Shown one piece after another: positions 1 through 64,000 of a stretch of 64,000 bases of DNA (the first letter of the stretch is position 1; the number at the start of each line of letters is the position of its first letter). The translations under genes and the position numbers were made by a program. The notes under the pieces were generated by a model. It did no database searches. It was not told the origin of the DNA and saw only the letters and a list, made by a program, of their open reading frames with translations. The stretch spans positions 1 through 64,000 of the forward strand of contig DF237444.1 of NCBI GenBank assembly GCA_000708835.1, written 5' to 3'. Source of the stretch: Klebsormidium nitens (taxonomy: Eukaryota > Plantae > Klebsormidiophyceae).

Positions 1-282
1 GATGATGCGTGCCTATGATTGTACATATCTTTTTCATTTTGGCCATGATCGCATGTCAAGGACGTCATCTCGCAAGAACGTCATATCGCACGACAGTCGG
101 CCATGTCATGAAGAGTTGGTGAAATAATCGCGGCTTGCAGTAAGAACGTAAGGTGAAAGGGGCTCAATTCAGAGGCCTGATTGTAGATGGGATCGTTTGT
201 AATAGGTTCAAGTCTGGTCGGTACCTCGAACGAAGCTGTTCCGTCACAGGATATCTATGCCAGGCGTTGTTTAAAGCCAGAC

Positions 283-465
283 GAGAGCGCCGCCGGTTGG
301 CTTGAAAGCATGTGAAGAGTGCCGAAGGTGGCAGTGCTTGTACTGAGCGCCACGCAGAAGGTGGCAGCTTTGAAGGCTTGCCAAAAGCGCTGAAGCTGGC
401 AAAGCTCAATGAGAGCGCCGAAAGTGGCTTGAAGCTCATTGAGAGCGCCGAAGGTGGCAAAGCCC
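283..465. repeat. Degenerate ~30-bp minisatellite (about 6 units, core GAGAGCGCCGAAGGTGGC)
   Basis: Core variants start near 283, 315, 344, 384, 411 and 441. The units at 411 and 441 are exactly 30 bp apart. Confidence 0.75.
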
Positions 466-602
466 GATCTGGTTGAAGATCGTGAAGTTTGTCGCGGGCG
501 CTGGACCACGTAGACATACGTGCCAGCTTGCGAGGGGGAAGGTGGGAGAAAGGCTCAAAGACCGGCGAGCTTCCCAGTGAATGGGCTGAGAAAGGGGCTC
601 TA

Positions 603-701
603 AGACGAGCTTCCAAAGGGGAGCGAAAGCTCTCTGGCAAACATCTGCAGGGTATGCAGGAAGATGCTTAGAGACGAGCTTTCGAAGGGGAGCAAAAGCT
701 C
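603..701. repeat. 30-bp direct repeat pair, 69-bp period
   Basis: AGACGAGCTTCCAAAGGGGAGCGAAAGCTC (603-632) vs AGACGAGCTTTCGAAGGGGAGCAAAAGCTC (672-701), 27/30 identical. Confidence 0.85.
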
Positions 702-884
702 GTTAGGACAAGGGCTCGTACACCCGAGCGTTTGAAGATCAGGGGGGCTGAGGGGGAGGGGGCTGCTTGCAGATTGCTTGCACTAAAGCTTGCACTACAG
801 CTGGTGCAGAGGAGGAGCGCGCAGTACGCTGATGCCAGTCCACTGTGGAGTGATGCAACCCTTGTTTGGACGGGGAGCCTCTCA

Positions 885-1580
885 CAATTACTTGAATTAG
901 CCAAAATAGCTAATTACAAGGTGCTTTGACATCCCTCGGATGTTCCTTCGTTCAAAACACCAAGACCCATGGTGCATGCCTGCCATGTTTTCCATAATAA
1001 TTAGGTAATTTGAGCAATTCTGCTAACTACAACTTCTCAATTGCTCGAATTAGCCGAATTAGCTAATTACAAGGTGTTTGACTTCCTAGGATGTATGTGT
1101 ACCCCTCGCTCATAGTGCGAAGAGCCTACAGATGCACCCTTCCCATGGTTTCCATGATAATTAGCCTAATTCGAGCAATTCTGCTAAGTGCACCCCTGAA
1201 TCACTCAAATTACCGGAATTACGTAATTACAAGGCTTCCAGCATAATTGACGAAAGGCATATTGCTCGTGTTATTCAAATTACGCTAATTATGGCGTGCG
1301 CGGTCCCTTCGTCAACCCCTCTGACGTACAATTGCTCAATTGCTCGAATTAGGCTAATTGTGGATCATGCAAGGCCCTCACATACATCACAGAAGGTCAA
1401 TTGCTCACGTTACTTGAATTAGCCTAATTACGCCGTGCACGGCCCCTCTGTATCACCATGGTTGACTCGTTATTGCTTGATTGCTGAAATAACAAGTAAT
1501 TTTCAAGGTGCACCCCTCCTTTATAGCTTCACAAATGACCGTAATTGCTTGATTGCTCAAATAACAAGTAATTTCAGAGT
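885..1580. repeat. Array of AT-rich AATTGCTCRAATTAGCYTAATT-like motifs in both orientations (satellite or transposon subterminal repeats)
   Basis: About 10 copies. There is a ~155-bp tandem duplication (TAGCTAATTACAAGGTG at 907 and 1060; GAGCAATTCTGCTAA at 1012 and 1173), a perfect 22-bp inverted pair at 1159-1180 / 1338-1359, and ~70-bp periodicity from ~1206 to ~1558. Confidence 0.8.
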
Positions 1581-1835
1581 CACCACTCCTCCCTGTATGT
1601 ATTCATATAATGCTAGATACTCACATTGTTATCCGAGTAGGAGAAACCCTTTACATAGTATATGGTGCCGTATTGTACAGCTTGCAAAACCCCAGGCTTC
1701 GATGCTTATACATATGGTATGTGGTCCTTGTTAACCCCTGTTGTGACCTGTTTCAAACCCCAATTCCTCCAGAATCCCCCAAGGCCCGGATTAGCGTTCC
1801 AGTACGCCGATCTGCCAGCTGCAGCAACACTGAGG

Positions 1836-1928
1836 AAGCAGTGAGAAGGGACCTAAGCCATTCTTGCAAGTTGGGGGCTTCAAAAGCAACCCAAAATGGA
1901 TGCAAGCAGTGAGCAGGGACCTAAGCCA
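1836..1928. repeat. 25-bp direct repeat pair, 68-bp period
   Basis: AAGCAGTGAG(A/C)AGGGACCTAAGCCA at 1836-1860 and 1904-1928, 24/25 identical. Confidence 0.85.
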
Positions 1929-3203
1929 AAATACCCCTTGAAAGAAGGCATGCTTGAAACCTAGAAATTGGTGAATGAGAAGGTGATTGTTGGACAACGT
2001 TGCAGTATATGCAGCCCTACAACGCCAAAGTGACCATTGTACCCCTCAAAATCTCAACATTACCGGCGTTTCATAAGCAGCATCAAGGCTCAAGGCTTAT
2101 TAAACTAAACGAGAGCTGTGCAGCGGTACAGCTTCTGATACACTTTAGGTGCTCAGAAGTGGTGGTTGCTAGGATTGGTACCGAACTTGGGCAGCCAAGA
2201 TCGTCTGCATTCCGCAAAAGCACCAACATGGCTGGACAGTAACAGATGCCGTCTCATGACCAATGACTCTTCCTGATCAATGTGGCAGGGAAGCTGAGCA
2301 AGCATTGCAGGAGATTGCAAATCTACAACATGATTTGCAATGAGATCAATCAGCAAAGCAATCTGCCAACCAAGAGTGCATACTCCCCTTCCATCGAATT
2401 GCTCAATCTGCCATGATCCTTTCTGAAGCAAAGTTGCGCGCTGTGCATCAAAAATGGGGATGCATCATTGTGCATGATGACCTGCAGAGTGCACGCGTGT
2501 TGCAACAACATGTACTGCTTAAGGCTAGTGACTCGATCCTCGCACGAAGCTTGTGCAGATTATTGTATGGCCGCACCGCGCAGCCCAATTCAACTTGGCA
2601 TATAGATAATCAACCTAGGTCGCGCATGGTATACTCTATCATAAAATGTTACATTTGCCGACAATTGAATGGACCGCGTAGCAGGTCTTATCCTTCGAAA
2701 GTTTCATCGAATTGCAAGGGCCATGAAATCTACTTATGCGTAAGCGGACAGAGCACTGAAGGCAGATAAAGCAGATTCCATTGATTGAAAATAACGTCAT
2801 GGAAGTCGAAGTTGACCGGGTTTCATGTCCATGGGGTTGCATGGACTCATGATCGGGACAACCATGAAAAAGGCAGCTTCCCTACTTGGAATTTGTTGCA
2901 TCGACAACCAGATAAAGTTGATTAATTGACATCGAACCAATCGTTCGCCTTGCTCGCTATGCACTTGTTGACTGCAATAAGGTTACTCAATAATGTACAG
3001 CTTGAGCCGGGGATGCAGCTTGATCGCTTATCAAGTCTGCACAGTATGCAACCTGCCTAGATATAGTGTGTGTGCAATGATCTATCTTCCCTCATCTTGT
3101 GCAAACTCCTTCTTCCTTGTATAATCGAGCGCGATCCAACACCAACCCTCAACGCTCGACCAGCCTTCTCTTCAGGCCATTGTGTGCGTTCCGTCAGTTG
3201 TTG

Positions 3204-4200
3204 TTAGTCTTTGCTTTGACTTGTCCCGTCAATCTCCAGTCTGAGTCCCACCCTAGGCCTGTATTTTGCAGCGCCCGAGACACCCTCCGTTCTTTCAGAC
3301 TGTCTCGGGCCAAGAGCCTGTAGCTTCTTGGGCCTCGTTTCCAGTCTTACGCCATCTGGCGCCTCCTCAGATTCTCCGCTTTCGAAAACCCGGCCACCGT
3401 TTTCTTGGTCCTCAACGTCAAGCCGCTCCTTGCTACTTAGCGCAACTTTCCTTTGCGCAACAGCCACCAGATTGCCCAGCGCTCTGAGCGGCCCTGCGCC
3501 CCCCTGCGCGCGCTCGCACAGCGCCAGCATCGAGCCCAGGAGAGGTCGGATCGGCGCAGATGCAGGCAAACCCACTGCATCCCGCAAAAGCAGCCCGACC
3601 GTCGCAATCGTGGACTCGGGATCCATCTCAACCACGTTGCACAACTCTGCGATGGTCTCCAGGGTCTGTGCAAGCTCTGACTCCCCTCCAACAATACTGT
3701 CGCTGCGCTCAAACGACTTCGCCGGGATTGAAGGCTCTTCCGCCTTGGCCTTCCCTTTGCGGTCCGCTTCTTTCTTGCTCGTCTCGTCCTCTTTAGCATC
3801 ACTTCTTTCAAGACCCTTTCCGCCGCTCCTGACTGCACTCTGCGGTTCTTTGCTTCCCAAGCGCACTCCCGGCTCAAGGCCCGGGACTTGCGCTGCCCCA
3901 CCTCCCCGTTCTTCTGGGCCGTCTGTCGCCCCTTCCCCAATTTCCTTTGACCTCTGCTCTTCTTCTCGGAGATGCTCCCCGACCTTCGCAGCTCCCTCCG
4001 TTGCCCCCACAGGCGCCGCTTCGTCCTCCCCTTCTTTCTCTTCGTCATCCTCACCCTCCGAGTCCTCGGCTAACTGTTTCCGACGGCTTGATGACGTCAG
4101 CCGCTGCCGGATGCTGCGCTTCCTGTCCAGCTGGCGAGTCGAGTCTCTCCCTCTGATGTGGCCCTTTTGAAAGAGAGACAGGCGCGCCAGGGTCTCAGCC
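3204..4200 (-). CDS. VPS13: Probable terminal VPS13 exon: acidic low-complexity tail plus a predicted small helical domain
   Basis: Donor after 4618 (CAC AG|gtcagc) and acceptor tttgcag|G at 4200 give a phase-2 join (H-R-A-E-T-L) into the open frame that ends at 3204. Confidence 0.7.
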
Positions 4201-7200
4201 CTGCAAAGAAGCACACGGCTCAGCAGGGGCATCCAGGGAACTGTGATGAGGAGGAGGAAACCAGAGAAATGCTTCGCGTCGCTTCCTAGTGGGGAAAGAT
4301 TTGAGGGTACGAACAAAACTTGACCCCGATTGCGACGCTGATAGAAACGCCAAACTAGAGTAGTCAAGCAAAAACTTTGAAGCACACTCAGGGCAGGCAT
4401 GGCGTGTTTGCAACGAATTCAAGAGCAGACTGTTGCTAGGACCCCGTCAGTTTCTTCCTGTTTCTAAACAGATTTGCTGATCATGATCTCTCTTTTCAAA
4501 AATAGAGAAATCTTTCTTTGAGAACCTTCATATATCTAACGATTTCTCAAAATCACTCCATCAAGTCTATTTGTGCTTGAAGCTTGTTCTTCTCGACACC
4601 CGACCAGAGGCGCTGACCTGTGGTCCGCGTCGTCCTGCGGCCCCGTCAGCTGGTGGTCCACGGTGAAGGTGAGGCCGCGCTTGAACGCGATGGCGTGCCG
4701 GTTCAGCTTGACGAGCAGGCTCTGGTGCAGGTCGCGCGTGCGGCACTTGAGGCGCAGCTGGTGCGGGATGCGCATCTTGGCGCCCCCCAGCGACAAGATC
4801 GCCGTCCACGCAATTGCCACCTCCAGGCGGCCCTCGATGCCCGCCACTGACACCATGTCTGCGCCCCCAGCCGCACGGCGAGTCAGAGGATTGAGGTTTT
4901 GTCATGGCGGGGAAAGACGGTGGCCCCAAGAGCCGTTGCTGGCAAAAGAGAAGCAGTGAAAAGGACCCAGGCCAGAGTGGAAGTAACAAACGCGTGAAGC
5001 TGATTGGGCAGGATTCGGTAGCAAGCGGAACTCGTGCTTGCATCGCCATCAGCCGTCACGACAGCTGTTCAAGGTCCAAAATCTTCGACTCAAAAATCAC
5101 CAGGACAGTCTTATATGCATCTACATAGCATAGGGAAGCGTGTCGAGACCTCCTCGTTGTGAGAAAGGAGATTGCCTGGTAAACTCTCTGAAAAAGCGTG
5201 GGGCCACTTCGGAGCCGCACCTTGGTAGTTGACGACGGCCTTGGCCTTGTGGCTGCGGATGTCGAAGTAGATGACGCGCTGGTCCGTCATCAGCAGCGCC
5301 TTGTGCTCCTGGATCTGCAAGTAGTCCACGATGCGCTCGCCCGCGTAGCGACCCCCGTTCAGCAGGCTCAGCGTCGTCGCCAGAATCTGAAACTCCTTTG
5401 ACGACGCCTGCAGATGGGCGCGAACATACGAGGTGTCAGCACAGTCCTTCTGCTGGACATGCGTGAAAATACCACAACAGCATCTACTTCGACTGATGCT
5501 TCGAGGAGTCGCATCCTAAAACGAAAACGGACGGTAGAAAGTGGACCAAGGAAAGGTGGGGCATTTTCAGGAGTTGCACGCCGGTTAATAAAATTCTCAT
5601 CGGAACCAAGGAAGCATTTGCGACGAGATAACCAAGGCATCCCTCATTCCCACAAGCAAGCCTCCGCAAATCACGCCGACGCCGAGCCCTTCCCCTCTCA
5701 CCTGTACGCCTTCCTCCCGGCCAAAGTTGCGCGGGGGCCGCACCCGCACGAGGGGCGCCCTGATGACGTCATCCCCGATGTTGCGGATCCCCGTGCCGAC
5801 CCCGCCCGCGGTCTTGGACATGCACGCGAAGATGCCGGACAGCGGCTTGGTGACCGCGCCCACCAGGCCGTGCCCCGTGCCCTGCACGCACCCCACCACG
5901 CCGTTCTCCTCCGCGCCCGCCAGCGGGCTCGTCACCAGGCCGCCGATGCCCTCGTAGCAACCCTGGCCCACGCCCTGCGAACGCAGCGAATGGCGGATTT
6001 TGTTTGTAAGGTGACTAGGCTGATCTCGGAATATGAGATCTTGTTCCAGAAGTCAGCAGCGAGCTGGTCCGTCGTCTGAGTGCGCAAGGGGCCTCAATCC
6101 AATGGGGAAGTGGGAAATCTGCAACCATATCCACACCCTCAGCCAAGAAGAAGCCGACGCTCTGATCTTACCGAGAGCAAGAGCAAGAGCTCTTCGTGTG
6201 TAGGCGCGAGCTGTGGTCGTGATTCAAACGATTACTAAATTGTGCGAACACCGTCATCTTCAGAAGAGAGGAGGGAGTTGGCCCAAACGCTTCAGAGCGC
6301 AGGGGGCCCCAATCCAGCGGTGACCTGGGACCTTTGCAGAGCGAAGCCGCACATACTCTGACAAAACGGCAAGAGCTTTCCGTCCGCGATGCGTGCTTGT
6401 GCTTTACCTGCGCGCCCTGGATGAAGGCCTCCTGCGTGTTGGCGGGCCGCTCGGAGAAGCGCTGCACGAAGTCGTCGTCGAGGGAGAGCACGGCGAGGCC
6501 CTTGCTGACGCTGCCCATGAGCAGGCTCATGAAGTTGAACACGCCGTACGCGCTGTTCTTCACCAGGCTGATCGACCCAGCCGCCGCGCCCTTGAAAAAC
6601 TCCTCCGGCCTGCCACACGGGATATGGGCAACCGTCAGCAGCAACCACGATCCTTCACACGCTCTGGATGGGCGAGTGCAGTAAACCAGTTCATCGATCA
6701 TGTTGCGCGGACCCTCCTTTGCTTGTTAGTACTTTTACCGCCCAGCTCTGCACTCCATTCCCTTATTAAAGTCGTATACCACTTCACCTTGCAACCACTC
6801 GGGACGACAAGAACACCTTCCAACATCCCTTCGACAAAACTTCTTAATTATGGAACCAAGGATGGAAAGGTGTAAAAAGCAAAAATGCGGAGAAAGAGTG
6901 GTTACGTGGTGGCCTTGGCCGGCTCGGTGAAGAAGTCGAGGACGCCGGTGCCGAGGGAGTGCACGAGGCTGACGGGCGAGCCGAGCAGGTCGAGGCTGCC
7001 CAGGATCTTGTGGATCTCCTGCAGGCTCTGGATCAGGTAGTGGTTCGACACCGCGCGCACCAGCCGGTCGCTGTTCAGAAACACGTTGTCCAGCACCAGG
7101 CTGCACGCAAAAGAACAGGTTGCGGGGTCAATCAGGAAGTTGCAAGTTCGGATCTTATTGAGATGACCGTGGCGGACAGATTTGGCTGAAGAGAGTTTAA

Positions 7201-10200
7201 TCAAGGGCGCCGACTGTACCGCAATCAAGATACAGCTTTCGTTCAATCAATCATAGCAGCTTTCTGTGGGACAAGCCACCTGGCACAAGGCTGAGAGCAA
7301 GCACTGACGGTCTTTCAGCGGCTCGGAACACTTTGGTGACGGGGACAAGTATGCGGCGGCGGCGGCGCTCACCTGTTGAGGCGCAGCGGCGCGGTGGTGA
7401 AGGAGACGAGCGGGAAGCCGAGCGCGGAGGCGTACTTGCGGACCTGCCAGGCGGCGTTGTCGGCCTCGCGCCAGCCGGGGTCCACCGCGAAGTCGACGTT
7501 GACGCGCACGGGGCGGATGCAGAAGCGCTCGAAGTACCAGCGCGTGCCCTGCTTGCCCGTCACCCAGTTGGCCGGGTCCAGCAGCGAGTGCGAGTACGCG
7601 TCCTGCAGCAAGAACGACGGCTCCGCCCACGACGACTGCACGGGGGGGCGAGGAGTGGGTCAGAGGACAGGTCGGCAAGAGCCGAAAACAATCGATGTCG
7701 TGTTAGAGGCATTAAGCACATCACCGGAAGTGGCACGGAAGTGAGGCCGATTGGCGAATTGAACGATAAAGATGAGACTGCTTGGAGGCAAAGGTATTGT
7801 TGATATTTCAAGCTCCGACCTTGCAACAACATTCGAAAGACGGAAAGACAAGTGGCCCCTTGCTGTGCACACCAGAGCCTCCGCCTAAGGGAGGAGGATG
7901 GCGGCTTGCCCCCCACTTGATTCAATTGTCGTCTGGAGAGACAACAGCAGCATACGAATGCACTCAAGGGGAGGTACACTCAAAACTGTTAAATGTCTGC
8001 ACTGCGCTCTCAAAAAACAGCCTGGTACCACGCTACGGATCATTCAGATTGTGAGTCCCTCACCGCTGCGGCGTACTTGGGGTCGTGCAGGTCTTGCAGG
8101 GGCAGGCCGTGCGCGTACGCGATGAGCGCGTCCACGAAGTCCTCCTCCAGGTGCAGGTCCACCTCTTGCAGCATGAACAGGAAATTCTTGAAATACGTGA
8201 TGCCCGGCTGCCCGCCCAGCACCGCCCACTCCAGCGTCACCAGCGGCAGCCCCACCGCCTTCTCGCGCTCGCGCCGCACGTTCTGCACACGGGTTCCGAA
8301 CCATTGGTTTGTACCGTCCACTCGGAGAAGCATAGTAGGGCAATGAGTATGTCGTATGCAAACAAAAGGACAAACATCTAGGCGGCCGGCCTCTCCCAGG
8401 GCATGGCTCCTAGCTTAGCCGTTCGGTGATCGGCTGGAAAGGAACGAAACTCATGGAATCTGAACGAGCGGTCCTGCGGGTCTGCGGCTCCAGTACATCC
8501 AGCGATTATGGAGGGACTTTCTCGCTGCCAAGCCTCCAAGCAGGCTTTCTTGCGGGCGCCTTGAGGAGCAGCCCAGTACATCTTGCTCCGGAACAAGCTG
8601 CGCCCCACCTGCGCCTTGATGAGCACGACGGGCTGCGTCGTTGTAAGCAGCTGGTTGTCGACCTGCGCGCTGCCGATGGTCAGCTCGTACACCTGCTCGC
8701 GCTCCGACACGCGCCGCGCAAAGTGCAGCCCGCCCAGCGTCACGCGCGCAATCTCGCGCGGCACGTGGTCCACCACCGACAAGCCCACGCCCGCCAGATT
8801 CACCTGCAACCGAGCGGTATTACGTCAGCAATAAAGGCGGAACGAATCTGGTTTCGAGAGGCGCTGTTCCCGAGGGCCGGGCCGGCGACACAGGGTAAAC
8901 GTGCGGCGGCAGATATCGGATGGCGGAGTTGTCAAGCCTGGAGTACGCGAGCACTGGTACTCTGTACATGCACTGCGACGCAAGTGAGGCCCGCCTTGGA
9001 ACATTTTCCCCTCCAGATCAACTGCATCCAATCAGGCAAACATGTGATGGCCTTTGTACAAGGATGCTAGAGTGTACATTGGGCGCCCACCTCAAGCACG
9101 TGGCCTTGGTCCTCGTCGGTGGCGACGACGTCGGAGCGCCAGTGCAGGCGCAGGCGGAGGTCCCCCGTGACGCGGTCCTTCTCGGTGCGCTTCTGCAGCG
9201 TGAGCCACTGGTAGCGCGGCAGCGTGTCGTCCAGGTACGCCACCGGCACGTTCACCTCGCCCACGAACACGTCCGCGCCCACCGCGCGCCGGCTGAACAC
9301 CTGCGCACAGGAAAAGGGGCATTCAGAAATTGTTGCTGCGAATTGCACGTCGAAAAGAGCCTGATCATCGTCCCTTGCAAAAAGGTTTAAGTCGCAAAAG
9401 CAGAACAAGTTCAGCCACTTGGCCGCATCCACCGCTGCAGCAGCTTGGGGCAGGGGCAACAGGCGCCTTCTCGCTCGGGCCTCGCACGATGAAAGGATTG
9501 GCCCCTCTATCTTGCTGCCACGTAGTCCTCCTTTCCTCACCTGCGCAGTGAGCGTGGCCGAGTGCGGCACGCCGTCGAAGACAAAGGCCTCGTTCCAGAC
9601 GGGGAAGTAGCTGTCGTGCACCACGGCGGTGCGCCCGGGGAGCGCCCCCTGGCAGCCCACCACCACATACGCATCACACGAGCGCTGCAGCCCGGGCACT
9701 CCCCCGGCCGCCACGCTGGACAGGTGGCGCGCCTCCACCACCTTCACCGCCAGCTGGCCGACCTCCTCCTTCTTCGCCGTGCGCGACGGGCCCAGCGCGG
9801 GCTTCTTCAAACTCCGCATCTTGCGCATTTTCAGCTTGAGCGGCCGGAAGGGGGGCTGGATGACAAGGGCCTGGGGCCCCCCCTCGCGGTCGTCCATCAT
9901 CTCGCGGTTGATGGCCACCAGCTCCTCGAGCTGCGCGAGCTCTTGCTCTTTTTGGGCGACGGTCAGCGTCATGAGCTCCAGCTGCGTGGCGGTCCAGGAC
10001 GTGGCCAGCCGGATGCGGCCGCTGACGCGGTCGCGCGCGTTGCGGCGGCCCAGCGTGTACCACGACAGGTCGCGGTCCAGGGTGTCGCCGGACACCAGCG
10101 GGAGGTACACCTGGCAGAGAGGAGGGAGAACGGGGGGTATGAGTGGGGCGGAGAGAGAGCTGGGAGGCAAAGGGTGTCAGAGGTCAGCGAGCTCTCTCAC

Positions 10201-13200
10201 ATCTACGTGCCTCGCCTGGCCAAGGAAGCTTTCTTCTCTGCAGAAGAAGAAGAAACGGAAGTTGAGTCGATTACGCGAGAAGGACCAAGAGGGACGGAAA
10301 TACCAGGCCATCCAACAGCGAGAGAAAAAAGGGTTTGGATGAAGAAAGCGCAGCACGCAGCTGCATGCTACTGCATGCGATTGAGCCCGAAACAGACAAC
10401 TGCGTTGTCACTTTGGCAATCCCAGAATCATGCGTCATCAAAAGCGGGCAAGAGCAGGATTTCCATAGCAAAGCGAGCCTCTTTAGCTGAGTTGCTCGAG
10501 CTGTCCCGAGCAATCTTCTATCTTGGCAACTGTCTTCCAGCGCAGCACCTTTTGACGAAAAGGAAAACGAGTCCCCACGGGTCGCGCTCACCTCCCCCAG
10601 GAAGACGTCCCGCCCGACCCGCTCCGCGCTGAAGACGCTGACGTGCAAGTCCGCGGACGTGCGCACGGCCTTGAACGCCAGCTCCTCGTTCCACTGCGGC
10701 TGCGTCGTGCGGCTGCGCGCCGCGCTGCGCTTGCGCTGCAGCTCCACCTCCACCACGCAGTACGGGTTGCAGTGCTCGCGCTTGCTCGCCAAACCCTCCG
10801 CGCTCACCAGCCGCACCACCAGGTCGCCCCCAAGCACCTCGCCCTCCTCCACCGCGCTCAGCTTTCGCGCATGCGCCGCCAAACTGTCTCGGTACACCTC
10901 TTCCTCGGCCGGCCCGCCGCTGCGGCGCTGTGTCCGGGGGTCGACTTCCGGCGACTCCTCCACCTCGCTCGGCCCCCACACCGTGTGGGGGTTCCTCATG
11001 ACCGGCAGGTGGTTGACATTGACGCGGCGCGCGGCGTACACGGTGCGCGATACCGCGGCGCCCAATGTGTCCCCCACAACCTCGGTTCCCCCCAGGAATG
11101 TCGCGGCCGCCGCCCCCGCCGCTGACTGCACAAACTGCTCGGCGCGGTCGCCTCGCGTCGCGGCCAGCGCGTTGCTGACGGCAGCGGCCGCGATCGCGGC
11201 GGCGGCGAACTTATGGAAGCCCTCGACGGAGTCTAGGGATATTCGGGTTTGCCGGCGCGACGACGACGCACGCGCGGCCGGGAAATCCTCCCGGGCATCG
11301 AGGAAGGAGCCGTCGCTGTCCGATTCGGAAACGTTTGTGGCGTGCCCGTTGGAGAAGAGCCCGTTCTCGCCCCAACGCACCAGCTCGCCTCCGCCCTCCG
11401 ACTGCTCGTCCGTGTCGTCAGAGCTTCTCCACCGGTTGCCGCCCATTCCCCGTTGCAAGGAAGAAGCGAGTCCATTTCCATTCCTTTCCGGCGTCGCTGG
11501 TTCAAGGCCTGAAGACAGCGTCTCCGCCAAGCTGGCATCCGGCTCGTGCCCTTTTTCCTCGGCTTCCAATACTCTGTTCGACTCCCGGGCAAAGATGTCC
11601 GCACTTGACAAAGATTGCAAACTCTGCGCGTTAAGAGGACCCATCAGAGGGTTCTGGATCATCTCCGACCCGAATGCTTGCAGACGAGGCTGGCCGTCTC
11701 CTTCCGCTTGATCGCCTGCTGGCTGACTCATCTTCAGCTCTGCCTCGGCCAATGCGGGCGACCATGCCCCATCTACTTCAGAATGGACCGCTGGCTGCAC
11801 ACCAACCGTCTGCACTGCTTTTCGCACATCGCTGTTCATCAGTGCCAGCTCAGCATCCCGACTGAACTCCTCCTTTTCCTTCCGCCGCTTGCTTTTTCTC
11901 ATCCTCAACCGTTCCATCGCTGCCGCCAGAACGCCCTTCCCCGACCCCGCACTTTTCGCATGTCCGTTCGCCCCCTCCTGCCGGCTGCTCGTCCCACTCA
12001 GAGCGATGACGTCACTATCACGTGAAACCGACGGCACTTCCGTCAGCTGGCCACCAGAGCCATGCCCCCCGTTGACCGACGACCCAGCATCCAATGTAGC
12101 TGAAGCTGGCAGCTGCCGTTCCACTGCGAGTCGCTCCATCTCCCTTCCAGACACCTCCGTGAGGCCACCCTTCGGCTTCAGACGCTCGAGCACCTCCACC
12201 GCCGCCGCTTTCGACGCGGCCGCCGACCTGGCGAGCGGAGACAGCGGCCGCGGTCTAAGCGGAGCCACTGTTGGCCCGCTATCAGCTGGCTTGCGCAATG
12301 CTGCCTCTTCGTCGGCTGCCGCGGGCGCTTCTTGCGCTCCCTCGAAACCCGGACCCCCCGACGCGAATCGGGCAACTTTGGGACCACTGTCCCGGCTGCC
12401 GGCCCCTGCTGCTCTCGCCCGTTCTAGTTCAGCTGCCATCCAGTGCCTGTGGCCCAGCCCGTCTTCAGGATCGAATACGCGAGCAGACAGCCCCCCCCCG
12501 CCTCTCTCCGCTTCTTGCAGCCGGCTCTCGATACTCAACGACCTCCTCGTCTCTGCGAGGGTCGGCCGCTCGATGTGAGCTTCCTCCACTTCGGGCGGCA
12601 GCGACTGGTTCCTGCGGTGACCCCCGGACCGCATCGGCACCAGCGGGCTCGTGAAGATGTGCCTCTCGCCATCGTTCCCGGTGGGCGAGAAAAACAGATC
12701 GGGGCTGGTAGGTCGGCTGCTCAGCGCGCTGCCCGCCCCAGGCGGGGCGTGCGGGGCGTCCTTGTGCGACCCCCAAGAGAAGCGCCTGGCGCGCTCCAGA
12801 AACGATCGCCGCTGCTCCAGCTTGCGCTGGTGCATCTCCACCGAAGCGGTGGGGGACTGCGGGAGGAGAGAGCCCGGGGGGGTGCCGTCCGCGCCGGAGG
12901 TCGCAGACTGGACCAGGGGGGGACGCTCGCCGGTTGTGGGGTCGATGGGCTCCTGGCAAGCCACCAGTCGATTGTCAGTGAATAACGGAGGAATCGACAC
13001 TGATAGCCGGACAACTTATCACCGCTGTTCGTAGGGCACTTCCTTAGGGTTCTTCAAAAGATCACCGAGTCAGGCCAATGTCCCCTGCCAGAAGCGCACA
13101 TCCAGTAACTTGCACAGACATCGTAGTGCAATGTGAATGCGCTACTGTGCGCTCCACACCTGGTGCCTGACGGGGAGGGGCAGCGCGGGGTCGGCGAGCG

Positions 13201-16200
13201 CGTCTTGTGCGGCGTCCTTCTGCTGCTCCAGCAGGCGGCGCACCAAGGCCAGCCGGGCGTCCAGGTGCTGCAGCCGGCGGACCACCAGCTGCCGCTCCGC
13301 CTCCTCCGTCTCTCTGGAAAGCGTACCCCAACGGGTCAGACTTCAAACTAAGGGCTTTGGTATTCACTTAGGATTGGCTTTCACTTAGCATCGGACGATA
13401 TAAGGCGTTCGCGCTGGGGTTTGCTACACTGGCTGATGTGTTGAACCTTGCTTTCCCCGAAGCAAGCACAGCTAGAAGATTTAAGATATTTTCAAAGAGC
13501 TTCCACATTCAGAACGAAGGCCTGAAAGTAGAACGGAGCAAAGTGCTGCCTCACAGACTTCGAGGCTGCTTCCCGTATCGAAGCTTGACATGTACGCTCA
13601 GAGAATAAGGAAGCGGTGAGCCTAGGAAACATCTTCTCCTGGAAACAATCCTTGTTCCCAAGATATTGGCTCTAGATCCAAGCCATTGATGAAAGATCAA
13701 GAGGATACCCTGGCTGCGCCCTACGGCCGTGCTCACTTGGAGTACTGGCTCTCCACGTCCGAGAAGGACAACACACGGGTGGCCCCATCCGCATACACGT
13801 TCACGTAGATCTTCTCAGCGAGCGACTCGTCCGACTGGTCGCTGCCGCCGCGGTTGCCAAGGAAGCTGCAATAAGAGTCATTTGCGTGAGAGTGAGGGAG
13901 TGCGCAAGCTTCCTTCAGCATCTCGTCTTTGGAAAGACTTTGATTCACAAAGTGCAATCTCGTGGCGCAAGAAGTTGCAAGACGAAACGCACCATCGTTG
14001 GACTGAAGAATCAGCAGCAGAAGGGACGCAAGCAAAAGCAAAAGGAAAGCCGGTTGCGAGTGCTATTCCAACAGCGGAGCAAGCGAAAACCATTTGCTTC
14101 ATGCGTCTCCTGTGTAGTGGGGCGGCAGTTGGGCTGACCCGCTCTTGGCGGGCCCCCGCAGCACGATGGGCTGCCGCACTTTAATGTCGTCCAGCGAGTA
14201 CTCGCGCACCACGGGGGGCACCGTGCCCAACACCTGGACCACCAGCAGGTTCGGCGCCTTGGGCTGCGCAGTACGAATACGCACCGGGTCAGAGCAGTGG
14301 ATAGGAAGGAACGGTCAAGCGCTGTCTGGCTGGAAGTAATAGATTACGCAACCTTGATCAGAGAGCGGCTTGTAAGCTGGACCAGAACAAGTGACCTCTA
14401 CACCATCTTGCAGGAGTTTTACATATTCCAGAACTAAGACAGGCAAGCAAAGACCTTCCTGCTGCCCCAGATCGAGCTTTGCCACGACACCAAAATTTGA
14501 AAGTTCGATGGTATAGATTGCCCGTCTTCGGCTCTCTGTGCTGCTAACCTGGTCCCAAGCGTAGGGGATGGCCTGCTTGCTCTCCAGCAGCTGCCACGCG
14601 TTGATGTTCTTCTGGCTGATCTGGAAGGCCATGCGCGCACAGCGGTTCTCGACGCGGTACGGAATGCGCTGACTGGCCTGGTCCGAGTTGTCGCACAGCT
14701 CAAACGTGATCAGTGCCGACGCACCGTTGAGCGAAACGTCGATTACGAAGATCGAGTACTCCCCTGCACCAGGAGGGAGAGCCATGAGATTCTCAACGGG
14801 GAGCAGCGCAGTCGGCACGGAAGGAGAGAGGGTGCAGCGACTAAGCTTTCAGATTAGCTTTCAAGCAACGGCTGAACCTTTGTCCATTTTTCGTGACCCT
14901 TCACCTATCATGTTCCGCTCTTGCTGGAAGCCAAGACGGCTCTCGTGTTCGTGTCGACCAAAAAGCATGCAGCAAAAGAAAGCAGAACTCCCAGCGGAGA
15001 CGTGCGAAGCCCGTACGTGTTCCTGCATTGCGAACCCTGATCCCGAACTCGCCGGCCTTGTCAATCTCGAAGCTGCCGGACCAGTCCCAGACGCCGTCCA
15101 GCGGCCGGATCTGCAACCGGTCCTCCGCCCCGTCGTGGTCCCAGTGATACGCCTCGCGCACGCCGTCGCAGAGTGTCTGCACACGGAGAAAGGGGCGTAG
15201 CTTTTGAACTTAGGGCAGGCGCTTGCAGCTGAAAGTGAAGTGGAGTGCATTCTACGAGATCCAACTGTTGCTCCCGGACACTTACACTCTAAAGCGATTG
15301 CCGTTTGGACCCCTGTCCGAGACCATGCTACCAAGACAATGCTCAACTCTACCAGTCGTGACTGCAGGATACTGGACAGATAAACATACCAAACCGACTT
15401 GAACGTCCACGTGGCTCACCCGGATGCTGGCGGTGTCGACCTGGCGGTACTGGATGTCGATGCCGCTCTTGTTCATGAGCACGAAGCGCGGCGTGATGGT
15501 GATGATCTTGGTGCGGTGGTACCACGGCGACGGCGCCAGGTTGATCTGCACGCCCAGCTCATACCGCATCGCCACCTGCGCGCGCAGCACGCACCCACGA
15601 TTTATCTTGGCCGCATCCTTAAGCGCTGCATCGGTGAAAGGTCTTCCAGACACGCGTTCCGTATGCGCTTCAAACAGATCCACGATCGGCTTACCAGACG
15701 GGCAGAGGAGCGGCTACTAAATATCCCAAGGGAAACTCTGTCTGCAGCAGTACTGGGGTGGAAAAGTGAGTGCTGGCCCAGATCTCCAACCGTATAGACA
15801 GAATTCTTTATGGGAGCTGGTCCGCGCACCTTTTGGTGCGTCTTGGTGAGGTCGGAGGTGACCTGCACGGCCCCGATGATGCCGACGGAGTCGATGGGGA
15901 TGTTCTTGGACCAGCGCGTGCCCGGCAGGCTCACGATGCTCTTGCTGCCGCCCCCGCAACCGTACAGCACCGGCCGAAGCTCGTCGTCGTCGTCCTGCAC
16001 AGCACACGTACCTATCAGACGTCAAATCATGGCTACATTTAATGAGGTTTTCGGCAGGAGACGGGTGGGGCTGGTTTGAGGTTTCTAGGTCAACAGGGGA
16101 GCATCTGACTCCGGGTGTCTGGGGGTTCTGTTTGTGTGAGCCTGGGGTTTTGATGCAATTCAACGTGGGCCAAAGTGTAAACAAAATTGAAATGCACCTG

Positions 16201-19200
16201 CGTCGCCCACTGCACAAAGCGGGCGACCGTTGGACCGGGCCTCCAGCTTTGCGCATAATTGCTGGACCTCGCAGGACTGAAGTCTGCACAAACAGGCCAA
16301 AGCTACACAGACTCGAACGCACAGTACACAAACGAGCGTTACTTCCACTTTGGAGAGCGTCGTAGATGATCCAGCCTGCCAAACGTCTCCAGCAACGATG
16401 CAATTGCCGCTCACCCGCTGCGGGGAGCACACGGTTGGCTCCTTGGTCTGGTTCCGCGCCGCAAAGTAGAGCAGCAAGTTGGTGCGGTTCATAATCCAAT
16501 ACTTGGAGAAGATGACCACGCGGCGCGCGCGGGCGCGGCTGGTGGCGCGATTCTCAATCTGCAGGCGCAGCTTACGCAGGCCGCCCGTCGGTTGCAGCAC
16601 CATCTCGCGCGGCAGCCGCAGCCCCGGCAGCTCGTGCAGGAACGGGCGCGGGCCCAAGTGGTCCTCCAGCATGCGGCTGCACACGAGAAACGAACAACAG
16701 CGCACCAGTTAGAAGAACCGGGCACTTTTATGTCAACAGGCCAAAACCTGCCCTTAGAGGGAAGCACAGAGCATACTGCGCTCCTGCTAACAGCCCAAGC
16801 CCCATTCAATTTGTGCCCCCCCCAGCTCGTAAACACTCCAATTTTTCAAGCAACCTAATGAGATTCTGGGTTGCGAACCTCCTCCAACTCTAGAAGCAGC
16901 AATCCTGTGGCCGCCCGCAAGTGCAACCTTTGGAAGAAAATGCGAGTCGGAACTTCTCCCCGGGGCCTCACTTGGGCGGGAGGTGGAGGAGGACCTTGTG
17001 GTCGGTGTGGAAGCCCGCGACGGCGGCGCTCATCTCCAGCTTGTGCTCGAGCGTCATGTTGTACAGGTCCGCGGACGTCCCGGACGGGATGCGGCACTGC
17101 GCGTCCAGCCCGCTGTCCGCGTCCACCACGGTGGCCACCATCTCGTACGGCAGCGCGTTCTCGAGAACTAGGGGCGGGCGGAACACGAGGCAGAACTCCT
17201 GGACCGCGCCGGCGCTGATGAGGTCAGCCTCCTCCACGGGCTTTACTTGCAGGCAGCAGTAGAAGGGCACGCCCGACGGCGCCAGCGAGGGGCACGCCAG
17301 CAGGCCCTGCTGCTCCACCAGGTGCGCCGCGCTCAATTGGATCACGTCCTTCTCCGCGCGCAAGTAACCCTGCGCCCACAAGAAGGATGGTCAGAATGTG
17401 GGCGTTGGCCACGAAAGCCGATGTTAGCGAGGTAGATGCGGTGCAAATGCGAAGTCAAAGCCTGCGTTGATCAACACCGGTGCATTGTTTCCTTTTACTC
17501 TTTCGGAAGGCCCACATTTGGGACCTGACGAAGCAAACAAATGCAGTAATTCAGAGCGAGCCCGCCAACGGTCGGCATCAGGTTTGACGCAAATCCCACT
17601 GATACTCGCAGGGACTTCTGCCGCCGCTGCCATGCAACGTACTTTGAAGACATTCGTGTCAAGTAAATATTAGTCCGGAACGAACTCGAAGGGGCTACAC
17701 TTATCGCTTGCATCACAATGCGGCGACTATTATTGTGCAATCACAAGTGTCTGTTCGGGAAGACCGGGTATATCGCCAACAAAATTGTAATGTATGAAAC
17801 ACAAGTCGACCTCTCGATCTCTTTCCATCTATCAAATTGAGGCGTGGGAGGCGGCAGTGGTGCCTACCTCTGCTTGCAGGTACAGCTGGCCTCCTCGGGC
17901 TGCCGTGATGGGCAGATAGCAGGTGTCGCCCGACCGGAGAGGGCCTGCAGGCGCAAAGCAAAGATGCTTCAACGTTCCTGCGCTGAAGAGCTCATCTGGC
18001 CCAGCGTGACTCTGTTACGAACCTCGACGCTCAGGAACGTGAAAGATGCGCTTGAAAACGATAACAGCTGGTTGGAACACAGCCGAAGAAGCCTCGAACC
18101 GCTGTGCTAGAAGAACATGGGAAGAAGTACCAAAATGACAATGCTTACATGCTTGCTATCTTCTAGCGCAGTTTCCTTACAGGGTCCTGGCTTGGTACAA
18201 GATCTCGTACCAACACCGGACAAACAAAGCTGGCCATCGACTAGGCCGCATCCACGAAAAGCTGAAGTCAGCAGTCGACATAAAGTCCAGCACCACGCGC
18301 CGCGCCCCTCACCAATGGCGCGCTCCTTGGCTGGACTGGGCACGGTGGGCAGGTGCAGCCAGAGGTGCAGCGGGTGGCTGGTCTCGTTGACGAGCTGCAG
18401 CGTGGAGTGCACGCTGAGCAGCTTGGTGCGGTCCACCAGCGTCACGTCCAAAATCAGCGGCACGTTCGCCTCGTCGTACGGCGCGCGCAGCTCCATCACC
18501 GACTTGCCCACCTGACCACACCGCACGGCCACGCTCAGAACGTTCAGGACGACTATGGACGAGCAATTTTAGTGACCGCTTTGAGGCCAGCGGACCTTGA
18601 GTGCTCCTTGTGTGCAACATCCATTTGATTCCAATAACGCGACTCTGAGCTGACAAGAACAGCCAGCTTGCGCAGTCTGGGTGCGTGCCGAACGAAACCT
18701 TTCAGAAACCTACCTTTGCAAACGAACAAAACCGTAGGTGCTGCCTAGGTAAGAGAGTGTTGCCCCTGACGCTCAAGGACTTCTTGAGACGTGCATACCC
18801 ATTCCTGGACCACTGAGCCACTACGCTTGCAGCTTTGTTCCCCAAGATGCACTTGCCGCACTTTACCACCCACAGCCGCCAGCAAATGTTCTGATCCGTT
18901 GTTCTGTACCTCTTGCTCTATGGCAAATCCCGCGGAAGTATATGACTGTATGACGCCCACCTTGTCGACCACGACGTCGTTGACGGGCGCCCAGTTGCCG
19001 CGCAGCTGCACGGAGATGGTGCGCGCGCGGACCTTGCGCGAGTCGCGCAGCGTCACCACCTTCTCCACCGGCTCCACCGCCAGCGGCAAGTCCTCGCCCG
19101 GCGCCACCTGGTGCGACCGCCGCTCGCCGCTCTCCTCCTCTGCAGGGACACATCAAAGAAGGTCCATTCATGGACATCGTGTGCAAAGGCAGGGGATCGC

Positions 19201-22200
19201 GGACAATGGAACAGAGAACGTATCCGGTGTCTAGAACCTCAGCCAAAAGTCAACCAGATGCGATTGGGAAGTAGAAATCTCGCATAAATGAGAGGGCGTC
19301 AAACTGTGGGTCCGGCAAGAGCAGGTGAGTGGTCTTTGTGCCATAAAACGTTTCACCTCAGGCAAATTCGAAGAAGGGATGTTGAGCCCTAGTCCAGTCA
19401 TCTTTTCCCTCTCCTCTAGCATACGGCCGAGAAAGTGAAAAGCGGCCGTTGTGCCTGTGCGGAAATTGCGCTCACCTGCCCAGTAGAAAAGGGCGAGGCC
19501 GGTCTGGTTGATGATCCGGTATCGCGACAAGTGTGTTTGCTCGTCCTCCTTGATGGGGGCCACCGCCCGCACCGGGTAGCTCTGCACGGAACGTGGCCAC
19601 GGCATCTTCGCTGCGCACAACTCGACAATTGAACGAATCCAAGTCGTTGCTTAATGCAAACCGAAGGGCATGGACAGGCAAAAGCTGGTTGTGCACGATT
19701 GCAGTATGCTTTGGAGAAAGAATTAGCGTAGAAGCAGCACACCGGGCGAGAGATGGCCTGCCAGAGTTGCGCTTCCCTTACCCTGCGTCCTGAGGTGCTG
19801 TTGCGAGACAGTTTCCGGGGGCGCATAGTCTGTGACCGGAGACGCTGCATAAAAGAGCGAGGGAGCACTAGCATTAGGGGACCGTGAAAAGCTTTCGTTA
19901 AGTCAACACAGACCATCGCCTCTGGACGATGGCAAGTTACGCTCCAAAGTGACGGTTTCAAACATGAAGATCAGGAATCAAAATGTATAACAGTGGCACC
20001 CTGCATTCAACTTGTTGTTGGCAACATCTAGACCAGTCCGGTCTCACCGCGCTTTCTCCTCACAAAGGTTCAGTGGATCAAGCTTCGGCGGTGTGGCGCT
20101 CACCTTGGCATCAAAGCCGTCAAGTTCTTTGTCTCTCCCCGAGCCCGCCTGGCGGCCGCTCTGATCCGGGGACTGCACAGCGCTGAACTCGGAACCGATC
20201 TGGGAGACCACCGAGTCTTGCAGCCGCAAGCTGCGGCGAGAGATGCCAGGCTGCGCAATAGGAGCCAGCCAGTCAGTCGAAGGTTATCCACCAGCGCACA
20301 CGTGGCCTCAAGCACAGACTCTAGGCCGGAAGAGGTGCCCCTACAGACTTGTCGCAGTTCGGTAAAGTTTGAGGGAGCGCGGCCTCAAAGTAGGCCCGTT
20401 GCATCAGCGCCTGAGCAGATTCTGCAAACCGACAGCAGGAGGTCCACTGCCTCGCCGCTCGCGCCCCTGTTGGGTCCTCAAACCAAAGCAGATCGCACTT
20501 TCGAGCTCCATACGCAGCGTTTTGCGCTTAGCAACAGTTTGACTCACGACTTGGAGGGGCTCGCGCGGCGGCCCCCAGAAGCCCGCCAGCTTGGCCTGCA
20601 GCTCTTTTGCATAGCTCAGCGCGTCGCCCAGCGACAGCAGCTGCACCGGGCTGACCGTGCAGCTCATGGCCTCGCTCGACGACACCGCCACCTGCGCGCC
20701 ACCCGCCGCCGCCTTCATGTCCACCACCACCGGCCACGGCTCCAGAATCGCTTCCATCTCCTGTGAGCGCACAGGCACGGGGGTGACGTCAGAGAGGACA
20801 CGCAGTGACGCTGCGCCAACACTTAGCTCCCGAGGATGTTAGTCTGCATTTCATATGCAACATGTTCAAGCCTTGAGCAGGCTATGTTGGCCATTGAGAA
20901 AGAGGAAACAGCGAAGTTAGAGAGAGCATCCGATGGTTTAACACCCAAGAGTTGTGACAAATCTCTTCGAAACCAGAAGAACGAGACATTGGAGAATTCA
21001 CTCTTTTGAAGGCAATGTATCCCGGGCGGGCGTTCAAGGGTTCAGACATGAACGAGTCAAATACAGGCAAAGGGATTCAACAGCCCACCTGCTTAAAAGG
21101 GCAAAACGCTAAAATCTTCAGCTCTAGCATCCACTCCTTGACTTCCTGGCAATGTTTGCCCGTGCCCACTGACCTCGACTGCGCTGTTGAGGTAGTCGAC
21201 TGCGAGGTTCATCTTGAGCAGGCCGAGCTGCGTGGCATCGCGACCCCGCAGCAGGCGCTCCCGCTTCAAATACAGGTCCACCGACCCCAGCCGCACCGAC
21301 AACACGTTGGCAGCCGCGCCCAGCCTGGACGAAAAGCAGCCAGACAGCAACTCTTAAACCTTTGTAAGGAGGGGAAACCAGCGTCCGCGTGCTTGTTAGC
21401 AGGCCGGATCCGCCAATGAGCGAACTCGGCAATACTGATAGAAGCGCTTGTGCAGCCATTGCCAAAGCCGTGATTACTACGCCGTGCCCACCACGATGAA
21501 TGAACTCCAGTACGATAGATAGACTTTAAAGGTAAGCAGCAAGAAGTGGAGGCCGCCTCTCGGGAAAGCATACAAAGGTAGCGCCCTTTCCGTTGCTGCA
21601 CGTCTCAGCCAACATGCGTTTCCGCTCACCTGTCATCGCAGAGGGCTGCTCGGAAGTCTCCAATGGTGACCTTGAAGTCATGAGCGGAGGGGAGAAAGGG
21701 GGTGGCCAGCGCGGCAAGCTCGGCCGTAGCTGACTCACACCCCAGCTCGGACAGCCGTTGCCGCAGAACCTTGGCCACATCCGTCAGCAGGGGCACGTGC
21801 TGCGCCAGACAACGGGGTGGGTGTGAGCTTGTGACCCCATTTTAGCGCTCTGGGAAGCGGCACCAGGTGGGCATGGCCAAGAGCGGTGAGTTTCGCCCAT
21901 ACCTAAAATACAAACGATGTTGCTTACATCACCGGAATGAGGAGAACGAAATGACGGCCGAGAAGTGCCGCACACAAGCGGACCATCCCCCTTTGCTCAC
22001 ACTTGACGAGAGCTATCGTCCAGTACGCATAGCTTGCTGAGAGAGAGCGTACCGAGTAAACGGCATGCAGCGCGATGGCGTTGTTCTTGGGGAAATCGCC
22101 ATCGCGCAGGACCTCCACTGCGGTGGACGCCAGCAGGCGGCGGTCCACGGGCGCCTTGGGGCACCGGATCGTCGACCGCACGCGCACCGTGGTGGGACCC

Positions 22201-25200
22201 AGGAACAGGCTCTGGGCAAACGCCTGCGCAGAGGTTATTTTCGGGCTGTGAGCGACGTCAGGGACGTGGTTCTGTACTAAAATCGCACTGGCGCCTAAGG
22301 TAATCTCGGCTTTGTCCAAAGCAGGTGCAAAGCCTCAAAGAGGGCTCTCGTCGCGTGTCAAAAGCGGTGCAATTTGGATTGGCGGCCAGCAAACATATGC
22401 AGACGTTCTGGAAGCGCAAGCCTCGGCTCATCTGTTTGGGGGTCATGTGATCAATCTTTTGACCTTATTCGAGCGCTGAATCTGGTCGCTACAACTGCCA
22501 ATCTCCAATCGAACCCTGGCAATCCACAAAGATGAGCAGAATGAGTCTCGACTTGGGGATGTTGTTCGACTCCACGGTTTTCCTCGTTCTGTGAACATCC
22601 CTTTCCTAACCTGGTCTTCGTCGACTACGTGCGCCTGCGCGTTGATGAGGTCCAGCTTGACGTTCTTCTCCCCGTCGCCGCCCCAGAAGTAGCCCACCCG
22701 CAGGTAGTCCGCCATGAACAGAATGCCCCGCTGCGTCAGCTGCGTCAGCACGTTGTCTAGTTCGTCGGTCCACACGCCAAAGCCCGGCAAAAACTCGCGC
22801 ACAGCATCGGCGGATTGCGCCTTCTCGGCCGCGATAGCGTCTAGAACTTCCTGTGGCGGACGGGGCTCGACGGGGCCGTTCAGAACCGGGAAGAAGGTCT
22901 CGCGGTCCTGCGTCAGAGGGAGAGCCAATGATGGAGAAGGCGGGGAACCGATTATTAAGTTCGTGACTGAATCCTGCCACTGGAGACAAGTTCCTCGAGG
23001 GCATATGGCCTGCCTCGGAATCTAACTTCAAGAAAGCGGAGCCTTTGGTAACGTTGCTCTACACATAATGTCTATCTTTGCACTTGGGGCCAGAAAAAGA
23101 TATTGGGCCACCGAGTGTTTGCCCGCCCAGTAGACCTCTGGTTCAAGTCTTGCTGACTGCCATCAATACCGGCTGGCTGCTTACCTTGAATATGACATTT
23201 ACATAGAACCACGCGTCGGGGCGCAAATCCTGGGGGCCAAGGGCGCACGTGGGCGCCATGAAGTAGCGCGTGAACACCTCCTGCGAAACGATTCTCGCGC
23301 TCTCAGCCAGAGACCAGCATTGACAAACAGGCTATCGGTGCATCGACGTCGATTTTCAGCCTTCCAAGGTAAGACCGCTTCCAAATCTGAAAAGGTAGTT
23401 TGTGACGGAAGCAAGCACACACAAGCGCCCCGTTTCTCTTATTGGGACTCCTACACGAAATCAGTCATTGCAGGACCTCGTGTGACTGCTCACGATGATG
23501 CCCTGTATGAAGCCGCAGTCGTTGAGGTGTGGCCACATCTGCGCGTCCTGCAGGAACGTGATCTCCATGGCGTGCGTGCCGTTGGCCTTGATCGTGTAGT
23601 TGTAGATGAAGTGATCCACGCTGGCGCCGGGCGGCTCGCGCGGGGGTTGGTTACCGCAGACCTTGGTGCGGAAGCGGTTGTTGGGGCACTCGACAAGGAC
23701 GATCTGCAGGGAAGCGGCGCAGGTGGGAAGGTTAGTGGACTGACGCGAATAGCGGACGGGCAGCAACGCAAGTGATTGCTGCTGGAACGAGGCTAGCACT
23801 ACAAATGATCCCATGCTCAGAAAACATTAATGGCTTCTAGTGATCTCGGGCTATTGCTCTGATCAGCACAGGAAGCAGGAAATAGAATGAGAAGAGATGC
23901 TTACGTCAGTTGCGCTGAAGCGCTTGAACCTCTCGTCAGTGATGCGCAGGCCCGCCGACTTGACCACAATCTGCAGGAACTGGAGCCACCGAGAAGAGGG
24001 CAGTTGTCAGTACACCATGAGGGGCAGCAACTCAAGTGTTGGGCGCTCAAGGTATGGACAGCAAACCAGTTCTGCTGTCAGGTCTAGGAGGTTGCAACTC
24101 ATATTGTAAAGCATAACCGTTGCTCAATGTTGCTGGCGTCAAATGAGGGACGCAAAACAGGAGAGGTGCGAGTGTGCATGCCATAACAATCAGCATCGTT
24201 GGTATCTCACCTCAGACTTGGTGGGCGGAAAAAATTCAGAGATGACAACTGCGCACGAAGTCAAGGTGACAATCGCCAGCGGGTCCGCGAACCTGCAGAC
24301 AATCGCACTTTCAGCATTTGGCCATGCAAATCCGCTGAACGTCTAATGGGTCTAATGATAACGACATAAACAAGTTACTAATGCCGGCTTGTGGAAGACT
24401 TTGCGCTTTGAACCGCTGTCATTTGACTAGCTGTACAAAGGCCGACATGTTCAGCTTCTCTAGGCAGGTTGGGACTCACGCCCACACGCTATGATCTGTG
24501 CACTAGCGTACAGACGAAACACTCTGCAACCAGAAGTACGCCTCAGGGAGCAGTCTTTTCTTTCAACAGCGCACAACAGGCAATAACGAGTAAAGTGGAC
24601 TGGAAGTACTACAAGGAGCGCGCGCTCACCCCTGGTGGATTGGCTCGGGCGTCCTTTCGATGACGACCGCAGCGTGGCCCAGCTCGAAGAGGAGCTCCCA
24701 CGTGGCGGGCACTTCCGGGGGCGGCTCCAGGTCCTGCTGCGCGTCCCGCAGGAAGCGGCCGGACGGCTGGCCCACCAACGACGGCTCCCGCGACATGTCT
24801 GCGCCCAGAGGGGAAGGATGATTTAAACTCAGGCCTGGAACGGGCCTGTCCTCTGGCTTGATTTAAGCAACCACTTTGGAGTCATTAAGGGCGCGGGCAT
24901 AAGCGAGTGTGAAAACGAATAACCGGAACTGAGAAACAGGGAACGGTTGATCTTTGCAATGGTGCGGTGCGCCAAACACGTCTCAATGACACCCTCAGTC
25001 TTTTACAAGGCTCCTGATGGGTTGCCGTTCGGGGCTCCTGCGGCCATCGTGCACTACTATTCTTAGAAAGGTAAGCAGTAGCTTAGCATGCGTGCTTGCC
25101 TTGGAAGGTGGACGGCTCGCTGCTGTTCTCGAAGATGATGCCCATGAGCAGGCTGTACTGGATGTCGCCAAACACCACGTGGACATCCGGCCACTTCACG

Positions 25201-28200
25201 CGCAGCCGGAAAGGGACCGCCTGCAATTTGATCCGCGTGAAAGTCCATCAGCTTTTCAGAGGCAACTTTCAGGCGGCGTCTCGGCATGCTGCGCAATGGG
25301 TTTCAAATCTTAAAGCGGAAGCGGTTTTTCGAGCGCCTGGCCAGCATCGAACTGCTGGCCGGAAACGCCGCTCTCTAAGTGAGGACGAATCAGACCGTCA
25401 AACGGAACATGCTCCAAGTATTTTGTTGGTTCTGTACCAGGTCAGCCCAAAGACCTGAAGCAGAGCCTTTGAGGCGTGGCTCGATCTGAATGGGTGTAAG
25501 GCTCGGGGCGGCCTGAACGCCGCCTGCGCCGCAACTCAACGGCTTGCTCAAACACGGGTCTGGAGCCCGCGTACGCCTGCGACAACACTGGCTGAAGCAA
25601 TCCCTCACCTGGATGACTGCAGAGATCTCTGCGCTTCCCACCACTCGTCTCTCGCAAACTTCGCCGTCCGGCTGCACAAGCAACGGAGGTAGTTTCATTC
25701 AGCAGCAGCGGAACGTTCGCCTTTGCAGCAAACATCTGCACAAAGCATCATTAGGATGCAGCCCCAGATGTCCCCACAATGATCTACAAGATCAGCCTTT
25801 CGGTATGTTTGATGACGGCGTCAGACGTACGCAAGAGTTTGACGCAAGAACAACACCGTGGCTGAATAAGTTGCAGCTACGAGGCTCCGACTGTGAGTGG
25901 GGCGTCCTTGCCGTTTCTCGACGCCAGTAGACCATGGCTTCCGTCAGGTGGGCGGCTATGGTGCCCTGCGCGGCCGGAGCGCCCTCAAAGTTCTCCCACA
26001 ACGGGTCGTCCGCCCAGTCCGCGCCCAGGTGACACTTGGCAGCGCTGCAGCGACCGGACGTCGGGATTTCAAGCCAGCGCATCATTGGGATTGAAGGTAG
26101 TGGAAAGAATCTGCCAACATGCACTTCAGGAGGGCAGATCAGCGGCTTCTCTGAGCCGCAGGTGATAAGCGTCAACGGGGCCGTGCTTAGCATGTCTCTA
26201 CAGTTCACCAGAAGTGAGCTCGAGCAATAACAAGCTCCTCTACTAACCTACAAACCTAACCCACAAAATCACCTGCTCCAACCCGTAACCACACGAAAGT
26301 AACCGCCAAAGTAATCCTACCCGTCAAAGGCTGGTTAGCTTAGTATTGCTGAAGCTTTTTCTGCTTAACTGGATATTCATGTGCTTACCCGAGGCAGACC
26401 TTGAGAGCGGCATCCTGGTCAGCGGATGTGGGCAGCATGGCTGTCACCTTCTTGGCGTGCAATATGTACATGTCCTCCGACCACGAGTGCCTGCGAGAGC
26501 GTGGTCCCTTCGCACGTGATAGCACCTTACTTGTTCCTGGCATTCGGTCTCGGAGGCTCAGCGAAGCCCTGTTTCTCATACCGTGGAGTGGACCACTTTG
26601 ATCCTCTCTTGCATCAGAAATGACGTGCAACATAACCTCCGCATCCACCAATTCTTTCAACTGCACTTTTTAATTTCTATGGGTTTGGCGCAAGGACGCA
26701 GGCGGGTCGGACGGGGTACGACTGCATTTTTGGGCAACAAATGCGCTTACCTGGGCATTTCCGCGTAAAAGTCGCAGGCAGTGATAAGAAGGAACACAGG
26801 AGGGGATGGCGCGGCAGCCTCCTTTGGAGAGGAAGCAGAACTGTCCTCGGACATTAAAAAGGCCAACAGCGTGCACTCCTGAAAGTAACGACAATGCGCC
26901 GTCTGTAAGGTCCGTACTTGGAAACGACAAGCCTTTTGCAATCAGCAGGTAGTCCAAGCAAAGTCCAGCTTTCATCCAACATACGATCAGGCGCCGCTTA
27001 CAGGTGTAATGCATGAGATCACGACGTCTAGTTGGTCTCCTGTGAAGCCCATTTCGGGGATGCAAAGAGCAAAAGGTTGATCAGTCCTCAAGGAGGCCTC
27101 CGGCAGTAAGAAGAAAATGCGTTGGGCGCTCACTTTTGCGACCTCCCTGGTTTTTGCGATGCACTGCAGCACGTCCTTAATGTAACGCACCAGCACGGTC
27201 GCCCGCAAGTGGTGGCAATCCAACCACACCAGCGTCTGCAAAGAAAGCAGCGGGTCTAGTCATCGCAAGCTGTGCAAGCGACCCGAGAATCATTTGGAAG
27301 AGCAACACGGTCACACTCCCCGTTTTAAGCGCGCCCTGCACAGCGACCGCTGCCCTGAGGAGCTCTTCAGAGTAGCCATCTCACACCAGCCCTGCTCACA
27401 GCTCAAGCTTTCTGTCTTGAGGACGTAAGCTGGGCACCCAAGACCATTGGGCGATACCGGTTCAAAGCGAGCTTGCCCCCACATTTTGCATCTTCGAATG
27501 CGATACAGACAACAGGAAAAACGCCCCACCTGGGCGGGGGTGTCGTCGAGCCGGGGTCTGCTTGACAGCTCCAAACAGACGCAGTGCTCGCCCTGACCAC
27601 TGGGCCGAATGACGTAACGGTAGCGGCTGCAGGCAACCAGCCAACGCCGGTGAGTCCGGAAGGAAAACCTAACACCTTTCTGGTGCCTATTAAGGCGGCG
27701 GCTTCAGTGTGCATAACTCACACCCCAGCACAACTCGCTGAGTGAATCAATTTGGTTCCTTCCTTCTCGACCCAAGAGACCTCTTCCGAGCCCGAGTATG
27801 CGGACGCCAATATCATATTGAGCATTGGGCGGAATGCATTTTGCAACATCAGTAGCGCAGCAGATTGCTCAGTGTTGTGTAGGCTCACTTTGAAGCTGCC
27901 TTGAGATCCAGTAGTTGCAGATCGTCAACGTGGAGGACCAGGTCCGTCGAGTCGCCATGCGACAAGGAGCACTGCGCGAATGGCACTCGCACCGTCAGTT
28001 CTAGAGCCTGCAGGTTTGTCTTAAAAACGTGGAACGTCAAAGACACGGATGTCACTTATCAAAAACCTGCTCAGCGCACTGGTAAACGGGCAGCCGACGT
28101 CGCCACTGCCTCACCATGACGTCCTGCACCACGAGCGACGTAAACGTCTCCCGCGCGATGGCAATCGTCAGCCTGACGCACGTCACTCGCACGCGCACTT

Positions 28201-31200
28201 GCAGCGTCCTCTCCTCCTCTTCCTCGCCCGTCCCGGAATGTGCCCCTCGGTGCGGTTTGTGCTCCTCCCAGCGAGTCCCCCTGTGGGCGCCCTCATGGGG
28301 ATGCGACCCGTGATGCTCCTCCGGCAAGTCGTCTACGTCTCCAGGAAACGACGTGGTTCGCACCGGCTGCGGAGTCATATCCACATCGCGGTCTGTTTCC
28401 TCCTCCTCCCAGCGCACCACGCGCGGGCCCGCGGCCTTGCCCTTCTCCGAGAACGCCCGGTTGAAAGAACCGGGGAGCGGGCCGCTGAACCGTGCAGGAT
28501 GCCTCAACGCTGTCGGCGTATCGTCCCTGCCGTGGGGGTCCACGCTCGGACGACTTCCCCCCCCCAAAACGTTCCGCGTCTCCTTCTCGAGCGCCGCCAC
28601 CGGCGCGGGCAGCTTCGGCATCGGCCGCGACATGCGCCGCACCAAAAGGTTCCCACTGCCACTCCCCCGGGGCGTCTCTAGCGGTCTCCGCTCAAGGGAG
28701 CCCATCCGTTGCATCGGGTCCGTGAAGAGCGCGTCTTCCGCCTCAGCAAGTTTGAGCGAGTGTAGTCTGACGAGACGCTCGCGGGAGGACTTCCGGGAGT
28801 GGGCCGTGAGCGGTCGCGGCGAAGCAGGCGCGCCGGGCGGGGGAGGTGCTTTTGGGGGGCTGTGGAGGTCCCACGCGACGCGGATGGCTTCCAGGGCGTG
28901 GGTGATGAACTGGGCGAGGTCGTGCATGCCCTCCAGGTTACTGCACAAAAACGTCGAACAGATCGGGTTCACAGAAAACGTTCATTTTCAATTACAGCTT
29001 CGGGACTGCTGAGAAACCTCCTCGGTTGAGCATCGGTCAGCCCACCTTGGAATATAACATCAGAATGCTCAGAGAATGTACCCACCACGGCAAGACGAAG
29101 AGGAATTTGTTTAATAGCATCCCACACGAACGTGAGTATTGCTCACCAGCAGACAGGTAAGAAGGCGACATCGACGTCGATGTCGGTCAGGCTGCCAAGC
29201 TTCTGGATGCGAAGGTTCATCTGCAATACATGTCAATGGCGTCACTAAAACGGTTTCCTCGTCGACCCCCAACCTTCCCAACTGGAAAGGGACGACACCG
29301 TTGCCTTGATCTATGATTGGCTCTCAGCGGTCACAATCGATGGTCAGTGTCGCCTTTCCCAGCATATCAAAAGGCGGCCACACTTCTTGAGCCTTAAGCA
29401 ATGAGACAGGTTGATGTGCAGCTCCATGCTGACCTGTGCTTTGGACCGTCGGAGCGCTCGCTCTAGTTCGGCCTTGGGCACGTCGTCGGCCAGGTTGCGG
29501 CTCTGCTTCATGTACAGGCGCCACCGCTGAAACGCCTGCAACCAAAAAGGCAGTCAGCACGGCAACATCACTTTCGAAAGACCCCACACAGGTGACCATT
29601 TGGGTTTCTGAAGGATGAAGCAGCAGCTTCCGCGCAAAGCAGTGCAGCAGACAGGGCGCCGGGGGAACTCTAAAATCGAGAGAAAGTGTGGCCTAGTAGC
29701 GTACCGGCCCCACATAGGAGCTGGTGAAGTGGCTCATGAAGCTCTGCTTGAGGGGCGGCAGGAAGTAGCGGTACGTCGAGTCCGGCTGCACACACATCAG
29801 CAGCAACATGTTCAGGCCGCTGAGAATAACACTATAAAGGATCTGTTACTCCGGAATTATGACTTTTCGCAAGAGATACTCCTCGGGCCTGTCATTCCAG
29901 TCAACATCTCCACAAGTCAGCGCGTATGCACAGCTTGTCTCCAATGCAAGCGGAAAAGGCGACAAAAGATGGGCGCCAGCAAGGTGTGCGCGGCTGTCTC
30001 ACCTTGTCTCTCTCGGTCAGGTTCTCCACCACCAGGTTGCCGAGCGACACGCAGATCGCTCGCTGCACAAAAAAAATGGAACAAGTAAGACAGCTGCACA
30101 AGTCAAACGTCGTGGCTAGCTAGCAGGTGGCATCATACGCTCTTTGCCGAGGCCTCAAGTGTCCAAGAACGCTGAGTAGGCAAGCTCAAGCAAACATATG
30201 CTCCTCAACACAAATCTTTGCCGTGCAGGCTAGGACAAAGGTTGCGCACGAAGCGCCTTATTAATCTCTCCTTTCTTGCCATGGCGGCCAAAGCTTCTGA
30301 GTGCAGGAAGGGACACAAGGTGCGCGCGCACCTTTCTGGGCCAGCGGTCGAAGCGCACGTCGATGTTGTGCATGGCGGCCCGGAAGACGGCCTGGTCCTC
30401 GCTCAGCCAGTTGAGCGACTCCGGGCACGTGCCGTACGGCCCGGCCTGGCCCGACGGGTCGAACTCCAGAAAGCGCACCGCGTCCAAGGAGAAGAGCGGG
30501 ATCTGGAGGCAGAAACCGGCGGCAGACAATGAGATCCTCCTTCTTCTTCATTGCCTTTGAGATCAGGGGATCCGAAGCTGCTGGTTGTGCCTTTGAACCT
30601 TAACTGACGTTTGCAAGACGTTTTGTGCAGAAGCTTCGTGTACATTCTGACAGTGGTTTTGGGGTCCCACTCCAATGAGAAAGCAGAAACTTCCGGAGAG
30701 TAACGCGTGGATCGGCGAGCGAGCCTGCGAACCGCTTGAGAGGAAGGAGGAATTCAAGAGGAAAAACCGAAAGGGACCCGCTGACCTTTGCTTGTATCAT
30801 GATGACTGGTCCCTTGCCGCCTTTCGTTTGTTCCGGCGGCGGGCCCGTTTCCTGTGGCGTCAGAGGGCCCTCCATGATGTACGTGGCCTCTGCTTCCGAC
30901 CGGTGGACTCTGCAGCAAAGAGAACGCAGGGTCTTGAACGACATCTGTTGCTCAGGTGTCAGCTGTGCACGTTATATAAGCGCCAAAGACCCCAGCTTTG
31001 GTCCTATATCCGCTTCTCATCGCGCCAGCCTACTGGTGCTTCACATGGGTTGGGATCCAGATGTAACCGTTGCCAGACGATCTTGAAGACACAGCAAAAC
31101 GCAGCGGAATGCGCTCCGGCCCAAGAAGGAAGCAAGTCGTTTAACAGCATTTGAGACAAAGATCGATTGTGCTGCTTACACGGAGGCCAGGTGGGCGAGC

Positions 31201-34200
31201 TCGCCAAAGGCGAAGGGCGACAGGATCAGCTCCACTTTGGAGACGTCGACGGACATGCGAACCAGCTGCAAGAAGCACCGAACAGCGTATCAAGTGAGCA
31301 TCCTGGCCGAAATACAAACCATTTTATGCTACGACGCAATTCGGAAGTCACGTCTTCTTCAAGCAAACCCGTCTGCAGATCATGCTCAATGTCGACGCTC
31401 AGAGCATCGTTCTCATTTTGAGGAAAGCAAGAAATTCGCACCTTGGTGGCTATCTTTGAGACGGGCTGCCGGCAGAGGGCGTGGGAGAGGCGCAGGTGAA
31501 CGCGGCGGATGAGGGGCACCCTGCACGCACAAGGAAACATAAGCCCCTCGACTTCACTGCTTCCATGACTTCTGAGGCTGCGCACTTGCGCTTCAGCTTT
31601 GAAGATCTAGGCCACATCAAGCCCCCCGGGATAAACAGCAGAGGTTACGCCCTCTTCGTACAGATCAGAATATGACCAGAAACCACAAACACCCAATACG
31701 ACGCTGCGAGAGTCACACGGCTTGTACTCCAGCTTTGTCAAAAAGCCTTTTTCTTTGGAGGGGTTTTGCCTCGCACCTGTCTTTGTAGTCGTTGTGGGCC
31801 CCCTTGCCGACCCGCGCCAGGAAGAGCTCAAGCGTGAGCGCCGCCTTGCTGATGTCGAAGCGCAGCGGCGCGAGCAGGCTGTCGTGGTGGGACCGCATCC
31901 ACAGCTCGTCCTCCGACGCCGCCTTCTTGCTCACGGGCAGCTCCTGCAGCGGGCTGCACCGCCAGCGCAAAGCCAGGGTCAGCTCTGGGCTAAGCATCAC
32001 TGAAACGGGTTCCACCACACGTAAGCTCTAGTTTTCTGTTGCTCTACGAATGACCTCGAACCGTTGAGACCCGCACCGATTTTGACAATCTGGCTGCCAT
32101 CGCCGTCCCTTCCGCTTGCCAGGAGCATATACGACCGCAAAGAGAGATCGCAGAACATATCAGTAGACGCCCACCGGTTTGAGTCCATTGTGCAAGCACC
32201 TTCCTCTGCTGCACGTCAGCTCTGTCGTAAAAAGAGTATGTTGCCCACCTGCGCTTGGACAGGTCCTGCCGGTACTCGTCCGAGTGCACGTGCAGCCCGC
32301 TCATGATGACGACCAGCGAGTGCCGGTGCCGCGTCCCGTGCGAGTGCGCCTCAACCTCGCACGCGTGCTCCGCGGGCTTCCGTTTTGACGGGCTCTCAAG
32401 CACTTCTTCCACCTCCGCAAACACGCCCTCGTTCTCGTGGCACGGCACGATGATCCTGACGTCCCCCATGGTGAAGTCCAGGTGCGGCAGCCGCGTCGTG
32501 CGCCGCGCCCGCCGCGCCAGAATTTTCGCTGCGCAGTCGCTCACTTCGTCCGCCAGCGACGCCTTGTACCGCGTCGCCGCGTTCCCCCTCGCCGGGCTCT
32601 GCTGCTCCTGGAAGTACTGCAGCTGCTGCCGCGACATGTGCTCGGGTTGCTGCCCCGGGCCGCGGTCCGGGCTCTCTACCCCTCGCTTAATGGGAACCGC
32701 CTGTCGGAAGAACCGCCCGAGACGTGCAAGCCAGCCATGCTCCTGAATCAAGTCGATGGGTGCCAAGCGGACAGTGCAGGAGAGTCGTTGCCCCGCCGCT
32801 TCCTGCTTGCTGGACGGCTTGGTGATCTTGACGGTTAAACAATCAATCTTGGTCGCCGCCTCGAGCCCCGCGGGGCTCCGTAGCAGCTCCACCGAGCGGA
32901 AAGCCCGCGCAGTTTGAAAGTCCCGCAGGTGCATCGCGCGGCACGTGCCTTCGAGCAGCACCGCCCCCTGCCGCCGCTCTCCGCGCGCCCCGATCTGGAG
33001 AAACGACATCTCCCCGCCCCAGTCCTTGTCCTTCCCGGATGACAGCAACAGGCTCACTTTGGGGCAGTGGATCGCGAGCCCCACCACTCGGTAGCGCGCC
33101 TTGCCGCGGCGCTGAATGCCCCGGGCGCCGCTCAGGATCGCGTCAATCTCCTGCATCTGCAGCCGCAGCGACTCGCTGGGGTCCTCCTGCTTGCGGAACC
33201 AGCGGGAGCGGGCCTCGCCGCGGCGCAGGCGCGCGCACGCCCACCACCGGAACTGCGCAATCTCCTCGGGGCCAAGGCGCGCCTCCAGGTGGCGCAGCGC
33301 CGCCAGCTGCTCCCTGAGACGCAAAGGAGAGCCAGCGTCTGATCCCGTGCCGGAGGTCATATGCAGTCGGAGATCGCCCTTCTCGTGGATTGAAGCGCTC
33401 GCGACTTTCATATCACGTTTCTTTGTCGGGGTTTCGCGTAAGTCTGAGATTGCAGACTGCATGGTTTTACGCCTCTAAGAGCATCGTATGTAGGTCGGAA
33501 GGCCACTGTTGAGCAGTTCTCCCATTGAGCCAAAGATCCACAGTTCACGTACAGAACATGAAAGGGCGTTGAAGGGAGAGCCTGTCACAAAGGGCGAGGT
33601 ACAGCACCTTATACAGCTACAAGCATCAAGACGCCGCAATCTATGGAAGGAAAGCCTTGCGAAGCCCTCACCTGAGGCTCTTTTTTATCTTGGAGAGCCC
33701 CCCCGCTTTGTGTATCTCGGTGTACAGCTCCACGTAGCGTCGTCGCATGGCACGCCGCTCCTCCAGCCGCGGCGGCAGCACGGTCGACCCCACTGACAGC
33801 TTCTTGAACTCGCGCAGCACCGCGGCCCCTGCGTGCTGCCACCACAGCATCGGCGCCGCCCGCACGGTGGCCTGCGGGCGGGGTCCCCGAAACTCCTGGT
33901 ATTTGAGAAACTCGGTGATGCTGCTCACGGAGGCAGTAAGCGCCTTTTGGACGAGCTCGTCCACGCTCGCGATGAGCGCGCCCGCAGTTATCGTCGTTTG
34001 CCACACTTGCTGCCGGCTGGGCGTGTGGCCGCAGAAGATCTGGGGGACGAAGGAGAAGAGTGAGTTGGTGGAAGCAGGGGAGCGATGCGGGAAGTGAGGA
34101 TGCTAGCGAGCGGGGCAAATCAATTAACAGAGATATTACTGCCTCCCTTCTCCCAAAACTCTCGTTCGGAGGCTTCTAAAGCAGGCTGTTCGAACAGACA

Positions 34201-36953
34201 ACAGCCGGTGAACAAACACTTCTTCGCACCACATACATTCGCTTAGATCCAAGTCTTGGCGGACATGAATTTGGTACCCCGACGAGGATTTCAGCGTATC
34301 TGCGACAAGATGTGTGCCGTGAGGTCTGCGCATACACGTAGTCTCGACAGCCAGCTTACTTCTGCTGAAGCGCTCCACCTCCTCAGCACTGACACAGTGC
34401 GCCTCGATGACTCGTCCATCTGGGCAAGAAGAGAAGAAGCTTGAGCCTTCATCACGAACTTGAAACAAAAGCATATCGAAATGTTGAAGTGCTGCAGCAG
34501 TTGTGACTGAGCAACGAAGCTGGAACAATTTCAGATTCTGTCCCGTCTTCCTTACCAACAAGCACGGAGGGTCTTCGCAATCGTGCTTCACGTCCAGCGA
34601 GACGCCTCGAATCCGAATCTCCTGCATCGGAAACAGATTACATTAGCTCGCGACTCTGGCTCTCATGTGCTGGCGCGTAATGCTGCCAGCATAGGGAAAA
34701 TACCTGATCTGCATTCTAAACGCCTCCCTGGAACGACGCTTCTGAAGTCCCGAGACAATGCTGAAGGCATGCAGTTGCATTCTGTTTGATGCTACGATAA
34801 TCAATCAAATGGTCAACTATCGCCCCTCGCCAGGGTGGCAGCCACTCACCTTCTTGACCAGCTTCCTGCAATTGGGGACTTCCTCCCCGGTCTTAGCTTC
34901 AACCATCCTCAGAGAGTCGACAGAGAAGTGCAGCTCCGCATGTGGATCCTGACACACAAGAGGACATCGTCAGGAACTGCCCTTTCGACTTCAAGTGGAA
35001 CCCAATTAAAGAACGAGACGATGGAGACGCCTTCAGTAACTGTCAATGAGAGAAAGAAAATCGAGGCAGGGATTCGCAGCAAGGGAAGGCAGGGAATCCG
35101 GCTTGACATTTTGGTCGGCTACCAGCGCTGATCGGACTTTTCAACGACACCATTGAACCAACTTTATTGAAGATAGGGCGTGAGACGTACCCCGACTTTG
35201 CTGTCGTTCTGGTAGGACGCTGAGACCCTTTCAACGGATAGTTCGAGCTTGGTTAGGAGGATGCGGGCAGCAGGGAGCAGAACACTCCATAGGAGGTGCT
35301 CAACAACGCCTGCACCAGACATGGCAGGTTCATTGTTCCTGTGGCGGCTTGCTTCTCAAAAGAGGAACGAAACAAAACCACGTAATCCTCCCGAAAGTAG
35401 AGGCGACAATTGCAATGCGACTGAGGCAAAGTCCCACCATGAGTATTGATGATCTTAGCCATTGCGCTAGAGACGTTGAGGACAGGAAGTACCTTCTTTT
35501 CGGCTTGGTAAGTCTTGTTTCCACAGGACGGCCTCGACGGCGTCAAGGTACGCCAGCTTCAGGAGCTCCTTCTTTCTGAAGAGACGAGCGTCCAGGTCCG
35601 CAGCGGTGACAGGCTGCAGGACGAACATGCTGCTTGGGTTAAGCTGTGAACACTGCAGATCTCAACGGGGAAGGAGTATCTTGCTGGACAACAGTTTGTG
35701 CCAGATGCAACCTCTGAACATTCTTTTGGCACTCACAGGAGCTGTTCAAGGTGTCAAACGGGGGCTATGAGAACAGCAAGTTTTCGGTCCAACAGGACTC
35801 TTAAAGAAAGACAGAAGTCTAACAAGGGAAACAATCATAAATGGCCCAGTACAAATAGCAGCTGAACGAGCAACCAATGGGGCATTTCTTGCGATTGGAC
35901 AGAGCATCAGGACCGCCACAAATGCATCTTCGAAGTTGGCAGATGCTCACCTCGGGAAAGACTCGTGGATGGGCTTCGAGCCGGACGTCTGAGATCTCGA
36001 TCCCAACAACGTCCAACCGGCACCTTCTCCAGTGTAGAGCGATACGGAAAGAGCCAACCGAAGCTGCCAACGCAAGGCCAGCAGAAATTTAACAACTCAG
36101 ATCTGGGAGCAAGTTATCCTTACAAGTCCGTGCCACTGTCACTGCCCACAGCATCAATGACAGGAGCACAAAACGTGACTGGAGAGCATCAAATTGTCCT
36201 GAGATCTGATTTGTTCAGTTGATCGAGACCAAAGGAGATGGGCAAAATACGAAGCAACATTGTCAGTGATCAATTTACCTTGCTTCGTTAGCATGGGCAG
36301 GTCCAGTTGGTCCATGATCCTTGGCGATATGTGCATGTCGGTCACCAGGATGTAACCTAAACATGACAATTAGCCCAAAATCACTCAGTATGGTTCGCAT
36401 CACAATCATTTGCAGGAAGGCGGTAGCCATAAGCCTGAATTGTCTGTCACGGCAATCCACCGCTTTCCAGATGTTTGTAAGCCATTGGGACGAAGAGGAT
36501 GCTGAGGTAAAATGCGCAAATTTCCCACAATCAGGCAATTGATCAGTTCACACCAACCACAGTGGCCGACTTACCCCTCCATATTGAGCTCCTGACTTGA
36601 TCCTTCTTGATTGTGCCAGTATATCTTTTGAGGGCAATGGAAAGAAGCCCAGCCAGTATCCGGTCTCCAATTAACAGAATAAGTACAAGGGCTGCTAGAC
36701 ACAACCCCAGGAGCATATACTGCTGCCCAGAGACGCGCCAACTAGAGCGGCGCCAGCAAGCAACCCAACCAGTGTATTCTTCCTGTGCCGGACGCTCAAA
36801 CGCAATGCTGTTGATCAACTTCGTCAGTGCAACGGTGATCATATCTTGGACACCTGCAACCGAGGCAACAGCCCGGGCAACAAGTGATGCCAAGGCGTCC
36901 GAAGACATGTTGGCATCAAGCATCTCCATAGATTGGGTCATTATTGCCTGCAT
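3204..36953 (-). CDS. VPS13: VPS13-family bridge-like lipid transfer protein, multi-exon (dozens of exons, several thousand aa). Start codon uncertain (in-frame ATGs include 36953, 36842 and 36716).
   Basis: Spliced exons give Chorein_N (LLSIALKRY..KDQVRSSIWRG|YILVTDMHISPRIMDQLDLPM..|SVGSFRIALHW), the VPS13 N-region motif (YQEFRGPRPQ..MLWWQHAG..RRRYVELY), VAB/SHR-BD repeats (FRPPLVLENALPY; TKIITITPRFVLMNKSG; WSGSFEIDKAG; PYRVENR), VPS13_C (VNLAGVGLSVVD..REIARVTL..QVDNQL; FERFCIRPVRVNVDF), ATG2_C-like glycine-rich helices (GSLDLLGSPVSLVHSLGTGVLDFFTEP; GLVGAVTKPLSG) and a PH-like end. The junctions I checked are GT-AG and phase-compatible. Confidence 0.95.
9140..10835 (-). CDS. VPS13: Two tandem C2 domains inside VPS13, separated by a short coiled coil
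   Basis: C2-1: LVVRLVSAEGL..NPYCVVEV..TTQPQWNEELAF..VFLGE|VYLPL..WYTL..SGRIRL. C2-2: LAVKVVEARHL..DAYVVV..RTAVVHDSYFPVWNEAFVF..|VFVGEVNVPV..WLTL..TGDLRLRLHW. Both carry the P-x-W-N-E-x-F hallmark. Confidence 0.88.
13733..19110 (-). CDS. VPS13: VPS13 adaptor-binding (VAB / SHR-BD) repeat exons
   Basis: Motifs WAPVNDVVVDKVG, PPLVLENALPYE, VIFSKYWIMNRTNL, WSKNIPIDSVG, ITPRFVLMNKSG, IRVRNAGT|REYSIFVIDVSL and KIYVNVYADGATRVLSFSD. Confidence 0.85.
35951..36650 (-). CDS. VPS13: VPS13 Chorein_N exons (N-terminal cap of the lipid groove)
   Basis: Three exons join in phase (..TGG AGG G|gtaagt; ttag|GT TAC..CAA G|gtaaat; gcag|CT TCG GTT GGC..CCC GAG|gtgagc) and give the Chorein_N pattern. Confidence 0.9.
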
Positions 36954-37555
36954 TGCTTGCAAGAATTGACACCATTTCTTCCTGTGCTACCCCAGTCCTG
37001 CCCCAACGACTTGAATGATTCCATGCACTGCATGTTGCCTTCTTGCCAGAAACCGTCAAGGTGCCGGAAGGTGTGCGGCATTAAGTAAATCGGCTTGATG
37101 GCGTTCATCAACGATCTACCACCTCGAAAGATGGAAACCATCGTCTTTCAATTGCACCTTCAGTGCATGGGCACTCGAGTGACCCCGCCCATCTGTAGGA
37201 TAGGTACACGACGCGCCATGGCGCCTCCGCCTAGCAGCTTCCGATCGTCATCGAATGCCAGCATGTGTCTTGTCTTGGCGGTAGCCGGTGTCCATCCCCG
37301 GTCTGGACAACAGGCGGGACGGCTAGAAAACCATCACATCGAGTGATTTATGTCAAGCTTCTGAGACCATCAAGATCATCCTTTTCAAGACGACCGTCAA
37401 AGAACCGTCAACTCAGAAGCCCCCCGGCCGCCGCCACAACAACAGTATTGTTCCGGGCCAGACAGGAGGGCACTCCCTCCCAAACGCACACGTTGGATGC
37501 CAACAAGCAGGGTGCGCATGCGCGCGCGGGCTGGACACCAAACCCCTGCAGCATG

Positions 37556-38271
37556 CAACCCAGACTCACGGTCCGTATTGAGAAAACCCCTCGTAAAGCC
37601 ATTTTGGTTTTACGAGCAAATCGTTCGATGTCCGTAGATCCGTATTGGACAAATTTATTGTTTTCGCTGGGGCCGTATTGGAGGATTTGCTCGATGCGGA
37701 GAATGCCCTATCGAGCGATTTGCTCGATTTTTGGACCGAGGCGCCTAGATCTCCGGTACTTTCAGGGGTCGGTCCGGACGATCTCCGCCGTCGAACCAGG
37801 TGACCGCCGCGACCCACAACATCGGTCCACACGACCGCCTGGATCGCGGTACATAAAGGACGGTACCCCTATGGGTGGATGGTCGGGGCGGCGGGCGGCT
37901 GCAACTCCCCAGGGACACCGGACCCTTCCACCTCTAGACTAGTAGTTTGGGGACCGTGGCACCCGAGAAGCAACCGGGCCCTCCCTGTGACATTAGGGTC
38001 TCGCGGGCAACCGGCGAACAACCGGGCAACTCCATAGGGCAACCGGGCCTTCCCGCCTTAGGGTTACACCACTGCGAGTGACAACCGGGCAAGTACTTTT
38101 TCTTTTAGTGTGTGCCCGGGGCTTTCCAAAAATCAAGACTTTTTCCCAATAGGCGCTACCAGAAAACGAGCAATTTGATCGATACCCGGCCGGCCGTATC
38201 GAGCAATATGTTCAATATGCTTCCGATGGCTTTACGAGAGGTTTTCTCGATACGGCCGTGAGTCTGGGTTG
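37556..38271. mobile_element. Non-autonomous TIR element (MITE-like, ~716 bp) with ~47-bp TIRs and a 7-bp (or 8-bp) target-site duplication
   Basis: Left arm CAACCCAGACTCACGGTCCGTATTGAGAAAACCCCTCGTAAAGCCAT (37556-37602) matches the reverse complement of 38226-38271 with 2 substitutions and 1 indel. CAGCATG flanks both sides (37549-37555, 38272-38278). Five internal CAACCGG(G)C repeats lie at 37971-38090. Confidence 0.85.
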
Positions 38272-38542
38272 CAGCATGAGATTCTCGAGATTGAAGGTGT
38301 TCAAAGCGCGGCACAGAATGAAGCTCTCGAGTGGTTCCAACAGCTGTTCTCTTCAAGTTTAACACTGACAGGGCCAGTCGTTTTCTTATCAGTGAACTCA
38401 CCACCATTTTGATGTGGCAAGCCCTTCTGAATCCCGCCGAAGCATGTGGTGTCGCTCATGCACTTGGGCTTGGTGAGCGCTGCTGCTAATTAACGTTGTT
38501 ATTCAAGTTGTGTGTTAAGGGCCAGGCTTCAATCTGTGGACA

Positions 38543-40910
38543 ATGATGCTCCGCTACAGTTGTCGGAATCTTTTGCAGAGGAGCACTGTAGAGGGCACAG
38601 CAGCGGTCAGCTGGTTGGCGTCCCGATTCCATGTGAGTGCATTCGCCGCCGAACCATCCGACACGAACGGGCCTTCCACCTCCGGCGCCACTTCTGCAGA
38701 ACGACTATTTGGTGTCGCCCTCTTGGAAAGGTTGCCCATCATCGTGCCTGATCCGCCCAAATGGCAGAGCGACTACGAGGACGCAAAGTGAGTGCTGCTC
38801 ATCAAGACCTGTTTCCTGCAATGTGCTGGGCAGAGATTTGCTTCTCACGGTCACACGTCATAAGCTGCACTCCATGCTGCCACCGCTCAGATGGTTCCAT
38901 TTGAGGTGCAATGCTGTTTGCCGTCAGCATTTCTGGTAATGGTCCTTTGCCTTCTACTGTTCAATGCTGTGACAGCTGCTTTCCGGTTGCAATTATCTCC
39001 AGACAACTTAAAGGATTTCGTTTGAGACAAACATGCCCATCCTATTTGCAGGTTTGAGCGAGATCAGAAGCTCCGGAGGGCCTACCCCCCTGAATTCTTT
39101 GCAGGGTTCGATGGCCAGTAAGTTTTAGGCTGCTTTCTGCTATTACGGAAGGATCAGGGTCAAAGACGATTCTATCTGATATAGCACGTGGCACAAGCGA
39201 CCTGCTCTTGCTCAGGTATTGGGAGCGTGCAAAGGTGCGGGGATCAGTTGCCTGAACGGCTAATATCAAAAGAACACAGCTTCTGCTGTCTGCACCTGCT
39301 TGTTGCGAATGCTTTCTCCTTCCCTTAGAAACCAACTGAGAGCTGATGTTTGGCGAGCTTTTGTCCGTCCCAGATCTAGCGAAGGAGCTCGCGGTGCCGA
39401 AGTTGACATTGAACCAGCGCCCCGAATCACTGAAGATGACAAGACTGGGAATGTCAAGTAAGGATTCAGGTGGAGTTGGTTTTTTGCATTCCATTCTGCT
39501 TGTTTACTCTGCATCCAATACTTGCGGCTTGGGCCTCTAAGTCTCCAAAATCGCTGCCTTGCGTTATTCGTGTTTCAGAATCACCTCGACTTGTTTTATT
39601 GGAGCCAAAGGTTTTTGTAAAGTAGAACCGCCGCTTTCCGTGACCACCTGACAACGTTTTCATTCACGATTCCGGCTGTCTCCTGTTGGCAGATCCCTCA
39701 ACCGAGCGCTTGACCGGCGACTCTACCTCATGGTTCAAGGTCGAGAGGAGTGGACGGATGATCCGTCACCTGTTTGGCACTTCCCTCTTGTTGGGTACCA
39801 AGACGGAGAGACCATGCGGAAGGTGAGGAAGGGCCGCGGTCCTGGAGTTTGTGTCCAGCCGCGCAGCCGATGGTTCCGCAACTTGGTCGAGGCACGATTC
39901 TTTATTGGCTCGCTGCGAGCGTCAGCCAGTCCGTGGATTTTGATGCCTTGTTTCGCCTAGCCCGACGTGGGGAAGCAAGTCCACTCTTCAAGAGGGCTTC
40001 TACGCCTCGTCATCACCCGGCCACTTGTAGCAGGGCCAAGTGCTCGTGTACAAATGCTGATACCAATCTGTTGATGACACGATACTTGAAAGCTAGGCTC
40101 TGATGTGGCTATTTGCGTCCGGTGATCCAGGTTGCAGGACGACATCTTGGAAATCGTGTGGCTTGTCTCGAGTGTAGTCAACACTAACCTCTGCTTTCTT
40201 GTCTCTTCTGGTGTGCAATTTGATTGACCCTGGAGGTCTCGACTTTCCCAACGGAATCTGCGAGCTGCACACCAGCTTATCTTTGCAGCCGAAGTCAACT
40301 ATAGCTGACTGACGGCGCTGCTTGTTATTTGGCCGCAGTGTGCAGAGCGCAGTCTGCGAGGGCTGAGAGGTCCTGACATGAAGACCTACACCGTAGGCAA
40401 CGCCCCGTGTGGGCATGCCGTTTTCTCCCCTACTACCACCACTCCATCAGCAACGCCGCTTGCTAAGGTGAGCTTGATGATCTGCATCTGTGCACGGGCC
40501 TCCTCTTGCAGGGCACATTCACATCTTTTTCTGTTGTTTTAAGGCCAATGGTCCTAAGTTTATGGCTTTCATAGCCCGCTTGGGCAGTGCATATAGATCC
40601 CAGTCTGTATTGGCAAACATTTTGGCTGGCAGTGACCTTGGCCGTGCTGCGAGTCGTCTCGGATATTCAACGACAGTGGCATCACGTTGGTTGTTTCGAC
40701 TTCCATCCATGTGGTCTTTAGCTGTAGATTGCTCTTAAGGCTATCGATTCGTTCCTGCAGCTCTTCTACTATCGAATCCAACTTCTCGAGGGGGATGTCA
40801 AGCTCGGAGATCAGAGATTACGAGATCATGCTTGGCTCACAAAGTCGGAGATCATCGAACGAACGAATAGTAGCTTGCGAGAACTGCTCGAGAAGATGCT
40901 TGTCGGGTAA
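38543..40910 (+). CDS. MRPL46: Mitochondrial ribosomal protein L46 (Nudix-like fold), 6 exons
   Basis: Exons 38543-38787, 39052-39117, ~39374-39455, ~39693-39822, 40339-40467 and 40761-40910 give ..LFGVALLERLPIIVPDPPKW..PAPRITEDDKTGNVKSLNRALDRRLYLMV..WHFP..GETMRKCAER..TYTVGNAPCGH..LFYYRIQLLEGDV..DHAWLTKSEI..*. The N-terminus resembles a mitochondrial presequence. Confidence 0.92.
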
Positions 40911-42483
40911 GATTGGAGGTCTGAGTGCCTCAAGCTGGTTGAATGACATGCTGGATCATACAGCCGCCGTTTTGTGTCCTCACGAGGTGGACCACTAGCG
41001 TTCATCCTGGCCCGGAAACCTCCTCCAAAGTTGCCCGAATAGCTCTTACACCTTGCAATTGTATCGTCACTACTGGGCATACTCTCTAAGGTATCCGTGC
41101 GGGTAAATTGCCCCACCACTCATCTTACTGGTTTCGTGGTTTCCTACTAAACGTGTGCTCAGCAACCATGCTTTAGAACGTCAGACCTTGCCATGGCCCA
41201 AAATGCGTGTCACGCTGGTATCTAGACCCGATTGGGTGGGCTTTAAGCAATGCTGATTTGGATGTCGCGCATGTTTCAGCTTATCGGATGTAGACGTCAG
41301 GTTTCGTGTGCCAATCATCTTCAATTAGCTGGCACGCTTCTTGCCGGTCATTATGCAGAAGTCATGCTGTCCTGCATCACATGAAGTCAGCTTGAAAATG
41401 ATGAATTGAAGTAAGATTGTACGCATGCTCAATGCGCATTAAAGCACGTGCATGATCTACCTTGAAATAGAACAGCGATCCGGAAAGCTCCGACGAGTAT
41501 ACTCGAGGCCAGGCGAAAACCCTGGGCAGTGCGTTGAAGTTTGAACTTTGGACCATTCCGTTACACGCCCTTCGAGGCACGTTCAAAGAGGGCATTGGAT
41601 CCTACGTGGCTGTCGCGGCGTCCTTAACGCAGTAATTGCACCTTTAACGTCGCTGCTAAAATTTAGCACGTGTGGATCGCGGCGACAGAAACAGCCGTAT
41701 ACGGTGACGGTATCCCTGGTTGTTGGTCGCTAAACTCAAATGCGTCCGTATATATACGTACGCCCTCCACAAGCGGACGCCAGCAAGGAAGGGGGCCGGA
41801 TTAGCACATGCCTCAGTAGTAGCTCTCTAGTCTCTAGATAGCTCGAGCTCTTCATGTCCGTGGCACTGGAAGTGGAAACTTGGGGGTGGTGCAAGCCGCG
41901 CCGCTGTGTTTCCTGCCCTTCATCTAAGTTCTGATGGTACCTACTATGCTGTCCCGGCTCTTCACGGGAAAATTAAAAACACCAAGAGGGTTCCTTGACA
42001 CCAAGACGGTCCAAGTCGGAAAAGGGATTGTGTAAGAGGTCTCTGACGTCACTAACCATACGGTCCGGAAAAATATAAAAGACGTCACTTTAGAATTGAC
42101 TAGAATACTCCATACATTTCCCGCTTATACTTTAGAACTTTCCTGATTTAACCAGAAGCTTAACGACGGTTGTAGACTAGAAGTGGACCTTCGTGCCAGG
42201 CTCCGTGTTTCAAGCACACCGAGTCACGACACCGGCCTCAGTTTTTCCGAGCCGATCCAACTTTCTTTCCTAATTTCCAGCTTTTTCTTTTCGGGATTTC
42301 TAGTGGCAAAAGGCGCCCAGGGTCGACGGGCACGGTCAAGGAGGTGACGTCAGCAGCTTGCTGACCTAATATTTGGAATTAGACATTGTGTTACTATGTA
42401 CAGGTAGAATCGACTAGTGCCATACCCAGTAAAACTTAAAAGTAGGTGGCGGTGTGGTGCTGGTGAACATTGATTCTGCAAAC

Positions 42484-45400
42484 ATGGAGACAATGGATCG
42501 GGAGAGAGCAGACAGAAAGCGGCAGGCAGAACTTCCCGCACGATTGCAGGTACTCCTTTGTTGCCTTGCCTAATCAAGCGGTCACTTGAATTACGACAAG
42601 CTGTGTGATCCCGAGTGACTGCTTGCTGTGGGACAGAAGGAAAGCCTGCCAATGCAACCCGTTGAAGTACATTTGTTTGCAAGGTGGCATGGCCTGGGCA
42701 GGTGCTTCACCATCTCGCTTTCGGAGGATGTCATATGGCATTCAACACCTCAACTGAGTAAGCTGAAGACTATTGACAGTGCCTCTGCTTCTGCTTGCTC
42801 CTTCCAGGAGTCCGTGCTCGTACGCCTGAATGATGGGGCTCCCATTGCCGACATAGCCCAAGTGGTGGTTGACATGGCGGATGTCAAGGCACCACTCAAA
42901 GATGTGAGTGACTTTACATCGACGCACATTGATACAGCACCGTCTTTTTTTCAGTTGATTTGATAGGAAGATTCTCCAACGGAAGGTTCTCCAAGGAGCA
43001 AGCAACTGCTCTCCCTCCAATCTGTGTATCTCTTGCAAGATGTAAAGCGTTGTTTAATTGGTGCAGGACGAGGAGTCCCGCTCAGAAGCCGCCAAGAGGG
43101 ACCACATTCTGGACATATTTGCCAGGACCACTCTGCTGTCACTCGTGGTAAGGTTGATGTCTCTGTCATCCCTTCCTCATGCTTCACATAAACAGCAAGA
43201 GCATCATCTTTAATGCTGAGATGCATTCTTCTCATCGCCCATCTTCTTATTACCCTCCGATCCTGACATCATTGCTTCTATTCTTAAAGCAGGAACAGGC
43301 GCGCCATGATGGGGAACCTGTGATGACCTGGCAGGGGGCCAAGATCCAGCGGTTTCTTGGTAAGCGCCCTTGGGCTGGCAAGAAGCGAGAAGCTCAATGA
43401 TCCTGCTGCAATCTCTGCTGCTGCACCGCTTCGAAGAGACCTGAGCCGCATGGCCTTTGTATCGTAGCTAGTTAGAGAGGTCTCTGGCTCACCTAGGTTG
43501 CGCCTGAGGAAACACGCCTTACTCCTGTGCAGACGTTGTTTCGGCGGTTTCGTTCCCACCTGGTGCCAGGCCTCGTGTAGACCCCGGCGTCATGCTGGCG
43601 GTGCTGGAGGACCTCATGGACATGGTCACTGTGCCGGAGTGCCAACAGGTGGGCGCCAGGCAAAGCTCAAACCTGAATAAACGTGCTAAAGCCCCAACCT
43701 TTCTAATAGACTGGAGATTCGAATAAGCGGATGGTCTCGCACCTGGAAGATTGCAGATCAAGCCAAGGGGGGCGCTTGTCACAAAACTGCGAGGTGTGGC
43801 AGTCTGCCCCTGACGCATGCGTCTAGAAGACTGCTGAGCTTGCAGCTATTGTCAACCGAAGCTTGGGCTGCCACGGTGAGGCCTTCCATCCACTTTCTGA
43901 CTTAAACTTCCCTGCAGGTGTTCTCCAATATTGAGAGGGAGCGGGATAACCTTGTCAAGGTGGGCCCTGCTGCCAACTTTCGTTGGTGCGACCCCCATCT
44001 GCAAGGTCACTTCTGCCACTGATGCTCGAGCCGCTGCTCAAACCGCTTAAACCTTATCTCATTCAACCCCTTAATCCCTGCAGGCTAAGACTAACCTGGC
44101 CCTGCTGCGCACTTTCAAGAAGCTGCTCAAGCGCCTCTCCAAGGTAGGCGGGCTAGCACCCCCAGTACCACATACATCGAGCCTGCCTCGCCTGTCTGGA
44201 CCATGAATGCTTGCCGTCATGCCAGCTGTCTAGCGCCACTTCGTGCTGCCCGTGGGGATGTGTGCACTCTTCACGTACCTGGCTGTGCGTCTGCGGTGCA
44301 GACCCAGGACACGGTGTTCAGCGGGCGCATCCTCATGTTCATGGCCACCATCTGGTCCCTCTCAGAGCGCTCAGGTACGGCGGCTGGGCATCTCAAAGAA
44401 TTGCTCTCCTCCGCATCTATATTGCAGCAACTTCAAGCTGTAGCCGTGACTGTCTACTGTGCATCCTTTCAAGGGACAGCTTTTAGTGATCAGCCCTCTG
44501 TGCGCTGACCTCACTGTCGACATCCATTTTTGGCAGCCTCTACTAATTTTAGAGACATGCATGTCTATTGTGCTTTCACGAGACAGCATTCATGGACGAC
44601 ATTCTGCGTAAGCTGACTTCAAGTCTGTGTCCAGCGTCCAACCACCTGGGTACCTTCAACACGGCCGCTGAGGTGGGCTACAGCCAGGACGCCGACATGC
44701 CTGCTGACGGTGAGCCCAAGAACTGCATTCAAATTCAGCGCGCTCAATAGCATCTCCGCTGCACGCACCGTCTGCTTTCCTTTTCGTTGTGGGAGAGTAT
44801 GTTGATCTCATTTGTTTACGAGCTGGGGCTCATGATCCTCTCGTGTTTTATGCAGGCTCGAAAGTCGACAAGGCCTTCTACCAGACCTTCTGGAGCCTGC
44901 AGGTACGTGGCAGTCCTAGTCCCTCGGCGTCGTTGGTGTATGCATCTCAGGACAAACGCCTTACTCGTCGCATGGATTGTGGTCTAAGTTGGCGCTCTGC
45001 TTACCGGCCCTTACTCGTGGTCCGTAGGAACACTTCCGCCACCCCGCCCCGCTCGCCACCAACGCCACCCTGTCCAAGTTCCTCGACGCGCTGCAGGTGA
45101 GCACCAGCCACCCCCAGGTTTACAAGTTTCGATGCACTTCTGGGAGCTCCTCAGGCAGCTAGGTAGAGTACGCCTTCTCCGCTTCTGACGACAACGTTAT
45201 GCATGCCTACACTGCAGATCTGCCCCGTCGAGAGTGCTCTCAGACTCAGGTTTTCTAGCATGGTTGGATCCAGGTGGTGTTGACCTACTTCAGCGATAAT
45301 GCGGCGGGCGGCACTGGCCGGGGCCCAGCACAAGCGGAGTATGACACCACGTACCTAACCAGCCCCAAGCTGCTCAGCCTGCAGGTAAAGGGGCCCTTCG

Positions 45401-48108
45401 CTGCTACGGGCTCCGCGGGCCTTTGCTGGCGATGCGATGCAGGCTCCCTGTTCAGCTGAAGAGCCTACCCGTTTGATTGCATCGTGCCTGTTCGGTTGAC
45501 GACACCAGGAATTTTTAGAGCCGCCAAAACAAGGCAAGTCAGTTTGCTTGCGGGTGCGAGGCGTAAGGCACGGCTCCTGACGATTTTCTCCGCTGTCTGT
45601 TGTGCAGCTGGGCGACCCCAACTTCCGGCGCCACTTGCTTCTGCAGGCGCTCTTTGTTCTTCAGTGGCTGCGGGTGAGGCGCCAAATTGGATTGCTTGCA
45701 AGCTTCGGTCTATGTCTGCAATGGGTCCTGTTTGGAGACGTTGATGTTCTGATCCTTTCTTTGTCGTCGAAACCTTGGACGCTCGATCGATATGCTCTAT
45801 TGCCAGGCTGAGCGGCGAAACAGCAAGGTTGCGAAACCACCCCCGGACGTGGCGGCAGCAGCAGCAGAGCGCCTTGCTAGCTTGGAGGCCCACAGCAAGC
45901 AGCTGCTGCGCGGCTTGCCGCCCCATGGCGCGCAGTTTGCAGATTACGTAGAACATGTCTTGGAGCGCGAGAAGAACTGGGTGAGGAACCACTGCCAACA
46001 CGACTTTTGTGGGGGGACTCATCAAACGAAAGGCTTGTCTTCGTAGACGCCTTTGCGGAGCTAGTATGGAACCAGTGTTAAGTGTGCCGAATTGGACGGT
46101 GCCGGCTCTAACTGAGCACTGATTGCTTACCTGCCTACTTGGGCTAATGTTCGGAACTACGGACCGCTCATTGCCCGTCCTCCTTGTGCGCAGCTGCTGT
46201 GGAAGTTCACTCCGGTCCCAATGACCAAGCCCTCCAAGCCGAACACGCCCATTCCCCCGGGCGCACTCCAGGCGTGCCCCACCATCGAAAAAGACCCTCT
46301 CACTAAGGAGGACGCGCTGCGTCCCCCGGGCAAGCGAAAAGCGGTGCGGCGCACGGCGCTGGGCAACGAGGTGCTGGCTCGTGTGTGGAACAGCACGCGG
46401 GGAGACCCCATGGCCGCACTGCGAGGAGCGAAGCGAGCATACGTGCCGCCGTTCATGGACTACATGCAGCGGCTGGCGGACGAGATGGACCCGGAGAGCG
46501 GCATCGAGGAGGAGTACAGAGTCGCCAAATCGCCGGTAAGGATTCCGATGTTCCTGTTCGTTTCCAAAGGGGAGTGAGACTCTGTATGCGATCAATCGGG
46601 CCTGCTTCTATTTTCTGCTACAATGGTGCTTGATCTTCTGCTACATCCAAGTCGTAGCGTGCAAGCCCCAAGAAGTCCTGTGAGCAAGACCCTCTCTAGA
46701 AGCCTGTTTGAAGATTACAGCTGCTGACGTGGCGACTGCGTGATCTGTAAAGGTGTACGAGTGGCGGGGCCTGCGGCTCAACGCCCGACACAACGTGGCT
46801 GCTTTCGGGGATGTCGCCCGGCACGGGGGCGACCTGGCCGCGTTGCTGCCGAAGTCGATGCGCCCTGCGGCGGTCGCCGGCAAAGAGGAGGCGTCGCAGG
46901 GGGGAATCGAAAACGACCTGCTACAGGACGACGAGGACCCGGGAGAAGGGGCGGCGGAAGAGAGCGGGCCACGGGATGGGGGGGAGTCTGAAGCGAAGGA
47001 GGAGGCGAAAGCAGAGGAGGCAGGTGCGGATAAGAGCGAACGCGCAAGCGCTAAGGAGGATGCGAAAGCTGAGGAGGCGGATGCAATGAAGGTTGACCGC
47101 ACAAGCACTGCAGAGGAGGTTACGAAGCAAGAGGACGGAGGGGCGACCGACTCAGGGGCGGTGGCAACAGAAAAGGCCGGCGACGACACGGGCACGGCAG
47201 GGGAGGGGCGGGCGCCGGGTCCCCAGCCAATGGAGGTGGACAGTGTTGCGGAAGAGGGGGGTCAGGAAGGTCCTCAGAAAGAAAGTGCGGAGCCGGCGGC
47301 AGAAAAGACGGAAGAAGGGCCGGCACCAGAGAGGGTACAGCCCGAAGAGGAGGGGATGGAAGGTGCTGCCCCAAAAAGGGTCGAGGCTGAAGCGGCGCAG
47401 CTCGTGGTTGCAGAAGAGACGGGGCAGGCGGTGAAAACGGGCGAGAACACGCCGGAGACAAAGACGAGCGAAGAAACGGGCAGGTCGAATGCTGCCGGGG
47501 AAGAAGCGAAGGGGAAGGAAAGCTTGGAGCAGTCGGAGAAAGCTGGGGTTGCGAGTGAAGCTTTGGCGCCCACGGAATCTGTACTCGAGGTGGACAAAAA
47601 TGTTGTCCAGCAAGAGACGGAGACTATGGCCGAGGCTTCTGGTCGCAGCAAAGAGGATGACGTGGCCGCAGCAGAGGAGCTTGCTGGCCCCGCTACTGCT
47701 TCCACAGCGGTCACCAGGACCGACTTAGCGGAACAGGTCTCGGAAGCTGTTTTTCCAGGAAAGGCAAGCCCGACTCTTGAAAAACAAGGGCCCACCGGCC
47801 CCAAGGTGGAGAAGACAACACCCGTTGCCTCCTCAAAAGCTGAGGAACAAGCGTCAACGACACCCAAGGTTGAGGAAGAAGTGAGTGCCACGCCCCAGGA
47901 GAAAGAATTAGCGCCCGTCAGCCAAAAGGTGGAGGAACAAGCGCCTGGTGCCCAAGCAGAGCAGGAGGGCGCCAAAGAGGAGGCAACACCGGCACCGCCG
48001 GTAGCAGAAAGGGGTGGCCGAGGTAGGGGCAGGGGCCGAGGGAAGCGGAAGCCTGAGGAAACGGTGCAAGATTTGGCGGCGAGAAGAGTGACACGACGGA
48101 AGAAGTAA
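42484..48108 (+). CDS. THOC1: THO complex subunit 1 (HPR1/THOC1), multi-exon, with a long acidic C-terminal tail
   Basis: Exons translate to VMLAVLEDLMDM, LALLRTFKKLLKRLSK, VFSGRILMFMATIWSLSERSG, DKAFYQTFWSLQ, TTYLTSPKLLSLQ|LGDPNFRRHLLLQ, VEHVLEREKNW, LADEMDPESGIEEEY and VYEWRGLRL, collinear with plant THO1 motifs. The first exon (42484-42549) is less certain. Confidence 0.93.
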
Positions 48109-48392
48109 CGCAGGCAACTTGACGATCGAAGGACGCAAAAATCATGCTCGAGCATTTGCGCCTTAATCAAGTTTTTTGAAGCGACTCTGCGCAACGGATG
48201 TCTGTCGTGGTCCAAATGAGGCTGATTGCGTTGATGTGGTCATTCCTCTTTCTCGGAGGTGACATGCTCTCTACAAAGTGATTGTTGATTGCAACAATGG
48301 TGAATTAAACACCTTGAGCTAGTTCGCTGACCGAGCCTTACCACGTTGCTGATCCCTAGCTCGAGGCCGCCCCTTGATCGTTTCGATATACC

Positions 48393-48582
48393 CGTACTGC
48401 TATTTGATTTCGGCACCTTCGACGCCGAAAAGTTAATTATGAAACGTTTATTCCTTTCGGCAGACCTAGTGCTACCTGCTAAAAAGTCCCATTGTCGACC
48501 ATTATCGCTCCAAAATATATTCCAGCGGAATTCGGCAGGGCACATAATTGTTTATTTTTTGCCGAAATCACGTAGCAGTACG
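48393..48582. repeat. 23-bp inverted repeat with a 144-bp spacer (hairpin or MITE relic)
   Basis: CGTACTGCTATTTGATTTCGGCA (48393-48415) vs the reverse complement of 48560-48582, CGTACTGCTACGTGATTTCGGCA: 21/23 identical. No clear TSD. Confidence 0.75.
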
Positions 48583-49114
48583 TACGGTATCTTGTACTAC
48601 GCGAATATATTCTGAATGTGAGGATCGTCTGCAAGTGCGCGCATGCACGCGAGTTAGTACAGCTATACTACTAGTGGGAATGAGCGGGCCAGGCATGTTG
48701 GAATGAATAAATCAACCGGCGCCAGCGGCCGCGCCGGGACGCCAGCATGCATCATGCGTATGTGCGCATGATCTTAATCATATAGGGTGCCATAGGTATG
48801 TGGCCAGCTCGAAGGCAGCACTGTGATCGTCAAGAGCTACGTTGAACCATGTTGTGCAGCCATGCACTCAGTAGCCTTTGTCTGGAACATGATACGGTGC
48901 CCAAGACACGGTGAAATTCAGAGAAATATCTGCGCCAGTGTATCTTATCCGACTATAAACCTACACAAACGATCTGAACGGTAGGTATGTGTAAATCACT
49001 TCGCGAGATAGGGAAACAAGCAGATATAACCGCACATGTATGCACTGAGAAGTGCAATTGACTTTTGTTGCGCATACGACCCGTACCGTACGAATTCAGC
49101 ACATCCATGATGCG

Positions 49115-52100
49115 TTACAGTCGGGAGAGCTGCGTCGTCTTAGCTCGGTGTATCGTTGCCAAGTGCCATGCAATTTGTGCCCCGATTTTGGCGTTGTTCT
49201 TGACGAGAGCGACATCTGGAGAAAAGACCAGGTCAAGGCAAGTTTAGCCCAAAGACTGGCCACCAGAAAGCAGAACGAGGAGAAGATGAAAAGGTGACCA
49301 AGGTTTTCGTTGACAAACCTGAAGTAAGACAAACCTCAAGTAAAGTGCTGCTTTGACAGAGGTGCCGCAACACGTGTTGCAAAGACAAACTTCCTTACTT
49401 GCACTCAAACAAGCTGGAATCAAGTTTGCGCAAGCGGGAACAGAGTCACTTGGATTTGAAGCCTTACTTGCTTGTAAAGATGCTCCACCACTTAGTTCGT
49501 TGACCCGCTTGAGAAGGAAAGGGGTGCTGTCTGCCCCACTGATTTTTCCGCTGGAAGCAATCACCAAGAGTCAATGACGAAGCGTTTATGCAGATGAACC
49601 TAGTAGACAAACGAGTCATTTGAATTGAGCCAGCGGGCGAACTTGCAAACCGAATTTGATGTCAACGTTCTAGTAAGTCAAAGAAAAGTAGGTCTCTTGG
49701 CTGTCAGAGACGGAGTGCTAAGAGGCAAACGTCAGCGCCTCCCTTTGATGTGAACAGTCGGGCATATCGTCTCGATCCTACGGCGAAACGGATTGTGGAG
49801 AGCGTAAGAAGGCGCTGCTGCCAGTCAGCAGAGTCCTCGACTTGCAAGAGATGCTCGCACCTCGCCTCTGACAGTGCTCTTTGGATCGCCGCCTCCACCT
49901 TTTCCGAAGCCGCCGCATCCGACTCAGGAATCGGAACCCCGATCACGATGCCGCTGCCCAAACCCAGCCTCACGTTTGCGTCTGCAGACACGGTTGCAGC
50001 TGTAAACCGTGGTCCTTTCCAACCTCCAGCGTACGGCATGAACGGACAAACAAGAACATATGGTTTCCTCTTGTTCAAAGACAGCATAATCCAACGCACT
50101 GGATCTCTCTGCAGGCAAAGTAGTTGCATAGCTCGACCTTTACCTTTGGATGTATCGACGTAACGGGCTTCAAGACTCAGTCAGGAAAAGTGGGAGAAGA
50201 GAACAACCATGAAGTCCTCATCGGAGCAATAAAGTCGTGCGTCGAAAATTTGCCATCGGCATGCAGCAAAGCCGTCGAGTCGTAGGCAAAAGGTAGCACT
50301 CGAGCAGAAGTAACCAAGAAGCTCAAACATATTTCTCGTCCCCCGTAAGGAGTGTGCTCACCTATAAGCTCCGCACACTCCATCTCCGAGTTAACCCGGC
50401 TTGGGGCCTGCGAAGCGGACGAATTTGCACTGATTAACCACTGTGATTAACGCAGCAGAGTCTTTGTGTCAGAACATATAAGACAACAACCGCACCACTT
50501 CAAAGCTCCGCGGCAGATTTTACCACTGACTCGTGCCCACGGACCTGCGCAAAAGCCTTAGTCACGGGCAGCTCGAAAGGGCAGTAAGGGATCTCTGAAC
50601 ACACACCCGCTTTTTGAGCACGACCGCGACCGACTCAGAATAATGCAACTTTTCTTGTGGGCCAGGTTCATTGACACAGTTGGTCCGACGCCAAATCGTC
50701 AATGCAGAGCAGTTGCTTTGACTCTTATTTCAAGACCCTGGTATGAATGGGGGCTGGGGTTTGCCTGCGTTACCGGACCTTGCAGCCGCTGTGGGGCGTG
50801 AAAAAGGCGGGGAACTCGTCCGTACCAAGAGCGGCGACCGTGACTCCTTGCGTCTCCTGAGCGGCAAGACAGGACGTGAAGGTCATGCTGGGGAAGATAT
50901 AACAAGGACGATCGTTCGCATTGAGAGAACGAGCATACTTCGAGCGATGCTCCACAATGAATCCTCCCAAAATAAGCGTCGACAGGACGCAGGCCTTCAT
51001 GGGGTGTCAGAGGCCCTCATCTCCGCACAGTGACTATTCTTGGAATTCAATCACCAAGGCCCAAGAAAACTGAAATTGCCAGACTAACCACATTCATTAT
51101 AGGGCAAACTTGCAATAGACAGGGAGCACTTCAGCCGAACACTGATTCTTGGACGGCTTACCAGGTACTCGAGAGTACGTGGAATATCCAGGATCGATTT
51201 CACGCCCGCGCAGACCACAGCGACCGGTGTGCGCCCCAGCTCCGTCAAGTCGGAGGAGATGTCCATGCCTAGGTGGAAATGTGACGCCTCGGTCAACCGA
51301 ACGTCGTGCTCTTTTTGTCGGCACAATGGGTCGCAAATGGGGCACGTGTGTCAGCATTTCAAGCAGAGGCACCAAATTCACGAATAACCACAGGCTCTGA
51401 CGGCTGGATCTCCAAGAAGTAAACCAAAGGGCCACCGCCGAGTCTACTCACTGCTCTCTGCTCCTCGATGGACACCCCCGATTCCTCCCGTAACGAAAAC
51501 CGGGATCCCAACCTGCAAACAGGACCAAGAAGTTGGGATTGGCAACAGTGGCATTGATTCTGCTCAGCCGAAGGCATTTTACACCGATAACAACTGGAAA
51601 CGCACGACTTGGAAGTCCTCAAACGAAGGGCTCTGACTGAGGACGACATGAAAACTTGCAAGGTGACTCATTCAGAACCTGCGCAGTAGAGAGCCTACTA
51701 GAGCTGCGGCTAGGAGGTTAGAGGGCGCGTGCATATTCTAAAACCAAGTTGCTTTCGTGTGGCAATTTGTCCTCATTGTCCTTTCCGTCCCTCAGTTTCG
51801 CAGCATCCCCCAGCTTGCTCTCCTACTCGTCCCTTCAACGTCCTTCTAAATGCAAGTATTTAGTGGCATGCTTCGAGAATCTGAAGCAGGGTCTCACGAA
51901 GGCAAATCTGGAGTATTTTTCTTCGTGCTCCCGGCAATTGGGCCGAGCTCACTTGAACCCTCCGTCGTGGGAAAGTCAGTGATGTCTAGATGACTTTGAG
52001 AGCATTATTTTTTCTTTGTCCCAAGCAGCAGCTCCTTCTTTCACATGTGCCTATGCAAGCACTCCACTTTCAAGCCTCTGATTGGACTCGCTTGATCGCT

Positions 52101-53491
52101 TGATGCATTTGGTGTGTTTGTGGACCTATTAGGGGCAGCCTTTCAAGCATACAGCCGACGCACCTTGGCTGCAAAAAACATTGTGGCTGACACGGTTGTA
52201 GCCCCATCCTTCTTCTGCGAGACTACATAGGCAATGTCTCGTCGAGCTGTCTTCTTGACGCTCAGGCCTCTGCGAGCCAAATCTTCAAGCTCAGCACCAG
52301 TCAAGCCTGTACCAGGGGACTGGACTTCAGGGGGATCCCTCTCAGGGCAGAATAAGAGGAGCATCGTGGATGTCTCGAACTGAAAGCTTCAAGATCAAGT
52401 TGGGTACTTCACCTTTATTGACGCATATCAGTCATGTCTGCAAGCAATGTAACTTTCATTGCCGCCTGGAAGAATTGGTCGCCTGACAAATAATTCTGAT
52501 GGCTGCAAGGAGGGCAACCTGAATTGACCACCAGTCTTGGAGGTTTGTAAGTTCAGTCCCTCACCCACATGCACCACACCTCGTATGATTGCTATGGTGG
52601 CAGGTTCTGCTCCATTAGCTCTTACAATATCCTCAACTTCTCGGGCCGTCTTCAGGTTCTGGGGAAACGGCATACCTGTATAAGCATTGTTCCGCCCCAC
52701 TTTCAGTTTATCAGAGCGATAAGCAGTGCAAGACAAGAGTAAGGTAGACGAATTCAACTCAATTTCGCTTGCTAATCTTCTGAGCTACAACAGATGAAGC
52801 TGCGGCCAGAAGGTGAAGCGTCAGCAGAGCAGAGCTTCCAATCACAGAAAGCTACTTTATGGAAAACTAGTTTTCTGGGGCAGGAGAAAAGGCCACCGTT
52901 CATTCCAACACATGTGTCTCATGCTTTTCGAAGGTGCTCAGCGAACTCCGTTGCGAGGTGTCAAACAGTCATGAAACCGCAATTGAAGCGCCTGTACTGA
53001 GGATAAGTGAGCGCCATAGGCAGCTTGTCTCAGTACATGGATAATTGATGATTTAGTATGTACTCCGCTTACCACCACCAGGCGCACGTTGGTTGAGTTT
53101 TCGAATCAGGTGGTGCTAGCTCTGCCGCTTTAGCAGTCCAAAACTACTTACCATGGCAAACAATCGTGGACTCCAGGGCCACCACTGGGCTGCCTGCCTC
53201 CAAAGCCCTCTTAACTGGATCACTGACCTGGTAGGCGCTTCCGTTACAAGCTTCCATGGCTATCTGTGCACTGACAGCCATCCTGCTGCCGCTACTTGTT
53301 TGTGTGTGGTTCAGGCCAAAAGCTGATAATCTGTCAGAATCAATGCTTGGAAGCAGCATTTGCTCGTGCTCTCCAGATTGACCCGAAGAAGCCCTCCCAG
53401 AACAGCAGGCTGCGTCTTGCAGAAGCTCATAGTCAGCACTCTGTAGATGCCTGTGGAGCACCATCATTCTTTTCGCCCCAGGTGCAGCCAT
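49115..53491 (-). CDS. PUMY: Pseudouridine-5'-phosphate glycosidase (PsuG / IndA family, plant PUMY), peroxisomal
   Basis: Exons give [12 protein letters not shown]|[21 protein letters not shown]..|..[26 protein letters not shown]|[19 protein letters not shown]|[36 protein letters not shown]|ETQGV..EFPAFFT..|..[20 protein letters not shown]|[18 protein letters not shown]. Confidence 0.96.
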
Positions 53492-53861
53492 CCTGAACAG
53501 GGAAGATCAGCTCGAGCTGCGGCTCACACCTGCGAAATTTGAACGAAGTTGGCGCTGACCTGGCAGTGATTGTCTGAATCATAATGTGACACTGATTGCC
53601 CATCCTTCTGCAGACTGTCTTGGCATTGTTGACAGTCACTCTGACATTTACAGTGATGTTGACCCTTGAAAGTTGAAAGTCCTGTCACATTCATTGCATG
53701 GACTGTCTCGTCAAGAACAAGGGAGAAGGGCGCTTCATTTTGTGAGATGCCACCCGATTTCCAAGCCGCTGAGGACCAATGGCCAAGCCCTGAGTTCAGT
53801 GGCAGCAAGAGCAATCCCTTTCAAACAGCGGCGCTCGCTTGTGCTGAAAGGGCCTACAATC

Positions 53862-56800
53862 ATGTTACGGCGTCTGCCTTCAGGAGGGGGGGCAGACGAA
53901 GAAGCCATCTCTTGCCCCGCCTGCGTGCGCCTGGATGAGTATCAAGGGCCAATTCGTCTTGGGCGGCACACAAGTGCTGAGATAAGATGTTTGTCCACAA
54001 AAACCTCTGCAGAGCGAGAGGTCACCAACGCAGCAGTCTCAAGGTGGCATGCAGAGATAACGCGAACTGCTGGGGGAGATTATGTCATCAAGGACACATC
54101 AGCAAACGGGACGATGGTATGTAACTGGCTCACATGAGGTTGTTTACAAGATAGTGAAGGTGATTGAGAAGGCAGGCACAGAATGCACTTCTCAATGGTT
54201 TAGTGCTTCCTGTGGAAATGTTGCAATGCACTGCATCATGAAGCTTCTTTGAATGCCTGTTGGGTGGTGTGAACAGGACAGGCCTCAGACAATTGACTTT
54301 TTGATGCACTGCTCGTACAGGTCAACGGTCATAAGCTTGTTGGTACACACACTCTCGCTGAAGGAGACGTCATCATTCTTGGTAGGTCTGCACACTAATC
54401 TGACAACATCATGCAAGCTCCCCAAGTGTCGTGTGCTTCTTCTTTTCAAGTGCACCCCATCTTTTTGGTATTGGCACCGCCTATCTTATCTTGAAGAGCA
54501 TCTTGTGCTGCAAATATGCCTTGCCCAATTGGCCGCAGCCTGTAACTAGCAACGCACCTCGACTGATTCAGGGGTTGATGGACCCCAGCTCTGAGCTTCC
54601 ACCTCTGGCTGAAGGTGACCAAATCTCTTTTGCTGCACAGGGATGCCAACATACAAAGCTACACCCCACTTGGAGACTAGCACCGAAGTCACCAACCCTT
54701 TCCGTTTTGAATTCTCTGTCGACCAAGGACGTCCTGTTGGACTCTCTGAGGCCCAACCTGCTGCTCCGTTAGTTCCCCCTGGTGTGCCTCAATTGGACAA
54801 ACAGAGTCATGCTGCACAGCCCCCGGGCTGCAGTCTCTTGTCGCCACCAGCGCCCCTTGAGAAACCCTTGGGCGCAAGCCTTCGATCGGCTGAGGAACGG
54901 CTTCCTAGAGTAGACCTAGCCGGAGTTAATCCAACGCTTGACCGTATAGACCGTGTACAAAAACCATCAGAGGACACTGCGCAGTTGCAGGACGGGGATG
55001 CAAGTAGACCGGATTCAACAGCCAACTTAGTCAAGCCACGTCACCCTGCTGACCGCAATACCGGTGGAGAGTCCCGCAGAGGCAGGAGGCTGGTGAGGAT
55101 CCACGGAGACCGGCAGGGCAATGGAAACGAGTTCGTTGACTTGTCTGACCTCCCAGAAGTGGAGCTGCCTGATGCTGGTAGAGGGGCAGGCGGGGCACGC
55201 AGGCAAAGATTAGAAGATCAGACTGAAGCCGCCAGGACAGGAGACGGTATTGGGCATGCGCTTAACACAGAACAGGCAGGGCAAGATAGGGAGAGTGGAC
55301 GTCAACAAGCAGACACTGCGGAAGGGCTTGGCCGGGTTGACGAGGGGCGAGAGCGCGTGCGGCAGCGGCTGATGGAGGTGGTGCGGGCGAAAGCTCGCGC
55401 AGACGAGCGGCAGAGCCCCCTCAAGAGGCGCAGCCCGGACTCCCCGTCTACGGGCGTATCACGGATGGCAAAGCTTTTGAAACCAGGGACAGCCTCCCGG
55501 ACTGCCGCGCCGGGCACGCCACTCAGCTTAGCGGACGACTGCCCACTTTTGGAGGTGCCGGAAGTAGGGGACGGGAGGGGGGGCGCTGTGCGGACCCGTG
55601 GCCTGGGGCCCCAATCCGCAGGCAGTGCTCCTAACCCGGGGCAGAGCTTGGTGATTGAGGTCCCTGCGAGTATGGATCCCCCAGCGAACCAGGATGCGGA
55701 TGTGCCTGATGGTCTGATTGTGGATCCTCCGGGAGAGGCGTCCGCGCCGAGCGTGCCTGTGGAACCACCGCAAGCCCCTCCCACTGCCACGGAAGACTCA
55801 GGTAGGGGCGCTAGTAAGAATGAGAGCTGACCTGCTATTTCCGAGTACTGCTTCATGACCAAGAAACGCTTCTGCCATGGAAGAGTCGGCATATCTATCT
55901 TTACGCTGTTCGATGGTCACAAAACTTTCTTTGTTTGGTTGAGGTTAAGCATCCGATAGGGTTTGTGCACAAAGCTTGCTGGGCCTTTCCATCTGAGATT
56001 CCGTACAGTATGGCGCAAGAGCATTGGCACGATCCTCATACCCTCTCCCAATTGACTCTCTGCTTAGTCTGAATATTGTGGGTTCGAACTATGGGCTGGC
56101 TACTTTTGAACATCGTTTCAAACTGTCACGCTGGGTTCCAAGAGCCTGGGCAGGGCACGAGAATCAGAAAGGGGTGACCAAATCAATTCAGGAGCTTCAC
56201 CAGGAAAGAGTGTGACCAGCACGACTTAGCTTCGCTTCATCTTCCGTCATGTCGACCTGGTAGTGGTGGGTCGTGCGCTCCAATTTCAACAAGAGAACGT
56301 CTCAAACTACGATGACTGTCGTTGACGTGTGAATGACGTGCAAAGGCCAATCGAAGCGTCCGCTGCCTACTTCCAAACAAGAGCCAAGTGCCCCGATCGG
56401 TAGCCACACCAAGCTGGTTCGTCTTCTGATCGGAACTGACGCAGATACCGTTCTTCTTGCAGCCAAGCAGAGCGCGGAGGCGGAGGTGCTGGAGATGCTG
56501 GGCGAGGAGATGCAGTGCGTCATCTGCCAGAGCTTCCTGTGCGCGGCGCACGCGCTGCCGTGCTCGCACACCTTCTGCGGGGACTGCCTCGTCCAGTGGC
56601 TCAGCAAGAAGCCGCACTGCCCCACGTGCCGCCAGCCGACCGGGGGGGCCAACCCGACGCCGATTCATAACATTGACAGCATGATCGAACGGGCCGCCAG
56701 TGTAAGTGACGCATGCAGTGTAATTGAGTTTTCCGTTTTTAGGCACCGATGGCGCCTACCCGCTGAGTCTGCAGTGATGTTCCTGAATACTGACAGGCAA

Positions 56801-58952
56801 ACCAGCTTGACGACAATCCGCTGTTGGACATCTTACATGGCTTCTTGGCCAGTTTTATATTCGACCCTAAGAGGTAATCGATGTATGAAAGTACGGCCCA
56901 ACCCCTTCAAAGCTGGGGTGCTCCACCCGTTCCTTGTCTTCATAGATCCAGAATTGACAAGGAATCGAACTCCTTTACACCTCGCAGCAGTTGCCTCTTT
57001 GAAGCTAACACCGTCAAAGACGAAGCTCGCGGGTCTCACGCGCTCCTCATGTTGACCTGCCTGCAGAGGTGCATGTCTGCCGAGGAGAAGGCCGAGTTTG
57101 ACCGGCGGAAAGGCGTGTTCAAGACGAGCAAGAAGCTGAAGCCCGCCCCCGCCACTGCCGCTCCCGCACGGGCCCGGGCAGCCCGAACGACCCCGGGACA
57201 CCTGCTGCACGTCTTCCGAAGCGGTAAGGCCCGCCACCGAGAGTAGAAAGAGTACCGGGCCTCGGGCCCGGGGGACATTTGCGTCCTTGTGGCTCGAATT
57301 TTGGCCAAATACATCGCTTATCCGCTGGACTTCTTTGTGCATACTTGAGAGGCTCGATTGAACGTGCGAGCACTTCATGTGACAAGCGCACGGACTTCCC
57401 GCCAATCCCGAATTGCTCAGGTGTCTCGTGCCTAAGAGCTTCCTTTCTCGGCGTCTGATACACCGATCTCAGAAAGGCCGGTGAGGTTCTACTCGACGAG
57501 AGTTGGAGGATCATACGTCATGATCGTCGGACCGTCCCGTCTGCCTTCAGCAAGTGGCGGAATGCTTCTGATTTCGAGGTCTTCCTGCTCTAGAATCATT
57601 TTCCCCCCCTGAAATCAATTCGCTGGCCGAGACTTATCTCTAGACGACAAGTCAACATCTCGTTCCGGCTAACCCCGTTGGGGTTTCTGCCTGTCCAGGT
57701 ACCCTCCAGGCCGTGTCTGCACGTCTTGAGGAGGCCATGAGCGGGATGTCGGACGGAAGAGCGAGGGACCTGATGCGCAATCGGCCCCGCCTGGTGACGG
57801 AGACTGCTCGCCGTGAGTGCCTGTCAGATCGAATTCAGTCCTACGGCTTGCAGTGCATATCATGTCGGTCTTGTGCAATTGCTTAGCAGGAGAAGCCTCG
57901 GGCATTATTCCCTGCGAAAGCCCATCCTGAAGAAGGGGCCGCTATTCGACAAAGCTTTATGCGACTAGGATTTAAACCGCTGCTTATCCCTGAAGCCGGT
58001 CATTGACTAAGCATCCAATGCCGCACGAGCACCGGTGAATCGCTTCTCCTCACCTTCCTCTACAGGCACGTCAATATTGGTCCCCAACAATGCAAGATAT
58101 CCAAATGCATTATGGAAGCGAGGTCCTTTCACGCTCTCTCATCACTCGCTTGTCCTAGTACGGCTGCTTGCGAGACTGTTTTTAACAGGTACAAATATCA
58201 TGTAACCCTTACACAAAACGTCCGCTGATCAAGCGCTGTTGGTCTTATTAAAGGCGGTCCTCCTGCGTCTGGCCCAGCGGCACCCCCCAATCAGCCTCCG
58301 GGCGCTCCGGGCGCCCCGGCCACAACGCGCGGCACCTTCGGGCGGCCGTATATCATCGACATCCCCACGACGGCCACCACCGTCTGTGCCGTCTGCAACC
58401 AGGCCATAGGAATTGGCCGCTTCCGCCTCACTGATGCGGTGAGAGCCACAGACCGGGCCTCGTCATACAGCGGGCTCTCGACTCCGTTTAGTCGATGTCT
58501 TTACACGGGTACATGGGAATCGGGTTCCGCTGTCCACAGCTTATCCGACGACAACTCTTGCTTCTGACGTGTCATAAAGTGTCATTGCATAGCACTGCCG
58601 TAGACGATGTCGAGTCTTCGTTTGCCCGTGCTTTGGAATCTGCGCAGAAGGAATGGTGTTATTTACAATTCCTCCTCTCATTCCGTCTGCTTATAAGAGC
58701 CACTTCTGACCTGCGCAGTATGGGGACAGTGGTCAGACATACCACCTGGGCTGCCTCAGCGCCCGCGGCATGATCCAGCCGTATCAGATTGCGGGCATGG
58801 AGGACCTGCCCCCCGCGGCCCAGGCACGGGCGCGGACGATCGTAAGAGAGCCCGGAGGCGTCTTTATCCGATCACCGAGGTCAGACGATCAGGCGCCGCA
58901 AGAGGTCGGAGAACCAGGCCCCGCATTTCCAGGGGTTCCCCGTCGCCTGTAG
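53862..58952 (+). CDS. FHA + C3HC4 RING E3 ubiquitin ligase (RNF8/CHFR-like) with a C-terminal PARP-type zinc finger
   Basis: Phase-compatible exons 53862-54116, 54321-54381, ~54640-55801, 56463-56701, 57067-57223, 57699-57812, 58254-58438 and 58719-58952. FHA motifs: LGR, SRWH, SANGTM|VNG..LAEGDVIILG. RING: C-x2-C-x11-C-x-H-x2-C-x2-C-x10-C-x2-C. Zinc finger: C-x2-C-x22-H-x2-C. The true start may lie upstream. Confidence 0.82.
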
Positions 58953-59371
58953 CTAATGTTCCAAGTATCAAAATGTACATATCTGGGACTCGACTCGCAA
59001 CAAGAGTACAGGAAAGAGAATATCCGAGTGGACATGTTCTCACGAAGAACGTGATGAGCACTGTTCTAGAGCAGAGCGCCAAGGTGGCATCGAATGGCAG
59101 ATTCTTACTGATGGAGTATTGAGTGAAGCCTTCGGCTGCACTCGCAAAATCGCAACAGATTTGACTCTTGGTGTTGTGTCAACTTTGCGAGTATGATGTT
59201 TAAACCTGCGTGCGTGAAGGCCCATACTTACCGCGTATTGAGCACCATGTTCAACGATGCTTCAGCCCTGAATTGAAACAGAAGTATACTAGCTCGGCCG
59301 CCACCCGATGTTCTGCCCAGCCCTCCGTATAATCAAAGCCGCTTAAAGTAGGTCGTTAATATATTAACGTG

Positions 59372-60140
59372 CACTACACAAGCTACCTATGGTGGGTGTC
59401 GGCGGTCTCGATCGCGCGACGGTACCGTCACCAAATTGACTCACCGGTGTTACGCGTCGCGACATTTCATGTACACGGTACTGACGACCGTACTCGGCCG
59501 TACTTTAGAATCCGGTCCGAGTTCATGAATTGGAAATTGTCTGACATGTCGACGAACGGTAAACTCCGGTATATTCGGCGGTACAGTACCGCGCAAGTCT
59601 GCGCGTCCGCAAATTTGAAATTTCATGGTGTTTGTCGGAAGTTCCGACTCGAACCACCTGAGGGTACCGCGGTACTTAACTTGAAAGAGGAGTGCAGGAA
59701 GTTGAAAGAAGAGTGTAGGAAAAGGCGCATTTCAAGAGCAAGCAATGCCGGCCGACTTTGAGGCTTGTATGGTGCTTATTCCGATTTGTCCTCGACATTT
59801 CCTTATGTTGGGTCTTCAAACAAACCCTCAAGGTGCTCTCCCAACATTTTTCTTTGCTTGTCAGAGCTTTCTATGGGCTGCATAAGGCTCTTCTTTGTGT
59901 GCCAGTTTGATGCTCACACACAAGTGTAAAACATAACACTGTCTTTCACTCCTGTAACACTGACTTACGGCCGAGCAATATTGTCTGAGTACTTGTACCG
60001 CCCGAGTAACAGAAACCTGAGTTGCCGTGACGTGAACCGCCGGTATCACTGACGGAATTCGATACGCGGTATTACAATTTTGTGGCGGTCGGAGTCAAAA
60101 TTGACTCGGCCGGTACCCACCATAGGTAGCTTGTGTAGTG
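59372..60140. mobile_element. Non-autonomous CACTA (En/Spm)-like element, 769 bp
   Basis: Perfect 26-bp TIRs CACTACACAAGCTACCTATGGTGGGT (59372-59397 / 60115-60140) with CACTA...TAGTG termini. The 3-bp flanks are GTG / GTC (imperfect TSD). No transposase ORF. Confidence 0.82.
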
Positions 60141-60602
60141 GTCCAGATCGAGCTGGTCGGCCAGAACCTCCAAGTATCTAGCTCTAGGAGCCTGGGTCCG
60201 ATCGCTGCATCGCATAATTTCCGCTTTGGTATCCGGCGCCCGGCAGGCCCCGGCCGCATATACCGTATATACTGTAGTACATACTTGATGGCTCTTGTAT
60301 TCACTCAGTGCCATGCCATAAGTTTTGAGTGGGATGGTACAGGGGCACTAATACTGATGCAGCTAGTTTGTAGGCCTTGACGGTCCGTTCTTTCAAGAAT
60401 TTGCGATCAACTTTGAGTATAATTGTGCGATCATTAATCATTACATCGACTCTGCTGATGAATTGTTTCCTGGCAATCAAGAAAGTGTGCGCGGGGGTAT
60501 TATACACAGGTCTGGAATGTGCATGCTGCCAGTCACTAACGACCGACTTGTTCCATTAGCGGCTATAGGAATCTCGGAGGACTTTAAGGACAAAGTAAGT
60601 TC

Positions 60603-62068
60603 CTAAGCACTCTTCTTGCCTTCGACTTGAGCAAACTTGCTGTCGACTCTCCCGAGGAGGGATCGAAGCTTGTCATTTTCTTCCAACAATCTGTCATATT
60701 CCTGAGCCACCCCGTCTGCTTGTCGTTTTAGCGCCTCAGCATTCTTCACTGCTGTCTCCGTGATCTGCTTATCTTTGCGACGATCTTCTAACTCCTGCTG
60801 CAGAGTGGTCACGGTCTCTCGGAGGATGTCCGTCTGTAAGTGTCGAATGTCCAATCAGATAGGAAGGCATGGCTTGTGGTGACCCTTTGGCCTGATTAGA
60901 CGATCTGTACATACTGAAGCATTCCAAAAGGGCCAAAGGTTTGAGGTTAAGGGACTCAAAGTTGGGTAGAAGCAAGCCAGTAGAATACAAGTCTGCCTGT
61001 AATGAAGCAGTACTCTCTGGACATGAGGCGGACGCTGCCCACATCAACCTTGTCAAAATTGGATTCTACATTTCAATTGAATATACAGCGTGCAAGTTTT
61101 AGCTTAAACATGTCAGCTGCACAGCAGACAACCATCCACGACGACAATTTAATGATTTGGAGCGCACCTGCTGGCGCAACTCCTTGACTTTGGCCTCTTC
61201 TGCTGCCAGTTTTGCACTGTAGTCCACCTGGCCGGAGGACTTTTCGTGCAGCTTCAAATACTCTGTTCCGGCATTCTTTGCTTGCCTTTGCAGAGCATCA
61301 TGGCTGACCCTCAGCTTGTCCCCCTCGGTTACAGCAGCATAAACTGCGTGATCAAGGAGCACCAGCAAGAGCGACGCACCTGCAGGCAAAGAAAGGAGTA
61401 CGCACATCAACCACCTTCCATCAGGAAGTTGCCCCAGTACCTAGGCGGTAGCGAGAAGGCAAGTGATTGCCAATGAAGCATTTTGCGCGACATGCCACTC
61501 CGTCTAAACAGAGCGCTGGGGCTCTTTGATTGGAAAACCAGTGCTTCGCAATGAGTCTGGCAATTCTCCAACGCATGGCAGCCCAACTATTCTTGCTGCA
61601 ATATATCAGACACACCCACTAATCTAAATGTGTGAATGACACAGGTTGAGAACCAGGAATCCTGTGAGCCTGATCCTGATCTCCTATTTGTATTCATTGG
61701 GGTGTACAGCTGGCATAGACTTTGTACCTAAGCATCATAAGCCCAGGTATGCTCCAGCTTGTCTTACCGGTTATGAATGCCTGCAGATATTCACTGTACA
61801 ATGCGCTTTCTGTACGCAGCGAGTCGCCAGTGTTGAGCGCTTCCGCTTTTGCTGCTTTTACAAGCAGCCCTTGTATGCTGGCAATTGATGAGAGCAGGAA
61901 CACAACGAGCGCTCCAAAGATTGTCCTGACGACCGCTGCCGCTCTGGGAATGTGAAAGAAACCGACTACAGCCAAACCCAGTCTTCTGACTGCCGGCACG
62001 GGGATGACTAGAAGGATGCTCACAACCACTTGGAGTGACAGGAGCACAATGGACGGGAGCAACAGCAT
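60603..62068 (-). CDS. BAP31: B-cell receptor-associated protein 29/31-like ER membrane protein
   Basis: Exons 62068-61768, 61379-61168 and 60833-60603 encode three hydrophobic segments, a coiled coil (ALQRQAKN; AEALKRQADGVAQEYDRLLEENDKLR) and a C-terminal KKSA dilysine ER-retrieval motif. Confidence 0.9.
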
Positions 62069-62407
62069 GATGGGCAACCTTGCACAACTCAGAGGTTGTG
62101 ATAGCCAGCCACACTTCCAACCTATCCCCTTCAGAAATGAGTTGTGCCCTTCAGAGTCAACGAGGAGCAAGCAGACTCAAGTAGGCACGAAGATGATTGC
62201 AATGCAAGAAGAAAACGCCACTAGCTTGCAAGCTCAAGCTGGGTGCGCCCAGGTAGCCAGCCACTCGCATCTGAATCTGCATCTACCTACTCATGTCATT
62301 GAACCCTAGGAACCCTAGAAACCATGGTGGTCCCCTTGCGTTTCAAGAAAGCACTTTCTTTGATCAAAAGTACTTGTTGGCAAATTTAAATCTTGGATTA
62401 CAAGTGT

Positions 62408-62433
62408 ACCGGGCAGCATTCCGGCTGCCCGGT
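62408..62433. repeat. Perfect GC-rich hairpin (10-bp stem, 6-nt loop)
   Basis: ACCGGGCAGC-ATTCCG-GCTGCCCGGT. Confidence 0.7.
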
Positions 62434-62511
62434 CTGCATCCTGACCCCCGGCTTGATCACCGGCTATGGTAACGGCATGCTGGAGCTTGGTCCGTGCGGC
62501 AAGGGGCACAT

Positions 62512-63033
62512 AGCTGCCGAATCTTTTGTCAACTTTCGAAACCGGACACCGGACGGGCACAGTCAGTCGTTGTCCGCAGTGCCATATTTTGGGACGCGGT
62601 TGGTACCGGGCCTGCTTTTGCCGGACTAAATAATGCTCGGGTTAGCCTGCAAACCACATTAAAATCTTAGGAACAGTGACTTAGCCGTTAGTAGGAACCC
62701 TAATCTGAGAGCAGTCACAGGAAAGGGAGTAACCCTAACAAACCGTCACAGGAAGTGGTGTAACCCTAACACACTATCACTGCTTTGTAGCGCGAGACCC
62801 TAAGGTCACTAGGAGTGCCCGGTTGCTTGCTGACGGTGCATACCTTTCGTACGCGATCGACGGTACCGCTCGAACCGTACCGTACTGAGTATGGTATCGG
62901 ACTCGGCCCGTGACATGTGGCAGCAAACTTGGAGCGTAGATCCTACGGACGGTACACGATCGGACGGTGAAAAGCATATGACTGCCCGCAGTCCGCTGTC
63001 CGATTTCGAAAGTTGACAAAAGATTCGGCAGCT
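62512..63033. mobile_element. MITE-like inverted-repeat element (~520 bp) with 43-bp arms
   Basis: AGCTGCCGAATCTTTTGTCAACTTTCGAAACCGGACACCGGAC (62512-62554) vs the reverse complement of 62991-63033: 41/43 identical. The TSD is ambiguous (the palindromic AGCT could be a 4-bp TSD). Internal ACCCTAA motifs. Confidence 0.72.
62696..62803. promoter_or_regulatory. Cluster of four telo-box-like ACCCTAA motifs between divergent BAP31 and DVR
   Basis: AACCCTAA at 62696, 62731 and 62762, and ACCCTAA at 62797. The 26-bp direct repeat GTCACAGGAA-N5-TAACCCTAAC occurs at 62714 and 62745. Function is inferred from similarity to the land-plant telo-box. Confidence 0.4.
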
Positions 63034-63297
63034 TTGGCCGTTTTGCGTCCGTGCGAGGGACTTGACTCTGGCTTGCATAACCGGCTTATCACTGGAATAG
63101 CCCGGGCCACGGTGAAGGATGCGGGCATTGCGGGGATTAAATCAGATATTCCAAAGTGGATAATGTTGGAAGTTCAGGAGGAAGGTCCGATCTGGAGCTA
63201 GACCCCAGTCTCAGAGTCAGAGTCTTCAAAGTTCAGCCTTCAAGTTCAGGTGGGCGCAAAAAGTGTGATTCGGGGGCACGAGGAGGCAACTGAAACC

Positions 63298-64000
63298 ATG
63301 GCTGCCTCTGCTGCGCTGTCAAAAGTGTCTGTCGGTTGCTTCCACAGCACAGTGTTGCCAAGACAGGAGCTTGGAGCCGGCATTGCGCAAAATCACTTGT
63401 GCCATGACCGTTCGCCAATTTTTTCACCGAGAGCAAAGGTGAACGCGCTTCTGGCGCCCCCCCACTTTGAAAGAAGCTCGTATCTGGGAGTTGGTACTGT
63501 TGAGGAGGCTCTTCCGCTTCTGAAGCCTGTAAGGAAAAGGTGTCAACGCACTTGCCAGGCTGCTGCCCAGCCTGTGGCGCCCAGCACGCAAGACTTCAGA
63601 AACAAACAGCCCAAGGACATCAATGTCCTTGTGGTGGGCCCAACGGGCTACATTGGCAAATTTGTCACCAAGGAACTCATCAAGCGGGGGTACAACGTGA
63701 TTGCGGTCGCGCGAGAGAAGGCGGGCATCGGCGGCAAGCAGGGGCAGGACCAGACGAAGACGGAGTTTGCCGGGGGGGACGTGCGGTTTGGAAATGCGAC
63801 AGAGGCGGAGTCGCTGGAGAAAGCGGTGAACGGGGACCGTGTCGACGTGGTCGTGTCGTGCCTCGCCAGCCGGACGGGGGGTAAGAAGGATTCGTGGTTG
63901 ATTGACTACCAGGCGACAAAGAACAGTTTGGACGTTGGGCGAAAGCAGGGGGCGCAACACTTTGTGCTGCTGTCGGCCATCTGCGTCCAAAAGCCGCTGC
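63298..64000 (+). CDS. DVR: Divinyl chlorophyllide a 8-vinyl reductase (NADPH-dependent, plastid), 5' part; continues past the window
   Basis: Putative transit-peptide exon 63298-63438, then an exon from 63559: FRNKQPKDINVLVVGPTGYIGKFVTKELIKRGYNVIAVARE..VDVVVSCLASRTGG.KDSWLIDYQATKNSL..HFVLLSAICVQKPL. This is the Rossmann fold plus the signature of plant DVR/PCB2. Confidence 0.95.
   Translation, partial: MAASAALSKVSVGCFHSTVLPRQELGAGIAQNHLCHDRSPIFSPRAKVNALLAPPHFERSSYLGVGTVEEALPLLKPVRKRCQRTCQAAAQPVAPSTQDFRNKQPKDINVLVVGPTGYIGKFVTKELIKRGYNVIAVAREKAGIGGKQGQDQTKTEFAGGDVRFGNATEAESLEKAVNGDRVDVVVSCLASRTGGKKDSWLIDYQATKNSLDVGRKQGAQHFVLLSAICVQKPL

Follow-up and report, generated by a model that had tools for sequence, protein, structure and literature searches.

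Can a lipid-bridging protein of the VPS13 family carry a membrane anchor of its own? The question is raised by a gene on the minus strand of Klebsormidium nitens contig DF237444.1, of which a stretch of 64,000 nucleotides (the window) was analyzed. A sequence-only reading of this DNA had noticed a hydrophobic segment in frame before the Chorein_N domain and had proposed an integral-membrane VPS13 that has converged on the anchoring mode of BLTP1 and BLTP2. Within the limits of computation, the core of this proposal holds, in that the gene encodes a VPS13 with a strongly predicted membrane helix directly before the entrance to the lipid channel. A VPS13 with its own anchor departs, instructively, from recruitment through adaptors.

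What protein does the gene encode? The public model, GAQ89183.1 (KFL_004950010), is 4973 amino acids long. By tblastn its exons align with the window in collinear order between 36716 and 3207, with identities mostly of 90-100% and up to 100%, and its first residue coincides with the start of the hydrophobic stretch. Residues 1-420 match solved VPS13 N termini (9yrm_B, E 3.6e-11; 6cbc_A, E 3.3e-7, query 19-143 to chain 4-123; VPS13A 9yg4_B, E 1.2e-4). Pfam VPS13_N is matched at profile positions 5-92 (by residues 20-107, E 3.4e-5) and 301-407 (E 4e-12), both short of the 80 bits that Pfam sets for the whole family. Residues 2301-2870 match the VPS13 adaptor-binding (VAB) domain, PF25036, at E 2.8e-59 over profile positions 14-568 of 570, and the VAB matches are collinear at the exon level within the window. 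Two C2 domains (PF00168; two stretches of GAQ89183.1, E 2e-34; window open reading frames, E 2.6e-15 and 3.7e-13) lie 3' of the VAB exons. The VPS13_C match is weak (E 0.0011; 19.3 bits, where the cut-off is 21), and there is no Pfam match to ATG_C or PH. The domain order reads TM, VPS13 N terminus, VAB, C2-C2, weak VPS13_C match (Table 1). Pfam and PDB searches with single exons 2-7 returned no match, as expected for exons of 22-40 residues each.

Table 1. Features of the VPS13 gene on the minus strand, in window coordinates
Feature	Position	Strand	Remark
Exon 1	37554 or further, to 36575	-	
5' leader of exon 1	36954..37554	-	RNA contigs; at least 450-600 nt
Codons 1-16, first in-frame ATG (36953) to conserved ATG 36908-36906	36906..36953	-	Probably leader
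Conserved in-frame N-terminal extension, codons 16-79	36717..36908	-	Not part of GAQ89183.1
Predicted transmembrane/signal-anchor helix MLLGLCLAALVLILLIG	36666..36716	-	ATG 36716-36714 is the annotated GAQ89183.1 start
First helix of VPS13 N-terminal (Chorein_N) domain	36575..36665	-	Same exon as predicted TM helix
Intron 1, GT..AG	36357..36574	-	Spliced out in 4/4 RNA runs
Exons 2-9, remainder of VPS13 N-terminal region	33672..36356	-	
Exon 2	36356-36279	-	
Exon 3	36063-35951	-	
Exon 4	35613-35493	-	
Exon 5	35309-35191	-	
Exon 6	34948-34850	-	
Exon 7	34621-34556	-	
Exon 8	34419-34360	-	
Exon 9	34039-33672	-	
VAB exons	14549..18526	-	GAQ89183.1 residues 2301-2870
Two C2 domains	9088..10828	-	No. 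1, ~10828-10580; no. 2, ~9759-9538 and 9357-9088
C-terminal exons	3207..5413	-	Weak VPS13_C match ~5413-5222; last codon of GAQ89183.1 at 3207

Is such a protein new? Leterme et al. 2023 (Contact 6:25152564231211976; PMC10683392) defined a clade, VPS13Y, with the order TM-Chorein-VAB-C2-C2-ATG2_C-PH, known from Prasinodermatophytes, Chlorophytes, and Charophytes. They predicted an N-terminal TM helix (TMHMM) for most VPS13Y sequences, regarded membrane anchoring as a possible group-specific feature, and analyzed and modeled the K. nitens member, KnVPS13Y. K. nitens is a charophyte, which fits this taxon range, and the gene studied here shares with VPS13Y the predicted N-terminal TM helix, the Chorein_N/VPS13 N terminus, the VAB domain, the two tandem C2 domains after it, and, by the weak VPS13_C match, a C-terminal VPS13 region. 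It is probably K. nitens VPS13Y (KFL_004950010/GAQ89183.1), a bridge-like lipid-transfer protein of the published clade with its own membrane helix; the equation of GAQ89183.1 with KnVPS13Y is drawn from species and architecture, since the main text of PMC10683392 gives no KnVPS13Y accession. The sequence-only reading had named a published TM-VPS13 clade as grounds for refutation; such a clade exists, and novelty is given up, since the membrane-anchored VPS13 is already known from a clade-level report in 2023. What is added here is confirmation from transcripts that the predicted TM helix and the first helix of Chorein_N lie in one exon and are retained in K. nitens mRNA, the exact register of the predicted TM helix against solved Vps13, and grounds for regarding the annotated start codon as probably mistaken.

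The hydrophobic stretch itself, Y-MLLGLCLAALVLILLIG, lies on the minus strand at 36719-36666 and is followed by DR and then by the Chorein_N helix ILAGLLSIALKRY...IWRG, with a spacer of three residues between the stretch and that helix. The coordinates first given for 18 uncharged residues (36666-36719) proved exact. The 17-18 residues (36719/36716-36666) include no charged one and are mostly Leu, Ile, Val, and Ala. Their mean Kyte-Doolittle value (over 17 residues) is 2.99, which ranks first among the 78,875 stop-free 17-mers that the six frames of the window contain. In GAQ89183.1, residue 19 pairs with residue 4 of 6cbc, a solved N-terminal fragment of Vps13, and in this register the hydrophobic helix ends three residues before the equivalent of solved Vps13 residue 4. 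When the exon-1 peptide and its profile were compared with the PDB, all matches were at chance level (ADP/ATP carrier, E 0.73; ND1, E 5.6).

Is the stretch present in the message? Spliced RNA contigs from four runs of four studies, up to 16 kb long, extend from 36575 to 37406-37554 without a break and with 0 mismatches, and nine GT..AG introns are removed downstream of exon 1, which ends at 36575 with its donor GT at 36574-36573. Since exon 1 crosses the hydrophobic stretch without a joint, the stretch is kept in the mature mRNA, where a single exon encodes both the predicted TM helix and the first helix of Chorein_N. An upstream exon joining the AG at 36671-36670, just past the helix, was ruled out, with no such joint in 4/4 runs. 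Splicing into an acceptor downstream of 36666, the event that would skip the stretch, was looked for in the same runs; such an acceptor is unused in the dominant transcript, while rare isoforms lie beyond the contigs' reach. The 5' end of the contigs, ~20 nt short of a repeat arm, is not a mapped transcription start. The leader contains 18 upstream ATGs, and Rfam found no match in 36500-39500.

How widely is the helix conserved? Among 1.84 billion representative proteins, a profile search with the exon-1 peptide yielded two relatives and no more. One, P0001, is 73% identical without indels. In the other, P0002, the helix differs in sequence and is alike in hydrophobicity (Kyte-Doolittle 2.91), and after it comes a motif common to P0002 and the window, DRI..LLS.AL.R.TG.IKK.Q.R. 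The layout of hydrophobic helix plus Chorein_N is kept in both. Metagenome scans with the N-terminal alignments and a word-based search with residues 1-420 of GAQ89183.1 gave no match, and a search with exon 10 returned fragments from close relatives, nothing else.

Could the stretch be hydrophobic without spanning the bilayer? It might dip into one leaflet, or it might prolong the first Chorein_N helix and so pack on or plug the hydrophobic groove. The core has only 17 residues and lies three residues from the domain, and the AlphaFold2 model of the exon-1 peptide, made with three sequences, draws a single unbroken helix, residues 76-111, through the stretch and the Chorein_N helix. This model has a pLDDT of 52, however, too low for anything except secondary structure. 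An uninterrupted run of 17-18 uncharged residues, the majority of them Leu, Ile, Val, or Ala, argues for a spanning helix, as does P0002, which preserves hydrophobicity rather than sequence, a pattern typical of TM helices and not of a packing interface. The published TMHMM prediction for the VPS13Y clade (PMC10683392) points the same way, and a non-spanning stretch is improbable.

If the stretch is a TM helix, where does the protein begin? The minus-strand frame of the first Chorein_N helix is open up to a stop at 36989-36987 and has in-frame ATGs at 36953, 36941, 36929, 36923, 36908, 36842, and 36716; between 36716 and the exon 1 donor it has none. This bears out the earlier statement that no ATG separates the hydrophobic stretch from Chorein_N. 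The upstream codons fall into two parts. Codons 1-16 evolve at an omega of 0.96, with differences by codon position of 3, 4, and 3, and are probably leader rather than coding, given this neutral pattern. Codons 17-79 have an omega of 0.34 (P = 0.026 when substitutions are placed at random). Compared with the relative L001, the extension has no indels and its changes are biased to third positions; intron 1, the neutral comparison, is 63% identical to that of L001 with 6 gap events. Some 64 in-frame codons ahead of the helix thus appear to be under purifying selection, as judged from two relatives only. P0002, for its part, has no Met at the helix; its Met aligns with window residue 17 and is preceded 36 nt upstream by an in-frame stop.

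Together, these comparisons make the conserved ATG 36908-36906 the probable start of translation in place of the annotated 36716. From that start the helix would be an internal signal-anchor, at ~residues 65-81, behind an extension of ~64 residues. The 18 upstream ATGs of the leader make the choice of start codon uncertain. With the published VPS13Y there is no difference in kind; the start suggested here lies ~64 codons upstream, and the helix may be internal. The fuller claim, that the public gene model begins too late and that the Klebsormidium lineage has a VPS13Y with a conserved, predicted-helical extension of ~64 residues, translocated lumenally if the channel is cytosolic, is evenly balanced between true and false. 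If true, this lipid bridge would have a small extracytosolic domain, unlike any VPS13, BLTP1, or BLTP2 described. The probable error in the annotated start also matters for N-terminal cloning and tagging in tests of topology and localization.

The same uncertainty about the start bears on another possibility: that the stretch is a cleavable signal peptide or is skipped, by a downstream start or in a minor isoform, leaving a conventional soluble VPS13. The annotated protein does open with the stretch, as a signal peptide would, the leader is rich in upstream ATGs, and rare isoforms escape the contigs. Cleavage, however, would deliver a protein of ~5000 residues with cytosolic-type modules (VAB, C2) to the lumen. 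A downstream start fares no better: the frame offers no ATG from the stretch to the first Chorein_N helix, and the next Met, in exon 2, would delete that helix. Given also the selection on the upstream extension and the lack of an alternative joint in the four RNA runs, a soluble product is very improbable.

A retained membrane helix would suit the following arrangement. The helix would act as a signal-anchor and keep the lipid-entry end permanently in a donor membrane, for which the ER is the likeliest candidate. The extension would then be lumenal and the channel cytosolic, and the modules at the C-terminal end, C2-C2 and VPS13_C, would touch the acceptor membrane. With an anchor of its own and these proposed contacts, the protein would not need recruitment of the FFAT-VAP type. 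The charges are in part consistent with this topology. The extension is net negative in 3/3 sequences, and in 2/3 positive charge is greater on the C-side flank than on the N-side one; in the window sequence itself the flanks are ambiguous, at +3 on the N side and +2 on the C side.

Must the donor membrane be the ER? The helix could instead serve as a signal-anchor in the outer envelope of the plastid or mitochondrion, placing the lipid-entry end on the organelle. The host is photosynthetic, the 17-residue core is moderately short, and the C-side flank is basic, with 3-4 K/R within 15 residues; such a combination of core and flank is reminiscent of the signal-anchored proteins in plastid and mitochondrial outer membranes. 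Very high hydrophobicity, on the other hand, favors ER insertion, and a Kyte-Doolittle mean of 2.99 is very high. The VPS13 N terminus, moreover, acts at the ER in nearly all studied cases (Levine 2022, PMC7613979). An anchor outside the ER is accordingly unlikely.

How does this protein compare with other lipid-transfer proteins? VPS13A/C/D and yeast Vps13 share with it a VAB domain and homology in the N-terminal helix and strands (E 3.3e-7 to 6cbc, 1.2e-4 to VPS13A). They differ in beginning at an amphipathic helix, in being peripheral proteins recruited by FFAT-VAP or adaptors, and in having neither a TM helix nor tandem C2 domains after the VAB. BLTP2/Hobbit and BLTP1/Tweek/Csf1 are likewise bridge-like, with the RBG1/Chorein_N end held by a TM helix of their own, and in Tweek/Csf1 a further helix directly follows the TM helix (Levine 2022, PMC7613979). 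Unlike these families, whose own RBG domain sets come without a VAB, the present protein has its VAB domain in full and an N-terminal region of VPS13 type. These place it in VPS13 and not in BLTP1/BLTP2, although by analogy its N-terminal end may work as theirs do. The proposed likeness in anchoring mode stands in part, and it may have arisen by convergence or by ancestry. The helix is strongly predicted, present in the mRNA, and kept in its hydrophobicity in two relatives, but the likeness is inexact: the TM helix of BLTP1/BLTP2 is at the extreme N terminus, whereas here the predicted helix probably lies behind a conserved extension. Extended synaptotagmins offer a further parallel, drawn by Leterme et al. 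2023 (PMC10683392), as self-contained two-membrane tethers with an N-terminal anchor and C-terminal C2 domains; they differ in using an SMP (TULIP) lipid module and a hairpin anchor, without a long RBG groove.

The first Chorein_N helix of this gene lies in a minus-strand frame that is open from the stop at 36989-36987 to the GT donor at 36574-36573; the last base of exon 1 is thus 36575, in phase 1. That exon also encodes the hydrophobic stretch Y-MLLGLCLAALVLILLIG (36719-36666, minus strand), and the Chorein_N helix, ILAGLLSIALKRYTGTIKKDQVRSSIWRG, begins just two residues (D, R) past it. The sequence-only reading had placed the stretch at these positions and had claimed that no ATG separates it from Chorein_N. 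The reading-frame analysis agrees on both counts, with no ATG in the Chorein_N frame from 36716 to the donor. A helix that does not span the membrane was among the alternatives considered. The stretch has a Kyte-Doolittle mean of 2.99 over 17 residues, which ranks first in hydrophobicity among the 78,875 stop-free 17-mers in the six frames of the whole window. The Hessa-scale sum for the same 17-mer is likewise clearly negative.

A second alternative is that the hydrophobic segment is cleaved or skipped. Spliced contigs from four RNA runs (four studies, two organism labels), each run containing about half of the sampled words from 32000-37500, were compared with 33000-38900. The two labels, found on identical contigs, presumably reflect a renaming of the strain. 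The contigs are long and spliced (15.9, 16.0, 11.6, and 1.8 kb), and their nine joints all read CT..AC on the plus strand, that is, as GT..AG introns of a minus-strand transcript. The resulting exons, with coordinates corrected for the cut offsets of joint detection, all keep the reading frame.

Exons of the VPS13Y gene delineated by RNA contigs
Feature	Coordinates	Strand	Evidence
Exon 1	down to 36575	minus	RNA contigs
Exon 2	36356-36279	minus	RNA contigs
Exon 3	36063-35951	minus	RNA contigs
Exon 4	35613-35493	minus	RNA contigs
Exon 5	35309-35191	minus	RNA contigs
Exon 6	34948-34850	minus	RNA contigs
Exon 7	34621-34556	minus	RNA contigs
Exon 8	34419-34360	minus	RNA contigs
Exon 9	34039-33672	minus	RNA contigs
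Exon 10	from 33313 downwards	minus	RNA contigs

In the four runs, exon 1 extends as a single block from 36575 to 37554, 37546, 37416, and 37406, free of mismatches and of joints. Helix and Chorein_N are thus present together in mRNA, and the dominant transcript uses no acceptor below 36666, an event that would be incompatible with an anchor; contigs of this kind are blind to rare isoforms and to the transcription start.

Which protein does the gene encode? Searching the window by tblastn with GAQ89183.1 (hypothetical protein KFL_004950010, 4973 aa) yields matches to successive exons in collinear order between 36716 and 3207, most of them 90-100% identical, and the window gene is therefore the GAQ89183.1 gene of K. 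nitens. The annotated protein opens exactly with MLLGLCLAALVLILLIG and shares a cluster with the exon-10 fragment of a relative. At the exon level, Pfam matches VPS13_N on exon 9, VAB in five hits within 18568-14318 that follow the order of the profile, two C2 domains, and, weakly, VPS13_C. The full protein matches VAB (E 2.8e-59), two C2 domains (E 2e-34), and VPS13_N. Its residues 1-420 are homologous to solved VPS13 N termini (9yrm_B, E 3.6e-11; 6cbc_A, E 3.3e-7; VPS13A, E 1.2e-4), with weaker matches to VPS13C and ATG2A structures. Residue 19 aligns with residue 4 of 6cbc, so the helix is an addition abutting the canonical VPS13 N terminus.

A VPS13 clade of this kind, VPS13Y, has been described by Leterme et al. 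(2023, PMC10683392). Most of its sequences have an N-terminal transmembrane (TM) helix predicted by TMHMM, while no TM domains are predicted in other VPS13 paralogs, Beta vulgaris VPS13X excepted. The proposed ancestral layout is TM-Chorein-VAB-C2-C2-ATG2_C-PH, and the K. nitens member, KnVPS13Y, was found to have 12 RBG domains, with residues 1-1200 forming a canonical tunnel. Equating the window gene, GAQ89183.1, with KnVPS13Y rests on species and matching architecture, the paper's main text giving no accession. The authors report a kinase domain in the region corresponding to GAQ89183.1 residues 2870-3712 (10830-13015, minus strand), where our Pfam search (E up to 1) found none. A full-text literature search for VPS13Y returned only this paper. 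The helix directly before Chorein_N is confirmed by frame, RNA contigs, and the homology of the following domain; its interpretation as a membrane anchor is sound in substance and already published, so that the novelty claimed for a TM-anchored VPS13 is not borne out.

The helix would act as a signal-anchor that fixes the lipid-entry end to a membrane, by default the endoplasmic reticulum (ER), while the C2-C2 and C-terminal modules would bind the opposite membrane. Anchoring in a non-ER membrane was considered as the alternative to that default. Leterme et al. suggest a tether role like that of Extended-synaptotagmin (PMC10683392), and TM helices lie at the start of both Hobbit and Tweek, that of Tweek being followed by an amphipathic helix (Levine 2022, PMC7613979).

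Two points of interest are left: a probable correction of the start codon and the register between helix and Chorein_N. One relative of the exon-1 peptide, P0001, was found in a 5.8-billion-protein set, with 73% identity across all 125 residues. Its genomic contig, L001, matches exon 1 at 83-86% identity without an indel, compared with 63% and six gap events in intron 1. Searching 1.84 billion representatives with a profile brought in a second, distant relative, P0002, encoded on L002, a metagenome contig of 68 kb. Its helix, AAFLALAIVFSFLFLVL, followed by KDRIVAALLSLALRRCTGPIKKHQVR, is quite unlike the window's in sequence and equally hydrophobic (Kyte-Doolittle 2.91); hydrophobic character and position are therefore conserved and sequence is not.

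Upstream of the annotated ATG at 36716 the frame is open and has conserved ATGs at positions 36953 and 36908. Against L001, codons 1-16 are neutral, with 3, 4, and 3 differences at the first, second, and third codon positions and an omega of 0.96, whereas codons 17-79 are free of indels, with an omega of 0.34 and corresponding differences of 9, 5, and 18 (p = 0.016). When these substitutions were placed at random, only 2.6% of trials gave amino acid changes as few as these and no stop codon. In the undisputed coding part, the hydrophobic helix has an omega of 0.22 and the Chorein_N helix one of 0.48, and by this comparison codons 17-79 appear to evolve like that part, under purifying selection. 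L002 has no Met at the helix; its only upstream Met aligns with window residue 17, with an in-frame stop 36 nt before. Because of the open frame, the conserved ATGs, the selection on codons 17-79, and the position of this Met, the likely start is 36908-36906. The annotated N terminus is thus probably truncated, with an extension of about 64 residues preceding the helix. This extension (36717-36908) has no Pfam or PDB relative, and AlphaFold2 models it, with low confidence (pLDDT 52), as a long helix. In all three sequences it carries net negative charge; in two of them the hydrophobic helix has more positive charge on its C-side flank than on its N side, the window's own flanks being ambiguous. 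Across three sequences, this pattern fits an N terminus outside and a channel in the cytosol.

The transcript leader in the contigs (36954-37554, minus strand) measures at least 450-600 nt and contains 18 upstream ATGs. One of these (37141) opens a 66-codon uORF overlapping the first in-frame ATG. Conservation in the relative is 79% over the leader's proximal 80 nt (37036-36954) and about 45% further upstream. The VPS13Y contigs end about 20 nt short of a 30-nt inverted-repeat arm at 37573-37602, which pairs with 38226-38255 (93% complementary, about 620 nt between). They also end next to a zone, 37925-38320, where RNA contigs are short and variant-rich, with a depth of 300-800 and many loose ends. 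The interval 37573-38255 resembles a MITE-like element in multiple copies, bounded by terminal inverted repeats, and lies between VPS13Y and the upstream gene; with such a repeat adjoining, the ends of the contigs probably reflect breaks in assembly rather than the transcription start. A separate transcript contig at 38284-38789, at a depth of 45-70 in all four runs and with a loose end at 38789, is an expressed neighbor gene upstream of VPS13Y.

Follow-up and report, generated by a model that had tools for sequence, protein, structure and literature searches.

A transcribed Klebsormidium nitens gene for a predicted FHA-RING ubiquitin ligase with a divergent C-terminal finger of the PARP type

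The window analysed here, a stretch of 64,000 nt of Klebsormidium nitens DNA (GCA_000708835.1 DF237444.1:1-64000), carries on its + strand an expressed gene whose product combines an FHA domain, a RING and a PARP-type finger. That the three lie in one transcribed protein had been proposed in a preliminary description of the locus, and is upheld by RNA contigs and domain tests. Judged from its domains, the protein is predicted to be a single-chain RING E3 ubiquitin ligase of the RNF8/Dma/CHFR kind, and the evidence supports its C-terminal module as a divergent member of the PARP-type finger family. The reading that we favour, and hold to be rather probable, is that this FHA-RING-family ligase with its divergent finger acts as a two-input recruiter to DNA breaks.

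The gene model (Table 1) translates into 801 aa, identical to the Klebsormidium nitens database protein GAQ89187.1 / A0A1Y1IKH9, hereafter P0001; the translation of each exon is contained in P0001, and the RING exon is 100% identical to it. All seven splice joints have GT..AG borders and are covered by RNA-derived contigs (4 runs, 4 studies). Among them are joints 57812/58254 and 58438/58719, by which the preliminary description had attached two short downstream exons in phase, and transcripts do continue past 57812 into the first of these: contig X9 (2,877 bases) carries all joints, and contig X11 (4,420 bases) all joints and all exons, the short exon-2 piece being deduced from its two joints. 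In the 5′ leader, upstream ATGs are read from the sequence at 53656, 53698 and 53747, the last of the upstream ORFs extends across the main start codon, and an in-frame stop lies at 53670-53672. At the other extremity, a loose end of 26 A in contig X1 marks a poly(A) end after 59108, and other contigs continue to 59189-59224. An additional exon past the GTAAGA at 58842 was considered and rejected, because the contigs show no splicing between 58718 and the poly(A) site. A Pfam search with exon 6 returned no family match.

Table 1. Features of the FHA-RING-zf-PARP locus (positions counted from the first nucleotide of the window).
Feature	Position	Strand	Basis or remark
5′ leader	53638..53861	+	X9 contig start at 53638
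Coding region, 8 exons, 801-aa predicted FHA-RING-zf-PARP ligase	53862..58952	+	RNA contigs, P0001 match
Exons, first four	53862-54116, 54321-54381, 54641-55801, 56463-56701	+	
Exons, last four (stop included)	57067-57223, 57699-57812, 58254-58438, 58719-58952	+	
FHA domain, residues about 26-110, crossing introns 1 and 2	53937..54652	+	Pfam FHA
Long low-complexity linker, residues about 111-493	54653..55801	+	exon 3, about 387-390 aa
Pre-RING helix, C3HC4 RING and beginning of post-RING helix	56465..56701	+	Pfam, PDB match
Post-RING helix continued (motif MSAEEKAEFDRRK) and basic stretch	57067..57223	+	alignment with RNF8 and Chlorokybus orthologue
Exon 6, 38-codon spacer	57699..57812	+	joints 57223/57699 and 57812/58254
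Divergent PARP-type zinc finger (supported), residues 695-768	58349..58850	+	split by intron 58439-58718
3′ untranslated region	58953..59224	+	contig ends

The order FHA, linker of about 390 aa and C3HC4 RING, as first read from the sequence, was retained, with both domains passing their Pfam cut-offs. Pfam FHA matched P0001 over residues 32-106 (48.7 bits, E 1.1e-12, cut-off 20.7), exon 1 alone scoring 28.7 bits, and the phosphothreonine-binding residues are all canonical (G34-R35, S60-R61-x-H63, N82-G83-T84, G100-D101). Against the PDB, this FHA gave only weak bacterial and plant FHA matches, with no RNF8 or CHFR FHA at E < 0.01; compared with the RNF8 FHA, it gave a weak match (32% over 53 aa). 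The linker matched no Pfam family at E up to 10, and showed no conservation with the Chlorokybus orthologue or with RNF8. In the RING, all eight ligands are present (C511, C514, C526, H528, C531, C534, C545, C548), and R549 directly follows the last Cys. Scores above the Pfam cut-offs were obtained on P0001 with zf-RING_2 (33.9 bits), zf-C3HC4_3 (32.6) and zf-C3HC4_2 (32.4), and the RING exon taken alone scored 39.6 bits with zf-RING_2 and 38.5 with zf-C3HC4_3. The best single solved RING match was RNF8, at 50.6 bits.

The C-terminal finger was harder to recognise. Its ligands are C707-x2-C710-x22-H733-x2-C736, and the last intron falls between A724 and Y725, within the x22 interval. The short ligand spacing noted in the preliminary description is therefore genuine: 22 residues here and 23 in Chlorokybus, versus the usual 28-30, the shortened loop corresponding to the region of the base-stacking loop in PARP1. 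Searched directly against Pfam zf-PARP (PF00645), the finger scored 13.8 bits (E 0.1), below the cut-off of 39.3, although this weak match extends from position 7 to position 85 of the 87 in the profile. In the Pfam annotation stored for GAQ89187.1 / A0A1Y1IKH9, zf-PARP is missed, and Pfam searches with single exons did not return it because the last intron splits the domain. With exons 7 and 8, phmmer against PDB sequences found chance-level matches only, and the ESM Atlas features obtained with exon 8 scored 0.86 or less, with nothing usable. The zf-PARP call thus fails in the direct Pfam search, but it holds in the profile search of the PDB, the leave-out scores and the predicted fold. A profile of 15 C-terminal modules found PARP1 Zn1 (4e-15), Zn2 (2e-9) and the DNA ligase III finger (2e-8) in the PDB. 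The Klebsormidium finger scored 27.9 bits against a leave-one-out family profile, and 33.4 bits against a profile of 13 relatives from which the two streptophyte algae had been left out; when the finger was shuffled 2000 times with its ligands kept in position, no shuffle came up to this last value, the best scoring 15.5.

The four Zn ligands are invariant in all 15 aligned modules. An Arg aligned with PARP1 R34, R720 in Klebsormidium, is kept in nine of the 15, and Y725 aligns with PARP1 F44 through the shared profile; these PARP1 residues occupy the backbone grip (R34) and base-stacking (F44) positions. The majority consensus G..L.P.DQ.RVR at the C-terminal end of the modules is matched only in part by the Klebsormidium finger. 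The N-terminal EY..GR motif is absent from the Klebsormidium finger, which reads IDIPTTATTVC where VEYAKSGRASC is expected, and a Thr stands at the position aligned with PARP1 R18. The Klebsormidium finger is the most divergent copy seen in the family. Chlorophyte copies are devoid of the Pro-Met/Leu-Phe-Gly loop that is common to the environmental clade and PARP1.

The likeness to PARP1 recurs in the modelled structure. An alignment-based AlphaFold model of the finger reached a pLDDT of 88.1, and its top 28 Foldseek matches in the PDB were all PARP1 Zn1/Zn2 or Lig3 (TM 0.61-0.74), so that the finger is predicted to adopt the zf-PARP fold, that of DNA-bound PARP1 fingers. Folding from the single finger sequence was uninformative (pLDDT 42.5); the good model thus depends on the aligned relatives.

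An alternative that we regard as unlikely, yet as deserving serious attention, is that the protein is a Dma1-like or CHFR-like checkpoint E3 steered by its FHA domain alone, and that the finger does not recognise DNA breaks, being degenerate or repurposed for binding protein, RNA or poly(ADP-ribose), or as a structural cap. A finger far under the Pfam cut-off, with a loop six residues shorter, lacking the R18-aligned residue and the EY..GR motif, would fit such a role, as would the chlorophyte copies that lack the Pro-Met/Leu-Phe-Gly loop. In fungi, the targets of FHA-RING ligases are septins and mitotic exit (PMC3637335). These fungal ligases (Dma1/2) serve the control of mitosis, not repair. 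Degeneration agrees poorly, however, with four ligands kept invariant in 15 sequences from distant lineages, with the R34-aligned Arg in 9 of them, and with a predicted fold which is that of DNA-bound PARP1 fingers. In addition, the studied zf-PARP domains known to us (PARP1, DNA ligase III, plant ZDP) all bind to breaks in DNA strands.

Under the favoured reading of a ligase brought to breaks by two inputs, the FHA domain would attach the protein to a phosphorylated scaffold of the damage response or the cell cycle, a role proposed because the usual phosphothreonine-contact residues are all present. The zinc finger would bind nicks or DNA ends directly, as suggested by the retention of the four Zn ligands, R720 and the aromatic Y725; this break binding or sensing is inferred from the domain family. 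The RING, whose eight ligands and following Arg are kept, would for that reason be expected to bring a charged E2, leading to the ubiquitylation of nearby chromatin or repair proteins. RNF8 and CHFR are both FHA-RING ligases recruited to DNA damage: as usually described, RNF8 reaches breaks via phospho-MDC1, and CHFR reads, through its PBZ motif, the poly(ADP-ribose) that PARP1 makes once its fingers have found a break. The Klebsormidium ligase would reach breaks with no need for poly(ADP-ribose) and, unlike RNF8, may not rely on a phospho-scaffold alone. Two fingers of this kind operate in PARP1, and in Lig3 the finger works together with further DNA-binding regions; a single finger may therefore bind DNA weakly. 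It is also placed differently, since it lies C-terminally in a ligase, whereas the fingers of PARP1 and DNA ligase III, with which it shares the Cys-x2-Cys ... His-x2-Cys pattern, the R34-aligned Arg, the F44-aligned aromatic residue and the C-terminal helix motif, lie N-terminally in a polymerase and a DNA ligase.

Concerning the place of the protein among FHA-RING ligases, its N-terminal FHA, long linker and C3HC4 RING are arranged as in animal RNF8 and fungal Dma1/Dma2, and it has no poly-Cys C-terminal region, an absence used as a criterion of the RNF8/Dma branch (PMC3637335). The resemblance to RNF8 claimed at the outset was confirmed around the RING, in the short helix that precedes it, the only stretch between FHA and RING seen to align with RNF8, and in the helix that follows it, which has the motif Leu/Ile-Asp-x-x-Ile ... 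Ser-x-Glu-Glu ... Arg-Arg (35% identity to shark RNF8 over 104 aa, E 2e-17). A motif of the Leu/Val-Asp-x-x-Ile type follows the RING in 63 of the 150 best RING matches. The resemblance did not extend to the RING phylogeny: in a RING tree whose backbone is not resolved, and which included neither fungal Dma nor bona fide CHFR sequences, the animal RNF8 clade with shark RNF8 (P0132) was supported at 95/87 and excluded P0001. The term RNF8-like applies to the RING-flanking helices only. RNF8 moreover ends right after the RING helix, whereas the Klebsormidium protein is about 230 aa longer and ends in the putative zf-PARP.

It is improbable, in our judgement, that the protein is an algal orthologue of CHFR proper, in which another damage-linked zinc finger has replaced the Cys-rich region and PBZ. 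In this protein as in CHFR, FHA and RING are indeed followed by a C-terminal zinc module that is connected with the PARP and DNA-break pathway, CHFR likewise tying FHA-RING to the PARP pathway; Atlas features put the Chlorokybus orthologue beside clusters named CHFR family, and the UniRef automatic name of P0001 is 'E3 ubiquitin-protein ligase CHFR'. Yet UniRef also gives the name CHFR to the shark RNF8 found among the 150 best RING matches, and this name is therefore not discriminating. CHFR has a Cys-rich domain and PBZ, whereas the Klebsormidium protein has neither zf-CRD nor PBZ: a Pfam search of P0001 at E up to 10 gave no zf-CRD (PF17979) match, and beyond the RING there are only four Cys, of which three serve as zf-PARP ligands. 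The missing Cys-rich tail reported in the preliminary description is thus real, and on this ground we rejected membership in CHFR. No CHFR-type tail was found either among the FHA- or finger-bearing members of the 150 best RING matches, and the Atlas holds separate RING + zf-CRD clusters (Streptophyta) and FHA + zf-CRD clusters (Haptophyta), so that a CHFR-type lineage exists apart from that of the Klebsormidium protein. In its predicted fold, the C-terminal module corresponds to the finger with which PARP1 itself senses breaks, not to the poly(ADP-ribose)-reading PBZ of CHFR, so that the ligase would detect the lesion and not the product of PARP.

FHA, RING and zf-PARP occur together in at least 10 of the 150 best RING matches. 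The architecture, unrecognised when first described, was present in other green algae, a choanoflagellate and uncultured or environmental eukaryotes; we did not find it described in the literature searched. Two domain surveys, of Trypanosoma cruzi RING E3s (PMC5976635) and of Toxoplasma SNF2-type proteins (PMC12215852), name both RING and zf-PARP for the proteins that they cover, but in lists or figure legends only, and an FHA-RING-zf-PARP protein is neither described nor studied in either. Related C-terminal modules sit in RING proteins, most of which also have an FHA domain; a sea anemone protein has the RING and finger, with no FHA detected. Four of the 15 finger-bearing proteins (P0040, P0041, P0043 and P0073, three of them with FHA) pass the Pfam zf-PARP cut-off with 39.7-52.1 bits, the finger being in the same C-terminal position. 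The Chlorokybus orthologue is collinear from the RING through the finger (E 4e-34) and shares the short-loop variant. Word-index protein searches were less productive: with a 12-protein family alignment, the search was swamped by generic RING words and gave nothing beyond the first sequence and two TRIM-like proteins of lizards, and with the RING region of P0001 it returned P0001 itself only. As judged by these sequence comparisons, FHA-RING-zf-PARP proteins form a conserved subfamily that is not peculiar to Klebsormidium nitens. That misannotation or a read-through contig joined an FHA-RING gene to a small zinc-finger gene is extremely improbable and is rejected on the RNA contigs: the last two exons are short and follow three introns of 365-475 bases, the contigs extend upstream into the neighbouring gene and a single molecule is not provable from them, but all GT..AG joints are in phase, on single contigs, at the read depth of the rest of the gene in 4 studies, and the same collinear domain order is found in Chlorokybus and in intron-free genes elsewhere (e.g. 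L001 3001-4425).

A broader proposal, which we put forward tentatively, is that the FHA-RING-zf-PARP ligases are an old, undescribed third FHA-RING branch that predates the plant-animal split, survived in green algae, choanoflagellates and cnidarians and disappeared from land plants and bilaterians, and that they detect strand breaks directly and ubiquitylate chromatin with no PARP or phospho-scaffold as go-between. To our knowledge, the green lineage is generally considered to lack clear RNF8 orthologues. The family is easy to test. It has small, soluble domains and is represented in algae that can be cultured. An FHA-RING ligase with a PARP-type finger of its own would give a handle on how ubiquitin signalling starts at DNA damage in the green lineage, and would constitute, beside the RNF8 and CHFR routes, a third and more direct wiring from break to ubiquitin.

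The ligase gene, as read from 53600-59300 of the window, has eight exons on the + strand, separated by GT..AG introns throughout, and their phases give a continuous frame of 802 codons, with the stop counted. A sequencing-run search returned 20 runs, from seven studies, containing sequence of this gene, and contigs from four runs belonging to four studies were aligned to 53500-59400 (5,901 letters). All seven splice joints were present in the aligned contigs, and every one of them was carried both by contig X11 (4,420 bases) and by contig X9 (2,877 bases); a third contig, X1, had a loose poly(A) end beyond 59108. The RNA label of these runs is only a guess, but a contig from which seven GT..AG introns are missing in phase is a spliced transcript. 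The two downstream exons proposed in the preliminary description were therefore borne out, their joints being found in contigs of all four runs. A possible extra donor at 58842 was not used in the contigs. Introns were covered by separate contigs only, at a depth of 3-15 versus 64-203 for the spliced joints, and these derive either from pre-mRNA or from traces of genomic DNA. Part of intron 3, about 56083-56454, was almost uncovered.

Three ATGs precede the main start codon (53862) in the 5′ leader, and the open reading frame starting at the third extends beyond it. These upstream ATGs could exert translational control, or the main transcription start could lie downstream of the start of X9 (53638). 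In three of the four runs, the ligase contig continued unbroken for ~1,400 bases upstream of 53500, owing either to overlapping 5′ ends of the ligase gene and its head-to-head neighbour, or to a merge by the assembler.

Coordinates of the ligase gene, of associated features and of the neighbouring genes
Feature	Position	Strand	Basis
Neighbour (head-to-head), first exon	53144-53491	-	short match (22 residues, 21.8 bits) to Indigoidine synthase A-like / pseudouridine-5'-phosphate glycosidase
Upstream ATGs, 5′ leader (within 53656-53938)	53656, 53698, 53747		
Ligase exon 1	53862-54116	+	sequence reading
Ligase exon 2	54321-54381	+	sequence reading
Ligase exon 3	54641-55801	+	sequence reading
Ligase exon 4	56463-56701	+	sequence reading
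Ligase exon 5	57067-57223	+	sequence reading
Ligase exon 6	57699-57812	+	sequence reading
Ligase exon 7	58254-58438	+	sequence reading
Ligase exon 8	58719-58952	+	sequence reading
Low-depth intron contig	55868-56082		same runs
Low-depth intron contig	56672-57033		same runs
Low-depth intron contig	57197-57727		same runs
Low-depth intron contig	57784-58283		same runs
Low-depth intron contig	58409-58726		same runs
Downstream neighbour, resembling an ER membrane protein of the Bap31/Bap29 type	60603-62170	-	matches in the next two lines
Bap31_Bap29_C	60606-60854	-	41.1 bits
Bap31 transmembrane region	61697-62170	-	weak match

When the RING exon alone was searched against a library of 1.84 billion representative proteins, the first match (P0001, 801 aa) was 100% identical, and the translation of each exon is a substring of it. 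This protein, GAQ89187.1 / UniProt A0A1Y1IKH9 of the streptophyte alga Klebsormidium nitens, is named “FHA domain containing protein” at NCBI and “E3 ubiquitin-protein ligase CHFR” in UniRef, with FHA and RING families only in its stored Pfam annotation: the ligase is already in databases, but under-annotated. Pfam placed the FHA at residues 32-106 (48.7 bits) and the RING at residues 510-551 (several models, 32-34 bits), and the corresponding exons also scored when searched singly. The FHA keeps G34-R35, S60-R61-x-H63, N82-G83-T84 and G100-D101; in the RING, all eight ligands and the Arg following the last Cys are present. No family match was obtained with exon 3 (about 387 aa).

The C-terminal module had been proposed to be a zf-PARP finger. 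Its direct Pfam score was 13.8 bits (E 0.1), below the cut-off of 39.3, over profile positions 7-85 of 87, and exons 7 and 8 searched singly gave nothing in Pfam nor among PDB sequences. Decisive evidence for the putative PARP-type finger is supplied by the sequences of relatives. Of the 150 best RING matches, 39 contained an FHA, 15 a C-terminal Cys-x2-Cys ... His-x2-Cys module, and 10 the FHA, RING and module together. The finger exceeded the Pfam cut-off in P0040, P0041, P0043 and P0073 (39.7-52.1 bits), and was found below it, at the same position, in P0006, P0013, P0050, P0065, P0079, P0088, P0129 and P0140. A profile of 15 modules (alignment A1) matched PARP1 Zn1 (4e-15), PARP1 Zn2 (2e-9) and the DNA ligase III finger (2e-8) in the PDB, with no other match below E 0.1. 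Against the family profile deprived of P0001, the P0001 module scored 27.9 bits; when Chlorokybus was also removed it scored 33.4 bits, versus 15.5 for the best of 2000 shuffles with fixed ligands. When an AlphaFold model of the module built on A1 (pLDDT 88.1, pTM 0.77) was compared with the PDB by Foldseek, the top 28 matches were all PARP1 Zn1/Zn2 or Lig3 fingers (TM 0.61-0.74, probability 1.00), followed by RINGs and C1 domains (TM 0.35-0.44). The fold rests on the alignment, since a single-sequence model gave only pLDDT 42.5. The zf-PARP assignment is thus upheld by the family profile, the shuffles and the structural comparison, but not by the direct Pfam score.

Residue equivalences with PARP1 were read by chaining two profile alignments. 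The ligands in P0001 are C707, C710, H733 and C736; R34 and F44 of PARP1 are matched by R720 and Y725, whereas T704 stands at the R18 position and the EY..GR motif is absent. The alignments agree with the x22 spacing reported initially between the ligand pairs, six residues fewer than the x28 of PARP1. The main rival interpretation is that this shortened finger no longer binds DNA, the protein being an FHA-directed cell-cycle ligase. The Chlorokybus orthologue, collinear with P0001 from the RING to the end (E 4e-34), also has a short loop (x23), which indicates an old streptophyte-alga variant rather than decay in one genome.

Chfr has a poly-Cys C-terminal region and RNF8/Dma do not (PMC3637335). 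Following this criterion P0001 is not Chfr, as it lacks such a tail: Pfam gave no zf-CRD match and only four Cys follow the RING, in agreement with the preliminary description. Nor was a Cys-rich tail found in any FHA- or finger-carrying member of the 150 best RING matches. UniRef applies “CHFR” to Klebsormidium, Trichoplax, Symbiochloris and Myrmecia proteins, and also to a shark protein that NCBI calls RNF8 (P0132 / P0171 / P0172, Callorhinchus milii), so that this automatic name is without weight; it is a label for FHA-RING proteins at large rather than a sign of CHFR orthology. Shark RNF8 (P0132/P0172) itself falls within the 150 best RING matches, with 35% identity to P0001 over 104 aa, both flanking helices included, and among solved RINGs that of human RNF8 gives the best single match. 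The proposed resemblance to RNF8 holds for the flanking helices only: in a tree of 44 RING-plus-flanks sequences, none a bona fide CHFR or fungal Dma, P0001 fell outside the RNF8-holding clade (support 95/87), which contains zero finger-bearing proteins. The backbone of this tree is unresolved, and it is compatible with one or with more origins of the finger-bearing set. Three FHA-RING proteins without finger (P0018, P0033 and P0049, one from the stramenopile alga Chrysophaeum taylorii) adjoined the Klebsormidium protein, a doubtful placement given their very long branch and weak support (79/95).

The layout of FHA, RING and PARP-type finger defines a conserved subfamily. Finger-bearing members were found in streptophyte algae (Klebsormidium, Chlorokybus), in chlorophytes (Symbiochloris, [Myrmecia] bisecta, Micractinium and a Chlorella variabilis relative) and in the choanoflagellate Salpingoeca punica. 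A Nematostella protein has a RING and a finger and no FHA match, its finger being detected by the family profile only, with no Pfam zf-PARP match at E up to 0.01. Several clusters originate in environmental assemblies. One environmental member, encoded without introns on a contig of 288 kb (L001 3001-4425), already has FHA, RING and zf-PARP among its stored Pfam matches; it belongs to the environmental clade of P0040, P0041, P0043 and P0073 (RING-tree support 100/99), which has the most PARP1-like fingers, with a Pro-Met/Leu/Ile-Phe loop at the base-stacking position. Atlas features, taken as leads only, included two Chlorophyta-rich FHA-RING clusters and separate CHFR-type zf-CRD clusters from Streptophyta and Haptophyta.

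No description of this architecture was found in the full texts searched; this absence is weak evidence, as most subscription journals lie outside their scope. Mentions of RING and zf-PARP were confined to lists of domains of Trypanosoma cruzi E3s (PMC5976635) and to a Toxoplasma figure legend (PMC12215852), and FHA, PARP, CHFR and RNF8 are all absent from a survey of plant RING ligases. As far as we could find, the architecture is a conserved, apparently undescribed variant of FHA-RING ligases.

The initial observation as a whole was confirmed, and its interpretation supported: one transcribed protein combines FHA, RING and PARP-type finger. We propose that the FHA would dock on a phosphothreonine mark and the finger attach to nicks or DNA ends, while the RING would ubiquitylate nearby proteins. 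The ligase would then be a coincidence detector at DNA breaks, independent of PARP's product. More speculatively, if the RING dimerises via its flanking helix like that of RNF8, two fingers might meet, by analogy with Zn1 and Zn2 of PARP1.
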